Below, piece after piece: positions 1 through 64,000 of a DNA stretch of 64,000 bases. The translations under genes and the position numbers were made by a program. The stretch comes from Candidatus Poseidoniales archaeon (GTDB lineage: Archaea > Thermoplasmatota > Poseidoniia > Poseidoniales > Poseidoniaceae). The stretch spans positions 444 through 64,443 of the forward strand of contig JAYNJV010000006.1 of NCBI GenBank assembly GCA_038110525.1, given 5' to 3'. The notes beneath the pieces are model-generated. The model did no database searches and was not told the origin of the DNA. It saw nothing but the letters and a program-made list of their open reading frames with translations. Each line of letters begins with the position of its first letter. The first letter of the stretch is position 1.

Positions 1-3000
1 GGTTTCAGCACCTTTCTTGACCTCTTCCTTGACCTCTGAAGTCGTAGCTTTTCCGAGGACCTTGAAGTCAATCGATTTGGCTCGCTCTTTGACTCGCTCA
101 ATCTCTTCTTCCTTCTTGGCTTCCTTGGTGGCCGGTTTGGCAGCGGCAGCCTTGGCTTTTGCATCTGCTTCGGCTTTTGCCTTTGCTTCTTTTTCAGCCT
201 CTTCCTTTTCTGCCTTGGCCTTGGCTTCAGCATCGGCTTTTGCCTTTGCTTCCTTTTCAGCCTCTTCCTCTTGTTTCTTCGCTATGAGAAGGGCGGCGGC
301 TTCTTCTTCGGCCTTGGCTTTGGCTTCAGCATCTGCTTTTGCCTTCGCTTCTTTTTCAGCCTCTTCCTTCGCCTTCTTTTCGGCTGCTTCTGCTTCCTTC
401 TTGGCTTTGGCCTCAGCATCGGCTTTTGCCTTTGCTTCCTTTTCAGCCTCTTTCTTTTCGTTCTTTTCGGCTGCCTCGGCTTCTTTCTTTGCCTTCTTCT
501 CTGCCTCTTCCTCTTCTTTCTTCGCTACGAGGAGTGCGGCAGCGGCTTCTTCTTCGGCTTTGGCTTCAGCATCTGCTTTTGCCTTCGCTTCCTCGTCGGC
601 CTTCGCATCCGCTTCTGCCTTGGCTTTGGCATCTGCTTCTGCTTTCTTCTTGGCTTCAGCCTCTTCCTTCTTACGTTGCTTTTCGGCTTCTTTCTCTTGC
701 TTCTTGAGTTCCTTGAGGTATTCTTTGTCTGGTTTGACTTCGACTTCCCACATCACATAGACCGAATTCAAACCAATCTTGAGCAGCCCTTGGAATGTAC
801 CACCTTCTCGAGTATTTTCAAAGGAGTCATCAAACATGATTCGAATCGAAGATGTACCTTCTTCATCACCGTGAGCCTCGAACACACCTTCCTCTGAACC
901 ACGTTCATCGATCATCTTGAATCTCGTTCGATTGGCTTCGTTTCCGAGATCGCTGATTGGGAATTTGATGTTCGGACTCATGTTGGTAAAGGTGATGAGT
1001 TCCTTGGACACCACCGATTCACCATGCTTGATTGGCTTCGGAGATTTAAGCACGAATGGGTCACTCTGTGTACCTTGACCGCTCTGGAATTTCGGTTCAG
1101 CATCAGTGAACTCTGGTTCCGGTCCAACAAGAACTTCTCGCTCTCGATACAGCAAGACGAGCAGGAGCAGAAGGAGCAAGAGAAGGAGTGGTAGGAAACA
1201 CAAGCCGTAACCAAATGGCTCATCGCTTGGGTCGCCAGTGCCAACATAGTTCTCCAAACACTGATTGTTGTCATCAACAAGGTCCGCCGGCGTATCCGAT
1301 TGATCACTCGAGTCTGTTTCGCACTGCTCTTCAACTGTATCAGGCCAACCGTCGTTATCATCATCAAGGTCACCTTCAATGATGCCGTCTGGACCGTCTG
1401 GGTCGTTATCTGGTAAGCCATCGAGGTCTGTATCTTCAACAACCGAAAGGTTGAGCATGAATGATATCGATTCGCCTGTCAATGAATTTGAGGCTGTAAT
1501 GAAATACGTCGTCATGTTCATCAGTTCAGTTGGTGTTCCGAAAATTGAACCGTCACCACTTCTCGCCTGTCCTGTGAAGTTCAGGCCTTCTGGTAAGGTT
1601 CCATTGATTTCCCACGTATCTGCGAGTATACCATCCAAGAACGGCGTCAAAACGATGCTCTCATTGAGCAGAATCCACATATCGGACGTGTTGTATTGAC
1701 GTGTTGCATTCGGGTTGGTGTAGACCAAAATTGGTGGGTCAAAGGCATTACAAATTCCATCGAGGTCAGAATCTTTTGGAACGCTGCTATCATCGTCTTC
1801 GTCAGTTCCACACAGGAGTTCGTCAACGTTTGACCAACCGTCGCCATCGAGGTCGTCGCGGTTATCTTCTGTATCGAGTGCGTCGCAAATACCGTCCTCA
1901 TCGATATCACCTGGCTCATCGGTGTCGTCTTGTGGGTCGGTACCACAAGCAATCTCATCCAGGTCGCTCCAACCATCATCTTCTGCATCATCATCGAACA
2001 AATCTTCGATGAGTGAAGGGTCAGTGTTCACATCTTGTCGTACTTCATCAGGTCGACCATCCCCGTCGGTATCGGTATCTGCACCTGGATTGAGTGGGTA
2101 CAAATCATCGACATCTTCGACGCCGTCACCATCGTCATCCGTATCTTCAATAAGTTCTCCATCGTAATCATCAGGGAGTTCATCCGGCAAACCGTCGCCA
2201 TCTGTGTCCACTGGCTGAGTCGGGTCGTTTGGATAGGGGTCTGGGCCTGCAACACAAACGACTTCACTGCCATTCATGACACCAATTGAGCCATCGCAAT
2301 ATCCGTCACCATCTGTATCTGGATTCCATGGATCTGTTCCCGTATCTGTTTCATTGACGTAGATGCTCGTGTTGGTTTCATTCGCATTTGGAATGCCATC
2401 ATCGTCCCAGTCATCATCGAGGACATCACAGAGACCATCGCCGTTGAGGTCAACAGGAATGTCTGTTTCATTGAGTGAGTCAGTACCACAGGCTATTTCG
2501 TCAAGGTCATCCCAACCATCATCGTCGTCATCCAAGTCTTCTATGAGAGCAGGGTCGCTCGTTGAATTCACGCCTGGAACCAAGTCATCTGGCTTACCGT
2601 CGCCGTCAGTATCCTTGGAGGCCGACGGGTCAAGTGGGAAGGCGTCTGGTCCCGCAGTACAGTTGCTCGTTACTGGTGATTCAGGTCCGTCACAGACGCC
2701 GTCGCCATCAGTATCTGGGTTGTCAGGGTCTGTTCCAATTGGAAGGCCTGTTTCGTTGAGATTGTCGATACCGTCACCGTCCATGTCAAGGTCGTCACCG
2801 TCACAAATTGCGTCGCCGTCCATGTCCTCGGGAATGGAGGTTGCATTCTTCGAATCGGAGTTGCAAGCGTCCTCGGAAATATCTGGATAGCCGTCGTTAT
2901 CATCGTCGTCATCGGCTTCAAGCCCACCTTCGCCATCTGGGTCGTCGTCAGGATACATGTCGCCGTCGGTGTCGAGTGGGTCGGTTGGGTCGTGCGGGTC

Positions 3001-6000
3001 TGGGTCTGGACCTCGGCAAACGAGGTTGCCAAGTCGGTCGTAAACTTCGGAGGCAGGACCATCACAGAATCCATCACCATCTGTATCTGGATTGAGGGGG
3101 TCTGTTCCCGTATCGCCTTCACCGTTCCAAATGCCCGTATCGGTTTCGTTCAGGTCGGGTAAGCCGTCGTTATCGTCGTCGAGGTCTTCAGTAAGGCCTG
3201 GTGGGCCACGAATTGAATCCTCGTTGCCGTCGTAATCGATTGGTAGGGTGTCAGGGTCGCCATCGCCATCCGTATCTTCAAGCACCTCGATGGTGAAATC
3301 CCATGAGTACGAGTTTCCACCAGTATGGTTTGCAAAGACTGTGAAAGTGGTGTTACCAATGGTCTCTGTCGGCGTACCTGAAATCACACCTGTGGCAGGG
3401 TCAATCGACAAGCCAGCAGGCAAGCTTGGCATAATCTGGTAGGAGAGGCCACTTCCAACATAGTACGGCGGTACATTGGGTATCGCAGTGTTGTTGACTG
3501 CCACCACCGTAGCCGTTGGCCCGAATGGTGCTGGGTCTGGGCCTGCGGCGCAAATTCCTGGAATAGCGTTTGGACCGTCACAAATACCATCATCGTCGGT
3601 ATCGGGGTCAAGTGGGTCTGTACCTGTGTTGTTTTCATCGAGGTACATTCCCGTATCTGTCTCTACCGAGTCATTGTAGCCGTCACCATCATCATCTAAA
3701 TCCTCCTCAAGACCGGGCGCCGAGCGAATTGGGTCCTCTGAACCGTTGTAATCGCCTGGCAAGACATCGGGTAATCCGTCGCCGTCAAAGTCGTCGAGAA
3801 CGGTGAGATAGAATGTCCATTGTGCACTTACGCCGTTGCTTAGGTTTGCCCACATGGTGTAGGATGTGTTGGTCATCACCATGTCCGGTGTTCCCCAAAT
3901 TGAGCCGTTGCTCGCATCGAATTGAAGTGAAGTTGGAAGTGATGGTGAGAGCGAATAGGTCGCTCCTGACACGACGAAGAACGGGTCGATTTCTGTAACT
4001 GCAGTGTTGTTGACAAGAACGATCGGTGTGGAAATGACTGGAGGACCAGTGTTCGTATCTGGGCCTGCAATACACACACCGGGCACAGCGTTTGGACCGT
4101 CGCATATACCATCGTCATCGGTATCGGGGTCGAGCGGGTCAGTACCCGTATCGCTTTCATTGACATAGATGCCCGTATCTGTTTCATTGGTATCGGGCAA
4201 TCCATCTGCATCGTCATCTAAGTCCTCTTCAAGACCAGGCGCCGAGCGAATTGGGTCCTCTGAACCGTTGTAATCGCCTGGCAAGACATCGGGTAATCCG
4301 TCGCCGTCAAAGTCGTCGAGAACGGCCAGATAGAATGTCCATTGCATGCTCGCTCCGCCGCTCACATTCGCCCACATGGTGTAGGACGTGTTACCCATAA
4401 CCACGTCAGGTGTTCCCCAAATTGAGCCGTTGCTCGCATCGAATTGAAGTGAAGATGGCAGAGCGGGTGAAAGCCCGTAGGTCGCACCTGTCGGGGCATA
4501 GAATGGGTCGATTTCTGCAACTGCAGTGTTGTTGACAAGAACGATTGGTGTGGTTACAACAAGCGGTCCAAGGTTCGTATCTGGACCGGCGACACACACG
4601 CCTGTGATAGCATTTGGACCATCACAGACACCGTCGTCATCGGTATCGGGGTCGAGCGGGTCAGTACCTGTATCGCTTTCATTGACATAGGTGCCCGTAT
4701 CTGTTTCATTTGCATCTGGAAGACCGTCGCCGTCATCGTCATCGTCCGCAACCAGGCCAGACGTCGGCGGGTCGTTCGTATCATAGTCGGGCGGTAAGTC
4801 GTTTGGCAGTCCGTCACCGTCGTAATCGGCAAGGCTCTCGAGATTGAATGTGAATGTTTCAGTGGCTGAGCCATTGTGCGTTGCTGTCACTGTAAACGTG
4901 GTGTTGGCAAGGGTTCCGTTGACCGCCCCAGTAATTTCACCTGTAGCAGAATCCATGGATAGTCCTGAAGGTAAGGCTGGTGAAACCGTCCATGTGGTCG
5001 TACCGTTCCAAAACGGTGGATGGAAACCAATGGGGTCAATGGTCACGTTTTCTACAACCGTATGTGGATTGTCAGTATCAACCGTGAACCAAAGGTCAAG
5101 TGTGAAACTGTAATTGTTCTGATTGACGTAAACAGTGTATGTTTGGTTGGATGCATAGACTGAAGGGGTGCCGCTAATTGAGCCGCTCGTTAGGCTCATG
5201 CCGTCTGGAAGTTGTGGTTCAGTTTCCCATATTGCAGATTGCAAAGAGATCACCTGTATTTCTCCAGGTTGATGTGCCCACAATTCAACACCTGTGGTGG
5301 TTGATGAAGAGCCGGTATTGTGGGTTGCGGAGAAGTATAGGGTGTCGCCAACGAGAGCGGCCATGTATCGCCCCGGTTCGGTAGTGCGACTTCCTGGAGA
5401 GATGTCTGTTACTCGCCATGTGGAGTGGTTGGATGTATCGTGAGCCCACAATTCTGTGCCCTTGCTTCCATCATATGCATCAAAATAGATGGTATCGCCA
5501 ACAAGGATGCTCATCATTGCTCCAGGATTGCCGTTATTTGAGGAGCTGGCTATGTTCGCCACTTGCCAAGTAGAATGGTTTGAAGTATCGTGAGCCCACA
5601 ATTCTCGACCTGTGCTTGTATCATCAGCATCAAAATAGATGGTGTCGCCAACGACAATGGACATGTGTTGTCCAGGATTGCTGTCGCCCCAGGAGGTGCG
5701 GATGTCGGCCACTTGCCAAGTGGATTTGTTGGAGGTATCGTGAGCCCACAATTCTGTCCAGTTTCCATCATCAGCATCAAAATAGATGGTGTCGCCAACG
5801 ACAATGGACATGTATCTTCCAGGTGTGCTGGACGATGAACTGCTTTGGATGTCGGCCACTTGCCAAGTAGAATGGTTTGAAGTGTTATGAGCCCACAATT
5901 CTCGACCTGTGCTTCCATCAAATGCATCAAAATAGATGGTGTCACCAACGACAATGGACATGTATCTTCCAGGTGTGCTGGGGTCGGAACCGCTTCGGAT

Positions 6001-9000
6001 GTCGGCCACTTGCCAAGTAGAATGGTTTGAAGTGTTATGGGCCCACAATTCTTTACCTGTGCTTCCATCAACAGCATCAAAATAGATGGTGTCGCCAACA
6101 AGGATGCACATGTACGCCCCAGGAGCGCTACTACCAAGGCTGTAGATGTTCGTCACTTGCCAAGTGGAGTTGTTGGAGGTGTCGTGAGCCCACAATTCTG
6201 AACCTTGTCCCGGGGATGCATCAAAATAGATGGTGTCGCCAACGAGGATGTTGCACATGTATTGACTAGGTGTGCTGCTGCTTGAACCGCCGTCAAGGTT
6301 TGCCACTTGCCAAGTAGAATGGTTAGAAGTGTTATGGGCCCACAATTCTCGACCTGTGCTTCCATCAACAGCATCAAAATAGATGGTGTCGCCAACGACA
6401 ATGGACATGGGTCCTCCAGGTTCGCTGCTGCCTGAACCGCTTCGGATGTCGGCCACTTGCCAAGTAGAATGGTTTGAAGTGTTATGAGCCCACAATTCTG
6501 CACCATCTCCATCGGTTGCATCAAAATAGATGGAGTCGCCAACGACAATGGACATGTATTGTCCAGGAAGGCTATTGAGATACGAGGCGTAAATATTGGC
6601 CACTCGCCACGTCGAATCGTTGCCATAATCAACCCACTCCTCCATAGTGATATTTGCTGCATTTGTGAGGAAATATTCGAGTGAAATTGGTGTCATCGTC
6701 GCACCGAGTTCGAGGGCTGCACCATCGACTGAAGATGTGAGTGTTGCGAAGGGTGATGTCTTGAGCCAAATATCGACTTGGTAGGTCTCGTTGCTGATAT
6801 TTGCTGTGACTGTGTACGTTGTTCTGCTCGTCGTAACCGTTGGTGTACCGCTGATGGTGCACGTGCTGCTGTCAATGGACAGGCCGGACGGTAATGAAGG
6901 TGAAACAGTGCACGATAGTGCCCCGGTGACGTTGGTCATGCCGCTGCCCGAACCGCTCGCCGCACTGGCATTGTACTGGAAGGTGATGTTGGCCATGGCC
7001 TTACCGATGAGGAGTTCTGCACCTTCTTTACTCGGGAAAAGTAGCATTTCATCAACTCCAATCCAAACCTGTCCACGTAATGTTCCTTGGGATGTGTTGG
7101 CATACACCGTATAGGTCTGATTGGTTGAAAGTGCGGTCGGCGTTCCACTGATTGTACATGTTCCCTGTGCGAGTGTGAGGCCAGCGGGTAGGGAGGGTTG
7201 AACTGAGCAAGTCGCAGTCGACAGAGATGCTGGTGGCCCAGCTATCTTTCCGATATCTACGAATGCTGGACCTGAATTGGTTGTACCATCACCCATTTGT
7301 CCGCGATCTCCTTGCCCCCAACACCACATGGACCCATTTTCGAGCAGTGCACAAGCATGGTACCAACCAACCGAGAGTTCAACGGCTCGAACTGATCCGT
7401 GTGGCCATGGAATGAGTGTTGGTTCAAGGACATTCGAAGAAGTGGTCGAATATGCTGCGTCGGCATCACCCCAGCACGCTACTGAACCGTTGGAAAGAAT
7501 GACACAAAAGGTGGTATCTCCAGCGAAAAGTGATTTCGCAGAAAGATTACCTGGCATTGGGTTGGTAAAGCCTGCAATGCTTGTATTCGATGCCGAGGAC
7601 CCTACACCTCGCTCACCCTTCGGAGAATTTTCCCCCCAACAAGCGACAGACCCATTTTCATACAAGGCGCATACGGATCGGACTGTGCCTTCAATGGCAA
7701 TGATATTTCCATCGGGAAGGATGGCTTTCTTCGCTGTCGTGTAAGTCGTGGTATCTCCTTGACCGAGTTGGCTTTGGCTGTTCCTACCCCAACACATCAC
7801 ATCTCCATTCTCGAGCAATGCACATGTGGAATAGGCAGAAAGGGCCATATCAACCACTTTTGCACCTGAAGGTAACACATTGACTGGAGTGTATTCCCTC
7901 ATCGTGGTCGTGTTTCCGATACCCAGTTGTCGATCCGAATTATATCCAGTGCACAGGGCTGAACCATCGTCGAGGACCACGCATGCATGGTTATGGTCAG
8001 CATGAATGGATGCAACTGTTCGTCCATTCGGAAGCGGAACATGGGTTGGTGTAACAACGCTCGACGCTGTCGAACCTATGCCAAGTTGGCCATAGCCGTT
8101 CTCGCCCCAACAATACAGTGATGAATTCGCAAGAAGGGCACAACTGTGGTCTGCTGCGTACACCGGAACGGCAACTGCAGGACTGCCAGGTGGTAGGTCA
8201 ACCAATTCTGGAGAAAGATAATCTGTGCTGGTTGATGATGTGCCGATTTGCCCATCGGCGTTTTCGCCCCAACAAGCCACAGAACCTCCTGCTTTGACTG
8301 CACATGAATGGTAGTCGCCCGTTAATAAGGTTCTGAAATTGTTGTTGTAAGGCGTATCCCAGCCACCATCGCCTGCCTCGGCGCCCGTGGGTACACCAAA
8401 TGTGATCGGTTCGATGGTTTCGCCAATGTTAGTTTCCAAACCAGAAACACTTGGTGATAGCGGAAGGTAGTCGGTGACCAACCAGAACATCGAACTGTAG
8501 ATTGTGCCGCTGATGGTCGCTGTGAGGGTGAAATTTGTCATTGGTGTGACTGAGGTTGGGGTTCCGCTCACGGTGCAGTTTCCTTGATTGAGGCTTAAGC
8601 CCGTTGGCAAGGAAGGATAAATGCTACAGGAAGCGCCAGCGACAGCGTCAAAAGATACAACGCTGAGTTCTTCTGGAGAATAAGCATACATTTTGTTGTC
8701 GCTCGTCTTCTGATAAACAAACACATCATCCACAAAAGCCCAATACTGGCCAGGATTACTAAGAGCAAAACTTGTCTCGTTCGTGGAAATATCGTACATG
8801 AGTGTCGAGTCGTAATTGCTATCGAAATGATAGAAAAGTTGGTCTCGAGTAAATCCGTGGAACCAAGACGCTGAACGTCCGTTGTTGTATCCGTTGTCAA
8901 TCGAGTAGGTCGTGTTCTCTTGGGTGTCATGGACCCAAATTCGATAGTTGTCGTTGATGTCCTGTGCTCCTGATAATCCAATGAAATACAACTTCCCATT

Positions 9001-11172
9001 CCGCACCAGAATATCTGGGCCATCGTTGCTGATGAACCCGTTATCCCCAAAATTCGTATTGATATCTTTCACCATCCACGTTGCGTTTGAAGAAAGATTG
9101 TAGGCGTACAACTCCCTGTATGTGCGTGCTGAAAAGTACACCACATTGTCGACGACGACGGCTTCGTTGAGGTTGACCTGCAACCCAAGTGAAGAATTGA
9201 CTTGGTATGACGTGTTGGATGTGATGTTGTACGCCCACAGGCCAGTGTAACGAAACACGATGATATCATCTGAAACCATCTTGACTTGATCATCAAAGCC
9301 GTAAGTCGACGAGGACGTCGACCCGCCAGTAACATCGTGTAGCATACTGGTCTGGTTCGTAGCGATTGTGTGTTTGTAAAGGTCCCAGCGGTACGTGCCA
9401 AATTCCTGTGCCGTGAAATACACCGTGCCGTTGTGATGGATGAGGTTTTTCAAATTTGAAAAGGAAGTCGAGGGTGTCGTTGAATTCGATAAAAATTCAA
9501 GTTCAAAAGAGGTCCCATTGAATCGGTACAGCCCCTCACCTGGCCCATTGGTGTCCTCACCGTAGAGATAGAAATCGTCACCGACCTTCAGCGGTGATGG
9601 AGGGAACGACTTCGTTCCCGTGACTGGCCAACCAGTACCGCAGCAAGTGAAGGTTGGTAATTCAAAACCTGCACCACCAACTCTCCACGCCGTTCCGTTC
9701 GAAGTGTTGTATGCCCACAACTGGTCCACCAAAGAAGAAACATAGCTGTCGAATAAGAGGACGTCGTCAATGACGTACAAGAACGTATAGAATCCACCAG
9801 AATGCGTGAGTTCTTTCCACGTCGTTCCGTTGTTCAAATTATGCATGTACAAATCGTTGTTGTCGTTGAACATGATGACATCGTCATCAAACATCACGTC
9901 ATAGCCATCCAACTGGGATATTCTGTTGCCAAAACCCGAAGAGGAGTATGCCTCCGTGATGTTCCAATACGAACCGTTGCCGTAGATGGCCGAGGCGTCT
10001 TCGCCCTCAACGTACCCGAAGGTGATGGGATCCATAGCCGCGTTAAGAGGGAGTTTTGCCCCGTCAACGACCGACTGCCACAATTCAAAATCTACTTCGC
10101 CGGGAGCCACATTAAGAATGATGTTGGCGGTTGCTGAAAAAGCAACGCCATCCACGGTCGAATTTGCATACATCGTGTAGGTGCCACCGCTCATGATTTG
10201 AGTTGGTATGCCCGAAAGCACGCCTGATGCATTCACGCTCAAACCTGAAGGAAGTGTTGGGTCGACCTCGAAGGTCGCACCATCTGGAATAGATGTGGGT
10301 GCAAAGGTGAGGGAATCGTATTGCGTTCCATTGACATAATAGACAGTGCTTGAACCCGACCAAACGCCACCAGAAAAGGTGAAGCGGCGTGCTGAATCAA
10401 GAGGTACGGGGTCACTTGCGGTCGTGGTCAATTGGGGCGCTCCATCGTTATCACCGTCGTGACAGGCAAAATCGCCGTTCAAATTCTGATTTGAGGTTGA
10501 CGTTCCAAACCAGTTGAATGACGGCGTTCCGTTGCGGTCCATGTCATGGTCTTCAAGCACGTCCCAAGGCAAAATCATGGTCAACAAGTAATCATCATCT
10601 CCGCCAAATGAAGAGTCTGCAACCGATGAGTTCCAGTAATCGCTTGCTGGGGTAAGTTCGACCGATACGCTGTCTGCGGAATCGGTTGGGCTATCGGCAG
10701 TTGTTGTGACGGTGTTGTTGTATATCTTTAGAGAATCTGAACCTGAGCCATAGTATGAAACAAGGTGTTCGTAGGTGCTTTTGTTTCCATCGGTATCAAA
10801 CTCCATGCCCCACATGAACGATTGTAGACTTGTTCCTTGGCTGTTGGTAGGTGTTCCATCGAGACGAAGTTGAATAAACACAGAAGTCGCATTCGATGCT
10901 GTTTGTACGGCAGGGTACGATGCGTTTCCAACGATATCAAGAGCGTCGTTGTTCCCGTTGTCCCCCTGAACATCGGACATGACTTCATACCCGCAAGTCA
11001 TAGCAGAGAAGGCAAGTCCACTTGGTAGTGCAGTTGATTTCGCTGGCACATACTCTTCGTCGAGTGTTTCATACCACGGATTGAGGATGCTAAGGTATCC
11101 CACTTGAGCCATAAATATCATCATCAATGAAAACACAATTGCGTTTCTTGTTTTGACATATGCTTCGCTCAT
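1..11172 (-). CDS. Giant multidomain cell-surface protein (>3,724 aa, truncated by window edge): signal peptide, putative Ig (He_PIG-like) repeats, ELWxxDGT-like propellers, RCC1 repeats, thrombospondin type-3-like DxDxDG repeats, TM helix, K/A/E-rich cytoplasmic tail
   Basis: ATG at 11172 (MSEAYVKTRNAIVFSLMMIFMAQVGYL...). The same frame still reads sense at position 1 (...VLGKATTSEVKEEVKKGAET). No minus-strand ORF in the track uses this frame, which implies no internal stop. Motifs translated by hand: PSLPxGLSxxxxxxTISGTP (Ig), HSCALLANSSLYCWGENGYGQLG (RCC1), GRELWAHNTSN, many DxDxDG, hydrophobic GLCFLPLLFLLLLLLLVLLYRE near 1150-1210. Confidence 0.9.
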   Translation of the reverse strand, partial: MSEAYVKTRNAIVFSLMMIFMAQVGYLSILNPWYETLDEEYVPAKSTALPSGLAFSAMTCGYEVMSDVQGDNGNNDALDIVGNASYPAVQTASNATSVFIQLRLDGTPTNSQGTSLQSFMWGMEFDTDGNKSTYEHLVSYYGSGSDSLKIYNNTVTTTADSPTDSADSVSVELTPASDYWNSSVADSSFGGDDDYLLTMILPWDVLEDHDMDRNGTPSFNWFGTSTSNQNLNGDFACHDGDNDGAPQLTTTASDPVPLDSARRFTFSGGVWSGSSTVYYVNGTQYDSLTFAPTSIPDGATFEVDPTLPSGLSVNASGVLSGIPTQIMSGGTYTMYANSTVDGVAFSATANIILNVAPGEVDFELWQSVVDGAKLPLNAAMDPITFGYVEGEDASAIYGNGSYWNITEAYSSSGFGNRISQLDGYDVMFDDDVIMFNDNNDLYMHNLNNGTTWKELTHSGGFYTFLYVIDDVLLFDSYVSSLVDQLWAYNTSNGTAWRVGGAGFELPTFTCCGTGWPVTGTKSFPPSPLKVGDDFYLYGEDTNGPGEGLYRFNGTSFELEFLSNSTTPSTSFSNLKNLIHHNGTVYFTAQEFGTYRWDLYKHTIATNQTSMLHDVTGGSTSSSTYGFDDQVKMVSDDIIVFRYTGLWAYNITSNTSYQVNSSLGLQVNLNEAVVVDNVVYFSARTYRELYAYNLSSNATWMVKDINTNFGDNGFISNDGPDILVRNGKLYFIGLSGAQDINDNYRIWVHDTQENTTYSIDNGYNNGRSASWFHGFTRDQLFYHFDSNYDSTLMYDISTNETSFALSNPGQYWAFVDDVFVYQKTSDNKMYAYSPEELSVVSFDAVAGASCSIYPSLPTGLSLNQGNCTVSGTPTSVTPMTNFTLTATISGTIYSSMFWLVTDYLPLSPSVSGLETNIGETIEPITFGVPTGAEAGDGGWDTPYNNNFRTLLTGDYHSCAVKAGGSVACWGENADGQIGTSSTSTDYLSPELVDLPPGSPAVAVPVYAADHSCALLANSSLYCWGENGYGQLGIGSTASSVVTPTHVPLPNGRTVASIHADHNHACVVLDDGSALCTGYNSDRQLGIGNTTTMREYTPVNVLPSGAKVVDMALSAYSTCALLENGDVMCWGRNSQSQLGQGDTTTYTTAKKAILPDGNIIAIEGTVRSVCALYENGSVACWGENSPKGERGVGSSASNTSIAGFTNPMPGNLSAKSLFAGDTTFCVILSNGSVACWGDADAAYSTTSSNVLEPTLIPWPHGSVRAVELSVGWYHACALLENGSMWCWGQGDRGQMGDGTTNSGPAFVDIGKIAGPPASLSTATCSVQPSLPAGLTLAQGTCTISGTPTALSTNQTYTVYANTSQGTLRGQVWIGVDEMLLFPSKEGAELLIGKAMANITFQYNASAASGSGSGMTNVTGALSCTVSPSLPSGLSIDSSTCTISGTPTVTTSRTTYTVTANISNETYQVDIWLKTSPFATLTSSVDGAALELGATMTPISLEYFLTNAANITMEEWVDYGNDSTWRVANIYASYLNSLPGQYMSIVVGDSIYFDATDGDGAELWAHNTSNHSTWQVADIRSGSGSSEPGGPMSIVVGDTIYFDAVDGSTGRELWAHNTSNHSTWQVANLDGGSSSSTPSQYMCNILVGDTIYFDASPGQGSELWAHDTSNNSTWQVTNIYSLGSSAPGAYMCILVGDTIYFDAVDGSTGKELWAHNTSNHSTWQVADIRSGSDPSTPGRYMSIVVGDTIYFDAFDGSTGRELWAHNTSNHSTWQVADIQSSSSSSTPGRYMSIVVGDTIYFDADDGNWTELWAHDTSNKSTWQVADIRTSWGDSNPGQHMSIVVGDTIYFDADDTSTGRELWAHDTSNHSTWQVANIASSSNNGNPGAMMSILVGDTIYFDAYDGSKGTELWAHDTSNHSTWRVTDISPGSRTTEPGRYMAALVGDTLYFSATHNTGSSSTTTGVELWAHQPGEIQVISLQSAIWETEPQLPDGMSLTSGSISGTPSVYASNQTYTVYVNQNNYSFTLDLWFTVDTDNPHTVVENVTIDPIGFHPPFWNGTTTWTVSPALPSGLSMDSATGEITGAVNGTLANTTFTVTATHNGSATETFTFNLESLADYDGDGLPNDLPPDYDTNDPPTSGLVADDDDDGDGLPDANETDTGTYVNESDTGTDPLDPDTDDDGVCDGPNAITGVCVAGPDTNLGPLVVTTPIVLVNNTAVAEIDPFYAPTGATYGLSPALPSSLQFDASNGSIWGTPDVVMGNTSYTMWANVSGGASMQWTFYLAVLDDFDGDGLPDVLPGDYNGSEDPIRSAPGLEEDLDDDADGLPDTNETDTGIYVNESDTGTDPLDPDTDDDGICDGPNAVPGVCIAGPDTNTGPPVISTPIVLVNNTAVTEIDPFFVVSGATYSLSPSLPTSLQFDASNGSIWGTPDMVMTNTSYTMWANLSNGVSAQWTFYLTVLDDFDGDGLPDVLPGDYNGSEDPIRSAPGLEEDLDDDGDGYNDSVETDTGMYLDENNTGTDPLDPDTDDDGICDGPNAIPGICAAGPDPAPFGPTATVVAVNNTAIPNVPPYYVGSGLSYQIMPSLPAGLSIDPATGVISGTPTETIGNTTFTVFANHTGGNSYSWDFTIEVLEDTDGDGDPDTLPIDYDGNEDSIRGPPGLTEDLDDDNDGLPDLNETDTGIWNGEGDTGTDPLNPDTDGDGFCDGPASEVYDRLGNLVCRGPDPDPHDPTDPLDTDGDMYPDDDPDGEGGLEADDDDDNDGYPDISEDACNSDSKNATSIPEDMDGDAICDGDDLDMDGDGIDNLNETGLPIGTDPDNPDTDGDGVCDGPESPVTSNCTAGPDAFPLDPSASKDTDGDGKPDDLVPGVNSTSDPALIEDLDDDDDGWDDLDEIACGTDSLNETDIPVDLNGDGLCDVLDDDWDDDGIPNANETNTSIYVNETDTGTDPWNPDTDGDGYCDGSIGVMNGSEVVCVAGPDPYPNDPTQPVDTDGDGLPDELPDDYDGELIEDTDDDGDGVEDVDDLYPLNPGADTDTDGDGRPDEVRQDVNTDPSLIEDLFDDDAEDDGWSDLDEIACGTDPQDDTDEPGDIDEDGICDALDTEDNRDDLDGDGWSNVDELLCGTDEDDDSSVPKDSDLDGICNAFDPPILVYTNPNATRQYNTSDMWILLNESIVLTPFLDGILADTWEINGTLPEGLNFTGQARSGDGSIFGTPTELMNMTTYFITASNSLTGESISFMLNLSVVEDTDLDGLPDNDPDGPDGIIEGDLDDDNDGWPDTVEEQCETDSSDQSDTPADLVDDNNQCLENYVGTGDPSDEPFGYGLCFLPLLLLLLLLLLVLLYREREVLVGPEPEFTDAEPKFQSGQGTQSDPFVLKSPKPIKHGESVVSKELITFTNMSPNIKFPISDLGNEANRTRFKMIDERGSEEGVFEAHGDEEGTSSIRIMFDDSFENTREGGTFQGLLKIGLNSVYVMWEVEVKPDKEYLKELKKQEKEAEKQRKKEEAEAKKKAEADAKAKAEADAKADEEAKAKADAEAKAEEEAAAALLVAKKEEEEAEKKAKKEAEAAEKNEKKEAEKEAKAKADAEAKAKKEAEAAEKKAKEEAEKEAKAKADAEAKAKAEEEAAALLIAKKQEEEAEKEAKAKADAEAKAKAEKEEAEKEAKAKAEADAKAKAAAAKPATKEAKKEEEIERVKERAKSIDFKVLGKATTSEVKEEVKKGAET
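95..720 (-). repeat. Low-complexity Lys/Ala/Glu repeat (AEAKAKAEKEA-like) encoding a charged helical tail of the giant protein
   Basis: Repeated ggcttttgcctttgcttc / ttcagcatctgc units. The Ser/Ala/Phe-rich + strand ORFs here are its antisense shadow. Confidence 0.85.
3690..4740 (-). repeat. ~522-bp tandemly duplicated module (Ig domain + TSP3-like repeats) inside the giant ORF
   Basis: cgagcgaattgggtcctctgaaccgttgtaatcgcctggcaagacatcgggtaatccgtcgccgtcaaagtcgtcgagaacgg occurs at 3721 and 4243. ctgcagtgttgttgacaagaac recurs at the same 522-bp offset. Confidence 0.9.
5270..6620 (-). repeat. Tandem 147-150 bp coding repeats (ELWAH beta-propeller blades, ELWxxDGT-like)
   Basis: cccacaattc (ELWAH on minus strand) at about 5277, 5445, 5595, 5745, 5892, 6042, 6189, 6339 and 6489, each with gcatcaaaatagatgg (IYFDA) nearby. 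Confidence 0.9.
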
Positions 11173-11283
11173 GTAATTGGTATGAATTCTATGTTCATAT
11201 ATATTGAACCTATCATAACTTGCAAACATATGTTTAATAACTTTGAAATAGCACCCAAATTCCTATCATGAACGGGTGACAGT

Positions 11284-11940
11284 GTGTCAGATGGTTTAAG
11301 GTACCTCCAAGTTTTCGTTTCAGTCGAACAAGGAAAAAATCTTCCTGGTGCAGACCTCACCATGTTGTTCGATCGTGTCAGTCTCATCACACCAGATTGT
11401 ATTGTGACCAGCGAACCATGCTATGTGTTGCAGTTTGAAGGGGACTTCTCCAATGGCTATGAACATGCAAAAGAAACAAGTGCAACAAAACTCATTCACA
11501 CCTACAGTGTTTCTGATACTACACTCATCGCCTCCTGTATTCTGACGGGTCCGATTCCGAGGCTTGTCCACGAAATCGAAGGGGCTTGGCTTCAAACCCC
11601 AAGTACATTGCTTCGAAGTAACGGGTTGATGATGACCGTCTTAGGAACAACAGAAGGTCTCAATGAAGTCCGAATTGGACTTGATAGGATGATTCCAGGA
11701 GATATAAAATTGAGAATCACGACCAACGTCAAAGCGGACTGGGTCGCAGCCCCGCACTTACCTGAGCGAAGAAAAGAAGTCATTGATTTGGCTGTCCAGA
11801 TGGGGTATTATCATACCCCGAGAAAATGTACACAACGCGATATTGCAAACGCCCTCGATGTTCGTCAAGGCACAGTAGCAGAGCATTTGCAATCTGCTGA
11901 AGGACTCATCATCAAATCCTGGTCAGACCAGACCAAATGA
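11284..11940 (+). CDS. HTH_10 (bacterio-opsin activator-type HTH) transcriptional regulator
   Basis: C-terminal AVQMGYYHTPRKCTQRDIANALDVRQGTVAEHLQSAEGLII matches the archaeal HTH-10 pattern GYYxxPR...LA..L......EHL..AE. Confidence 0.85.
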   Translation: MSDGLRYLQVFVSVEQGKNLPGADLTMLFDRVSLITPDCIVTSEPCYVLQFEGDFSNGYEHAKETSATKLIHTYSVSDTTLIASCILTGPIPRLVHEIEGAWLQTPSTLLRSNGLMMTVLGTTEGLNEVRIGLDRMIPGDIKLRITTNVKADWVAAPHLPERRKEVIDLAVQMGYYHTPRKCTQRDIANALDVRQGTVAEHLQSAEGLIIKSWSDQTK

Positions 11941-11942
11941 TA

Positions 11943-12644
11943 TTACAGAGTATTGAGCAACACGATGGCGAGCAAAACAAACATCAACCCACCGATGGTC
12001 TTGAACATCATTTTTCCACGCTTTTCGTCCATCGCAAACGAACTCAAGCGGCCACCTAAAATCGTCCACATCGTCATAGCAAGAATTCCTCCAGGTACCG
12101 TCAAGGCTGTAACCAAGAGAATGTCGACAATTCCAGAACCGTTGTCGAGAACTTGAAGCAAAACTGCACCCACAAGTGTCCATTCTTTGCCGTTGATAAA
12201 TTGCATCATCATGCCTGTTTTGAAGCCTAATTGGGGTATTGAAGTGGTCTTGAAAAGAGCAGAATAGGAGTGGTGCTCTGCAGTAATTTGTTGCTGAATA
12301 GAAGAGGGTTGAAGGGTGAAGACCTTGAGAGCAATGAGCATGAGAAACAGAATCCCAACAACTTCGAGGGCTATCTTTCCTGGATGGTCGGCATCGACAT
12401 GGAGCACGACAAATCCAGCGACGATGTGAACGATAAGAAAGCCTAATGCCATACCCGATATGAGACGAATGTTTGCCTTTGGACCGTGTATCGAACTGTG
12501 AACAATGCAGGTCATATTGTTCGGACCGGGCGTCACGACACCGATGGTCAAGATTCCAAGAATCAAGTACAACGATTCTGCTTCGATGAGACCACGCCCT
12601 TCTGGTTCTGAACTCTTATTCTTCTTCTCCAATCTTTGGGTCAA
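11943..12644 (-). CDS. LysE/RhtB family translocator
   Basis: TPGPNN motif after the first TM, G...QFINGK motif, about 6 hydrophobic segments. Start codon uncertain. Confidence 0.8.
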   Translation of the reverse strand: MTQRLEKKNKSSEPEGRGLIEAESLYLILGILTIGVVTPGPNNMTCIVHSSIHGPKANIRLISGMALGFLIVHIVAGFVVLHVDADHPGKIALEVVGILFLMLIALKVFTLQPSSIQQQITAEHHSYSALFKTTSIPQLGFKTGMMMQFINGKEWTLVGAVLLQVLDNGSGIVDILLVTALTVPGGILAMTMWTILGGRLSSFAMDEKRGKMMFKTIGGLMFVLLAIVLLNTL

Positions 12645-14166
12645 CGGTCAGAGCACGTTTGTGTTTTGGCATATTTTTGAAAACGATGATTGCGGCTAAG
12701 AAGGCAATGCCAGCAGAAACCATGGCTGATGTGGTCATACCGTCCATGAAGGCGACACGCGCTGATGCGATGAGTTCCCCGCCAAGCGGATTTCCGTTTT
12801 GCAACAATTCAGCACCGACGCGCATTGCGGTGGGAAAGGACTCTGAGGTTGCAGCCTCAAGTGTTGGGTCATTCAACCCGCTTGGGAAGACAAAGGAACG
12901 CTGGTAAAATTCGTTGAGAACCGAACCTCCTATCGCAATACCAAGTGCCCCGCCAATTTCCCTGCTTGCATCATTGGTGGCTGAGCCGACGCCGGTTTTG
13001 TCCTCTGGAATTTCTTCCATCACGAGTTCGGTTGACGGTGCCATCGTGAGTCCCATCCCAAGACCGAGCATGAAGAACATGAGGGCAAGACGAAGATAGG
13101 CAGTATCAACAGACACGGTGGTAAAGATGAGCATGCCCACGGTCACAAGACACAATCCACTCCCCACCACACGATTTCGTCCGAACTTGTTCACGAGTTT
13201 GTCACTGTTCGCAGCGGCTGGCATCAAACCGAGGGGTAATGGAAGAAATCGAACTGCTGCCTCAAGAGGTGTGTTTCCCCTCACGAGTTGAAAATGTAGC
13301 ATTTGTGTAAACATGAATGAAAACATGACAAAGAACGCAAGGCTGATGGCAAGAAGGCCTGTTGAGAATCCTTTGTTTTGAAAGAAATCCAATGGTAACA
13401 TCGGGTGCTCATTCCTCTTTTCCCACCATACGAACAAACCGATGAACAACAACGAAAGCATCGCAATTCCTGCAGTTTCTATGCTTGTCCATCCGAGCCT
13501 TGGAGCCTCGATAATAGCGTACAAAAAGGAAGAAAGGGCGAGGATGGAGAAGAGAGCACCCATCAAATCGAGTTTAGTTTGATGTTTGTCTTTGGATTCT
13601 GGAACGAACATGACGCCGAGAATCAAAGCGAGAACGATGAAAGGCACATTGATCCAAAATACCATTTGCCAATCATAGTGCTCCACAGCCCAACCACCAA
13701 CAAAGAGGCCTATGGGCGCACCAATGCCGGCCATTGCTGCCCAAATACCAATGGCTTTGCCGCGTTCGCTTGGTGGAAAGACATTCATCACAATCGACAG
13801 TGTTGCGGGCATGACAAGAGCTGCTCCAATGCCCATGAAGGCTCGAGCACCAATCACATCTGTTGATGTGTCAGCATACGTCGCCGTCCATGCGGATGAG
13901 CATCCTACGACGATAAGACCAAGTTGCAAGGCTCGTTTTCTGCCGAAGCGGTCGCCAAGAGCACCCATGGTGAGGAGAGCCCCGCCAAAGACAAGGGCAT
14001 AGGCATCCATAATCCATTGCAATTCGGAGTTGCCCGCACCTAAATCCTTGGAGAGTTCTGGAAGGGCGACATTGAGCGTAACATTGTTGAGCATCACGAT
14101 GACAAGGCTGAGACTCATGATGCCGAGAATGGCCCATCGACGTGGGTGTCCTTCTGTATTGACCAT
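12616..14166 (-). CDS. MFS transporter, DHA2 (EmrB/QacA-like) efflux family
   Basis: LNVALP, LQWIMDAYAL, GALGDRFGRKR (motif A), RAFMGIGAALVMP; about 14 TMs. Confidence 0.92.
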   Translation of the reverse strand: MVNTEGHPRRWAILGIMSLSLVIVMLNNVTLNVALPELSKDLGAGNSELQWIMDAYALVFGGALLTMGALGDRFGRKRALQLGLIVVGCSSAWTATYADTSTDVIGARAFMGIGAALVMPATLSIVMNVFPPSERGKAIGIWAAMAGIGAPIGLFVGGWAVEHYDWQMVFWINVPFIVLALILGVMFVPESKDKHQTKLDLMGALFSILALSSFLYAIIEAPRLGWTSIETAGIAMLSLLFIGLFVWWEKRNEHPMLPLDFFQNKGFSTGLLAISLAFFVMFSFMFTQMLHFQLVRGNTPLEAAVRFLPLPLGLMPAAANSDKLVNKFGRNRVVGSGLCLVTVGMLIFTTVSVDTAYLRLALMFFMLGLGMGLTMAPSTELVMEEIPEDKTGVGSATNDASREIGGALGIAIGGSVLNEFYQRSFVFPSGLNDPTLEAATSESFPTAMRVGAELLQNGNPLGGELIASARVAFMDGMTTSAMVSAGIAFLAAIIVFKNMPKHKRALTVDPKIGEEE

Positions 14167-14430
14167 ATTTCCTCGCCAATTCTTCTTGCATTTAATGGCG
14201 CACCTTCAACGATGGCAATGAGAGGGTTTTCTATCAGGAGAGGTCGTCGGCGTTATTCAAACCAATCACCAAATCCGCCATTGACAAAACGAAGTGGCCG
14301 TCCATGAGCAAAAACGAAGGTCGACTCGGAGACAAATTCCACACCGAATCTATGTTTGGATGGTCATTGACCTCGATGACAACGGAGCAACATGGTCGAT
14401 TCAAATCAAAAATTGAGGATTTGGTGACAA

Positions 14431-15913
14431 CTACAAGGTTGAAGGCCCGCCAGCCATGAGGTTTGGCAGTTGACGAAGTTCGCCGTACAGAGCAGGACCT
14501 GTGATGAGCGTGCCAGCAATGCCGATTTCACCGTTGGTGTTGTGTGACAAGGCAATCCATGGTCTGCCCTCATCATCGATTTCAACATCGATAAAATCGC
14601 CAAAACCACCACAGCGGACATCCCCGCAATCGTCGGTGATGTCAAGTGGGTCATCGACAGCGTTGACAGCTACGGTGGTGATGAGGGGGTTTTCTGCAAA
14701 GGCGTCGGTCATGATGGACATGTAGCCTGACCACCCGCCGTTGTCATCGCCTTCGCCAATGTATCCGACCACAACTCTGCCTTCTTCTCCAGCAAAAATG
14801 GTTGGAAAACCGGTTTCATTCACTCCTGGTGGAGCCATCATCATCGGCTTCGACCATGTGTCGCCTTGGTCACGAGAATATGCCATCCAAGGCATTTGGT
14901 CGGTGCTGATCCACGACGCAAACAGGTTGCCCGCCTCGTCGGTGGCTACAGCAACTTCGTGACTGTGCCAACCTTGTTGCATTTGAACTTCGGTGGTGAT
15001 GGTGTGTTCGGTCCATGTGAAGCCTCCATCGACACTGCGGTAGACTGCTGGACCGTCGCATGAAGGATTTCCGCGGTAAATGGCTCCGTCGTTTGAACCT
15101 GCCAAATGTCCGTGCAAACCAGAACATTGTGAGACACCGAGGGGGTAGCCTGGTCGTTGAATATCCCACGTCAAGCCACCGTTAAACGAACGTGAACATT
15201 GTGGTCCTGCAGCCGAAGAGCCCGTGTTGATGCAGAAAACAAAGATGGTATCGTACGACCCAAGGTCGTCAACATCCAGAGTCGATGCAATCGATTGGTG
15301 GTCTTGAGGACTGTAATAGCCTTCGGCGGAAAATGGAATGGACCATGTTTGTCCGTCATCGTCTGAAAATTCCACAAACATGGCCGTGAGAGCATGCATA
15401 TCGAATTTGACAATTCGGTCGGTCCACTTATCGACATAGATGTACGGGTCATTCGAGGATGGCACTTGTCCGAAATCAGGGAACACGGGGTTGAACGGTC
15501 CGTTGTTGACCCATGTTTGACCTTGGTCATAGGAGGAATACACCATGGTTCCTCGTCCCGTTCCTCCATAGGATGAGAAGTGGATGCCACCGGTCGAGGT
15601 GATGCCAATGGTTGGCTCAAACGTCGTATCGCCGATGCCGTAGTATGTTCCCAACGCAGGATAGGGGGTTGAATTGCCTGTAAGATTATCAAAGCCAATG
15701 GTGAAATTCGAAGCGTTGACTGCCCCCGGGTAATGATACCAGGTGGTTGAGGTAAACAGTTCATCGAAAGGTGTTGTAAGGGCTTGTTCCGTGGTCTCTT
15801 CTTGGTTGCCAAAACAACCCGCAAGCATCTGCGTCGAAAGCAGAACCAGCACAAAGAAAACCGATAGACGCATGGTTCGGGGTGCAAACATCTTCTTCAT
15901 CAATACTCCCATT
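14431..15913 (-). CDS. Secreted lipoprotein with Asp-box (BNR) repeats, sialidase-like beta-propeller
   Basis: Lipobox LAGC; Asp boxes SYDQGQTW, SDDDGQTW, SFNGGLTW, SVDGGFTW, SRDQGDTW. Start codon uncertain. Confidence 0.8.
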
Positions 15914-16024
15914 CGATGTTGAGTCTTTGACCTCAGCCAAACAACATCGTTCAATCGATTCAGGTGAAGTCTCGTTTCATCATCAAAAACTGTTGTTTAA
16001 GAAGGGTCGGCAAAGAAGGATGCG

Positions 16025-16279
16025 ATGGATATGATTCAACAACGACCCCACTACACACCTGTGCGCGCCTACGACAAAACTTGGGAGGACATCGAGCTCA
16101 TGCTTGAGCGGGCCGAGAAAAAGCGTCGCGAATGGCGTTCTTGGTACGATGTGTGCAAAAAGGACGATGACAAAGAGGGGATGAAAGAGGCCGCTCGGAA
16201 TTACAAAGCCCTTGAAGGCGTTGTCAAAACACTTGAGTGGGTTCTTGGCCAAGACGGCATCGAAGACCCGCTTCAGTGA
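16025..16279 (+). CDS. Small hypothetical helical protein (84 aa)
   Basis: Clean ORF filling the gap between two minus-strand genes; protein-like charged helical composition; no family recognised. Confidence 0.7.
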   Translation: MDMIQQRPHYTPVRAYDKTWEDIELMLERAEKKRREWRSWYDVCKKDDDKEGMKEAARNYKALEGVVKTLEWVLGQDGIEDPLQ

Positions 16280-16299
16280 TGTTCATTACGAATGTTCGT

Positions 16300-18675
16300 T
16301 CATTCGTCGGTCTCTGCTTCGCCGGTTGAACCATTCGATGAGCCAGAGGATGAACCTCCTGCATCAGATGAATCGGAGGTCGCGGTTTCACCATCAGAGG
16401 AGGCTTCCTTGTCGTCTTCTTCATAATAATCACAGCAGTAATAGTAAGGGTTCTCTAATTCAAACACAACTCGGTCAGACTCTTCAAGGGTGGTGAGATT
16501 GGTGACCGTGACCCCACCTGAAGATATAGCGTAGATGTAATCGCCCATGAAAATGGACCTTCGTATGCTGAAATCATTCCACCAATAGCGGTTGTCGCCA
16601 CGGTCATACAGGTCAGAGTTGTTGATTTCGCCGTACAAACTGAGTTCGCCCGAAGTTTCGTTGACTTCGATGAGGACGAGTTTTGATACCCATTCATAAT
16701 TCCAAAAATAGTTACCATTTTCATTGTATCCAGAATGGTAACGGTAGGTCGAGAGAGGAATGCTGAGCAAATCTTTTGGCCCCCAATATTGGAATGCTTT
16801 GTGCTCATAGGTTGCTTCGGACCAAGACCAAGCCCATCCTCGTTCGTTTGGATCTTGAACTGGAGATACTCGAAGGACATCGTCACGGGTTGGTGCCGTT
16901 GGGTCGTTGACGTCGAACAAAGAAATTTGAGTCGATGACCAGTCAAGCCCTGTTCCGTCTTCGTTTGCAGGGCCGAGTCCAATGGTCAAAAGGTGCCCTT
17001 CTTCGAGTGGGTGGATGTAGGTTGAAACTCCTGGGACTTCGAGTTCACCAAGGATTTGTGGTTGGGTGACATCGGAGAGGTCAATCACCCAAAGTGGGTC
17101 GATTTGCTCAAAGGTCACGATGTATGCTGTATCTCCGACAAAGCGAGCACTCCAAATGCGTTCACCCTCGGCAATACCACCTACTTTTCCAACTTCAACG
17201 AGAACTTGTTGGTTGGTTTCGAGGTCAATTGACCGTGTTAAGGTCACGACTTGGGAGGACATCGGTTCGGGGTTGTCAAGCCACCATCGGCCCCATTGAC
17301 CAGTGGTTGTTGCCACTCGAAGGATACCTTCGTATTCTGAAATCGAGAACTGGTTGAGGATGGTTCCGTCAACTCGGCCAGACCCTGTGTAGACTGTTTC
17401 TCCAGGTGCGCTGATGTCGAAGGTGTGAATGTTGGTCATTTCAGTGAGGTTTTGGTTCATCCAAAATCGCCACCAGTCGAACGAGTTTTCAGTCAGCACC
17501 AAAACATCGCTTGAAGCATACACTTGTGGATAGTTGCCAATGATGTGGTCGACTTCAAAGCCAACTTGTTCTGAGGCAAGGTCGATGGAGAAGATGCTCG
17601 AAATACCACGGTTGAGTCCATCGGCTGGTGCAGCGAAGTTCGCACAGTCTTCAGCTTCGAGCATTGAATGTTCAATCAGGGTCGTGCCTTGCATTTCGTA
17701 GACTTTTGATGTGAGGTCCTCAAGGGTGAGGTTTGCAAGAACGGCTTCGTTGGCCTGCATTGTTCTGTACGCTACTTCTTCTCGGATGGCTCGGCGAATT
17801 GGGTTATCGTAATCGATTTGCCAGTAGCCATCTGGAAGGTTGAGCCAGGTTTGTAATCCCGGTACATCCATCCATGCGTGTGAAACCATTCGAACAGTTC
17901 CAGCGACTTCTCTTGCTGTCAAATACCAACCTTCGATGTACAATTCTTGGGAGGTTTCGGGTGCTTCTCGGTCGGTCATATCAATGACGGTCATCTTGGT
18001 GAGGGTGGAGGTTCGCCAACCGTAGTAGCCATCATCCCAAGCCATTGCTTCATACAATGGACTGGTGTTTGGAATGGACCAAGGGTTGACCGATGAGAGA
18101 ACGACCAATCGGTCGCCGTCGAGCATCATGGCTTGTGGCGTACCTTCAATCTCCATGGTCGAAGCATTCTCAATTTCACCAAATTCTGGGACACCGAGAA
18201 TGTGCAATGTTTGTCCCTGGAGCAAGTAAATATGGTAACCATCGGTCTTGACGAAGTCGGCTTCATCAACGCCTTCTTCTTGGTTATTGGTGCCTGAGAA
18301 GTCTTCTCCTTCGGTTCTGGGGGCCGAACTTTTGGCGTTGTTTGCAGCACCTGCGGTGTCACCATCAGCGGCCATTTCTGCATCTTCGAGTACCATATCA
18401 TCGCCCCAATAGTAGTAATATTGTTCCTCAACAGCCTGGAGAAGTTGTGTTCGTGCTTCCTCTCGAAGCGATTGCTTGAGGGAGTTTTCAAGTGCTTCGC
18501 AGGTCGGATAGGAAACCAAGGTCGGTGAAGTCGGACTGTAGGATGGTGTCGAGTTCCATTCGTCGGGTAATTCGATTGGTGTTTCGTCTGGATTTTTGAT
18601 AAGTTCATTGGAGATGCACCCCGAAAGGAGCATACTCAAACATAGAGCGAGGGCCACGAGTTTACTTCGTACCAT
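16300..18675 (-). CDS. Secreted beta-propeller domain lipoprotein (Beta_propel family)
   Basis: Lipobox LSGC; family motifs SGTNNQEEGVDEADFVKTDG, LNQFSISEYEGILRVATT, ERIWSARFVGDTAYIVTFEQIDPLWVIDLS, GELEVPGVSTYIHP. Confidence 0.88.
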   Translation of the reverse strand: MVRSKLVALALCLSMLLSGCISNELIKNPDETPIELPDEWNSTPSYSPTSPTLVSYPTCEALENSLKQSLREEARTQLLQAVEEQYYYYWGDDMVLEDAEMAADGDTAGAANNAKSSAPRTEGEDFSGTNNQEEGVDEADFVKTDGYHIYLLQGQTLHILGVPEFGEIENASTMEIEGTPQAMMLDGDRLVVLSSVNPWSIPNTSPLYEAMAWDDGYYGWRTSTLTKMTVIDMTDREAPETSQELYIEGWYLTAREVAGTVRMVSHAWMDVPGLQTWLNLPDGYWQIDYDNPIRRAIREEVAYRTMQANEAVLANLTLEDLTSKVYEMQGTTLIEHSMLEAEDCANFAAPADGLNRGISSIFSIDLASEQVGFEVDHIIGNYPQVYASSDVLVLTENSFDWWRFWMNQNLTEMTNIHTFDISAPGETVYTGSGRVDGTILNQFSISEYEGILRVATTTGQWGRWWLDNPEPMSSQVVTLTRSIDLETNQQVLVEVGKVGGIAEGERIWSARFVGDTAYIVTFEQIDPLWVIDLSDVTQPQILGELEVPGVSTYIHPLEEGHLLTIGLGPANEDGTGLDWSSTQISLFDVNDPTAPTRDDVLRVSPVQDPNERGWAWSWSEATYEHKAFQYWGPKDLLSIPLSTYRYHSGYNENGNYFWNYEWVSKLVLIEVNETSGELSLYGEINNSDLYDRGDNRYWWNDFSIRRSIFMGDYIYAISSGGVTVTNLTTLEESDRVVFELENPYYYCCDYYEEDDKEASSDGETATSDSSDAGGSSSGSSNGSTGEAETDE

Positions 18676-18730
18676 GATGATGCTTACAAGCCTACTTCAT
18701 ATTAAGCAGTTGGTAATTTGATTTTACACT

Positions 18731-19603
18731 TCAAGCACTTTCTTGCAGTGTTCGACTCACATGAAGTTGGTCAATTCCTTGTTTCGAGACTTTCCATAAT
18801 CTCTTCTTCCCCTCGGTTTTTTCGATCAGTTGATTGGCTTTGAGTTCGTGAATGTGGTGATTGAGCAGTTGTCTTGAGATTGCAAGCCTCTCCCTAATTT
18901 CCTTCGTATCGATGCCGAGTTGTCCTTTCTCAGCAAGCACCTCCAAAATGGCAAGACGTGTTCCTGAAAGTGGATTTTGAATGGCTAACCTCTCTTGCTT
19001 TGGAATGAATGTCGAAGCATACCGGCGGTGTTTTCCACTCTTCCAAGAGAATATTTTGCCATCCCTCTCAAGATTATTGGTATGGTACGCCGTCACACCA
19101 TTCGCAAGACCAAGTCCATCCCGTAATGCTGTGAAATGGATGCCAGCATTTGCTTCGATGTAACCAAGGATTCGCCCTTTGGTGAGTTCGTCCTCACGAT
19201 GCTCTTTGCGACTTGCTACCATCGGGGCAACGAGCGCAATCAGTAAGACAACTTTCATGAATTCAAAAAACAAACCCGAGAGCAAAAAAAATCCAAGTCC
19301 ACCAAGACCACCAGCGACTAAAATCGATGGTGTAGGAGAGGAGGAATCCTCGGATTCTGGTGTGCCATCTTCATCGGGAGCAGTTCCGACTTTTGATTCA
19401 GCAAATTCTGCACCGTCCGAATCCGAAGAATCTGCGGATTCATCTTCTGTACTCGCATCTTGCAGGGGACCGAATTCTTCTTCTTGGTTCGAAGTGCCGT
19501 CACTTGATTCGGACGAAGTATCGAACATCATGGTTCCATAGACTGTGGCGACCACAAAACAGAGGAGGAGAATTCGGGTAAGCCATACGCCCCTCATGGT
19601 CAT
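18731..19603 (-). CDS. Membrane-anchored winged-helix transcriptional regulator (two wHTH domains)
   Basis: N-terminal hydrophobic segment, acidic linker, TM segment, then KGRILGYIEANAGIHFTALRDGLGLANGVTAYH and a second wHTH (ISRQLLNHHIHEL). Confidence 0.8.
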   Translation of the reverse strand: MTMRGVWLTRILLLCFVVATVYGTMMFDTSSESSDGTSNQEEEFGPLQDASTEDESADSSDSDGAEFAESKVGTAPDEDGTPESEDSSSPTPSILVAGGLGGLGFFLLSGLFFEFMKVVLLIALVAPMVASRKEHREDELTKGRILGYIEANAGIHFTALRDGLGLANGVTAYHTNNLERDGKIFSWKSGKHRRYASTFIPKQERLAIQNPLSGTRLAILEVLAEKGQLGIDTKEIRERLAISRQLLNHHIHELKANQLIEKTEGKKRLWKVSKQGIDQLHVSRTLQESA

Positions 19604-19650
19604 CGCATGGGGGTATCAAATATCATAGCCGTGGTAAAATGCTTTGACAC

Positions 19651-20349
19651 TTAGATGGGTAACATACCTTGCGTGTAGGCGTAGCCCGCTACGCCACCAA
19701 GAAGCACGAGAAGGACGAGGATGAGTTTGCCTTTGCCCTTCTTTTTGTTCGACTTCGATGGCTTCGATTGAGGAACGGATACGGTCAGTTCATTTGCGTT
19801 TGGCATTGGTAAGGGAAGACCTGGAAGTGGGAGCCCGGGCAAAGGAAGGCCTGGTAGCGGAAGTGGTGCTGCCATTGGGCCTGTGTCCGCTTCGATTTTG
19901 ATACGTTCTCCAGGATACAACTCATCGAGGTCTTCAAGTCCTGGTGCTTCTGGCACATCTCCAAGCACTTCATCCCAAACCGCATCGAGTGCTTCTGCGG
20001 TCACGGGCTTCTCAAGAAGGGCGACCGCTCCTGCTGAATACGCTGCATCTCTTGCAACATCGAGCATTCGCTTCGGAGCAACAAAAATGATGCGCTGGTC
20101 GCCTCCGTGTTCCCTCATTTCAAGAGCGGCGATATGGCCATCAAGCGAGGGCAAATCAAGGGCCATCACCACGAGTTCGGGGTCAATTCGGATGTACTCA
20201 TCGACGGCTTGGTCGCCATCTTCACAGATTTCGATGTTGAAATTTTTGACTTTGAACACCGATTTCAGCCGATTGAGGCTCATTGGATTGTTGTCGACAA
20301 TGAGCACGGTGGGTGCTGATTGATCGTTTGTATCCGAGACCAGTCCCAT
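19651..20349 (-). CDS. Atypical response-regulator receiver domain protein with C-terminal membrane anchor
   Basis: VLIVDNN...DGDQAV...PELVVMALDLPSLDG...AGAVALLEKP receiver fold; PLPGL repeats; C-terminal TM LILVLLVLLGGVAGYAY. Confidence 0.8.
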   Translation of the reverse strand: MGLVSDTNDQSAPTVLIVDNNPMSLNRLKSVFKVKNFNIEICEDGDQAVDEYIRIDPELVVMALDLPSLDGHIAALEMREHGGDQRIIFVAPKRMLDVARDAAYSAGAVALLEKPVTAEALDAVWDEVLGDVPEAPGLEDLDELYPGERIKIEADTGPMAAPLPLPGLPLPGLPLPGLPLPMPNANELTVSVPQSKPSKSNKKKGKGKLILVLLVLLGGVAGYAYTQGMLPI

Positions 20350-20392
20350 AGCCCTCGCCCTTCCGTTCAACTAATAGCACATCAAACAACCG

Positions 20393-20764
20393 CTACTCTT
20401 CTTCATCAGTTGGTGATTTTGAAATGGTTTCAGCTGGGGCGTTTTGAGGTGAGGCAAATGTTTCACGAATCAATTCAGACTGCGCTTCATCTTCTTCGAT
20501 TTGTCGTTGTCGTTTTGGAGCCTGCGTAAATTGAAGTTGCAATTCGCTGATGATGGAACGCAACAAATGAGCTTCTTTTTCACCGATTGACTCTTTGGTT
20601 TTGCTTTGCAGCATTCGTATCATTTCGATGGCTTCACGTGCTTCGCCTAAATTGAAATGGATCTGTTTATTTTGGTCAGGCAGTAAGCCAAGATGGAGTA
20701 ATGCTGAACGCTGAAACATGTAGATAAGTGAAAAAAATCGTTCGTCTTCTTCTGAACTAAACAT
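20393..20764 (-). CDS. DUF1844-like protein
   Basis: FFSLIYMFQRSALLHLG...LGEAREAIEMIRMLQSKTK....E..LL..IISELQLQF resembles the DUF1844 pattern. Confidence 0.7.
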   Translation of the reverse strand: MFSSEEDERFFSLIYMFQRSALLHLGLLPDQNKQIHFNLGEAREAIEMIRMLQSKTKESIGEKEAHLLRSIISELQLQFTQAPKRQRQIEEDEAQSELIRETFASPQNAPAETISKSPTDEEE

Positions 20765-20778
20765 ATCATACCCCCGCT

Positions 20779-22212
20779 CTATTCAAACAACTGGTCAAGC
20801 AACCATGTGGGGTCAAACTGCTTGAGGTCGTCGTAATTTTGGCCTATGCCTGCAAACACGATTGGTCGACCTGTCGCAAATGCGATGGACAGCCCAGCCC
20901 CACCTTTGGCGTCAGTATCCATTTTTGTCAGAACTGCTCCATCAAATTTGAGTAAACTTTGGAACATCATCGCTTGTTCAACGGCATCATTTCCCGCAAG
21001 GGAGTCCCCAACGAAGAGTGTGAGGTGAGGGTTGGCGACCCTGCGAACTTTCTCAAGTTCGTTCATGAGGTTGGTTTTGTTTTGCATTCGCCCTGCAGTA
21101 TCCACGAGAACCACATCGATGCCCCGTGCTTTTGCAGAGTCGATGGCGTCACGTGCAATCGCCGCTGAATCTCCGCCTCGTTGACTTGAGATGCAACGAA
21201 TGCCGAGTCGCTCACAGTGGGTTTCGAGTTGCTGAATGGCTCCTGCTCGGAAGGTGTCACCTGCAGCTGCGATGACGGAATGCCCTTGTTGTTGAAGTCG
21301 GTGAGCCACTTTTGCGGCAGTCGTCGTTTTCCCCGTTCCATTGACACCAACGAACATGATGACCACGGGCAGGTCGCCTTTGTCGATAAACGATTGAACA
21401 GTGGCATCAAAATCCCAATATCCAGCAGCGAGAAGTGAATGAAGAGCACGCTTGAGAGCAGCCTCAAGAACTTTTGACAAGTCTGCTCCTTTCCTCAGGC
21501 GCATACCGATGAGTTGGTCTCGTAGACCATCGAGAATGAAGTGGACTGCGGTGTTTGAGACATCGGATTCGAGTAAAATCCATTCGAGTTCTTCAAGCAG
21601 ATTTTCAAGAGCCGCTCCCGCTTTGATGACTTTACCTCCTTCACTGACAATACCTCCACCGAGGTCGATGTCAACGCTCACGCCCTTGTCCGTGGTCAGC
21701 GTAGTTTTCGTGCCAGAACCTTTTGGAGCTTGTTGAATTTCAACGAGTTGTCGTCCTGTGGCTGTTCGCATCATCGAAAGGTCGACCCGGCTGCCTTTAG
21801 GTCTTGAAACCTCAGTAGCATGGCGTTTTTTCATTTCCCTATCGCGTTGTTTTGCAGCCTTTTTTTGCTCTTTCTGGTGTTTAGAAAGCATCTTTTGTTC
21901 TTTCTTGGATAGCATCATCGCCGTGGGTTGAGGTGTAGGAGGTTCATCGTCATCATCTTCCCAATCATCCCAATCCTCTTCGTCGGGTGTTGAAGGGGGT
22001 TCTTCGATTTCGTCCCATTCCTCTTCGTCGTCATCATCGTGGTCTTGAGCCTCTTCGTGTTCCACGTGTTGCTCGAGGTCAGAGGCAACTTCCATTGCGG
22101 CTTGAAGTGCTTCTTGCCCTTCTTGGCTCTCTTCTGCAGCGAGCATTTCATCCTCGTTGATTTCATTCGCTGCCTCGCGAACCCGTGAACGGAATTTATC
22201 GAAAAGCCCCAT
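20779..22212 (-). CDS. ftsY: Signal recognition particle receptor FtsY
   Basis: Acidic N-domain; LLESDV; GVNGTGKTTT; DTFRAGAIQQL; DTAGRMQ; TKMDTDAKGG. Confidence 0.97.
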   Translation of the reverse strand: MGLFDKFRSRVREAANEINEDEMLAAEESQEGQEALQAAMEVASDLEQHVEHEEAQDHDDDDEEEWDEIEEPPSTPDEEDWDDWEDDDDEPPTPQPTAMMLSKKEQKMLSKHQKEQKKAAKQRDREMKKRHATEVSRPKGSRVDLSMMRTATGRQLVEIQQAPKGSGTKTTLTTDKGVSVDIDLGGGIVSEGGKVIKAGAALENLLEELEWILLESDVSNTAVHFILDGLRDQLIGMRLRKGADLSKVLEAALKRALHSLLAAGYWDFDATVQSFIDKGDLPVVIMFVGVNGTGKTTTAAKVAHRLQQQGHSVIAAAGDTFRAGAIQQLETHCERLGIRCISSQRGGDSAAIARDAIDSAKARGIDVVLVDTAGRMQNKTNLMNELEKVRRVANPHLTLFVGDSLAGNDAVEQAMMFQSLLKFDGAVLTKMDTDAKGGAGLSIAFATGRPIVFAGIGQNYDDLKQFDPTWLLDQLFE

Positions 22213-22220
22213 CGTATCAC

Positions 22221-22790
22221 CTAATCGTCAAGGGTAAGTTCATTTCGAAACAGGCTGCCTCGCTTTTTCTTCGGCGAACTGGTTGATTCATCCACATCCT
22301 CGTCGGCTTCCTTTTGCTCTATACTTTGTTTAGGTAGCTTTCGAAATGTTGAATCTTCACCTTGTTCTGATTTGAACTGTTCTGCAGTCGTGTTGAACAG
22401 GGTAGCAACTTCGCCAAGTTTTTGCTCAATTTGCTGGCCTTGTGAGTGGAGTTCATTGCGTAATTCATTGATCTCAACTTTTCTTTTTTGGGTGATTGCA
22501 CGTGCGTCTTCGAGGTTTTTTTCACCGTAAATGCCACTTCCAATATCCACGAGCGTAACAGGTAAATCGTCGGGGTCAATTTCAATCTTCAAACACACGC
22601 CCGACCCAATCGGTACATGGCTCACTGCCTTTTTGGTGGTTGACATATAAGCCTCCAAAATGCCATCGGTGACGTCGTGTTCTTCGAGAATGCCGTCGAT
22701 TTGTTGAACCCTATTTTGAATCTCATCGAATTGCTGTCGGAGGGCTTCCACTTCCCTCGCAAGACGTTGCAATTCTTCTCTATCGACCAT
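22221..22790 (-). CDS. pfdA: Prefoldin subunit alpha
   Basis: Coiled coil - VPIGSG...LVDIGSGIYGEK - coiled coil; conserved archaeal rpl18a-pfdA-ftsY order. Confidence 0.85.
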   Translation of the reverse strand: MVDREELQRLAREVEALRQQFDEIQNRVQQIDGILEEHDVTDGILEAYMSTTKKAVSHVPIGSGVCLKIEIDPDDLPVTLVDIGSGIYGEKNLEDARAITQKRKVEINELRNELHSQGQQIEQKLGEVATLFNTTAEQFKSEQGEDSTFRKLPKQSIEQKEADEDVDESTSSPKKKRGSLFRNELTLDD

Positions 22791-22969
22791 CGCGACCGAC
22801 CCTGCCTCGTGCTCCCCCTTGATGAATGCGGCGTTTTGATTATCTGTGCGAGGTGGTTCCAATCCGAATCGTTTCGATGGTTATCGTTTCGTATAAATGG
22901 GTGGTCTGAAACTCGTTTCGTTCAGGCCAAATCAAGCAAATTTGCCTTTAGGCAATGTATTTTGCTGGA

Positions 22970-23239
22970 TTATTCTTCTTCAGCGTCTTGAATGAGTCCA
23001 CCTTGTGCGGTGATTTGTTCTCGAAAGTGGTTGAGAACATGTGGTTCTTTGCTTGTTCTCGGGTCAATTTCTGATACGCTGCTCAACTCGATTTTACGTC
23101 GTGGAGCACGGTGGCGTGAACCGAGAGTGGAATATACTCGGCCTCGAGCGTCGTCTTCATTTTCAGCGACGACGTCGAATGTGAATCCTTGTCGCATCTT
23201 TCCAAATGGTGCAATTCCTTGAACGCGAAATGCCTTCAT
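22970..23239 (-). CDS. rpl18a: 50S ribosomal protein L18Ae (LX/eL20)
   Basis: MKAFRVQG...F..DV.A.NE..A...VYSTLGSRH...RRKI; synteny with pfdA and ftsY. Confidence 0.9.
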   Translation of the reverse strand: MKAFRVQGIAPFGKMRQGFTFDVVAENEDDARGRVYSTLGSRHRAPRRKIELSSVSEIDPRTSKEPHVLNHFREQITAQGGLIQDAEEE

Positions 23240-23338
23240 GTTTTGCCGCGACTTTGCTTTTCTCTTTAAATTGAATGGTGATTTCAATGACGCCAATCAA
23301 AGCACAATTTAGAAGCAAAGGACTGTTTCACCGTGTGT

Positions 23339-26300
23339 ATGGGGAAGGTAGGCATCATTTGTTTTCTGCTCATCGCTTCCCTTGGGCAAGGTCTTGATGT
23401 AGGTATTGAAGAGATGCTTGCACCTGAACATGGAGAGTTTTTCATCCGTGCCCACAATGACGTTTGGACCTACGAAGAATGGTCGACCCTTTCTTCGTTT
23501 GATATCACTGCTTTGCGTAGTGTAACGCAGTCTGAACTTCTCGTCTTTGGTCAACAAGATGTCATCGAAAAAGCGGGTTACGCACCTTTGCTCGCCCCTC
23601 CTGCTGATTTCAAGGGCGACCTTACCCTTTGGATTGAAGGTGAGGCATCAACTCTTCGAGTGGTGTTTGAGCCTCGGCTACCAAGTGAAGTCAAGACGGG
23701 TATTGTCAATCACATCATCAAAGAAGCCGGTCATGTTTCGTTCCAAACGGTCGCTTATCCGACATCCATTGATATCCAGTCCGAACGACTCTTGTTTTCG
23801 CCCGAATATGTCCTCTCAATTCCAGGCATCCTTTGGATTGAACCAGTCATGCGAACTGAAGGAAGAAATGCTGTTGCGTCATCATTGCTCCAACACGGGC
23901 ACACCACAGAAACACCTGCGTGGGATTTCGGGTTAAACGGTGAATCTGTCATCATCGGGCTTGCCGATAGTGGTATCGACTTCGACCACGCTTGTTTTCG
24001 ACAATACGGCTCGGCGGCTGAATCGAATGAAACATCAGAATTTTCAAACAACACTGCTGTAGGCGTGTTCTCTTCAACACATCGAAAGATTGTGTTGTAC
24101 AACAACTCGATTGATGGCTACGATTCGAGTGGCCACCTCGATTACCGTCACGGCACGCATGTCGCAGGTACGCTTGCTTGCTATGATGTCTTTCACAATC
24201 AACATATGAGTCCTCCAAGCAACGGTAGTTCGCTTGCTTACGCCAGTAAAATTGTGTTTCAAGATGTCGTATCAAGTGAAGGTTGGGTCATCCCGGATGT
24301 TGAAGATTTACTGTTTGAAGCCAACCAACATGGTGCCATGATCCACTCCGATTCGTGGGGTGATGACACGACAGAATATACGGCAAGGACAGCGATGTTC
24401 GATGCTTACGCACGACAAGTTCCTTGGTCCCTTTCCTTTATCGCTCCTGGAAACAACGGAGGGGATGTGCTTGAGCCTGCCAATGGCCGTAATGTTGCTT
24501 CCATTGGAGCCTCGGTCAAGTCTTCGACCCAAGAAGTGTGGACGGGTTCTGCACGTGGACCACTTGAGGATGGACGAGATGGGATCTTTGTTCTCGCTCC
24601 TGGTTCAAACATCATTTCAGCCAAGGGGGACGGGGATGATACGACCAATAACGCAGACCTACGTCCTTCTTCAGGCACGAGTATGTCCACCCCTGCGGCA
24701 GCAGGCACCGCTGCGATCATCCAGCAAATGTATGAACAGGGTTGGATTTCAAACACCATCGACAGGTCAAATTTTGTTCTCGTCGATGACCTACAGGCTC
24801 CTTGGGTGAGTATCCCCTCAAATGCAAGTTCGGGCGTATATCTTTCCGACGGATTCACACCTTCAGGAACGCTACTACGGGCCACTCTTGCCCTCTCGAC
24901 AACACCCTACGATGTTGCCCTTCGAAACGGGGGCGTGGGCTCAGGATTGCTACACAACCCTGTCGAGGGATGGGGCGTGCTCAACTTGAGTGCACTGGTC
25001 GATTTCCAAGACCTCCGACTCCAACTTGAAACAGGAAATGCGACTCCAGCATACAACATTTGGTTCCATGATAGTTTCCAACTTGAATCGTCTACGCCAG
25101 CAGAGTGGATGGCGAGTGTTGATGAGCCAATGTCACACGCTTGGAACGGTTCAGGAGCAATCGGTCCTTTCCTTGAAACGGGGCAACGATTCTCGTCGCG
25201 CCTTATCCCAATTGAACACCAAGATGTTCAGATTCGACTTGCATTTCCTTCAAAGCCGGAGCCTGAGATAGCTGACGATTTACTTCTTGTGGCCCATTTA
25301 TCGGACGGAACCACCGTCGTACGGGATATGGTCGACTTGAGTGGAATGCCAATTCTTTACGATTCAAACGTGGTGAACCTTTCGAATCAAAGTCTGCTAC
25401 CAAACACAAACGAAACAACGCAGGGCCTATTCATTCCAGCCTCAATGCTCGAAAATATCACCCATATCGATGTGGAAATACTTGCTCGTTATGTTGCACC
25501 AGGAAACGATGAATTAGGTGTTGGTATCGATGGTAATCGAATCGGGTTTTCCATCGTTGCATCAGGCGTTTTACCCCATGAAGACAACGATGGTGATGGT
25601 GTTCAGAACATCGATGATGCGTGTCCAGAAACCACACTCGGTGAGGTTGTTGACGGAAAAGGGTGCAGTGAAAGTCAGAATGACGATGATAACGATGGGG
25701 TTGCGAATCTTTTTGACCTCTGCAATGAAGAAGATGCAACAGGATTTGACCAAAACTTCGATGGTTGTATCGATGACTCGGATGACGATGGTTTTCTAGA
25801 CCCCGAGGATGCTTGTCCATTTGAAGAGACATTTGGATGGAAAGTTGATGGATTCGGGTGTATTCCTGTGGACCAACCTCCTCTTCTTCTGTTTGAAGGT
25901 GTTGAAAATTTAACCGAACTGTGGCGGGGAACCATTTCACTACAGTGGAATGTATCGGATTTTGAAAACGATTCTTATGAGACGGGAGCGATCATCCACT
26001 CGGTTGAGAATCCAAACTTCGTTATTTCAGCCTGTTTTTTCTCGAACAATATCACCGCTTCATACATTTGCAAGTGGAACAACCCTGACGACCTGCCCCC
26101 GTATTCTTTGCAAGACATGACGTTTAACTTGCGAATCTATGCTCAGACGCACAACAACTCACCTTTCGCAAGTACGCAATACATCGATTATTTGTACCCA
26201 CAAAACTTCTCCGTGTATTGGGAAAATCCCCTTGAAGAGCCGAATGATTCAACAAGAGACCAACAAGGTGTTTCGCAACGAATTTGGATGTGGAGTCTGT

Positions 26301-26452
26301 TTGGTATTGCCGTAGGATTTGCGGTCGCTTTCCAACTTTCAAAACGCCTTCAAGACGAGGATAATGAAGGAGGGGTTTTAGACCCATTTACTCAAAATTT
26401 GAGAGTTGAGCCTGAAAATCATCAAAAGCGTGCACTGCATGAAGATGAGTGA
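23339..26452 (+). CDS. Secreted S8 (subtilisin-like) serine peptidase with TSP3-like repeats and C-terminal TM anchor
   Basis: Catalytic triad motifs ADSGID, HGTHVAGT, GTSMSTP; oxyanion PGNNG; DxDxDG...DAC repeats; C-terminal TM. Confidence 0.92.
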   Translation: MGKVGIICFLLIASLGQGLDVGIEEMLAPEHGEFFIRAHNDVWTYEEWSTLSSFDITALRSVTQSELLVFGQQDVIEKAGYAPLLAPPADFKGDLTLWIEGEASTLRVVFEPRLPSEVKTGIVNHIIKEAGHVSFQTVAYPTSIDIQSERLLFSPEYVLSIPGILWIEPVMRTEGRNAVASSLLQHGHTTETPAWDFGLNGESVIIGLADSGIDFDHACFRQYGSAAESNETSEFSNNTAVGVFSSTHRKIVLYNNSIDGYDSSGHLDYRHGTHVAGTLACYDVFHNQHMSPPSNGSSLAYASKIVFQDVVSSEGWVIPDVEDLLFEANQHGAMIHSDSWGDDTTEYTARTAMFDAYARQVPWSLSFIAPGNNGGDVLEPANGRNVASIGASVKSSTQEVWTGSARGPLEDGRDGIFVLAPGSNIISAKGDGDDTTNNADLRPSSGTSMSTPAAAGTAAIIQQMYEQGWISNTIDRSNFVLVDDLQAPWVSIPSNASSGVYLSDGFTPSGTLLRATLALSTTPYDVALRNGGVGSGLLHNPVEGWGVLNLSALVDFQDLRLQLETGNATPAYNIWFHDSFQLESSTPAEWMASVDEPMSHAWNGSGAIGPFLETGQRFSSRLIPIEHQDVQIRLAFPSKPEPEIADDLLLVAHLSDGTTVVRDMVDLSGMPILYDSNVVNLSNQSLLPNTNETTQGLFIPASMLENITHIDVEILARYVAPGNDELGVGIDGNRIGFSIVASGVLPHEDNDGDGVQNIDDACPETTLGEVVDGKGCSESQNDDDNDGVANLFDLCNEEDATGFDQNFDGCIDDSDDDGFLDPEDACPFEETFGWKVDGFGCIPVDQPPLLLFEGVENLTELWRGTISLQWNVSDFENDSYETGAIIHSVENPNFVISACFFSNNITASYICKWNNPDDLPPYSLQDMTFNLRIYAQTHNNSPFASTQYIDYLYPQNFSVYWENPLEEPNDSTRDQQGVSQRIWMWSLFGIAVGFAVAFQLSKRLQDEDNEGGVLDPFTQNLRVEPENHQKRALHEDE

Positions 26453-26533
26453 TTTTTTGAGCCTATTTTTCAAGGTGAAACTTGAAAATAAATGAGGTTG
26501 TCGCGTACACATTAGCAACCATAGGTGAAAAGC

Positions 26534-27538
26534 ATGGGAGAACGACTATACGTAGGAATCGACTTAGGAACATATCAATCAACAGTATCTTCAAGCGCGG
26601 GTAAAACCCTCACAATAGAAACTGTTGTCGGACGACCAAAAGACCCTGTAGCACGAAACTTCCTCGGCAAGGATGTCTTGTTTGGTGATGAAGCACTCAA
26701 GAACAAGCTTGCATGTAATCTCTACCGCCCAATGGCGGCAGGTGTAGCACAAGATGACGAAGCAAACCTCGCTGCAGCAAAGGCCTTCGTTTCACACCTT
26801 ATCGAATCGGTTGACCCTGAAGATTACGACGAAGTTCTTGGTGTCATTTGCTCACCGAGCCACGTTTCATTCACTGATAAGTCAAACCTCGTTGCAACCC
26901 TACGAGGACAAGTCAACGCTATCATGGTCGTCACAGAGCCATTCGCAACTGGCTATGGAATTGACCAACACATGGGTTCAATCGTCGTTGATATCGGAGC
27001 TGGAACAACTGATATTGCTCGATTGTATGGAACCTTCCCAAGCGACGAAGACCAAGTCACCATCACCGAAGCAGGTGACTGGTTGGACCTCCAACTCCAA
27101 ACCCTCATCCAAAAGAAATACACTGGCGCTCAAGTCACAAAGGACATGGTTCGAAAGTGGAAGGAACAATCCTCCTATGTAGGTGGAGAAGTCCAGGAAG
27201 TCCTCGTCTCACTCTCAGTCGAAGGTAAGAGTCAGAAAGTCGACATTGGCGACCTCATTAAAGAAGCATGTGAAAGCATTATACCAAAGGTTGCAAATGC
27301 CATTAAGCGAATCGTTGCTGGAGCAGACCCTGAGTACCAACCTGTGCTTCGAAACAACATCATTCTCTCCGGCGGCGGCTCACTCATCGTAGGACTCGCT
27401 GACCGAATTGCCCGAGAAATCGCTGATATCGGTGATGTGTCGGTCTCTTGTGTAGAAGACCCAATTCACTCTGTTGCAAACGGTGCACTCAAACTCGCAG
27501 GTGACATGCCTGACGATATGTACACCTCAATCAACTGA
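26534..27538 (+). CDS. MamK-like actin-family ATPase
   Basis: GIDLGT (phosphate 1), EPFATGYG (connect 1), DIGAGTTDI (phosphate 2), LSGGGS (adenosine). MamK-type segments VVG.PKD, P..EDQVT...AG, PEYQ...NI, CV.DP...GAL.LA. SD-like AGGTGA upstream. Confidence 0.88.
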   Translation: MGERLYVGIDLGTYQSTVSSSAGKTLTIETVVGRPKDPVARNFLGKDVLFGDEALKNKLACNLYRPMAAGVAQDDEANLAAAKAFVSHLIESVDPEDYDEVLGVICSPSHVSFTDKSNLVATLRGQVNAIMVVTEPFATGYGIDQHMGSIVVDIGAGTTDIARLYGTFPSDEDQVTITEAGDWLDLQLQTLIQKKYTGAQVTKDMVRKWKEQSSYVGGEVQEVLVSLSVEGKSQKVDIGDLIKEACESIIPKVANAIKRIVAGADPEYQPVLRNNIILSGGGSLIVGLADRIAREIADIGDVSVSCVEDPIHSVANGALKLAGDMPDDMYTSIN

Positions 27539-27628
27539 ATCGGTTGTGGAAGTTAGGCCGAATTTTCGGCATATCGCGGCTTGAACATTGGGAAAGTTCA
27601 AGAGTGGTGGTGCATCGATAGGCTGTAT

Positions 27629-28888
27629 ATGACAATCGGCGCAGCCCCGAATGACAACGGACATGACCTTGCGTCAGCCTCCCAAGAACGAGCTGCTCTC
27701 GAAGGAATGCTCAAGGGATATCCTGTTGATCAGTTGGTTGAAGAAATCCTCGTTGCGTGGGATGAACTTGCACATCGAAACGAGGAACTGGTCGATGCAA
27801 AACAGCGATTGCGTGTTGTTGAACTCGATTTGGCTGACCGAAGAGACAGTGTTGCACCAGAACTCATACGCCTTCAAGAAATCGAAAAGCAACTTCAAGA
27901 TGCTGATGCACAAATCGTTCACCTCAAGCGATTGTTGGATGATTCCCAGGAGGAGTTGAAGGCTCAACAATCTTCAATGACACTTGAAGAGCGTGAAGCA
28001 CTTGCCAAAGAAGCGGCTGACCTTCGTGAATTGACCCAGCAACAAGACGAGATTATCGGAGAAATGGAAGGTCGAATGATGCAAATGGTGGGGGCTCTCG
28101 AACGAGCTGCAAATGCTGGGCTTACTTCAGTTACAGCCGATGATGTTCGGGCTATGAAATCCCAACTTGATGAAAGGGGGAGAGAACTTGATGCAGAACG
28201 TGCAGCAAATGAAGCATTGGAAGAGGAGCGCCAGCGTCTAAGAGATATTGCTGACCGTATGAGAGGGCTTCTCGACGCACGTGATAGGCGTCTTGCCGAA
28301 CTTGAAGAGCAATTGGAACGGGTCATGCAAGGACCTCGTTCAGTATCTGCAGAACACGATTATTTGGTGGAGCAAATCGAAGAACTCAAGCGTAGGTTGT
28401 TGGAGCGAAATCGAGAGTATGAATCATTACGAAGGCGAGAACGCCGATTGCACAACGATGTATTTGAGCGGGATGAACGCCTCCAACAAATGACACTCAC
28501 ACTCACCGATTTAGAATCTGCACTCCAAGACCGTACCGCAGAACTACGCGAACTTGAAGACCAACGTATGGTCATTGCCAATGAACTCGAATCGGCGAAG
28601 CGTGGAGAACGAACCAGAGAAGTTGTTGGACGAGCCTTTGCAGATTCGCTCACCCTCGTTCGTGGTCATGAAAGCCGTGAGTTGAAGCGAAATATGTACG
28701 CTGAAACACCTGATAAAGAACGAACGATCAAGGCTCCAAAAACCGATGATATGGCCAAACTCGCAGGTGGTGACACCATCGAACTTGAGAAGGACGAAAA
28801 GGACCTCAAGAAAGGGAAAGAAGTCGATACGGATGCTATTCCGTCGCCTGGTGGAACCGGCGAACCGGCGGTTTTCGAAGAAGATTGA
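27629..28888 (+). CDS. Long coiled-coil protein
   Basis: About 330 aa of E/R/L/Q-rich heptad sequence with few Pro/Gly and a disordered acidic C-tail; no Walker motifs. Confidence 0.8.
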   Translation: MTIGAAPNDNGHDLASASQERAALEGMLKGYPVDQLVEEILVAWDELAHRNEELVDAKQRLRVVELDLADRRDSVAPELIRLQEIEKQLQDADAQIVHLKRLLDDSQEELKAQQSSMTLEEREALAKEAADLRELTQQQDEIIGEMEGRMMQMVGALERAANAGLTSVTADDVRAMKSQLDERGRELDAERAANEALEEERQRLRDIADRMRGLLDARDRRLAELEEQLERVMQGPRSVSAEHDYLVEQIEELKRRLLERNREYESLRRRERRLHNDVFERDERLQQMTLTLTDLESALQDRTAELRELEDQRMVIANELESAKRGERTREVVGRAFADSLTLVRGHESRELKRNMYAETPDKERTIKAPKTDDMAKLAGGDTIELEKDEKDLKKGKEVDTDAIPSPGGTGEPAVFEED

Positions 28889-29698
28889 TCACTGGCAAAC
28901 CGAAAGAATCGGGGATAATGCCGCCTGAAGTTCATCAACTGAACTTGTTTCTTCGGCAAGCGTTCCTGTTACGATAAAATCCGCACCTGCTTCGATGGCA
29001 TTGATTGCATCCACTTTGGTTCGAATGCCGCCTCCGACGATGATGACAAGGTTACTGGCCTCTCTTGCTGCACGGATGAGACCTTGTGAAACAGGTTTGC
29101 TTGCGCCACTGCCTGCTTCGAGATAGAGGGTGGTAAAACCATACATTTCTGCAGCAGTAGCGTATTCAACGATGCGTTGCTCTTCGCCCTCATGAACGAG
29201 GTGTGCTCGGCCAACTTCACCTACTTTTCCTCCGGGGGCACAAACGATGTATCCCATCGAAATTGGTTCAATTCCAAATGTGCGAATGAGTGGGGCCCCC
29301 GCTGCTTGCTCGCCAATGAGAAATCGCGAATCACTCGAATTCATGAGCATCATGAACGTGATGCCATCTGCTGATTTGGCAAGGGCATTCGCACCACTTG
29401 GAAACAACACAACAGGCACATTCCATTTTTGTTCATCACCATCTGGCTTTTGACTTTCTGCAAAAATACGTAGTTCAAACGACTCTTGAATGGCTGCACA
29501 GGTAGCTTCCACTTTCTCAAAGGGAGTATCGGTTGAACCGCCGACAAAAATCATCGAACTTCCGAGGTCGACGGCGACCATGGCTCGCTGTGCTGCGATT
29601 TCGGGCTCTTGCTTGTCTGGGTCGATGAGAAGAATATGACGAGTCCCGGGTGAGGGGGACGCCATCCAATCCGCTATCGAAGCGTTTTCAAGATTCAT
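28889..29698 (-). CDS. Geranylgeranylglyceryl phosphate synthase (PcrB family)
   Basis: LIDPDKQ, FVGGST, PVVLFP, YLEAGSGA, VGGGIR, GADFIVTGT. Confidence 0.92.
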   Translation of the reverse strand: MNLENASIADWMASPSPGTRHILLIDPDKQEPEIAAQRAMVAVDLGSSMIFVGGSTDTPFEKVEATCAAIQESFELRIFAESQKPDGDEQKWNVPVVLFPSGANALAKSADGITFMMLMNSSDSRFLIGEQAAGAPLIRTFGIEPISMGYIVCAPGGKVGEVGRAHLVHEGEEQRIVEYATAAEMYGFTTLYLEAGSGASKPVSQGLIRAAREASNLVIIVGGGIRTKVDAINAIEAGADFIVTGTLAEETSSVDELQAALSPILSVCQ

Positions 29699-29827
29699 CG
29701 CACTCAAACATAGGCTGATGAAACCACGACATAGGCGTTGCGATGTTGGTTGGTTTTGTTTGCCGGTCGTTTGAGAATGTTGAAGGGGTAGTAAAATTTA
29801 TATAGTAGTGTATTTATTACACTGCCG

Positions 29828-30349
29828 ATGTACGCTAAAATGAAGAAAATATTCAACAAAAAGATGATGCCTTGGCCGAAGACGAGTTCTATGCCATATA
29901 TTCAACAATTTGTGAACCAAATATGCGAAGAATACGGTATGCAGAACATTGAAGTCAAATTTTATCCAAAATGGTTCATAGAGCAGTATTCGACAAAGGC
30001 CGTTGGAATGGCTTGGCCCATTGGATATTCCGCCGAGGATTCGATAGGTGAAGTGTGGTTTTGCACAGAATATTTCGGGTATCCTTGTGCTTCGTTTAGA
30101 CCAAAAAAACCTGTGAAAGAAGCGAGTGAAATTCAAAAAATCAGAGTAATAATCCACGAATTTGCACATCATGTTGCTTGGAAAACATACGGATATGACA
30201 TCAAAGCACATGGAAAAGAATTCAGAAAAATCAATAGATCCATCGAATCAAAGTTCGGATTTTACACCATTCCATTCTTTTATTCTATCATCAAATTCCC
30301 ACACATTTGGTTTAAACAAATGAAAAATAGTGGGGAGGTGATACAATGA
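29828..30349 (+). CDS. SprT-like/zincin metalloprotease domain protein (AT-rich)
   Basis: VIIHEFAHH (HExxH) followed by AHGKEFRKI (HG..F third-ligand motif). Confidence 0.7.
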   Translation: MYAKMKKIFNKKMMPWPKTSSMPYIQQFVNQICEEYGMQNIEVKFYPKWFIEQYSTKAVGMAWPIGYSAEDSIGEVWFCTEYFGYPCASFRPKKPVKEASEIQKIRVIIHEFAHHVAWKTYGYDIKAHGKEFRKINRSIESKFGFYTIPFFYSIIKFPHIWFKQMKNSGEVIQ

Positions 30350-30675
30350 AAAATAATGAAAATACATGGAATGAAAAAGAAATGCCGTGCAAAAATTGCA
30401 TAAATGGAAAGATGAGGGTGTGGAATCCTAAAAAGAAAATGGCAATACAATCCCCCTGTGTCAAGTGTTTTGGAACAACGACGGTAACAAAAAATGTCCC
30501 GAAATACTGCCAGTATGGAGATTGTGAGTCCGAGCCTTCTCACCAATGTGAGTCTTTCTTTTGTGATGAAGCTTGGGTGTGTTCGAAGCATTGGAAACAT
30601 GAGGAAATCGGATACGGTCAACATGGCCATGTGTGTGAAACGTGTTTTGATGAAATTGGTTCCGGTGGGCATTGA
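30346..30675 (+). CDS. Cys-rich zinc-finger protein
   Basis: CKNC...CVKC and CQYGDC...C...C...CSKH...CETC; ATGA overlap with the upstream gene; GGAGGTG SD. Confidence 0.7.
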   Translation: MKNNENTWNEKEMPCKNCINGKMRVWNPKKKMAIQSPCVKCFGTTTVTKNVPKYCQYGDCESEPSHQCESFFCDEAWVCSKHWKHEEIGYGQHGHVCETCFDEIGSGGH

Positions 30676-30677
30676 AT

Positions 30678-31628
30678 TCATCGATAGGATGATTTGAGCC
30701 ATGCACCGTGTTCATCTTGATATCGAATCGTAAACGTGGTTGGCACATCATCTGCTTGCCATTGCCAGTAGCCTTGGTCATTGAAACCCATTTGTTCATA
30801 CAATTCAGGGGTGCAATGAACGCCCGTTACTCCAAAATAAAACGCGTGGGGCACCCGTGTGGTCACACGATGTAGTCCCGCCAGATACATCGCAAGAGAT
30901 GTGATGGCGTCTTGACTTGTTGGCGCCCATCGCCATGAAACGGTTGGAAAGGGATTGTGAATTGCTTCCACAGGGGGGTCCAACCGAGGTGAAGGGGGCG
31001 TTTTTCGACCTTGTTTCAAACACCGTCGCATGAATGCTCGAATTCGATAATGGGGCCTATTTCGGTATGGTTTTTTGAGCAGATAGGTTTGTTCGTATTT
31101 GTACAAGGTCTCTTTGATTGCGTCCCAGGTTGATTTGAACATACAATACGAAACGAAGTGACGATTGGTGAGTTCAATTTCATCAAGATGTTGTTGAAAT
31201 TCTTCTTTCGAGCCATTTTCCACATTCCAGACTTGGACTGTTCCAATATCGTTGTATTGACTTGCCCAATCCGCGAGACGGAGTAACGTCGTCAAAAATG
31301 TCGCGTTTAATTCAATGTCATCTTCAACCAGAATCATCCGGTCATAACCGTGTTCATCAAAAATTTCTCTTCTCGCAGAAATGAGTTGGCGACCGACACC
31401 GAAGTTCTCGTTCCGCGCTATGATCTTAACATAGGGAAGACCACTTTCGACGATGACTTCTGTCAGTTCATCTTGCTGACTTCCTTCTCCACCATCTAAA
31501 AAATGGAAAACGTCAACGTCCTTGCTTTGAACTTCGGGGCAGGCTCCAAGTGATGCGAGCATTCTCAAAAAATGGTCTGGACGACCAAAGCCGAATGTGG
31601 CTACTGCAGTTCGCATTGACCCGCTCAA
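30678..31628 (-). CDS. GT-A fold glycosyltransferase
   Basis: FGFGRPDHFLRMLASL, FLDG, RNENFGV, ILVEDDI (DxD-like). Confidence 0.75.
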   Translation of the reverse strand: MSGSMRTAVATFGFGRPDHFLRMLASLGACPEVQSKDVDVFHFLDGGEGSQQDELTEVIVESGLPYVKIIARNENFGVGRQLISARREIFDEHGYDRMILVEDDIELNATFLTTLLRLADWASQYNDIGTVQVWNVENGSKEEFQQHLDEIELTNRHFVSYCMFKSTWDAIKETLYKYEQTYLLKKPYRNRPHYRIRAFMRRCLKQGRKTPPSPRLDPPVEAIHNPFPTVSWRWAPTSQDAITSLAMYLAGLHRVTTRVPHAFYFGVTGVHCTPELYEQMGFNDQGYWQWQADDVPTTFTIRYQDEHGAWLKSSYR

Positions 31629-31659
31629 AGGGTATCACCTCATGAGGATGATGATGAAA

Positions 31660-31941
31660 TCAAATCAACATCATGTCTTCAATCAAGTGTTCAGCAACTT
31701 CGCTACGGGGAAAGAAAATTGCAGTAAAAGCTGCAAATGATTTCAATCCCTCAAGGACGATAAAGGAAGGTTCGCCAAGCGAAATGGCCCGAAGCATCAA
31801 TAAAAAGGAGCCAGCTCCAAAGGCGAACAAATACACTTTGCTTTTCGAGTCAATTCGTCCTCTCATCTCGAGAATAAGTGCCCCTGCGGCAAGAACCATA
31901 CCGATGATGGCGAGTATTGGAGTGAATGTTGTCATTGTCAT
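31660..31941 (-). CDS. Small membrane protein (3 TM)
   Basis: Three hydrophobic segments; divergent from the ABC exporter. Start placed at MTMTT. Confidence 0.6.
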   Translation of the reverse strand: MTMTTFTPILAIIGMVLAAGALILEMRGRIDSKSKVYLFAFGAGSFLLMLRAISLGEPSFIVLEGLKSFAAFTAIFFPRSEVAEHLIEDMMLI

Positions 31942-32038
31942 GGTTTTATTTTTACACCGTAATAGTATAAAGTTTCCTTTGGATTGCTCTTTCACATCAA
32001 AAGAACATGTTCTCATACAATAAGCCGGAGGAGGGGTT

Positions 32039-33808
32039 ATGTCAAGCGAAGGGTCTTTGCGCAGGCTCCTCGCATACATGCGGCCTCACCGTTCCACAAT
32101 TCGCTTGGCAGCATTTTGTTCTGTGATGAACAAATTTTGGGACCTTGCCCCTCCACTTCTGATTGGCGTTGCTGTTGATGTGGTGGTCAAAAAAGAGGAC
32201 TCGTTTATGGCGTCCTTTGGATGGACTGACCCTTGGACTCAGTTGCTTATCCTTGGTGTGCTGACCTTCATTATTTGGAGTTTGGAATCCATCTTTGAGT
32301 ACATCTTCGGACTCTTATGGAGAAATTTAGCACAAACCGTTCAACACGACTTGCGAAATGATGTGTTTTCTCATGTGCAACGGCAATCGTTATCGTGGTT
32401 TGATGATCAAGAAAAAGGAAATTTGCTGGCCATTCTCAACGACGATATCAATCAACTTGAACGGTTTCTCGACAAGGGTGCGAATGATTTGATTCAAGTC
32501 ACGACCACGGTCATTGTTGTTGGTGCTGTCTTCTTCACACTCTCATGGCAAGTTGCAATTTTTGCAATTGTCCCTATTCCGTTTATTCTCCTTGGTTCGT
32601 TTCGATACCAAAAGAATCTCGAGCCACGCTACAAGAAAGTAAGAGATGCTGCTGGCTCCCTCAATGCTCTGCTTGAAAATGACCTCTCTGGTATGACAAC
32701 CATTCAAGCCTTCACCGCCGAGCGATATGAACAAGATCGGGTGCGAGAAAAGAGTGAGGAATATCGAAGTGCAAACAAAGATGCTATACGGTTCTCGGCT
32801 GCATTTACTCCCCTGATTCGAATGCTTATCCTCGTTGGGTTTACTGCAACCCTTCTCCTTGGTGGTTGGCTCACCCTGCAAAACCGAATGGAAGTAGGAG
32901 AATACTCGGTTTTGGTCTTTATGACTCAGCGGTTGCTTTGGCCGCTCACGCGACTCGGTGAAACATTTGACCTCTATCAGCGCGCTATGGCATCTTCCTC
33001 AAGAATCCTTAACCTTCTTGCAGCCCCGATTGCCCTCGAAGAAGGGGATTTTGCCCCGCAAAGAGATGTTGCAAAAGAAGGCGAAATTCGGTTCCAGTCG
33101 GTTGGATTCCAGTACCCTGGTAGGGACCCGTTATTTGCAGGTCTTGATTTGACGGTGGATGCAGGCAAAACCCTTGGCGTTGTTGGTATTACGGGAGCAG
33201 GAAAGACCACGCTCGTTCGCCTTATTCTCAGGTTTGCCCAACCAAATCAAGGCTCAATTTTGTGGTGTGATCAATCTCTTTCAGATTGGTCCCTTCAATC
33301 ATTGCGACAAAACATCGCCCTTGTCGAACAGCATGTCACATTATTTCCAGCAACCATCGAAGAAAATATTCGATATGGGAAACTTGATGCTACGTTTGAA
33401 GAAATTCAACACGCTGCTGGTGTTGCAGAAGCCATTGAATTCATCGAAGGCTTACCTCAGGGCTGGCAGACCTTTGTCGGCGAGGGTGGCCATCGATTGA
33501 GTGGAGGGCAACGTCAACGTATTGCCATTGCGAGGGCGGTGCTCAAAGATGCCCCACTGCTCATTCTCGATGAAGCCACCTCTGCTGTCGATAACGAAAC
33601 CGAAGCGGCCCTCCAACGCTCGCTTGCTAAGATTTCGACGGGGCGAACAACGGTGATTATCGCCCATCGGCTTTCTACAATACGTCACGCCGACCGCATC
33701 ATCGTTCTCGACCAAGGGGTTGTTGTTGAGGACGGAACGCATGATGATTTGGTCCCTCTCGGTGGACATTATGCGGCCCTTTGGAAAGTTCAAACGGGTG
33801 AACGCTGA
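32039..33808 (+). CDS. ABC exporter, fused permease/ATPase (MsbA-like)
   Basis: TM domain plus GITGAGKT, LSGGQRQR, ILDEATSAVD, IAHRLST. Confidence 0.95.
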   Translation: MSSEGSLRRLLAYMRPHRSTIRLAAFCSVMNKFWDLAPPLLIGVAVDVVVKKEDSFMASFGWTDPWTQLLILGVLTFIIWSLESIFEYIFGLLWRNLAQTVQHDLRNDVFSHVQRQSLSWFDDQEKGNLLAILNDDINQLERFLDKGANDLIQVTTTVIVVGAVFFTLSWQVAIFAIVPIPFILLGSFRYQKNLEPRYKKVRDAAGSLNALLENDLSGMTTIQAFTAERYEQDRVREKSEEYRSANKDAIRFSAAFTPLIRMLILVGFTATLLLGGWLTLQNRMEVGEYSVLVFMTQRLLWPLTRLGETFDLYQRAMASSSRILNLLAAPIALEEGDFAPQRDVAKEGEIRFQSVGFQYPGRDPLFAGLDLTVDAGKTLGVVGITGAGKTTLVRLILRFAQPNQGSILWCDQSLSDWSLQSLRQNIALVEQHVTLFPATIEENIRYGKLDATFEEIQHAAGVAEAIEFIEGLPQGWQTFVGEGGHRLSGGQRQRIAIARAVLKDAPLLILDEATSAVDNETEAALQRSLAKISTGRTTVIIAHRLSTIRHADRIIVLDQGVVVEDGTHDDLVPLGGHYAALWKVQTGER

Positions 33809-33889
33809 TCAATGGACTCCAACATTTTGATAATGCCAACCAATTTCAACTCAAATCCTATGATTGAAATCATTGAAAGTGCGGCTTTT

Positions 33890-34795
33890 TTATGCGGGTT
33901 CGATGATGAGTTTGGAAGGATATGTCACTAGTTTATGAGTTGCACCTTCGTGGCCCCAATGTAACATTCCAGGTCCTATGTGACTCCAATACTTTGTTTG
34001 GAATGGGTCTTCACAATTGTATTCTGTAAAAATGGGATGCTCTTCAAGGAAAAATATGACAATCTTTCTTCCTTGTCCTATGAGAACTTTTTTGCCGTCA
34101 AGCAACGCTGCTAGGAAAAAATCTGTCGAGACCCAGGTATTTGGCGGCATCTCTCCTTCATGTTCGGGGACCATATCTTCTGTCACAAGGGCTATTTCAT
34201 CATCTATCCAACATACATATCCATCTTTTTCTATTAGGTTTGGATGGAGTGCCACAACAGTGTATTCATGCATTTTAACGGGTATGAATTGGCCCACAGG
34301 CACCTTTCCCCCATGAGCAAGCAACCGATCGATTGCAATGTCTGTTGTCTTTCTTGAAAAATTTGAAAAAGTTCGACCTGTCCTCTTGTTTAAAATGTAA
34401 ATCTTGTTATTTACGACCTCAAAAATCGAGTATGCAGATTTTCCTGAGTACGAGCGGTAGACCGATTTGTGCTCAAGATAAATGTTGGCTCTATGTTCAA
34501 GGGTATTCCAAAACTCTTCCTTCGAAATCTTAATTTTTACTCCGTCCGAGCGGAGTTGTTCAAGTTCTCTTTGAAGCATATTCCGTTTGGCCAAGATTTG
34601 TTCAAGTTCAGCGTTCGTGTTAGTAAGCTCTGCTAATTTCATGTTAATCATCTCAATTTTTGGATCGAGAGGTTGCTTTTGCTTTGCAAAATTATGGATA
34701 GCATCTTTGATGAGTTGGCTTCGAACTCCAGATGGAATTGTTTCCCAAATTTTTAGACTGGTATCGTTTAGCCAGATGTTTACTTTTTTTCCCAT
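33890..34795 (-). CDS. Hypothetical AT-rich protein with N-terminal ribbon-helix-helix-like segment and coiled coil
   Basis: MGKKVNIWLNDTSLKIWETIPSGVRSQLIKDAI fits the beta-alpha-alpha RHH pattern; heptad region follows. Confidence 0.6.
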   Translation of the reverse strand: MGKKVNIWLNDTSLKIWETIPSGVRSQLIKDAIHNFAKQKQPLDPKIEMINMKLAELTNTNAELEQILAKRNMLQRELEQLRSDGVKIKISKEEFWNTLEHRANIYLEHKSVYRSYSGKSAYSIFEVVNNKIYILNKRTGRTFSNFSRKTTDIAIDRLLAHGGKVPVGQFIPVKMHEYTVVALHPNLIEKDGYVCWIDDEIALVTEDMVPEHEGEMPPNTWVSTDFFLAALLDGKKVLIGQGRKIVIFFLEEHPIFTEYNCEDPFQTKYWSHIGPGMLHWGHEGATHKLVTYPSKLIIEPA

Positions 34796-34826
34796 AGTAA
34801 AGGCGAAGAGGTGGGCCAATATAAAC

Positions 34827-34850
34827 ATAACCCCATGATAGTGGGGTTAT
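34827..34850. promoter_or_regulatory. Perfect 9-bp inverted repeat, candidate operator
   Basis: ATAACCCCA-TGATAG-TGGGGTTAT next to a TATA-like TTTATA (minus strand) about 30 bp upstream of the RHH-like gene. Confidence 0.5.
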
Positions 34851-35057
34851 AGATTTAAGTCACGCTAGATTATATTGTCATTTGTAAATTGGTTCGAAAG
34901 TAATTGGATGGGGGTTGGAATGATAATCATTCATTTTTACACAATTCCAATGGGTTGTAATATTTGAAAACAAAAATCGTCTATGGCCGATTTGTCATGT
35001 ATTTTTAGAATCTTGGAATTTGGTAGTTTTCAAATACTGACGATAATAGGACATTGT

Positions 35058-35318
35058 GTGTCTGACGAAAAAACGATTCGAAAGTTGAAGAAACTCGCTA
35101 AGCGAATTCACACACAAATGGAGAGTGTAAAGGACACCATGGAAGACCTTGAAATTGAATTTGAGGTGCTCAATCAACTCATCAACCGACTTGAAGGAAA
35201 GGCTGTTCAAACACCATCGACTGAAGTTGAGGAAGGCGATGACGAATTCGAGGATTTGGATTTAGAAAACAGCTCAACGACGAGCACCGTCAATCCAAAT
35301 ACGCCTAAAAAATTCTAA
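35058..35318 (+). CDS. Small coiled-coil/acidic hypothetical protein
   Basis: GTG start MSDEKTIRKLKKLAKRI...; heptad helix then acidic tail. Confidence 0.6.
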   Translation: MSDEKTIRKLKKLAKRIHTQMESVKDTMEDLEIEFEVLNQLINRLEGKAVQTPSTEVEEGDDEFEDLDLENSSTTSTVNPNTPKKF

Positions 35319-35649
35319 TCATAGGGTGCGTGTCCTGTAATACGTACGTGTTGGTCGAGTGATTTTTGCGTTGTGAAGCCAATTGAACATGTCCAACATT
35401 TGAAGTGCTGCTGCTGGCTTTTGTGTGTGTTCAATTGGTCTTTTGAGTCAAACGATTCTTGACAAACCAAACAATCGTAGGACATAATTTTGAAGAAGTG
35501 GCCACAAACTTAGTTCTTTTGATTTCCAAAAGAAAATTTGGTTCGTTTTCTCTTCATTGCTTTTCTGTCACCTTTTTTTCTTCATGTTCCGACCGTAGGA
35601 AAAAAACCGTCGTTTAAGTACTCCCCGAATAGTAGAACATTTGAGAACC

Positions 35650-36546
35650 ATGTTAAATCAGAAATTTTCAAAGACAACGAGCCTGCTATTGATTGCTACC
35701 ATGACACTTGCCTTTGCGGGCACGGTGTCTGCGGTCACACCGAACGAAAAGGGAGCCAACGGCCTCCCTCTATTCCTAAGTGATGGGAATGGCAACGACA
35801 CCCTCGAACTTATCACCTTCTTCCTCTTCTTCGTTGGCTATATCGCCATGGGTGCAGCCTTCATCTTTTTCATGTCGGAGCGAAACAGTGTAGCACCTCA
35901 GTACCGAACAACAATGACCATTTCCGCACTCATTGTTGGTATTGCTGCCTTTCATTATTACTACATGAGAGGCGTATACGCTGATTACGGTAATGTTTCC
36001 ATTGAGTACCGTTACATGGACTGGATCATTACAGTACCCTTGATGGCCCTCAAATTCCCATCCTTAGTGGGTAAAGATGCCATCACCGAAAATAAATTCC
36101 TCGGCATGGGTTTCACTGGAATTTGTTTTACTGGTGCCCTTATCATGATTGGTTTTGGCTACTTAGGTGAATCTGGAGCCCTTGGCAAAGTCATGGGTGC
36201 TTCCGCTGGTGGATGGGCTGGACTCATCCTTGGTGGGGTAGGTTGGGCCATGATTATCGTAGCAACCGGCACACCATGGACCTCGGGCAAAGGTGTTGAC
36301 AACAGCAAAATCGCCCCTGAACTCTTGTGGAGTGCCAACGCTCTTCGCTGGTTCATTGTCGTCGGCTGGATCATCTACCCAATCGGCTATCTTTGGAGTC
36401 CAGGAGCTGCGCTCGGGCTTGGTGATGGAAACCAAGAACTCCTCGCTGTGTTCTACAACATTGCTGATATCATCAACAAGATTGGATTCGGTATCGTTGC
36501 ATGGATGGGTGCGAAGAAGGCTACTGAAGCTCTCGCTTCAAAGTGA
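35650..36546 (+). CDS. Proteorhodopsin, DTK motif (MGII clade-B type), Met at spectral tuning site
   Basis: Signal peptide, 7 TM, helix-B His (FHY), helix C YRYMDWIITVPLMALKF, GWIIYPIGY, retinal Lys in YNIADIINKIGFG. TATA-like TTTAAGTA at 35613-35620. Confidence 0.95.
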   Translation: MLNQKFSKTTSLLLIATMTLAFAGTVSAVTPNEKGANGLPLFLSDGNGNDTLELITFFLFFVGYIAMGAAFIFFMSERNSVAPQYRTTMTISALIVGIAAFHYYYMRGVYADYGNVSIEYRYMDWIITVPLMALKFPSLVGKDAITENKFLGMGFTGICFTGALIMIGFGYLGESGALGKVMGASAGGWAGLILGGVGWAMIIVATGTPWTSGKGVDNSKIAPELLWSANALRWFIVVGWIIYPIGYLWSPGAALGLGDGNQELLAVFYNIADIINKIGFGIVAWMGAKKATEALASK

Positions 36547-36572
36547 AATCGAACCTGAGCGTTCGCCTCAAT

Positions 36573-37604
36573 TCACGACGAGAGGCGTTTGCGCATGATG
36601 GTTTCAAGAGTCCATGTTTGTGCGTACTTCTGCCACCAATAGGCTATAGGTATCCAAACAAATGTGTAGCCAAGAATCAGTCCGTAATGAACGGGGTTAC
36701 TTGCGTCCACCCAATCATGGAAGAGACCGATAGGGATGAAATGTCCTACGTACACCGTAAGACTCATCCTACCCAACGGCTCCATCTGTCTGGTCTTGAT
36801 TCGTTCATAGGTGGTCATCCACAAGATCAGTGTGCCCGTCGATGCTGCGAGTAAGAATGTGCTCGAAGCAGGGAAGAAAGTGAGAATCGCTTTACCCGTT
36901 GGGTCGGTTGCTAATGCCCATGGCCGAGTTGAAGCGATTGAGTATACCAATGTAGCAACGCAACAAAGCAAACCTCCACCGGCAAGCATGCTGTATGAGG
37001 ACGATGTTGGGTGATGGTACAGATGTGCCCCTAAGAGTGCAAAAAGTATCCACGGCAGTATTGGGTACTGTCCAGTAAGCAGCAAATGCTGGACAAACAT
37101 GCTCAGCGAAGTCGTTTCTATTCTTGCATTCCATGAAGAAGGTCCCATGTAATCGTACATCACGAAAGGAAGAAGAATCAAGGATGCAATTGCGAGTTTC
37201 TCTGCCCGTGGATAATGTGCCATCTGTGTCCACCACGGGCTTGTAAGATACAGCAAAGAAAAGAGTGTCAAAACGCCCGGAGTCCACATATCAAACAGTT
37301 GGGGGGCAGAAATGTTGACAAGAATTTGGCATACGGCAAGAAGACCTGCACGGTAGATGATTTTCTTGGCATTCAAACTCTTCGATGCTGCAATTCCCCA
37401 TCCAAACAACACCACAAACAATGGGGCGGCAAGTCCACCAATACCTGCAACGAGATAGGCAAGAGGTGAGGTTCGTGAGGCGTTGTCGGGCATCCACGTT
37501 GCTGCAGCGTGAACCAGAACCATGAACAAAACAGCAACGGCTCGAAGAACATCAATTGATGCATTTCGCCCTTGATGTTCCTGCTCGGTGTTCCCTTCCA
37601 TCAA
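36573..37604 (-). CDS. Membrane acyltransferase-like protein (HGSNAT-cat/DUF1624-type)
   Basis: RNASIDVLRAVAVLFMVLVH, AAPLFVVLFG, YPILPW, LGRMSLTVYVGH. Confidence 0.75.
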   Translation of the reverse strand: MMEGNTEQEHQGRNASIDVLRAVAVLFMVLVHAAATWMPDNASRTSPLAYLVAGIGGLAAPLFVVLFGWGIAASKSLNAKKIIYRAGLLAVCQILVNISAPQLFDMWTPGVLTLFSLLYLTSPWWTQMAHYPRAEKLAIASLILLPFVMYDYMGPSSWNARIETTSLSMFVQHLLLTGQYPILPWILFALLGAHLYHHPTSSSYSMLAGGGLLCCVATLVYSIASTRPWALATDPTGKAILTFFPASSTFLLAASTGTLILWMTTYERIKTRQMEPLGRMSLTVYVGHFIPIGLFHDWVDASNPVHYGLILGYTFVWIPIAYWWQKYAQTWTLETIMRKRLSS

Positions 37605-38449
37605 CCTTGACGGGTGCGTACATACTCTATGGCGTTTCGGAAGATTTGCAATCCTTCACCCTCCCATCCTTCGATGGTTTCGCTCGCCACCCGTGGTGCC
37701 GTTCCTCTGGCGTGGTCTGGATGCAGCCACCTTGCATACACCGCCTCAGGGTGCGGCATCAGACCAAAAACAAGTCCTGTGCTATCACAAATTCCTGCAA
37801 CATTCCTCATGCTTCCATTGGGTGAAAGGGGATAGGGGAGTTGGCTATCTGTTCGTCCTTGACCTACTGCACTGGTGGGGTCAACATATCGAACAACGAG
37901 TTGGTGGTTTGCATCGAGTCGGTCGAAATCTTCGGGGCTTGGCAGAACAAATTTTCCTTCTCCGTGTCGAACAGGACACGCCATTCTTGTGATGCCTTTG
38001 GTCCAAATGCAGGGGCTATTTGGGTCAAATTCAAGGGTCACCCAACGGTCTTCATATTTCCCGCTATTGTTGAGGGTTAGGCTTCCTCGTTGGATGAAAT
38101 CAGGAGTTGTTGTTGATTCTGGACCTGGGAGTAAACCTGTTTTGACAAGTGCTTGAAAACCATTGCAGATACCGATGATCGGCTTTCCAGCATCGACAAA
38201 TCGTTCCAATTGTTGTCGCAGTGCAAATCTCATCCGATTACCGAGAAGACGTCCGCTGCCGAGGTGGTCACCAAACGAAAACCCTCCCGGAACGGCGAGA
38301 ATGTCAAAGTCGTCGAGATTTTGTTCGTTGAGGACAAATCGGTTGAGGTGAATACGAATTGCTTCCCCCCCCACGAGGTCGAAAACAGCCTTCGTCTCGT
38401 AATCACAATTGATGCCAAAGCCGAACAATACGGCAACTTTTGGTTTCAT
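37601..38449 (-). CDS. purQ: Phosphoribosylformylglycinamidine synthase subunit PurQ
   Basis: GINCD, PGGFSFGD, GICNGFQ, PNGS, GLMPHPE; ATGA overlap with purL. Confidence 0.95.
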   Translation of the reverse strand: MKPKVAVLFGFGINCDYETKAVFDLVGGEAIRIHLNRFVLNEQNLDDFDILAVPGGFSFGDHLGSGRLLGNRMRFALRQQLERFVDAGKPIIGICNGFQALVKTGLLPGPESTTTPDFIQRGSLTLNNSGKYEDRWVTLEFDPNSPCIWTKGITRMACPVRHGEGKFVLPSPEDFDRLDANHQLVVRYVDPTSAVGQGRTDSQLPYPLSPNGSMRNVAGICDSTGLVFGLMPHPEAVYARWLHPDHARGTAPRVASETIEGWEGEGLQIFRNAIEYVRTRQG

Positions 38450-41400
38450 GCCCCCGCCTCCTTTGAAAGGTCGAGTGTGGATTGCCAAGATGTCGTCATG
38501 CTCTCAACGTCGGATGAAAGCACAACGTCGTCGCCGTCAACGATGTGAAGATAATTGCCTGCAGTCACTTGACCGAGGATAGTTTTGGAAACGCCCTTCA
38601 TGTGTTCAAGGAATGCAGAGTTGTTATGTGGGGCTACAGCAACCACAATTCGTCCGAGCGATTCGCCCCAAAGTCGTGCCCATAGAGATGCGTCTCCGGT
38701 GCCGTCGATGTCAATTTCTGCTCCGCATCTGCCACCAATACACATCTCTGCCAGAGCAACCCCAAGCCCGCCCTCACTACAATCGTGGGCGGTGCAAACA
38801 AGTCCTGTTTGGATAGCTGTGCTGAGGGCTTTGTAATGATTGATTTGTTGGTCTGGGTGTTCCACATACGGTGCTTTTCCACCAATACCCTGGCTACGAC
38901 CTTGTTCTCGTAACATAAACGCGAGTTCGCTCGCACCCAATTCTTCTTTTGAAGAACCTACCAAGTAAATGATGTCGCCTGGTTGCTTGAAATCGCTGGT
39001 CGCTGTTTGTCGGACATCGGGATGATTTCCAAACAATGAAAACAGGAGGGTGGGCGGGATTGAAATCTTGTTTTCCCCACTCCCGTAGTCGTTTTTCATC
39101 GAGTCTTTTCCACTGACGCAAGGCACAAAGTACGCCCTGCACATTCGCTCAAGTTCTCTATTCGCACGAACGAGTTGGGCTAATTTGAACTCTCCGTCGG
39201 GCGTCTTCTTGGATTCGATGGGGTCCGGCCAACAAAAGTTGTCAAGGCCAGCGATTTTTGACAAGTCCACACCGACACACACGGCATTTCTCACCGCTTC
39301 ATCAACTGCCGAGGCAACCATTGAGGTCGCATCGATGTCAGAATATCGTGGGTTAATTCCGCACGACACGACAAGTCCTTGGGTTTGCCCGTGAATGGGT
39401 GCTATTACAGCCGCATCACCGGGACCATCTCGATTGACGCCGGTGAACGGTTTTCCAACCGTCTGTGCTATGACTTCGTGGTCGTATTGGCGCACCCATT
39501 GTTCTTTGCTGGCAATGTTCGGTCGGCCAAGCAGGTCGAGAAGTATCTGGGCGTGATCTGCTTTCTTGGGTGGAGTGAAATCGGTGTGTTCTGGGGCTGT
39601 CCATGTCGCTTTAAGTTGCAATTGAGGAACGCCGTCGTGCAAAAACGAAAGGGGCAGATAAGCCACCGTCATCTCATCATAAGACACATGGAAATATCCA
39701 GAGTTGGTAAAGGTCGCAACCGCAGTAGCCTCAACTTCGTGGAGTCGGGCAAGGGCAAGGAAGTCAGCCACGTCTTCTTGTTTGACCGCTACGGTCATCC
39801 TCTCTTGGCTTTCAGAAACAAGAATTTCCCAAGGTGATAACCCCGGTTGCTTGAGGGGTACTTTCGCAAGGTCGATGTGGCAACCACCAGTGTATTCAGC
39901 CATTTCACCAATCGATGATGATAACCCTCCAGCGCCGTTGTCGGTAATACAGGTGATATAGCCAAGGTCTCTTGCCTCAATGAGCATGTCAAGCATTTTT
40001 TTCTGGGTGATGGGGTCTCCAATCTGAACTGCACTTGAGGGTGATTCTTCGGTCAATTCGAGCGATGAAAAAGTCGCCCCGTGGATGCCATCGTAGCCAA
40101 CCCTGCCACCAACCATGAAGACGATATCATCGGGCGAGGGGGTTTTGATGTGGGAGGGTCGGCCGTCTGGAAGTGTTCTCGGCATCAAGCCGACCGTACC
40201 GCAGTACACGAGCGGTTTCCCGATATAGCGGTCATCGAAGACGATGGCCCCATTGACCGTTGGAATGCCCGATTCATTACCTCCAACCCGCACACCTGCG
40301 TGAACACCGCGCAGCACCCTCGAGGGATGGAAGAGATTCTCGGGCAAATCGCCTTGCCATTGGGGTGGACCGAAACAAAAGACATCGGTATTGGCAATGG
40401 GTCGTGCCCCGAGGCCTGTGCCGAGAATATCTCGATTGACACCAACAATACCCGTCATCGCTCCGCCGTACGGGTCAAGGGCAGATGGTGAGTTGTGCGT
40501 TTCAGCCTTCATACACACGCTCCACTCTTCATTCCACGCAATGACGCCCGAGTTGTCATGGAAAATTGAAAGCAACCAATCGACCTCACCTTGCATGTCG
40601 TGGGTTGGCTTCATGATGTGGGTTTTAAACAACGAATCGATGGTGCTCTGCTCATTGGTTTCAGTATCGGTGTACTCGATGTTTGCTGCGAATATTTTGT
40701 GTTTGCAGTGCTCGCTCCAGGTTTGTGCTAAGCACTCTAATTCAACATCTGTGGGTGCAATTGGATCAATACCCACAGCGGTTCGCAAAGCCCGAATCGA
40801 TTCATCACGATAGTGGCCTTGAATGGTCTGCATTTCTTCTAAGTTCAGTGCAAGAAGACCTTGTTCGGAGATGTCGAGGAGTTTCTCATCTGTTGTTTCA
40901 AGGTTGATGGAGGTTGGCGTCTTGAACTGCTGGTCTGGGGGCGTTGGATATTCGAGTAAGTTCCATGCACGGGTTGAACAAGCGTTGGTGTATGTGATGA
41001 CCGCTTTTTCAATCAAACCATTGTGCATGCTCGCTGCAATTTGTTCGGGGTTTGCAGACGGGGGAAGGCCGTAAAACGCATAGGAGATGTAGGTTGAAAT
41101 CGATGTGTTTGTCGCCTCTGGAAAAAGTGTTTGAAAGCCGTCTTGTGCTGCTTTTCCTGGGTTGTCGGTGACACCCGGTTTGAATCCGACCGTGATGACA
41201 AGTTCGGGGGTCTGTGAAAACAAGAGTTCGTCAGAAAATGCTGGTTGGTTGCAATACCCTTGTTCGATAATAGGGTCTGTAAAGATATCATCAATTCGCT
41301 GAGCAATTTGTTCGGATGAAATGGAAGATTGAATCAAATATCCAACCGCTGACCTCACTTGAGCAACGATGAGATTGTGGTCTGATGCGAGTTGGCGTTG

Positions 41401-41481
41401 AACGACATCGCCTCGGACATCGCGCATTCCTTCGCCCTGTTTTGGGCTCACTTCGACTCGAGTAATGGTCATGGTGTGCAC
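38446..41481 (-). CDS. purL: Phosphoribosylformylglycinamidine synthase subunit PurL
   Basis: QTWSEHCKH, KAETHNSPS, DNGAGG, SESQERM, QYDHEV, GKDS, HDCSEGG. Confidence 0.96.
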   Translation of the reverse strand: MHTMTITRVEVSPKQGEGMRDVRGDVVQRQLASDHNLIVAQVRSAVGYLIQSSISSEQIAQRIDDIFTDPIIEQGYCNQPAFSDELLFSQTPELVITVGFKPGVTDNPGKAAQDGFQTLFPEATNTSISTYISYAFYGLPPSANPEQIAASMHNGLIEKAVITYTNACSTRAWNLLEYPTPPDQQFKTPTSINLETTDEKLLDISEQGLLALNLEEMQTIQGHYRDESIRALRTAVGIDPIAPTDVELECLAQTWSEHCKHKIFAANIEYTDTETNEQSTIDSLFKTHIMKPTHDMQGEVDWLLSIFHDNSGVIAWNEEWSVCMKAETHNSPSALDPYGGAMTGIVGVNRDILGTGLGARPIANTDVFCFGPPQWQGDLPENLFHPSRVLRGVHAGVRVGGNESGIPTVNGAIVFDDRYIGKPLVYCGTVGLMPRTLPDGRPSHIKTPSPDDIVFMVGGRVGYDGIHGATFSSLELTEESPSSAVQIGDPITQKKMLDMLIEARDLGYITCITDNGAGGLSSSIGEMAEYTGGCHIDLAKVPLKQPGLSPWEILVSESQERMTVAVKQEDVADFLALARLHEVEATAVATFTNSGYFHVSYDEMTVAYLPLSFLHDGVPQLQLKATWTAPEHTDFTPPKKADHAQILLDLLGRPNIASKEQWVRQYDHEVIAQTVGKPFTGVNRDGPGDAAVIAPIHGQTQGLVVSCGINPRYSDIDATSMVASAVDEAVRNAVCVGVDLSKIAGLDNFCWPDPIESKKTPDGEFKLAQLVRANRELERMCRAYFVPCVSGKDSMKNDYGSGENKISIPPTLLFSLFGNHPDVRQTATSDFKQPGDIIYLVGSSKEELGASELAFMLREQGRSQGIGGKAPYVEHPDQQINHYKALSTAIQTGLVCTAHDCSEGGLGVALAEMCIGGRCGAEIDIDGTGDASLWARLWGESLGRIVVAVAPHNNSAFLEHMKGVSKTILGQVTAGNYLHIVDGDDVVLSSDVESMTTSWQSTLDLSKEAGA

Positions 41482-41539
41482 CGCTTTAGAGTCACGGTAT
41501 TGCGGTCGCCCTTTGTAATATGCGCTTGGTCCACTTGGC

Positions 41540-44461
41540 TTAGCGATTCATCATCGATTGAAGGAATTGTCCGGTAAAGCTGTCTTCGTTCTTACTGATA
41601 TCTTCTGGGGTACCACTTGCGATGATTTGCCCACCTCTATCACCGCCTTCGGGACCCAAATCAATAATCCAGTCTGATGATTTGATGACATCCAAGTGGT
41701 GTTCAATCACGACGATGGAGTGCCCTTTATCTCGAAGACTGTGAAGTACTGTGATGAGTTTTTCAACGTCACTCAACGCTAAACCAGTCGTTGGTTCATC
41801 GAGTATATACACAGTATGCAACTTTGGTGTCCGACGAAGTTCGCTTGCGAGTTTGACGCGTTGGGCCTCGCCACCAGAGAGGGTTGTTGCGGGTTGACCC
41901 AAACGAATGTATCCCAAACCAACGTCGTTAAGGGTCGTAAGGGTTTGGTGAATTTTCTTATGGTTCTTGAAAAATTCAGTCGCATCGACCACAGGCATTT
42001 CAAGAACATCGTGAATGTTCTTCCCTTTCCAAAGAACTTCGAGGCATTCTCTTGTGTATCGCTTGCCCGAACAGATATCACAGGTGATCCACACATCGGG
42101 CAAGAAATTCATTTCGAGTTTGATTGAGCCCCCGCCTGCACAGGCTTCGCATCGGCCACCCTTGACGTTGAAACTGAAATGCCCTTTCGAATATCCTCGC
42201 TCTTTGGCAAGTTTTGTTTCAGAGAACAACGAACGAATATCGTCGAATACTTTGGTGTAAGTTGCTGGATTTGAACGCGGTGTTCGGCCAATGGGTGACT
42301 GGTCGATGATGATGGTTTTGTCAACGTGGTCCATACCTTCGATGCTATCGTGCCTGCCTGGAACCGTTTCCGCGCCATTGGAATGACGGAGGAGTGCGGG
42401 CGCTAAAATTCCAGAAATGAGCGATGATTTACCTGAGCCAGATACGCCTGTGACGGACGTCATGCATCCGAGTGGAATTTCAACATCAATGTCCTGAAGG
42501 TTATTGTGTCGGGCACCCTTGATGACGATGTGTTTGTTTTTCGGTTTCTTTCGCTTGTCAGGCCACGGAATGTGTCGTTTTCCACTAAGGAAAGCAGCTG
42601 TAATTGAGTCGGGTGCATCCATGATCTCAGAAGGTGGTCCATTGGCTACAATCGTCCCACCCTCAAGACCTGCTCCGGGCCCAAGGTCACACAACCAATC
42701 GGCTTGGCGAATGGTGTCTTCATCGTGTTCAACCACAAGAAGTGTGTTTCCAAGGTCGCTCAACTCACGCAGAGTCTTGAGAAGACGCGTATTGTCTCGT
42801 TGATGCAGACCGATTGAAGGTTCATCAAGAACGTACATGACACCAGTGAGTCGGCTCCCGATTTGTGTTGCGAGTCGAATGCGTTGACTTTCTCCGCCTG
42901 AGAGTGTGTTTGCTTTCCTATCAAGCGTAAGATAATCGAGTCCAACGCTATCGAGAAATCCGAGTCTATTTTCAATCTCGTTGATGATATCATGACCGAT
43001 AAACATGCTTCGCTCATCGAGTGGTTCAAGGATGTCGATGTAGGCGTCGGGTGGACTTTCTCCATCCGGCCTCCATGCACGTGTGAGGAGGAGGGCTTCG
43101 TGAACGGAGGCTTGGCTCACTTCGGGTAATCGAATACCACCAACGGTCACAAATCGTGCTGCATCGTTGAGTTTCTCACCACTGCAAGAGGTGCATGGAA
43201 GGTCGGTCATACAGGCGATGAGGCGGTTTCTAGTTCGGTCAGATGTGGTTTCTGTGTAGGTCTTTTGAAGGCGGGGAATGATGCCTTCCCACGGTTTGCT
43301 GTACTTGTATTCAGAACCCGAGTCGGAGCGAAATTCGTAGTGGATAATCGTTGAGCCTGAGCCGTACATCAGGATGTCTTGTTCGTCCTCGTCGAGAAGA
43401 CCGAACGGCATTCGTGTCGAGATGCCATAATGGTCGCAAGTGATTTCGAGTAACTTTCGATACCAAGACGGCGACATCGACTGACGCCATGGATTGACAC
43501 ACCCTTGACTGACGGACAAATTGTAGTCGATGACCAGTTCGTTGTTGAATTGCCGCTGCACACCAAGTCCTTGACATGCGGGGCATGCTCCAAGGGGTGA
43601 GTTGAATGAAAAGACGCGAGGTGAGAGTTCGGGCATGAATGAGCCGTGAAGTGGACAGGCAAAGTCTTCTGACCAGGCTTTGGTTTCACCGACTTCAATA
43701 TCGGGGGCATTGTGCTGCTTTTCCTTGGGTGCTTTGATGCTTTCAACCGCAACCGTGCCACCACCAAATCGGATGGCACTTTCAACCGCTTCGGTGAGTC
43801 GTTGGCGTTTGTCCTTCGTGCATTCAAATCGGTCAATACGAACATCGATGTCATGCCTAAAATTTTTGTCAAGGGTTGGTGGGTTTTCAAAATCTGCATC
43901 GTGCCCATTGACTCGCCCATAGAGAAGGCCTTGCTCAACAAATTGACGAAAGAGGTCGAGATGTGTTCCTTTTCTTGCTCGAATAACTGGACTCCAAATC
44001 GCCACGGCGTGTCCGCCGTAGTGCCAAAGAATGTCGTCAACGATTTCTTGAACCGTCAGGCGAGCAACTTCATCACCACATGTTGGGCAGTGGGGCTTAC
44101 CAATTCTTGCCCAAAGTAAACGAAGGTAATCTTGAATTTCAGTCACGGTGGCAACAGTGGACCGAGGGTTATGGCTTCCCTGCTTTTGGTCGATGGAAAT
44201 GGCGGGCGACAAGCCTTCGATGCCGTCGCAATCGGCTTTTTTCATCTGCCCAATGAATTGGCGAGCATACGAAGATAGGCTTTCGACATAGCGTCGCTGT
44301 CCTTCAGCGTAAAGCGTATCAAACGCAAGGCTGGATTTTCCAGAACCCGAGACTCCAGAGATGACCACGAATTGGCCCCTTGGTAGTTCAACGTCGATAT
44401 TTTTCAAATTATGAGTTCGGGCACCGCGAATCGAAATCCACCCCTGCTCACCCGCTTTCAT
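41540..44461 (-). CDS. uvrA: Excinuclease ABC subunit UvrA
   Basis: Two ABC ATPase cassettes (GVSGSGKSS, LSGGE), zinc fingers, DTLYAEGQRRY. Confidence 0.98.
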   Translation of the reverse strand: MKAGEQGWISIRGARTHNLKNIDVELPRGQFVVISGVSGSGKSSLAFDTLYAEGQRRYVESLSSYARQFIGQMKKADCDGIEGLSPAISIDQKQGSHNPRSTVATVTEIQDYLRLLWARIGKPHCPTCGDEVARLTVQEIVDDILWHYGGHAVAIWSPVIRARKGTHLDLFRQFVEQGLLYGRVNGHDADFENPPTLDKNFRHDIDVRIDRFECTKDKRQRLTEAVESAIRFGGGTVAVESIKAPKEKQHNAPDIEVGETKAWSEDFACPLHGSFMPELSPRVFSFNSPLGACPACQGLGVQRQFNNELVIDYNLSVSQGCVNPWRQSMSPSWYRKLLEITCDHYGISTRMPFGLLDEDEQDILMYGSGSTIIHYEFRSDSGSEYKYSKPWEGIIPRLQKTYTETTSDRTRNRLIACMTDLPCTSCSGEKLNDAARFVTVGGIRLPEVSQASVHEALLLTRAWRPDGESPPDAYIDILEPLDERSMFIGHDIINEIENRLGFLDSVGLDYLTLDRKANTLSGGESQRIRLATQIGSRLTGVMYVLDEPSIGLHQRDNTRLLKTLRELSDLGNTLLVVEHDEDTIRQADWLCDLGPGAGLEGGTIVANGPPSEIMDAPDSITAAFLSGKRHIPWPDKRKKPKNKHIVIKGARHNNLQDIDVEIPLGCMTSVTGVSGSGKSSLISGILAPALLRHSNGAETVPGRHDSIEGMDHVDKTIIIDQSPIGRTPRSNPATYTKVFDDIRSLFSETKLAKERGYSKGHFSFNVKGGRCEACAGGGSIKLEMNFLPDVWITCDICSGKRYTRECLEVLWKGKNIHDVLEMPVVDATEFFKNHKKIHQTLTTLNDVGLGYIRLGQPATTLSGGEAQRVKLASELRRTPKLHTVYILDEPTTGLALSDVEKLITVLHSLRDKGHSIVVIEHHLDVIKSSDWIIDLGPEGGDRGGQIIASGTPEDISKNEDSFTGQFLQSMMNR

Positions 44462-44510
44462 GCTATCGCCATTCCTTCGCTAATGTCAAGGGTTCTTGAA
44501 TGCCTGCTTT

Positions 44511-45392
44511 TCACAACAAGGACCATTCTTTAGGGTGCGGACTTTCAAAACGCATCGGTTCATCTTCTTCGGGATGAATAAATTCGAGTGTGGTGGCGTG
44601 CAAACAAATTCTCGAAAAGGGGTCGGTTGTACTTCCGTGTTTTTTATCCCCGCACACCGGCGTCCCAATGTATTGCATCGCCATGCGAATTTGGTGACGG
44701 CGCCCCGTCTCGATCATGACTTCAATCAAAGCGTTTTCGGCGTTCGATTGAACAACAGTATAATGTGTAATAGCGTCTTTTCCTCGCGGGTCGTTGGCAT
44801 TGGTTGCCCTCATGTTAAGGTGTTTATCTTCGATTAAGTACGTGTGAATGGTGTCTCTTGCCTTTTCGGGAACACCTTCAACCAGAGCTGTATACATTCG
44901 ATGGACTTCGCGCTGTGCAAATTGTTCTTGGAGGTCTTGTTGGATTGCTTCGCTTTTTGCAAACACCATGACGCCCGAGGTCTCTTTGTCGAGGCGGTGG
45001 ACGATGTGGCACCATTTTGTGTTGCTCGTGTGCTGCAAATAATCAACGCACCTTGAGTGGAGGGTATCCGTTTCCAATTTGTTGGTTGCGACGCTCAAAA
45101 GGGATGCTGGTTTATCGACGATGAGTAAACTTTCATCCTCAAAAATGATGGTGATGTTAGGTTGATATTGCAATTTTTTCGGGGGTGGGGTCTGTTCGGT
45201 AGCGACCTTTCGATTGAGCAGTTCGATTACATCGCCTTGTTGGAGGGGGTGTTTGGCTTTGACAACAACATCGTTGTTGACCAGTATTCTCGCCTCGGTC
45301 AACATTTTTCGGAGTGTGGTCGTGGTTGAATCTGGAAATCGTTTTCGCAATTCATCCAAGAGGTCGCACGATTCTTCAGCCGTCCATTCCAT
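44511..45392 (-). CDS. RluA-family pseudouridine synthase with S4-like N-terminus
   Basis: HRLDKETSG, TGRRHQIR, CGDKKHG, LHA. Confidence 0.92.
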   Translation of the reverse strand: MEWTAEESCDLLDELRKRFPDSTTTTLRKMLTEARILVNNDVVVKAKHPLQQGDVIELLNRKVATEQTPPPKKLQYQPNITIIFEDESLLIVDKPASLLSVATNKLETDTLHSRCVDYLQHTSNTKWCHIVHRLDKETSGVMVFAKSEAIQQDLQEQFAQREVHRMYTALVEGVPEKARDTIHTYLIEDKHLNMRATNANDPRGKDAITHYTVVQSNAENALIEVMIETGRRHQIRMAMQYIGTPVCGDKKHGSTTDPFSRICLHATTLEFIHPEEDEPMRFESPHPKEWSLL

Positions 45393-45402
45393 GAATACCG
45401 CC

Positions 45403-46608
45403 TCACAAGACGAGGACATCAATCCATTCATCGATGTCGGGGTTATGGCCTGGTGGTAGCAATGTGAGACCGTCTGCGGCAGATAAACTATCGAGGTTTC
45501 CACTTCCTTGGTGTTTGGGTTGGAAGGCGTGATAGCCTTCATCGGTGTGCTCGAGTATGACCCGTCGCAACGTCAAACAATCTGCTGTTCCTTTGATGAT
45601 GTCCCGAACTTTTGCCCTTGCTTTCTGCTCAATGGGTTGGGTTGAACCGAGTGATGAGCGGACATAAGGTGCGACAATCATACGAAACACCACGTGACTA
45701 CTCACTGGGTTGCCAGGAAGGCCGAAGATGGGGGTGCCATTCCAAAACCCGAATAATGGAGGAGAGCCGGGTCGAATTTTTACTCGCCAAAATTTGAGGT
45801 CGCCGCGTTCTTCCATGACATGACGCACGTGGTCAAATTCGCCCATGGAAACGCCCCCTGATGTCAAGATGAGGTCGCATTCTGCAGCAGCGACATCAAG
45901 GGCGGCCATCAACGCCTCCTTACTATCATGAACTGCTGGATAGCGTTTGGCTTCATGCCCGAGCCATTGTACGAGCGAGGCGAGACCAAATGAGTTGGAT
46001 TCGTAAATTTCGCCATAAGCAAGTGGTTCACCCGGTGGCTTGAGTTCGTCTCCTGTCGACAAAATGCCGATTCGAAAACGCTCGAAGACTGGAACGGTTG
46101 CATATCCCATCGTAGCACACATTCCCAATTGTGCTGGGCCGAGATAGGTGCCTTTGGCAAGACCTACATCGCCCTGTTTGATATTCTCACCTTTGTAACG
46201 TACGAAATTGGTTTTGGGTGGAGTAAGAAATCGAACTGTTGTTTCATCGATGGTTTCGGTTTGCTCGATGGGTATGATGGCATTGCAACCATCGGGCAAA
46301 GGTGCACCGGTCATAATTCGGACAGCCTCGCCCTGTTTCACATCGAGGGTTTGCTCATCTTTTGCTGCTTGAACTAAACCAATCACATGGTAGGAATCGT
46401 GTACGGTTTGGCCATCATAGGAACATGCAAAACCATCCATGGACGAATTGTCAAAGGGCGGGTCGTTGACGTTGCTCTTTAATTCCGTTGCAAGCACACG
46501 GCCAGAGGCGTGGTCTAAACCAACGTGTTCAGTACGGGTTGGAAGGGGATAGGAATGAACGATATTCAGTGCCTCATCCACGGGGATGTAGTACGGTAGT
46601 TCGGCCAT
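45403..46608 (-). CDS. moeA: Molybdopterin molybdotransferase MoeA
   Basis: PPFDNSSMDGFA, IMTGAPLP, STGDEL, TSGGVSMG, LPGNPVS. Confidence 0.95.
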   Translation of the reverse strand: MAELPYYIPVDEALNIVHSYPLPTRTEHVGLDHASGRVLATELKSNVNDPPFDNSSMDGFACSYDGQTVHDSYHVIGLVQAAKDEQTLDVKQGEAVRIMTGAPLPDGCNAIIPIEQTETIDETTVRFLTPPKTNFVRYKGENIKQGDVGLAKGTYLGPAQLGMCATMGYATVPVFERFRIGILSTGDELKPPGEPLAYGEIYESNSFGLASLVQWLGHEAKRYPAVHDSKEALMAALDVAAAECDLILTSGGVSMGEFDHVRHVMEERGDLKFWRVKIRPGSPPLFGFWNGTPIFGLPGNPVSSHVVFRMIVAPYVRSSLGSTQPIEQKARAKVRDIIKGTADCLTLRRVILEHTDEGYHAFQPKHQGSGNLDSLSAADGLTLLPPGHNPDIDEWIDVLVL

Positions 46609-46668
46609 GTGGTAACGAAGTTGTTCGCTCGTTTGAGTATGTGGGTTGATAGGTAATGCTATGATGAG

Positions 46669-48015
46669 ATGGCTTCACCGCTTTTCATGGATGATGAGGG
46701 GCTTGTTGGAATCATCCTAACCTCATTTATCACCAGTGGTTCTGCCACACTCTTCGCTACGCTGGTCGGCATTCCCCTTGGTTGGTGGTGCAGCAGGCAA
46801 TCCCACCCAAGCCTTCACCATGTACGAAGGGTGGTTCATGCCCTCTATGGGCTTCCCCCGGTCGTCGTGGGTGTCTTTGTGTACTCCCTCCTTTCAAAAC
46901 GTGGTCTGCTTGGTCAACTCGAGTTATTGTTTACCGTTGAGGCGATGATCTTTGCACAATTTATCATCATTCTACCACTCATTTGGGGCGGGGCTTGGCA
47001 TGCGTTTGAATCAACACAAAAGAAATACAACGATGCTTTGTATTCCGTAGGATTAACCGGCAAAGACCGATTTTTTACTGAGATTAAACTCTCAAGTCAA
47101 GGCATTTCTCATGCCGTTATTCTTGGTTTTGGAAGAGCTATTGCGGAAGTAGGTGCTGTCATTATCGTTGGTGGAAACATTTCAGGTAAGACAAGGGTGA
47201 TGACCACAAGTATTGTTCTTGAAACATCACAAGGAAACATGGACGTTGCCATGAATTTAGGATTAATTTTGTTGCTCTGCACCTTCACAATCTTGTTTCT
47301 TGCTTCGTTATCCAAGAAAAATGTCTTCAAGAAAAGTTTGGTGCTCGCCGAAGATACTGGATTGCCTGCAACCACTCCCTTTGACCAAAACAAAACGTAC
47401 ACTATCAACGTCACGAAAGGAGGAAGGAAAATTGTCGAGGATGTCAACATTGAATTGAGCGGGGGTCGAATTGTTGTTCTCGTAGGTCCGTCCGGTTCTG
47501 GAAAAACAACGATACTACGCTATTTGGCAGGCCTTGAGGATATGAAATGTGATTACGGGCCTGGTTCCATTGTTTGGATGCCACAACAACCTGTTGCTTT
47601 ACGAACCACGGTCATTGAAGAGTTGTCCTTCGTTCAACAACTGTATCCAAACCTTCGGAAATGTACAACGTACTTGATGGAAACAATGAGCCTCAATCTC
47701 GAAGGTGAGCACTTCGTTTCGGATTTATCTGGTGGTGAATTACAGCGACTTGTGTTGCTTAGGCAATTTTCCCTTCACCCGTCACTTCTGTTGCTCGATG
47801 AATGCACCGCCTCGCTCGATGGTGAGGCAGTTCGAAATATTGAGAAGGAAATTCTGCGCATGAAAAATGAAGGGTGTAGTATCGTCCTTGCAACGCATAA
47901 TATCCATCAAGCAAAGCGCCTTGGGGATGAAATCATTGTCTTAAACAAAGGTAAGATGTTGAGTCATGATGACCCTGTCGCACATTCGATTCTATCCGGT
48001 GAGTTCTTCGGTTAA
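46669..48015 (+). CDS. Tungstate/molybdate ABC transporter, fused permease (TupB-like) + ATPase (TupC-like)
   Basis: GLPPVVVG, GFGRAIAEVGAVIIVGGNI.G.TRVMTT.I.LET (TupB-type) in frame with GPSGSGKT, LSGGE, LLLLDE, ATH. Confidence 0.85.
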   Translation: MASPLFMDDEGLVGIILTSFITSGSATLFATLVGIPLGWWCSRQSHPSLHHVRRVVHALYGLPPVVVGVFVYSLLSKRGLLGQLELLFTVEAMIFAQFIIILPLIWGGAWHAFESTQKKYNDALYSVGLTGKDRFFTEIKLSSQGISHAVILGFGRAIAEVGAVIIVGGNISGKTRVMTTSIVLETSQGNMDVAMNLGLILLLCTFTILFLASLSKKNVFKKSLVLAEDTGLPATTPFDQNKTYTINVTKGGRKIVEDVNIELSGGRIVVLVGPSGSGKTTILRYLAGLEDMKCDYGPGSIVWMPQQPVALRTTVIEELSFVQQLYPNLRKCTTYLMETMSLNLEGEHFVSDLSGGELQRLVLLRQFSLHPSLLLLDECTASLDGEAVRNIEKEILRMKNEGCSIVLATHNIHQAKRLGDEIIVLNKGKMLSHDDPVAHSILSGEFFG

Positions 48016-48840
48016 TTGACTGATGGGAAAAAATGCCGATTGGTTTCCAATAGTATAATTGGCGATGATGTCTTGACCTTCGGCTAACAAGAAAGAGCCA
48101 AAAAGATCGGTCCACTCGTTTTGTTTTTCATCGATTGGGATGAAAGAATACGGGTTGTTGAGAATCGTGTCATTGAATTCGTACACCACAAGGTCGATGG
48201 TGTCAACAAAATTGAGTGCCGTACCGCGGTCGGATAAGGTTGTGCATCCTTTTTCAAACGCCATATTGATCGTAGCCCCCATGCCTTGTCCAATTGAATT
48301 GTACCACTCACCCTCTGGATGTATTCCATTTTCATCCTCGATAATTGGAACATGATGGGATGTGTTAAGTGCTTGCCATATCGCTTGTTCTTTGTGGTGT
48401 GTACCTGAAAAATCGCCTCTCGATATGAAACATGATTGGTTCGAATATATTTGATAAAAAGCATCATACACGGTGCCTTCTAATTCTTCGTACGAGAGCA
48501 GAATAAATCGATTCCAGGCAAATGTGAGGCGTTCAGCACCGTAGCCTTGTGCCAAGAATTCTTGCTCTAAATCTGGTGCGTGCACGATGATTGCGTCAAC
48601 ATCTTTGTTCTTACCAAGTTCCAGTGCCGCTCCTGTTCCAACGGCAACATACTCGATGTCCACATCGTGCTTAGATGAAAAATCATCGATGAGTTCTTCG
48701 AGCAATCCAGAATCGCGCATCGAAGTAGTTGTTCCCAACCGAAACACGGTTTGTTCTTCTTCGATTGTAGAAAGGCAACCGCTGAGCAGCGGAACGACGA
48801 CAAGAAGTGAAAGAAGAAGGGAAAGATGGCGTTCAATCAA
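47992..48840 (-). CDS. tupA: Tungstate-binding lipoprotein TupA-like
   Basis: Lipobox LSGC; TTTS motif (GTTTSMRDSGLL), AVGTGAAL, FISRGDFSGTH, GQGMG, LSDRGT. Confidence 0.85.
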   Translation of the reverse strand: MIERHLSLLLSLLVVVPLLSGCLSTIEEEQTVFRLGTTTSMRDSGLLEELIDDFSSKHDVDIEYVAVGTGAALELGKNKDVDAIIVHAPDLEQEFLAQGYGAERLTFAWNRFILLSYEELEGTVYDAFYQIYSNQSCFISRGDFSGTHHKEQAIWQALNTSHHVPIIEDENGIHPEGEWYNSIGQGMGATINMAFEKGCTTLSDRGTALNFVDTIDLVVYEFNDTILNNPYSFIPIDEKQNEWTDLFGSFLLAEGQDIIANYTIGNQSAFFPISQLTEELTG

Positions 48841-49129
48841 ACTTCATCACGTGACCACATTCAGCATATGCACATGCAACAGTATACTTCGAACGTTTTG
48901 GTTTTGGAATTTTCATCATTGAACCGCACATAGTACATTGAACTCGTAGCGTTTCTGGTTCCAATGAACTGGTTGGTTGGTCCTCAAGCGTTCGGCCAAC
49001 ATCTTGTGACCATCCGACTCCATCAGTGTACGCGTCGCCTGTTGTCTTGAGTTTGGATTGCTTCAACGTCAACTTCATGCGTCGCTTTTTCTTGTTTTGC
49101 CCACCCTTCACAGGTCTCTTCGCTGCCAT
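48833..49129 (-). CDS. Small basic zinc-ribbon protein
   Basis: Lys/Arg-rich N-terminus, CTMC...CAYAEC; AGGTGA SD. Confidence 0.65.
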   Translation of the reverse strand: MAAKRPVKGGQNKKKRRMKLTLKQSKLKTTGDAYTDGVGWSQDVGRTLEDQPTSSLEPETLRVQCTMCGSMMKIPKPKRSKYTVACAYAECGHVMKFD

Positions 49130-49182
49130 CGCTATCACCTGTCCTATCAAGTTTCTATATTCAATGACTTCGGCTTCTTACT

Positions 49183-50508
49183 TCAAGGTGGAAGGAGGAT
49201 TTCGGAGATGCCGTTCTTCGGTTGATGGACAATATGTCCTGCAGCCTCAAGGTCTTCAACCAAATGTGGGCGAGCATTTTCAGCATCAGTATGATACACG
49301 ACAACCGTTTTTGCTTTGCATGCTTTTGCGAAATCAAGAATTTCTTGATGGCCTGCGTGGGTTGAAAAATTAAATCGATCGGATTCAAGACGAATTTTGT
49401 GGTCTTGGCCATAGATATTGACAAAACCTGTTTCAAGAAATCGCCGACCTCCAGTATCTTTTGCTTGATAGCCTGTAAAAAACAATGCATTTCTCGTATC
49501 ATCTTTGAGACGATTCAAGTACCATAAAATTGGACCGCCGTCGAGCATTCCAGAGGTTGATACGATCACATCAGCTGACAACGCCTTCTTTTTGTCGGTC
49601 TTTGATGAAATTTGTTTCGCCCATCGCCAAGCTGCTTCGAGTTCGCTTGCATTTCGAAGATAACTGTCGTGTTCGAGATGCACTTTTGCAATTTTTTTCC
49701 CCATCCCGTCCACATGAACATCAAGATGTGGAAGATGTTTGTGAAGATGCATGATGACGTCTTGGGTTCGGCCATTTGCGAAGGCAGGGATGAGTACGGT
49801 TCCCCCTCTGGCGACCACTTTTTCCACTGAAGCAATGAATCGTTGGATTTCTTCATCCATAGATTCGTGTGACCTACCCCCATATGTGCCTTCAACGAAT
49901 AAAGTATCAACCTCAATGGGTTGAGCACCAGCAACGAGAGGAGAATCTCGAGTATCAAAATCACCGGTAATGAGAATTGATTGTTCAGGGGTTTGAATAT
50001 GCAACATAGCAGCGCCCGGAATATGGCCTGCAGAGTGAAGTGTTAACGTCCAATCATGGTGGTGCCACGATTCTCCAAAGTTGTGGACATACCAGGATTC
50101 AGTGGCGATTTCAATATCCCGTTTATCCCAAGAGAGAGGATATTTTTCTATTGAACTTACTTTATAGCAATCATGCCACATCATGTCAGAAAGTGCCGCT
50201 GTGACGTGAGTTCCATGTAGTTTGGTTTGATAATGTCCACATAACCATGGAACCATACCAAGATGGTCAATATGAGAATGTGTAATGACTGCATCATGAA
50301 TAAGTGGAGCTTCGTGTGGATATCTTGGGGGTTTTGTTGGAGCTAATCCATAATCGAGAAGCAGTCGAGTCCCGTGTTGATCTTCAAGAACAATGCCTAC
50401 ATTTCCAACTTCATCACCACCACCAAGGTAATGATATCGGATTCCATGTTCAGGTGATTCATTTGGGTACGAAGATGTACGCCCAGGAGAAAAAACCACC
50501 ATGTTCAT
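49183..50508 (-). CDS. Metallo-beta-lactamase/beta-CASP ribonuclease (aCPSF-like)
   Basis: THSHIDH, AGHIPG, TGD, EGTYG, PAFANGRTQ, SGML, GYQ, STHAG. Confidence 0.9.
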   Translation of the reverse strand: MNMVVFSPGRTSSYPNESPEHGIRYHYLGGGDEVGNVGIVLEDQHGTRLLLDYGLAPTKPPRYPHEAPLIHDAVITHSHIDHLGMVPWLCGHYQTKLHGTHVTAALSDMMWHDCYKVSSIEKYPLSWDKRDIEIATESWYVHNFGESWHHHDWTLTLHSAGHIPGAAMLHIQTPEQSILITGDFDTRDSPLVAGAQPIEVDTLFVEGTYGGRSHESMDEEIQRFIASVEKVVARGGTVLIPAFANGRTQDVIMHLHKHLPHLDVHVDGMGKKIAKVHLEHDSYLRNASELEAAWRWAKQISSKTDKKKALSADVIVSTSGMLDGGPILWYLNRLKDDTRNALFFTGYQAKDTGGRRFLETGFVNIYGQDHKIRLESDRFNFSTHAGHQEILDFAKACKAKTVVVYHTDAENARPHLVEDLEAAGHIVHQPKNGISEILLPP

Positions 50509-50541
50509 CCGATGTATTGGATGTTGTTGAAGATGTGGGTG

Positions 50542-50730
50542 TCCCCCCCTTATTTCCTATGGAAAGAAAATTCCACTTGACATTTCAAAAAATCAAAATT
50601 TCTATCCTAATGTTGATATGATTGTCGCGACAATCTTCACATGAATTTGTTTTGTTTTGTTTCTATCTCCCTGTTTTGTTTTGTTTTCACCTCCATTAAA
50701 ACATTTCCAAAGGAAATAGGGGGGTGGGGG
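50542..50730. other. Candidate archaeal replication origin (inverted ORB-like boxes flanking an AT-rich core)
   Basis: TTTCCATAGGAAATAAGGGGGGG (minus, 50543-50565) and TTTCCAAAGGAAATAGGGGGGT (plus, 50704-50725) flank 138 bp of AT-rich DNA with TGTTT runs. Confidence 0.6.
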
Positions 50731-50860
50731 TACAAAATCTGAGATTCATATCCCAAAAAATGTAAATTCAAATTGATCAGAATGACATTGTGTTGATTAT
50801 CAAGTGTTCCGGTATTGATGCTTACGAAGACCCTATGTAGAGCCCACCCGTAGCCGACCC

Positions 50861-51061
50861 ATGGTTCGAGATGAATATCAAGAGTTCAACGTTCGAACTG
50901 AAGTGTGCTATGGATGCGGGGCATGCATGACATTGTGTCCACATGATGTTCTGACATTAGTTGATTATGTTGTGATAGCTGAGGAATCAGAATGCACTCA
51001 TTGTACACTTTGCATTCCCTCTTGTCCTGTGTATGCTCTTGAATTAAGGCCAAGGCAGTGA
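50861..51061 (+). CDS. 2x[4Fe-4S] ferredoxin
   Basis: CYGCGACMTLCP and CTHCTLCIPSCP. Confidence 0.92.
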   Translation: MVRDEYQEFNVRTEVCYGCGACMTLCPHDVLTLVDYVVIAEESECTHCTLCIPSCPVYALELRPRQ

Positions 51062-51795
51062 TTCCTATGCGACTTGTTTTTGTCGAGCCAACATTACAAC
51101 ATCTGTTGCTTTGTCTCAAGTTCACGAAGGAACACGAAGTCATTTTGCTCGATTCATATGCAGAAGTTGGTACACCATCATTTCAAATCGGATGGTGCCA
51201 TTCACCAGAAGCGTTTGTTGGGTTTTTGACAGAAGAGGAAACTAATTTTCTCCAACTTTCAAAATCAAAAGATGGCTACGGTTTTCGTGTTGATTGGTTG
51301 GTCAAACATCTCATTCGAAAGTGCGTCATGTATGGCGTGCAGGTTTTTTCGAGAACCACGATTCTCGATACTGTAGTCAATGGGACAAAGACCACCTTAC
51401 ACCTCCAATCGCCAGCAAATTTACCCGATCTTGTGGAAGCAGATGTGGTCCATGTTGATATGAGTGTCAAGAGAATTCCACCCGGGCGTGTTGACCACAA
51501 CCTACCTGTGACGGATTTTGTGGAGCAAATTCCACCAACCATCGTACAATGGAATGGCATCCTCATTCCAACAAAATATGTTGATGAATCAATCAACGGA
51601 ATCACGTTGAACAGAAGTGATGGTTGTTCTGAAGTATGGTCAAAAGAATTGGAGCCAACCTCACCATATACGATGGAACAGTGGACGTTGTACCTTGGAG
51701 AAGATTTACATTCTTCACAATTCGAGGCCATTATGGAGCAATCAAACCAACAACACACCTTGCTTCAACATCACATTCAGGGGCTGACATCTTGA
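51058..51795 (+). CDS. Hypothetical protein, possibly a degenerate FAD-dependent oxidoreductase fold
   Basis: Overlaps both neighbours (GTGA, TTGA). N-terminus resembles beta-alpha-beta ending EVGTP but has no GxGxxG. Confidence 0.5.
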   Translation: MIPMRLVFVEPTLQHLLLCLKFTKEHEVILLDSYAEVGTPSFQIGWCHSPEAFVGFLTEEETNFLQLSKSKDGYGFRVDWLVKHLIRKCVMYGVQVFSRTTILDTVVNGTKTTLHLQSPANLPDLVEADVVHVDMSVKRIPPGRVDHNLPVTDFVEQIPPTIVQWNGILIPTKYVDESINGITLNRSDGCSEVWSKELEPTSPYTMEQWTLYLGEDLHSSQFEAIMEQSNQQHTLLQHHIQGLTS

Positions 51796-52559
51796 TACCA
51801 ACAACAGAAAAATTGTATTTGGCATCCATTGAATCCGCCTATTATACAACTTTTGATGCAACAGTCGTTGCAATTGATGAGAATAAAATCATTCTCGACC
51901 GCACCCTGTTTTATCCAATTGGCGGGGGCCAAAATTGGGACACAGGCATCCTTGAAGGGCCAAATGGTACTCTCGAAGTTTCTGAGGTTCGCGGGCAAGA
52001 ACACGTTGAACATATTGTTGATCAAGACCATCAGTTGTCGGTTGGAGATGAAGTGCGTGGAACCATCGATTGGCATCGTCGTCATGCACACATGCGAATG
52101 CATACGGCTCAGCACGTGGTGAGTGGGGTAGCCTACGAATTGTTTGATGGGGCACGAACGGTCGGCAACCAAATCAACATTGAATCTTCAAGAATTGATT
52201 TCAATCCAGTCTCATTTGATGAGGAAAGTCTTGCAGCATTAACAACCTCATCAAATGAGTTTTTGACTCATGACATTGAAGTGAAAGCACAAACGATGAC
52301 CAGAGCAGGTATCAATGCTCAAATGCCACCAGAACGAACCAACATGGACCTCGTTCCAAGTCACGTTGAACAATTACGAATCGTAGAAATCGGCGAGATG
52401 ATCGACATGTGCCCGTGTGCAGGAACTCATGTTCAAAATTTGAGCGAAATCGGACAAATGAGCATCATCGGTAAGAAATCCAAAGGTAAAGGCACACAAC
52501 GTATCACCTACGAACTTTCAGACCTTGAACCAGTTCGTGCGAATACCAGGCCGATCTAA
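51792..52559 (+). CDS. alaX: Alanyl-tRNA editing protein AlaX
   Basis: LDRTLFYPIGGGQ..D.G, HMRMHTAQH, CPCAGTH zinc motifs. Confidence 0.92.
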   Translation: MIPTTEKLYLASIESAYYTTFDATVVAIDENKIILDRTLFYPIGGGQNWDTGILEGPNGTLEVSEVRGQEHVEHIVDQDHQLSVGDEVRGTIDWHRRHAHMRMHTAQHVVSGVAYELFDGARTVGNQINIESSRIDFNPVSFDEESLAALTTSSNEFLTHDIEVKAQTMTRAGINAQMPPERTNMDLVPSHVEQLRIVEIGEMIDMCPCAGTHVQNLSEIGQMSIIGKKSKGKGTQRITYELSDLEPVRANTRPI

Positions 52560-53233
52560 TCATCGTCCTCAAGCAACTCATCAATGCTCGAAACAGCATC
52601 CGTGTAACTTTTCCGAATTTTTTGTTTGGACTCAACTTCCAAATCGATGAGCACATCATCAACTACATTATTTCGTTGGGCTTCAAGTCGATATGTTAAT
52701 TCCAAGTCTTCACCAACCCTGTCACTTCTGTCTACTTGGGCGATGGGTTTGGAAGGGTTTGTACGAGCGTATGCATTTTCTTGCGGTTGTTCTGAAAAAA
52801 ATGTATCAGCCATGGAGTGAGCCTGGTCTGTTGTTGGGGCTTGGTCCTTCCATTCGTTTTGATTGGCAAAGTCTCGGATGATGTTGGCTTTTTTGACTTG
52901 ACTCTGACGCTCAAAAACTGCTTCGACTTCTTCCTGGGTGGTACGTTTTCGTTCACCAAGCATTGAAGCAGCTATACGTTGTTGTTCGTGAAGTATGGGC
53001 CCATGCCCTTCGAGATGGTCATATCGGTGTGGTGAAGCAGCCATCAAGAGCAGTTCCTTCGCAAATTGAGCCAATCCATCGTCGGGGGGAGCTTGTGCAA
53101 GTCGTTCACGAATTGATTTGTGACGAGCGATGCAAGGAGTACAGCGTTGCAAACCCTCGATGTCGGGAGCGTCACACCACAAGCAACAGGCTTGAAGGCC
53201 CAATTCTTTCATGGCACGCCGAGGTAATGACAT
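52556..53233 (-). CDS. Hypothetical protein with N-terminal CxxC...CxxC zinc finger
   Basis: CCLWC...RCTPC followed by a helical, acidic region. Confidence 0.65.
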   Translation of the reverse strand: MSLPRRAMKELGLQACCLWCDAPDIEGLQRCTPCIARHKSIRERLAQAPPDDGLAQFAKELLLMAASPHRYDHLEGHGPILHEQQRIAASMLGERKRTTQEEVEAVFERQSQVKKANIIRDFANQNEWKDQAPTTDQAHSMADTFFSEQPQENAYARTNPSKPIAQVDRSDRVGEDLELTYRLEAQRNNVVDDVLIDLEVESKQKIRKSYTDAVSSIDELLEDDD

Positions 53234-53314
53234 ACTGCTCAAAACCTCGAATTGTTTCAATCACATGAATACTTTCATGCGAGGCTTCAAATGACCAGAA
53301 GGAAACCATTCAGC

Positions 53315-54262
53315 ATGGGCGAAAGAGACCCTCGAGCCGACATCGTGGACGATGACCCGTTTCGCAACATCCCCCGTTCCGCTTCAGGCATCCACCGTGT
53401 TCACGGACGAAAAGAGGCCGATGGCACCATTTACTTCGATACAGGTACAGTTCGACAAAGCCCCCCAATTTTCCAGCAATTTTTCGGTGGTGGCCAGTGG
53501 AACAAAGCACAACATCATACTGGGAAGATTTGGCATTTTAGTGAAGAAGAGAAAAAACACCTCACCCAAGCATCACTTGCCTTTACGCTCGCACTCGGAT
53601 TCATGTGGGTTGGTGGAATTCGAACCATATCTGACCTCGGCATGACCAGTTGGATCGTCGCTCTATTGCTTGCAATGCCAGTGATGTTTGTCGCCGTAGG
53701 TCCCGCATTTTTACTCCATGAAATCGGTCACAAAATTATTGCAAAGAAAAACGGTTGCTGGGCAGAATTTCGAGCTGACCCGAGCGGACTTAAATTCGGA
53801 ATTTTCCTTTCCTTTTTTCTCGGCTTCCTGTTTATGGCCCCCGGAGCAGTGATGGTGGCTGGACTCGTCACAAGACGACAGAATGGTCATATTGCCGTTG
53901 CAGGCCCAGTTGTGAATTTCGGTTTATTCCTCATTGGTATACCCCTTTGGGCCCTTCTCCTTGGATTAACAAATGCATACGAAACCCTACCCTCAGGAAA
54001 CTCGGCTTACCTCGAAGGAGGAACTTTGGTTTGGCAAGCCATGCTTATCGATGCGGCACAATTTTGGCTCACTGCAAATTTAATTTTGGGGCTTTTCAAT
54101 ATGCTGCCCTTTGGCCCACTCGACGGACTCAAGGTCAAAGATTGGAGCGAATCCGCATATTTCATCGTCCTATCTCTGTTTCTTATTCCGCTTCTTTTAT
54201 GGTGGTTTATTGGCCTATGGAGTCCAGCAAAATTGCTCGAAACTCTTGCCATGATGATTTAA
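53315..54262 (+). CDS. Site-2 protease family (M50) membrane metalloprotease
   Basis: LLHEIGH, AGPVVN, FNMLPFGPLDG. Start uncertain (53252-53315). Confidence 0.9.
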   Translation: MGERDPRADIVDDDPFRNIPRSASGIHRVHGRKEADGTIYFDTGTVRQSPPIFQQFFGGGQWNKAQHHTGKIWHFSEEEKKHLTQASLAFTLALGFMWVGGIRTISDLGMTSWIVALLLAMPVMFVAVGPAFLLHEIGHKIIAKKNGCWAEFRADPSGLKFGIFLSFFLGFLFMAPGAVMVAGLVTRRQNGHIAVAGPVVNFGLFLIGIPLWALLLGLTNAYETLPSGNSAYLEGGTLVWQAMLIDAAQFWLTANLILGLFNMLPFGPLDGLKVKDWSESAYFIVLSLFLIPLLLWWFIGLWSPAKLLETLAMMI

Positions 54263-54270
54263 TTTGTCGA

Positions 54271-54738
54271 TTAGAACGAATCATCCCAAAAAACAGCACT
54301 TGAACCAGCACCTTTGTCTTCGTTTTCCACCAGCGAAGAACTCGTCGATGTCACTTGCTCAGTGTTGACTTGATGTACCGACGTTGTTGTTTGCTTCGAA
54401 GGTTGTGAGTGTTGACTTAAACCACCATCACCATCGGAGACAAAGGCCGCGACATACGGTGAGGCGACGAATTGTCTTGCCCGAACAGCACCTCCATCAA
54501 GTCGAGGCGCTAACAAATCAACAAGTTCAGAAGATGTAACGGTTTGTCCAGGATTCAAATGAATTGTTGTCAAGATGCGATCGTAGCGATAATTTGCTCG
54601 AAAAGCAGGTTTGTTTGGCTTTGAGTATTGGCCGCCACCCGAAACGGTGTTGTTCGCCTGGTCATAATTTGTCATGCGCAGTAAGATTCGAAAGCCGCCA
54701 TAACCAATGACAAAGAGAGCGAGAAGTAATTCAATCAT
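54271..54738 (-). CDS. Hypothetical protein with N-terminal membrane anchor
   Basis: MIELLLALFVIGYGGFRIL; strong SD AAGGAGG upstream. Confidence 0.65.
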   Translation of the reverse strand: MIELLLALFVIGYGGFRILLRMTNYDQANNTVSGGGQYSKPNKPAFRANYRYDRILTTIHLNPGQTVTSSELVDLLAPRLDGGAVRARQFVASPYVAAFVSDGDGGLSQHSQPSKQTTTSVHQVNTEQVTSTSSSLVENEDKGAGSSAVFWDDSF

Positions 54739-54893
54739 TATCGTATCCTCCTTGTGGAGGTGCCGGCCTCAAGCACCATCCTTTGAAATTCGCACGGCAT
54801 TGCCAATCGTCATTGCATTTCTGCTCCGGTGAGGCCAACACGAATTGAAACACGAAAGCATAAAAGCATTTTTTTGAATGTATGGAAAAAAAC

Positions 54894-56108
54894 CTATTCT
54901 ATGACCACAACACGAAGCATGGGGCTTTCATTTCCCATCCATACTTCGCTTTCTATGACATGATGCAATTCAACAATCTTGCACATCGCCTCGAAATGAG
55001 GTCTTGAAAAACACGAATCAACTTCCTTCTCGTTCAAGATAATGTCAATAGAATTTGGTTCATGTGGAAGGTTCAACCAGAAATGTTCGAGTCGTTCGAA
55101 TTGGTTGAGTAAAGATTTTTGTTGATGAGAATGTAGAAATTTTTTTACAAAAACACGCTCTTTTGCTACAGGAAACAACACATATCGCTTACCTTCTTCA
55201 ATCCATTGTACAGCGACTGGTAAGCGTTCGTTCAGCATAATGGTCCTTATCATTTCAACTTGGGCGTCCGGGGATTCTTGCTCGTTGAGAACGAGTGCAA
55301 GACAATGATGTTGCTTTGTTCCAGAGACCCTGCTATTGATTTGGAGAAATGGCTGACCTTCTTCAACAACCCTTTTTCGTTGAACAACTTTCGTTTTCTT
55401 TTTTCGTTTCCACCGTGGCATTCCAACCGCATCGCCTTTTCTTTCAATTGAATGAATCCAATTTTTTGTCGGTTGCATGAACACATCCATTGCAAGAAGG
55501 GTGCAAGCCCAACCGGTTGTTCCATGAAAAGTTCCAGGAACTCGAATGATTCTTCTCGTATCCGCCGTGATTTTAGAATCAAAAACACAACCCATAGAAA
55601 TCAAAGTATCAACAAGAGCATGACGTTCTTCTCTTACTCGTTCTTCCCGTTCTTTTGGATTTGGAATCGAAAATTTTTCACGAGCAAGGTCCTTGTACAC
55701 AAGATGAAATCCTTTACTTCCAGAGAACGCAACATAACGAAATTGATACATGTTCATCTCCTTCATTACACGAAAAATTTCAACAGCATATTTCCTTGCA
55801 CGTTCAATATTTTGAAGCGAGAAAGGGGCCATATCAATATCAAAGACGACATCATGGTCCAGTAAAATTGGATAGTGGTTGGTTTTTTCACGCAAACGTG
55901 GTAAATCAATAGGGTCAAGCCATGAACTTGTGGAATAATAGACATCTTTGGTTTTCTTGGAATCAATAAACTTCAGAAACTTTGCATCAGTTCCTATTTT
56001 TGTGGGTGATGTCACCCACACATTTCGTTCAGTACGGCAACGAAATTGGCGACGAATTGGGCCTTCAATACAGTTGAGAGTGAATGCCGACGCAACACTT
56101 TCGACCAT
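54894..56108 (-). CDS. Divergent archaeo-eukaryotic primase (PriS-like) protein with C-terminal extension
   Basis: AEP motifs VFDID (I), FSGSKGFH (II), FDSKITADTRRIIRVPGTFH (III); also DVYYS..W..P. Confidence 0.8.
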   Translation of the reverse strand: MVESVASAFTLNCIEGPIRRQFRCRTERNVWVTSPTKIGTDAKFLKFIDSKKTKDVYYSTSSWLDPIDLPRLREKTNHYPILLDHDVVFDIDMAPFSLQNIERARKYAVEIFRVMKEMNMYQFRYVAFSGSKGFHLVYKDLAREKFSIPNPKEREERVREERHALVDTLISMGCVFDSKITADTRRIIRVPGTFHGTTGWACTLLAMDVFMQPTKNWIHSIERKGDAVGMPRWKRKKKTKVVQRKRVVEEGQPFLQINSRVSGTKQHHCLALVLNEQESPDAQVEMIRTIMLNERLPVAVQWIEEGKRYVLFPVAKERVFVKKFLHSHQQKSLLNQFERLEHFWLNLPHEPNSIDIILNEKEVDSCFSRPHFEAMCKIVELHHVIESEVWMGNESPMLRVVVIE

Positions 56109-56137
56109 GAGTCAATTCAACCACAGGTGGTTTTTAT

Positions 56138-58192
56138 TCAGTCTGTTGAGTTTCCTTTGTCATCGAGATTGTGGAACGCCTTGGACTTTTCATGACTCCA
56201 ATGGTAACACAACTTCAATAGATTGAGGTAATGGTCTTCACCATCCTTTTCCATCTTTTCGTGAAGAGCTGTGTTGAACATAAAGAGGTCACCCCACACA
56301 TTTGCAGCGGTTCCCTTCTTTCCTTTTGGCAGGTCAAAGACTTCATCGGTTGTTGGCTCGAGCAAGTTCTTCCAAACGATCGCAGGGTTGATGGCCATGG
56401 TCACTTCAACAATGATTTCATCTTCGTTTAGGCCAGTACCTGTTTGCCATGAATCAGCACCGAGGTCGGCAAGGAATGGTAAACAAAGGTCGAGAATGGA
56501 TAGACCAGTCATTGGGTCGGCTCCAGTCATGGCAGCAAATGCATCACGCATTCGGCCACGGTCAGCTCCGCTTGAACCGGTGATTGTTCGAAGTTTGTCA
56601 ATCGATGTTGGAACAAGGAATCGGATATCGGTGTAATAGACGATGATATCTTCTGGGTTCTTTGGAGCAAAGATGTGCTCGTATGGTCGGTCACCGCCCT
56701 TTTCTCCAAGCATATCCATGGGGTACAATGTCTTGAGTGCGTTTGTAGCAATGGATTGAACGATTCGTCGAATGAGTCGTTCAGGTGCAGCAGAGACATC
56801 GTTGAACGATTCCATATATTCGTCAAGGTTCAAAATGTCGTAGCCACGAACAGCGAGAATCGAGTGAACGTTTGGTCCCATGACCTTTGAATCACCAATG
56901 GTTGCATTGCTCACCCATCGTGCACCCTTAGCAAAGTCGCTTGCTGTGACGAGGTCAGCATATGCTTTGTATCGGCGAGTTACACGAGCCATGAAATCTG
57001 CTTGGTCGAGTTTTGTAAACACGGTGTTTGCGTAATTTGATTTGAGTGCATGGTCGGCAACTTGACTTGCGTTGGTACAGGTGAGGAGGTTGCCTTGGTC
57101 ACTTGGGTAGATGAGCATACGACGTCGCTTGTTGGCGCCACCGAGCGAACCGATTCTTGGGTCGGTGAGGTACCATCCAAGACTTGCAGCGACTTCGAAG
57201 AGTCGGGCGTACTTGTCTTCATCACTTGCACCACGCAACCACTCGTCGAGACCAGGCTCGATACAATGGAACTCGAGCGGCACAGTTTCCGAACCAGCAC
57301 CGAACATTTGTCGCACAGTTGAGGAACGCATCATACCCATGAAAGTGTACAGTGAAGTCTTCCCAGTGGTGAGGAAGACGTCAGTAATACCTTCTTCACC
57401 GAACGATAGTCGTCGGTCAGGTAGGTTCACAAGGAGATTGAACGAAGTCGCAGTGTCTCTGTTTCCATCAACAGCTGGCCAAATCCATGTCCAAGGGCGA
57501 GTCATGATGTATCCGCTTGCATCTTTTCCAAACCCTGCAGGTGAATATCGAATCCAACCCAATCGATTGTTGAAGGCAACACCTCTGTGCATGAGAGATG
57601 GGTAGTAGATCTTGTCTTGAGGGTCCGAATCGGGCACAACACCGCGGTGGCCAAGTCCCCAAAGGATGGGTTCCCATTCTGCCACATCATCTTCCCCGCC
57701 ACCAAGGAATGGATGTCCTGGTTGAATTTCTTCACCGACGAGTAGAGAACCACCAAGACGTTCTTCATCTCCTGTTGAACAGAAGAAAAATGTTTGAGTG
57801 GTTACAATTTGTTTTGGTGTCCACATGTTGGCATTGACGACGGTCTTTTGCTTGAGAAAATCAGCCGGAGTCGATATTCTTCGTTCAAATTTGAACCGTT
57901 CCGACTCAATCCAGGTTGAACCAAGGTACAAGTTTGTGTTGAGGAGTTTTGGTTCACCATCACCAATGTATCGTGTTCGTGGGTCGGATTGTGTTGTATC
58001 AGTTCCTTGAACAGGCTCCCATGGCCCACGAGTAGGAATAAATTTGAGAAATTCTTCATGTTCAAAAGCCAACGATTGTGCCCCAGTGACTTCACCTTCG
58101 ACGACGTCCATGAGTCGAACGTATGTTTCGGCAGGTGTCATTCGCTTACTTTCTTGGAATTGTTTGTTTGATACTGATCTATGTTCCCACAT
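56138..58192 (-). CDS. Large hypothetical protein (684 aa), no family recognised
   Basis: Long clean ORF, GAGGTG SD overlapping the upstream stop, globular composition. Confidence 0.8.
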   Translation of the reverse strand: MWEHRSVSNKQFQESKRMTPAETYVRLMDVVEGEVTGAQSLAFEHEEFLKFIPTRGPWEPVQGTDTTQSDPRTRYIGDGEPKLLNTNLYLGSTWIESERFKFERRISTPADFLKQKTVVNANMWTPKQIVTTQTFFFCSTGDEERLGGSLLVGEEIQPGHPFLGGGEDDVAEWEPILWGLGHRGVVPDSDPQDKIYYPSLMHRGVAFNNRLGWIRYSPAGFGKDASGYIMTRPWTWIWPAVDGNRDTATSFNLLVNLPDRRLSFGEEGITDVFLTTGKTSLYTFMGMMRSSTVRQMFGAGSETVPLEFHCIEPGLDEWLRGASDEDKYARLFEVAASLGWYLTDPRIGSLGGANKRRRMLIYPSDQGNLLTCTNASQVADHALKSNYANTVFTKLDQADFMARVTRRYKAYADLVTASDFAKGARWVSNATIGDSKVMGPNVHSILAVRGYDILNLDEYMESFNDVSAAPERLIRRIVQSIATNALKTLYPMDMLGEKGGDRPYEHIFAPKNPEDIIVYYTDIRFLVPTSIDKLRTITGSSGADRGRMRDAFAAMTGADPMTGLSILDLCLPFLADLGADSWQTGTGLNEDEIIVEVTMAINPAIVWKNLLEPTTDEVFDLPKGKKGTAANVWGDLFMFNTALHEKMEKDGEDHYLNLLKLCYHWSHEKSKAFHNLDDKGNSTD

Positions 58193-58202
58193 GGTTTACA
58201 CC

Positions 58203-58706
58203 TCAAAATTTACGGCCCGCAGGTGGAGGCGTCTCTCCGTCCTCTTTAGCATCTTCCTCTTCACCCTCTGCTTCTTCTTCAGCACTTTCTTCAGGAGCCG
58301 AGTGTTCAAGTTCTTCATCAACCCCCTCCTCTTCAGTGTCTGATTCGACGTCTTGTGAATCTAATTCGACCGCCTCTTCGATATCCTCGTCGACTTCTTC
58401 GACAACAACAACAGCATCCTCTTCTTCTGGTGCAAGACCAGCGATCATCAACTGAAAAACGACGCCAAGCGTACCAAAAACCGCACCTACAAACAGCACC
58501 TTCCCATCATTGAGTCGTTGTCCATCGGGGTCATCGGCATCTTTGAGTGTGCCAGTTTCGGGTGGAATCAAGTCTGAACCAGAAAGATTGGTTATGATTT
58601 CCAAGCAAGCCCAAGCAGCAACCAACAACAAGACGATTGAAACGATGTTGATGGTTGAGCGATTATTGAGCACTTTGTTGACAAAGGGCGGAAGATTTGC
58701 ATCCAT
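58203..58706 (-). CDS. Two-TM membrane protein with Glu/Asp-rich C-terminal tail
   Basis: Two hydrophobic helices, then about 70 aa dominated by E and D. Confidence 0.75.
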   Translation of the reverse strand: MDANLPPFVNKVLNNRSTINIVSIVLLLVAAWACLEIITNLSGSDLIPPETGTLKDADDPDGQRLNDGKVLFVGAVFGTLGVVFQLMIAGLAPEEEDAVVVVEEVDEDIEEAVELDSQDVESDTEEEGVDEELEHSAPEESAEEEAEGEEEDAKEDGETPPPAGRKF

Positions 58707-58919
58707 TAATGAAAATTAAAAGGGCCCCAATTAAAAAAGTTGCCACGATAATGACCCTTGACACTTGATTGTCAAACCCCACACCCATGTTCACCAATCA
58801 ATGCATTCATTGAATATTCTGTATTCCTTGTGAACCAATCAATCGATGAGTTGATGAACGCGATTGAATCACTTTCACAAAGGCCAATGTGAAAAGCAGG
58901 GGCCAGCGGTTGAATCCCA

Positions 58920-60818
58920 TTGTCGTCAAACACTACCCTCCGAAATGCGGTGTTTGAAGATTTAGACCACATCCTTGAGATCGAACACGAAGCCTTCGAA
59001 TCGGACAGAATGTCGAGAAGGTCAATCCGGCGAGCCATTGCATCCGAGACAAACCTTGTCCAAGTTGTTGCTGAGGAGGAAAACATCCTTGGTTTTGTCA
59101 TCGTTTTTTTCGACCAGCGACGAAAATATGGGCGGATTTATTCAATTGCAATCAAATCTGAAGCAAGAGGACAGGGTTTGGGCTCATTACTCGTGGAATC
59201 TGCTGAAAAAGCCGCCATGGAAGTTGGAGCTATTCGAATGGTTTTGGAGGCACGTACGGGCCCACATGGCCCAATTAATTTTTACAGAAACTTAGGGTAC
59301 CATCATATTGCAACATTACCGAAATACTACGAAGACGGTGCTGACGGAATTCGAATGCAAAAACCCCTTCTTGTGGAACAATACGACGTCCTTGACCCCA
59401 TCATTCTGGTGGATAGAAGAGACCCAGCGTTACCAAGCGACCTAACATCAAGGCAAATGTCAATTCGAGATTATCTTTCCACCACCCAAGCCTTCCCTGG
59501 CCGGGTTGTCATCAACTTAGCACGGTCGTATGAGATGTTGACCAAAGGCTATTACGCAAGCCTTCTGGCTGAAGCCCGTGGTGAAATTTGTCTACCAAGT
59601 GCTCAAACATTGCTTGATGTGAACTGGAAACGAATTCACCAACAAGCCCTCGACGAATTAAGCCCACTTGTCCGCCGAGCCTCTCTCGGTGAGCATGCCC
59701 CCGAATTTGTCGATGTCCACTTTGGAATTGCCGAGGATGAACGGTTTGAAGAATTAGGACGACTTACTTTCCAATACTTTGAATGTCCAAGTTTGCGAAT
59801 TCACATGGAATTCGATGGCACTGTCATCGGTATCGAGGCGTTGCGAGCAAGCCGAGCAACACCACACCATTTCTTCAGAGCAATGCGAACGTTCCTTCAA
59901 GACCCGATTTCTTCAAACAACAAAAAACGCCAACACGCAATATCCATCGCGATGCTTGTTGATCCCGAAGAAACCCTCCCTCCTTCCGATGCTCCCGCCC
60001 TGTTGCTGTTTGAGGATGCAGCCCTTGATATCGGGGCGAGAATCACCCGAATTACGAAAAAAGATATTTCACGACTTTCCCAATTCGACGCATTGTTCAT
60101 TCGAGAGACTACAGCACTCGACCACCACACGTATCGTTTCGCAAGAAAGGCCCAATTGGAAGGACTATCGGTGATTGATGCCCCAGATACCATCCTTAGA
60201 TGTTCCAATAAAATCTACTTGAATGAGCGATTAAAACAACTTGGCGTCCCAACCCCAAACTCCATTACTTTTGACGAAAAAGAATTAGAGCATTTAGCAG
60301 AAACCGAAACCTTCCCTCTCGTCATCAAGATTCCCGACGGCTCTTTTTCCAAAGGGGTGCATTTGCTCCATAACAAGGATGAATTTATTCAGAAAGCCGA
60401 AGAATTGTTTGAACACTCCGATTTGTTATTGATTCAAGAATTCATGCCCACCGCTTACGATTGGAGGATTGGAATTCTTGACCACCAGCCAATCTTTGCT
60501 TGTCGATATTACATGGCTCCCAAACACTGGCAAATTTACGACCACAGTGGCGAGGCAGCAGTGAGTGGAGATTCTGATTGCATTCCAATCGAAGAGGTGC
60601 CGAAGGATGTGCTTGATGTCGCCATTCAAGCCTCATCTTCGATTGGTTTGGGTCTTTTTGGTGTGGATATTAAAGAGGGACCAAAAGGGCCAGTGGTGAT
60701 TGAAGTCAACGATAACCCAAACATTGACCAAGGGGTTGAAGATCTGATTCTCGGTATTGAATTGTATCGAATGATCTTGCGTTCTTTGATACGACCACTT
60801 GTCGAGTCACGCCGTTGA
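58920..60818 (+). CDS. GNAT acetyltransferase - RLAN - RimK-like ATP-grasp ligase fusion
   Basis: RimI-like GNAT (YSIAI...RGQGLG, FY..LGY, YYEDG); RLAN motif VINLARSYEMLTKGYYASLLAEARG; ATP-grasp (KIPDGSFSKGV, QEFMPT..DWRIG, GVDIK, IEVNDNP). Confidence 0.88.
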   Translation: MSSNTTLRNAVFEDLDHILEIEHEAFESDRMSRRSIRRAIASETNLVQVVAEEENILGFVIVFFDQRRKYGRIYSIAIKSEARGQGLGSLLVESAEKAAMEVGAIRMVLEARTGPHGPINFYRNLGYHHIATLPKYYEDGADGIRMQKPLLVEQYDVLDPIILVDRRDPALPSDLTSRQMSIRDYLSTTQAFPGRVVINLARSYEMLTKGYYASLLAEARGEICLPSAQTLLDVNWKRIHQQALDELSPLVRRASLGEHAPEFVDVHFGIAEDERFEELGRLTFQYFECPSLRIHMEFDGTVIGIEALRASRATPHHFFRAMRTFLQDPISSNNKKRQHAISIAMLVDPEETLPPSDAPALLLFEDAALDIGARITRITKKDISRLSQFDALFIRETTALDHHTYRFARKAQLEGLSVIDAPDTILRCSNKIYLNERLKQLGVPTPNSITFDEKELEHLAETETFPLVIKIPDGSFSKGVHLLHNKDEFIQKAEELFEHSDLLLIQEFMPTAYDWRIGILDHQPIFACRYYMAPKHWQIYDHSGEAAVSGDSDCIPIEEVPKDVLDVAIQASSSIGLGLFGVDIKEGPKGPVVIEVNDNPNIDQGVEDLILGIELYRMILRSLIRPLVESRR

Positions 60819-60835
60819 CGTAGGCAATGAAATCA

Positions 60836-62557
60836 TCATGCGTAAGCGTTGAGAATGGGGGACTCGTCAAGGTGGAAAAATGAAAATGTCGCCCACCAAA
60901 CAATCATGTCAAGGCTGTTGACGAGATTCGAAGTACCACTTTGAGACTCTCCGTAATTTTTGTCGGTGGTGTCCATCCAATCCTCCATTTCTTCAAGAGT
61001 GTCACATGTTTGGTGATAGCACCAATATCCATCAACAAGTCCACCGAAGCCCATGGTTACTGTGCCAAGATTCCTTTGAAAACTATCGTGGTCGGAACGA
61101 GCCGTTGTGTCTTCGTACACGATAATCTCGGGTCGATCTTTGGCGAGCCAATCATCGACTTTCCACGTCGAGGCATCGAATCCCGTTCCAAGGAGTGTGG
61201 ATTGCTGCTCTTCAACGCCAATGGCATCAGCCCCAATCCATAGGGCGAGACCGACCATCTCGGGTTGATTGAATTGGTCATGGTCGAGCGAAGGACCGAT
61301 GTAGACCCTCATTGGCCAAACCTCTTCGTCTTTGGGATAACCATCCGGGTCGACGGTAGGTTGTGGGTCGTTGTGTGGTGCCCCTCCACCACCTGGCCAA
61401 TTGACGCCAGCCATGTCAAGGTTGACGTAATTTGAAATGGTCACATCGGGATTGTCCTCAAGAACATAATATTCAGTCCAGTAGTCGCTTCCTCGCTTTC
61501 CACCTTCTTCACCCGACCAGAAACAAAACACCATCGTTCGACGAGTGTCGTAGGAAGACATCGCTTCGGCAACGGTGAGGACCATACTTGTTCCAGCAGT
61601 ATTGTCGTAAGCACCAACTCGAGTTCCGTATGTTCGAGTTCCCGTAACGTGGGGGTCATCGAGGACGAGATTTGCAGGCGGTGCAATGTCGAAATGAGCA
61701 CCGAACACCATCCATTCATTCGGATACACATCTCCATAGCGGAAACCACAGATGTTGTATCCTTCTGCATTTTGGTTGCCAAAGAAATCTGTAAATGCGT
61801 ATCGCTGAGTATCCACTTCAAGCCCAAATGATTCAAGTTGCCCAATGATGTATTGTGCCGCATCTTCGTAGGCGACATTGCCTTGACCAGCCCATCTGTC
61901 ATAATAGCCAGCAACACCGTCAATCAAATCAAGAGAAGGGCTTGGGTCGGTGATGTGATGAAGATAATTGTACGTTGTACGACCATTGACAACACCCGTG
62001 GAATGTCGTCCACCCTCAGCCTCACTGTAAGCAGGGGCAACATCACGACGAACATCGAGAAGAGCAACCGTCACCCCATCAGTATTGGTTGAAGTCATAT
62101 TGAATCGTTGCTCTCCTGCGGGAGTTGACATGAGACTACCCGATGAAGGGTCGAGATAGTCGCCAGCCACATACCATGTTTTCCATGACTCATTTGCCTC
62201 GCGAAGCGGCCAAGTGTCACGTCCGTATGCTCCAAGCAAAATGACCGCAGAATCGGCCCTTGGCGGAGCCAAGACTTGGAGTTGTACAGACTCTCCGGCT
62301 TTCAAATCAACAACAGTAGAATTGTACACAAATCCCGTATCCATGTCCTTCATCAAATACGGGACAAAGGCGGAAACATCGTTTTTCGCTTGAATTGTTA
62401 AGCCCTGAAAAACGCCCCCTACGAGCATTTTTGGTGTGATATCAACATCTTTGAGTCGAATCATATTTTCGTCTTCATTTTCTCCAAAACACCCAGAAAA
62501 TCCTGCTGTGAGGAACAAGACGAAGAGCAAAACCGCTTGCGTTTTCTTTTCGCCCAT
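60836..62557 (-). CDS. M28-family metallo-aminopeptidase lipoprotein
   Basis: Lipobox FSGC; GAHFD, GAYDNTAG, GEEGG, NLDM, SDH, YHQTCD. Confidence 0.9.
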   Translation of the reverse strand: MGEKKTQAVLLFVLFLTAGFSGCFGENEDENMIRLKDVDITPKMLVGGVFQGLTIQAKNDVSAFVPYLMKDMDTGFVYNSTVVDLKAGESVQLQVLAPPRADSAVILLGAYGRDTWPLREANESWKTWYVAGDYLDPSSGSLMSTPAGEQRFNMTSTNTDGVTVALLDVRRDVAPAYSEAEGGRHSTGVVNGRTTYNYLHHITDPSPSLDLIDGVAGYYDRWAGQGNVAYEDAAQYIIGQLESFGLEVDTQRYAFTDFFGNQNAEGYNICGFRYGDVYPNEWMVFGAHFDIAPPANLVLDDPHVTGTRTYGTRVGAYDNTAGTSMVLTVAEAMSSYDTRRTMVFCFWSGEEGGKRGSDYWTEYYVLEDNPDVTISNYVNLDMAGVNWPGGGGAPHNDPQPTVDPDGYPKDEEVWPMRVYIGPSLDHDQFNQPEMVGLALWIGADAIGVEEQQSTLLGTGFDASTWKVDDWLAKDRPEIIVYEDTTARSDHDSFQRNLGTVTMGFGGLVDGYWCYHQTCDTLEEMEDWMDTTDKNYGESQSGTSNLVNSLDMIVWWATFSFFHLDESPILNAYA

Positions 62558-62807
62558 GCAACTGCCACACCTTTCTCTTTCTCAAAGACTACGCTTTGAA
62601 GAATAAAGACAAGAGATTCAAATAGGTAGTAAACCTATAAATGAGTGATGGTATCAAACCCCAAAAAGAAGAAACGGCCAGCAAGAAAGGACATTCTATG
62701 GGCGCGCTTCCATATCGAGGTTATTGATGATGAACGATGTCCACTCATTGAGGGTTGAGGTTGGAAACAAACATCACTATATGAATGAAAGCAGAAACCA
62801 AAGTGCG

Positions 62808-63335
62808 ATGAAAGTCCTGTGCATTTTTGTTTTAATGGTGCTATTTCTTCCTACAGCGACCGCATTTGCAAATGATTCAGAAGATACGATCATCACAGTG
62901 GATAGTACAAACTTGAGATTCAGCCCGTCTTCAGTTACCATTGAAGAAGGACAAACCGTCCGATTTTTTTGGAGTGGCCAAGCCTTACCTCATAATGCAG
63001 TTGAACGAAACGGAGTTTTTGATTCAGGTGAACCACAACGAAATGTGAACTATTCATTTACATTTGAACGGGGCATGAATGGCACATACGAATTCGTTTG
63101 TGAACCACACGAATCTTTTGGTATGGTTGGTAGCATTACTGTAACACCGTTACCCCCCGAACAGCCCCAAGAAGAAAACGATACCAACACAACAACGACC
63201 ACGAGCGAGAACACACCGTTTGTCACGACGCCGATGACGATACTGTCCATCGTTGCAGCAGCTGTAGTACTACGAAGAGATTCAAAGCTCGTTGAGAATG
63301 GGGTCCTGGTCGAGCGAAAGGAAGACCATTGTTGA
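62808..63335 (+). CDS. Plastocyanin/halocyanin-like blue copper protein with C-terminal membrane sorting signal
   Basis: Signal peptide, F.PSSVTI..G.TV, PHN, CEPH...GM.G (type-1 Cu ligands H,C,H,M), Thr-rich linker, ENTPF-TM-RR tail. Confidence 0.88.
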   Translation: MKVLCIFVLMVLFLPTATAFANDSEDTIITVDSTNLRFSPSSVTIEEGQTVRFFWSGQALPHNAVERNGVFDSGEPQRNVNYSFTFERGMNGTYEFVCEPHESFGMVGSITVTPLPPEQPQEENDTNTTTTTSENTPFVTTPMTILSIVAAAVVLRRDSKLVENGVLVERKEDHC

Positions 63336-64000
63336 CCACCACGCTACAACATCGAAACTCTCAACGAGGTTTTGTTCGCCCGTTCCATTATCGGTTTCCA
63401 TGTACGACTCCATTTGGGAAAGCCGGTCACAATTTCTATGATAGCAAGGGTATCCATCAACAACACCATTCCAACCCATAGTGATGGTGTTGAGATTGGC
63501 TTGGAAAGGTTCGTGGTCAGACCTTGCAGTCGGGGACTCGTAAATGGCGACAGTATCTTCATACTGATTCGACCACATCGCAGATTCACCATCAGCCGAC
63601 CATGCAGCCCAACCCTTAGCGATTTGAGATTCAAGTCCGAGTTGGCCAGCGCCGATCCATTCTGCTAATTCATACATCGGTGCTTGGTCGATAATGTTCG
63701 GGTCGACTTCAGGACCAATATAACACGATAGAACCCAATCTCCCGGCCAGTTAATTCCCATCATATCGAGATTGACGTAATTCGTAACTTTGATTTCATC
63801 TCGTTCCGCTATGTCTTGGGTCCATGAGGATGAGCCCCACAACCCTTCTTCTTCACTCGACCATAGGCAGAATACCATTGTTCGTCGAGTATTGATTTTT
63901 GAAAGGGATTCAGCGGTCTCAAGAATCATTGAGGTGCCTGCAGTATTATCATATGCCCCCGTTCTTGTTCCATATCCTGGAATATCTGGGCCTGGAGTAT
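63282..64000 (-). CDS. M28-family aminopeptidase, second paralogue (5' end outside window)
   Basis: GAYDNTAG near 63935-63960, SEEEGLWGS, NLDM, SDH, YHRNCD; clear similarity to 60836-62557. Confidence 0.88.
   Translation of the reverse strand, partial: TPGPDIPGYGTRTGAYDNTAGTSMILETAESLSKINTRRTMVFCLWSSEEEGLWGSSSWTQDIAERDEIKVTNYVNLDMMGINWPGDWVLSCYIGPEVDPNIIDQAPMYELAEWIGAGQLGLESQIAKGWAAWSADGESAMWSNQYEDTVAIYESPTARSDHEPFQANLNTITMGWNGVVDGYPCYHRNCDRLSQMESYMETDNGTGEQNLVESFDVVAWWSTMVFLSLDQDPILNEL

Follow-up and report, generated by a model that had tools for sequence, protein, structure and literature searches.

MamK positions magnetosomes, and a protein that resembles it along its whole length is encoded in the genome of a marine archaeon of the order Poseidoniales. 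Which family this protein belongs to, with what it works and what it does in the cell are the questions raised by this locus, which lies within a contig stretch of 64,000 nucleotides that was analysed as a whole (the window). The original prediction had called the protein uncharacterised, and this agrees with the literature searched, where no description of it was found. None of the papers listed there connects Marine Group II or Poseidoniales to MreB, MamK or actin (supplementary files lay outside the scope of the search). The papers that combine both subjects, judged by their titles and the starts of their abstracts, concern Binatota, Bdellovibrionota or the rooting of trees.

The gene, here termed actin A, occupies positions 26534..27538 of the + strand, stop codon included, and its product of 334 residues is recognised as a MamK-like actin-fold ATPase by its reading frame, family, structure and position in the tree. 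In the list of open reading frames of the window it is enclosed by a + strand frame spanning 26525..27538. The ATG at 26534 is preferred as the start because it is preceded, at a distance of 5 nt, by a Shine-Dalgarno-like GGTGA (26524..26528, + strand), because the alternative GTG at 26525 lies inside this same GGTGA, and because the N-termini of the orthologues agree, all 17 of which begin with M-[GSAT]-[EDG]-R-L-Y. By eye, most of the 17 regions upstream of the orthologues have GGTGA or GGTGx at the equivalent position. Close homologues carry the source names Candidatus Poseidoniales, Poseidoniaceae or Thalassarchaeaceae.

Among the NCBIfam models, actin A is matched best by MamK (NF040964), with 352.9 bits against a curated cut-off of 400. 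The second-best family is BeeR (NF053558; 210.6 bits, cut-off 530), the MreB models PRK13927 and TIGR00904 follow with 82.9 (cut-off 293) and 64.9 bits (cut-off 365.75), and the salactin model NF053533 reaches 37.0 bits (cut-off 400). No ParM model is listed among these matches. In the PDB, the closest sequences are those of MamK (5jyg/5ljv; E 3.6e-70), aligned over residues 3-330 with one indel of a single residue, followed by BeeR (8r2n; E 1.6e-38), and the best MreB (1jce) lies at E 5.4e-12. The proposal that the protein follows MamK rather than MreB is therefore borne out by both comparisons (352.9 versus 82.9 bits, and E 3.6e-70 versus 5.4e-12). Salactin (37 bits) is a much more distant relative than MamK (353 bits). 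Three of the five sequence motifs on which that proposal had relied occur literally, namely VVGRPKD (residues 31-37), EPFATGYGID (135-144) and DIGAGTTDI...EDQVT...AG (153-181); in the other two (PEYQPVLRNNIILSGGGSLIVGL and CVEDPIHSVANGALKLA) the letters are right and the spacer lengths differ.

The AlphaFold2 model of actin A, computed from an alignment of 46 rows, has a pLDDT of 92.4 and a pTM of 0.89, and it superposes best on 5ljv_A, the subunit of the MamK filament (TM 0.93/0.96, rmsd 1.5 Å, 37% identity). Weaker matches are BeeR (TM 0.89), the non-polymerising MamK mutant (0.76-0.85) and MreB (about 0.80). E143 and D161 of MamK are reported as ATPase residues whose mutation freezes the filaments (PMC5059902), and in the PDB alignment they correspond to E135 and D153 of actin A, of which the former is invariant and the latter at least 90% conserved among 18 orthologues. 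A278 of MamK, which the title of PDB entry 5ljw gives as the site of the non-polymerising A278D mutation, is matched by a proline (P270) in actin A, a difference that may count against polymerisation. The modelled protein shows a MamK-like fold with its ATPase residues intact.

Compared with known relatives, the likeness is closest to the MamK of Magnetospirillum, with which actin A shares a collinear full-length alignment, 36-37% identity and a TM of 0.93 to the filament subunit; it differs in its archaeal host, in that no magnetosome genes were found around it, and in its neighbour, a rod-like protein of no known family. Crenactin, which is archaeal too and is regulated by the arcadins, small partner proteins from neighbouring genes, belongs to a different actin family, and it is absent from the PDB matches listed for actin A, both by sequence and by structure. 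Salactin of Halobacterium is likewise an archaeal actin, for which MamK is reported as the closest subfamily, but the long charged disordered N-terminal tail described for it (PMC10746226) is absent in actin A, where the first strand starts at residue 4. BeeR (8r2n), described as a three-stranded tubular actin, resembles actin A to the extent of the 210.6 bits and the TM given above, but its reported N-terminal extension of 30-50 residues (PMC11929497) is also missing.

A search of a library of 1.84 billion representatives returned 1266 relatives at E <= 0.001, a number that falls to 132 when E <= 1e-30 is required. From these a quick tree of 115 rows was built, leaving out representatives that matched fewer than 300 query positions, and 54 of its rows entered a careful tree with three bacterial MreB proteins as outgroup; named salactin, crenactin and ParM sequences were not among the rows. 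The clades were labelled by the NCBIfam scores of 10 representatives and by the match of one of them (P0160) to the PDB MamK, which at 463 bits is the reason for taking it as the anchor of the magnetosome MamKs. Actin A (8 rows) and a paralogue, actin B (4 rows), each form a clade with a support of 100/100 in the careful tree and are joined at 100/99. Their sister group (support 91 in the quick tree and 93/84 in the careful one) consists of N-terminally extended MamK-like proteins of 523-1232 residues with 43-46% identity, two of which (P0125 and P0130) are named candidate division KSB1. These KSB1-type proteins differ from actin A in being bacterial where named and in their long N-terminal extension, which by eye opens with a helical segment. 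To the MamK model, P0160 scores 508 bits, the KSB1-type P0126 405.6 and actin B 362.3.

Actin A and B, the KSB1-type proteins and other Thermoplasmatota together make up a clade of 27 rows (99/98), and the magnetosome MamK clade around P0160 comprises 7 rows (99/95) with no Poseidoniales among them. A BeeR-like clade is separate and basal (100/97), and the wider MamK-like group above it holds both actin A and the magnetosome MamKs. The MamK-likeness that had been read from the motifs is thus upheld at the level of the wider group and not at that of the magnetosome MamK clade, outside which actin A falls (99/98 versus 99/95). Judged by these trees, actin A represents a divergent lineage within the wider MamK-like family, and its duplication dates to the base of the order or earlier.

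In line with the original prediction of a marine archaeon without magnetosome genes, none of the 12 window reading frames scanned is a mam gene, and no MamP, MamI or MamQ reached its cut-off in the genome from which the window derives (1.91 Mb in 85 contigs, 89% complete). MamP gave a 22-bit partial domain match, MamI gave no match in a search run without a positive control, and MamQ gave 58 bits against a cut-off of 250, where below-cut-off matches to this model were also seen in 6 of 14 control genomes. Furthermore, a scan of genomes seeded with one MamK-like representative matched at least 600 stretches, at least 438 of which encode a relative, and the best 80 belong to Acidobacteriota, Binatia and similar groups that are not named as magnetotactic. 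On this evidence, actin A is no magnetosome MamK and is unconnected with magnetosomes.

Clues to its task come from the neighbourhood. All 16 distant loci examined, which come from three families, show the succession S8 protease, actin A and rod protein, and in 15 of them a convergent PcrB gene follows. Identity to the window proteins across these loci is 64-84% for actin A, 43-69% for the rod protein, 45-59% for PcrB and 33-42% for the S8 protease, which shows that the sequence conservation of actin A is exceptional. The protease is a subtilase of 1039 residues (23333..26452, + strand; Pfam Peptidase_S8) that is hydrophobic at its N-terminus and in a C-terminal segment, and it is possibly a member of the actin module. 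The PcrB-family GGGP synthase (28889..29707, - strand), convergent with the gene of the rod protein, anchors the synteny and is probably unrelated in function to the actin and the rod.

The rod protein (CC) itself has 419 residues (27629..28888, + strand), is almost entirely alpha-helical and belongs to no known family; the ATG at 27629 is preferred over a TTG at 27581 as its start because the orthologues begin with MT[IL]G. In its predicted structure, helices spanning residues 14-28, 33-116, 119-162, 170-233 and 239-359 are followed by a disordered tail, and the pTM of 0.23 is as expected for a rod. Conservation is found in an N-terminal module (residues ~15-160) and in a block at 226-300 that is ~90% conserved, after which come a linker of variable length and an acidic C-terminal tail with an invariant PGG, a pattern that suggests a short docking motif. 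Searches with the rod protein returned no Pfam family and no DNA-binding domain, the best PDB profile lying at E 0.26, and its look-alikes in the Atlas are generic coiled coils, among them crescentin (0.92), which is to be taken as a lead only.

Neither the long nor a short form of the rod family was found at E <= 1e-6 in 165 genomes of Thermoplasmatota other than Poseidoniales, and among the best 120 of 1402 protein matches all those with an organism name are called Poseidoniales or Poseidonia sp. By these sequence searches, the rod protein appears to be a partner specific to the order. Two candidate homologues were rejected. A charged protein of ~430 residues, which sits downstream of the MamK-like gene in three of seven loci of other Thermoplasmatota, gave an hhalign probability of 0.2%, and the N-terminal extensions of the KSB1-type proteins gave a best BLAST E of 0.9.

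Actin B, a protein of 341 residues encoded on contig C1 of the same genome, is 47% identical to actin A and has a conserved setting of its own. A protein of 374 residues with a Zn-ribbon lies ahead of it in all 13 loci, and a membrane protein without a Pfam family, recognised by eye as a Zn-ribbon protein, follows on the opposite strand in 8 of the 13.

The distribution across Poseidoniales, which the original prediction had proposed to determine, was examined in 151 genomes of the order with the actin A protein as query (E <= 1e-20). A match is present in 98 genomes, and in 41 of the 58 of high quality, so the protein is not universal. By family, it occurs in all 74 genomes of f1 together with the genome of the window, in 2/2 of f2 and in 21/74 of f3, and a matching genome nearly always has one match for actin A and a second for actin B. 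Six genera with small genomes gave no match in those sampled (g12, 0/10; g13, 0/4; g14, 0/12; g15, 0/7; g17, 0/9; g22, 0/3). The actin-less genomes listed measure 1.3-1.6 Mb; one consists of a single contig, and several are >90% complete. In g21, the only match (1/7) may be mis-binned, as it is 80% identical, which is typical of f1, and lies 436 bases from the start of its contig. In a sample of the phylum, 33 of 201 genomes had a match to the MamK model; seven of them are Thermoplasmatota other than Poseidoniales, and four of these seven exceed the MamK cut-off (424-436 bits).

A link to motility was also considered and rejected, as the presence of archaellin (PF01917) and that of actin disagree in five genera. 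Actin occurs without an archaellin match in g10 (2 genomes), g11 (3) and g19 (6), and archaellin occurs without actin in g17 (8 of 9 genomes with archaellin) and g22 (3/3).

The rod protein follows a related pattern. Its profile matched 125 of the 151 genomes, and the long form, or a piece of it cut by the contig end beside the actin, is present in 96 of the 98 actin-bearing genomes (counted by rows), the two others being assemblies of 180 and 300 contigs. It is found in none of the 53 actin-less genomes. In 29 of these 53, and in the doubtful g21 genome, a reading frame of 141-196 residues matches only rod positions ~5-165. In all six loci checked, of which five were located by tblastn and the sixth by the coordinates of the profile match, this short frame is convergent with PcrB, at the position held elsewhere by the long gene, and it has neither actin nor S8 protease beside it. 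By parsimony, loss and truncation probably took place within one family. The part missing from the short form coincides with the block of highest conservation and the conserved tail.

The most probable account of these observations, in which moderate confidence seems justified, is that actin A is a divergent MamK-like actin that polymerises and has the rod protein as its associate in a positioning or scaffolding role. Actin A would bind and hydrolyse ATP and assemble into filaments of the MamK type, and it would act together with the helical rod encoded directly downstream. The N-terminal ~150 residues of the rod would have a task independent of actin, perhaps the binding of another component of the cell, and the C-terminal ~260 residues, with the 226-300 block and the PGG/acidic tail, which are found only alongside actin, would couple the rod to the filament. 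Together, the pair would serve the Marine Group II lineages with larger genomes as an internal system for positioning or scaffolding, and actin B with its Zn-ribbon partner might run in parallel to it. Polymerisation, the contact between actin and rod and the cellular task are all inferred from these patterns, as is the cytomotive, cargo-positioning role that the original prediction had proposed. The nearest functional analogy is found in Desulfovibrio magneticus RS-1, where MamK/Mad28 is reported to cooperate with the coiled-coil proteins Mad20, 23, 25 and 26 to organise an intracellular structure (PMC12748827). The cargo of actin A would be something other than a magnetosome, and the rod and the Mad proteins are likened by description only.

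The best-surviving alternative is that the actin forms filaments and the rod protein is a mere conserved neighbour with an unrelated job, the real partners lying elsewhere or not existing. Promoter-like elements speak in its favour. A conserved element, GAAACTTGAA, lies at 26477..26486 (+ strand), ~50 nt ahead of the start of actin A, and a like element, GAAAGTTCAA, at 27592..27601 (+ strand), ~33 nt ahead of that of the rod protein; both take the form GTGAA-s-s-TT-s-AAG, and an element of the CTTCATAA type resembles them at actin B. By eye, the exact core GAAVSTTSAA is present in 11 of 18 orthologous upstream regions of the actin, and the element ahead of the rod gene is exact in 13/18 and has at most one mismatch in 17/18. 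The core has 7 matches in the window where 3.3 are expected, and the strict 13-mer, with one mismatch allowed, has none there. Judging from their position and recurrence, these are probably core promoter elements, in which case actin A and the rod gene would each have a promoter of their own, and this speaks against assuming an operon. They also count only weakly for a specific co-regulation of the two genes, since related 6-mers (TCAAAG, TTTCAA, TTGAAG) are enriched upstream of many window genes, with TCAAAG in 7 of 40 regions against 1.2 expected.

Also compatible with a mere neighbour are the persistence of the N-terminal module of the rod without actin and the general stability of gene order here, where PcrB and the S8 protease have been kept as well. 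The distribution of the long form (96/98 against 0/53) and the precise extent of the truncation argue against it, and it appears unlikely. The counts overstate the independence of the cases, as the genomes are related, and the co-loss is suggestive and no proof, since the actin-less lineages are reduced overall (~1.3-1.6 Mb) and have lost many genes. Moreover, the co-loss does not single out the rod protein, because the S8 protease and the actin B module were lost alongside actin A. In five actin-less genomes, neither the Zn-ribbon partner nor an orthologue of the S8 protease was found, the best partial match to the latter reaching 53 bits.

Somewhat less probable still is a machine for chromosome or DNA segregation of the ParM, AlfA or salactin kind, with the rod as its DNA adaptor. 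The layout of two genes, an actin and an adaptor, is typical of ParMRC and AlfAB systems and is matched here. Haloarchaeal salactin, a MamK-related dynamic filament, is implicated in DNA partitioning, a point already raised in the original prediction, and the JGI label of the rod protein is 'chromosome segregation ATPase'. This name rests only on weak matches to SMC coiled coils, and the rod has neither a DNA-binding domain nor a Pfam family. No centromere-like repeat array was found in 22800-30400, where only families of 2-3 copies that look like chance occur, and the absence of ParM from the matches listed for the actin, together with the 37 bits to salactin, further weakens this explanation.

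The public annotation, by which actin A would be a determinant of cell shape of the MreB type, is improbable. Source annotations read 'rod shape-determining protein MreB', a label that follows from the Pfam matches, among which there is no MamK model and MreB_Mbl is the best (82.9 bits), followed by Actin (53) and by Salactin (PF25229), whose 31.5 bits exceed the Pfam cut-off of 27.1 though they stay below MreB_Mbl. Helical rods such as crescentin do shape cells, and the crescentin look-alike of the rod protein is a lead in this direction. Both MreB models nevertheless match far below their cut-offs, and a grouping inside canonical MreB, which would have contradicted the original prediction, was not seen, as MreB stands outside on a long branch in both trees (its three rows by 1.8 changes per column in the careful one). 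In three bacterial genomes, a true MreB (497-519 bits) occurs alongside a MamK-like gene, which indicates two distinct families. No mreC, mreD, rodA or pbp2 was found among the 12 window reading frames scanned and, to our knowledge, archaea lack the peptidoglycan machinery that MreB guides. A role of actin A in shape may still be exerted by a mechanism other than that of MreB. Cell division probably does not depend on it, given the three tubulin-family genes in the same genome.

A non-polymerising enzyme of the ASKHA superfamily or a chaperone-like ATPase, suggested by weak matches to HSP70, EutJ and FtsA models, is very improbable, as these reach 16-19 bits against 353 for MamK, the model of actin A fits the filament conformer of MamK best, and its very high conservation is typical of polymer-forming proteins. 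Finally, the reading of actin A as a true magnetosome MamK, and of its host as cryptically magnetotactic, has only the rank of MamK as the best-scoring family in its favour and can be dismissed as next to impossible in view of the score below the MamK cut-off (353 versus 400), the separate magnetosome clade (99/95), the lack of MamP, MamI and MamQ above cut-off, and the wide occurrence of MamK-like genes, among the best 80 loci, in bacteria not named as magnetotactic.

To conclude, actin A and the rod protein form a real and conserved pair that is undescribed in the literature searched; the actin B paralogue with its module, the conserved gene order, the patchy distribution of the actin and the truncation of the rod are likewise new. 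The original prediction had mentioned neither the downstream rod gene nor the paralogue, nor the absence of the actin from part of the order. More speculatively, and with doubt prevailing, Marine Group II might possess a bacterial-type actin cytoskeleton of two filaments, in which a rod-shaped adaptor would belong to actin A and a Zn-ribbon adaptor to actin B and which would organise an as yet unseen intracellular or envelope-linked structure, and the wholesale loss of this system and the truncation of the adaptor would then mark a cell-biological simplification in the streamlined genera of Thalassarchaeaceae. For actin A, the widespread database label 'rod shape-determining protein MreB' is corrected, and the MamK-like family is shown to be largely unrelated to magnetosomes. 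Almost nothing is known about the cell biology of Marine Group II, for which actin A offers a concrete target for heterologous expression, and the genera without actin allow a natural comparison of cell size, shape and organisation.

The source genome of the window encodes a second MamK-like paralogue, actin B, a protein of 341 aa on contig C1 (225619-226611; 1489-2514 of the fetched locus L002) that is 47% identical to actin A, the MamK-like actin of the window. Upstream of actin B lies a conserved 374-aa Zn-ribbon protein (260-1384 of L002 in this genome), which is present in all 13 of the loci. In 8 of the 13, a membrane protein that matches no Pfam family, and is assigned as a Zn-ribbon protein by eye, is encoded downstream on the opposite strand. 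The same genome also harbors three tubulin/FtsZ-family genes on contigs C5, C56 and C7, which score 146.5, 141.8 and 43.2 bits against Pfam Tubulin.

In the single-contig genome G003, a third MamK-like copy (C1:1175447-1176441) is split over two adjacent open frames, which span model positions 1-148 and 150-331, and it may be a pseudogene. In the G004 bin, the complete neighborhood of S8 protease, actin, rod protein and PcrB (GGGP synthase) occurs twice, on contigs C24 and C4 (L019 and L027), and the two actins are 75% and 64% identical to actin A; because the contamination of this bin is 6%, it may represent two organisms.

Within the window, an inverted repeat (CTTGAAC-N9-GTTCAAG, 27581-27603) is located just 5' of the gene for the helical rod protein that follows actin A; of the two arms of this repeat, other genomes conserve only the second. 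On the reverse strand, positions 1-11229 are taken up by a giant open reading frame that exceeds 3743 aa and extends past the start of the window. Six genomes that lack the actin (G027, G023, G045, G081, G087 and G025; loci L133-L138) encode a helical protein of 146-161 aa that shares homology with the N-terminal ~160 residues of the rod protein. Its gene adjoins PcrB, at the site from which both the actin and the long rod gene are missing.

Elsewhere in Thermoplasmatota, the context of the MamK-like gene in two loci of family f19 (L035 and L036) differs from that in Poseidoniales, and the surrounding genes resemble, by eye, CheC- and CheD-type chemotaxis genes. In three other loci (L030, L031 and L032), a conserved charged protein of ~425-443 aa is encoded directly 3' of the MamK-like gene; it was ruled out as a relative of the rod protein, with an hhalign probability of 0.2%.

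The sister group to the Poseidoniales actins consists of N-terminally extended proteins of 523-1232 aa (P0123-P0137), in which a long stretch of low complexity, acidic or rich in proline, separates a helical N-terminal segment from the C-terminal MamK-like domain; the two named members of this group both belong to candidate division KSB1.
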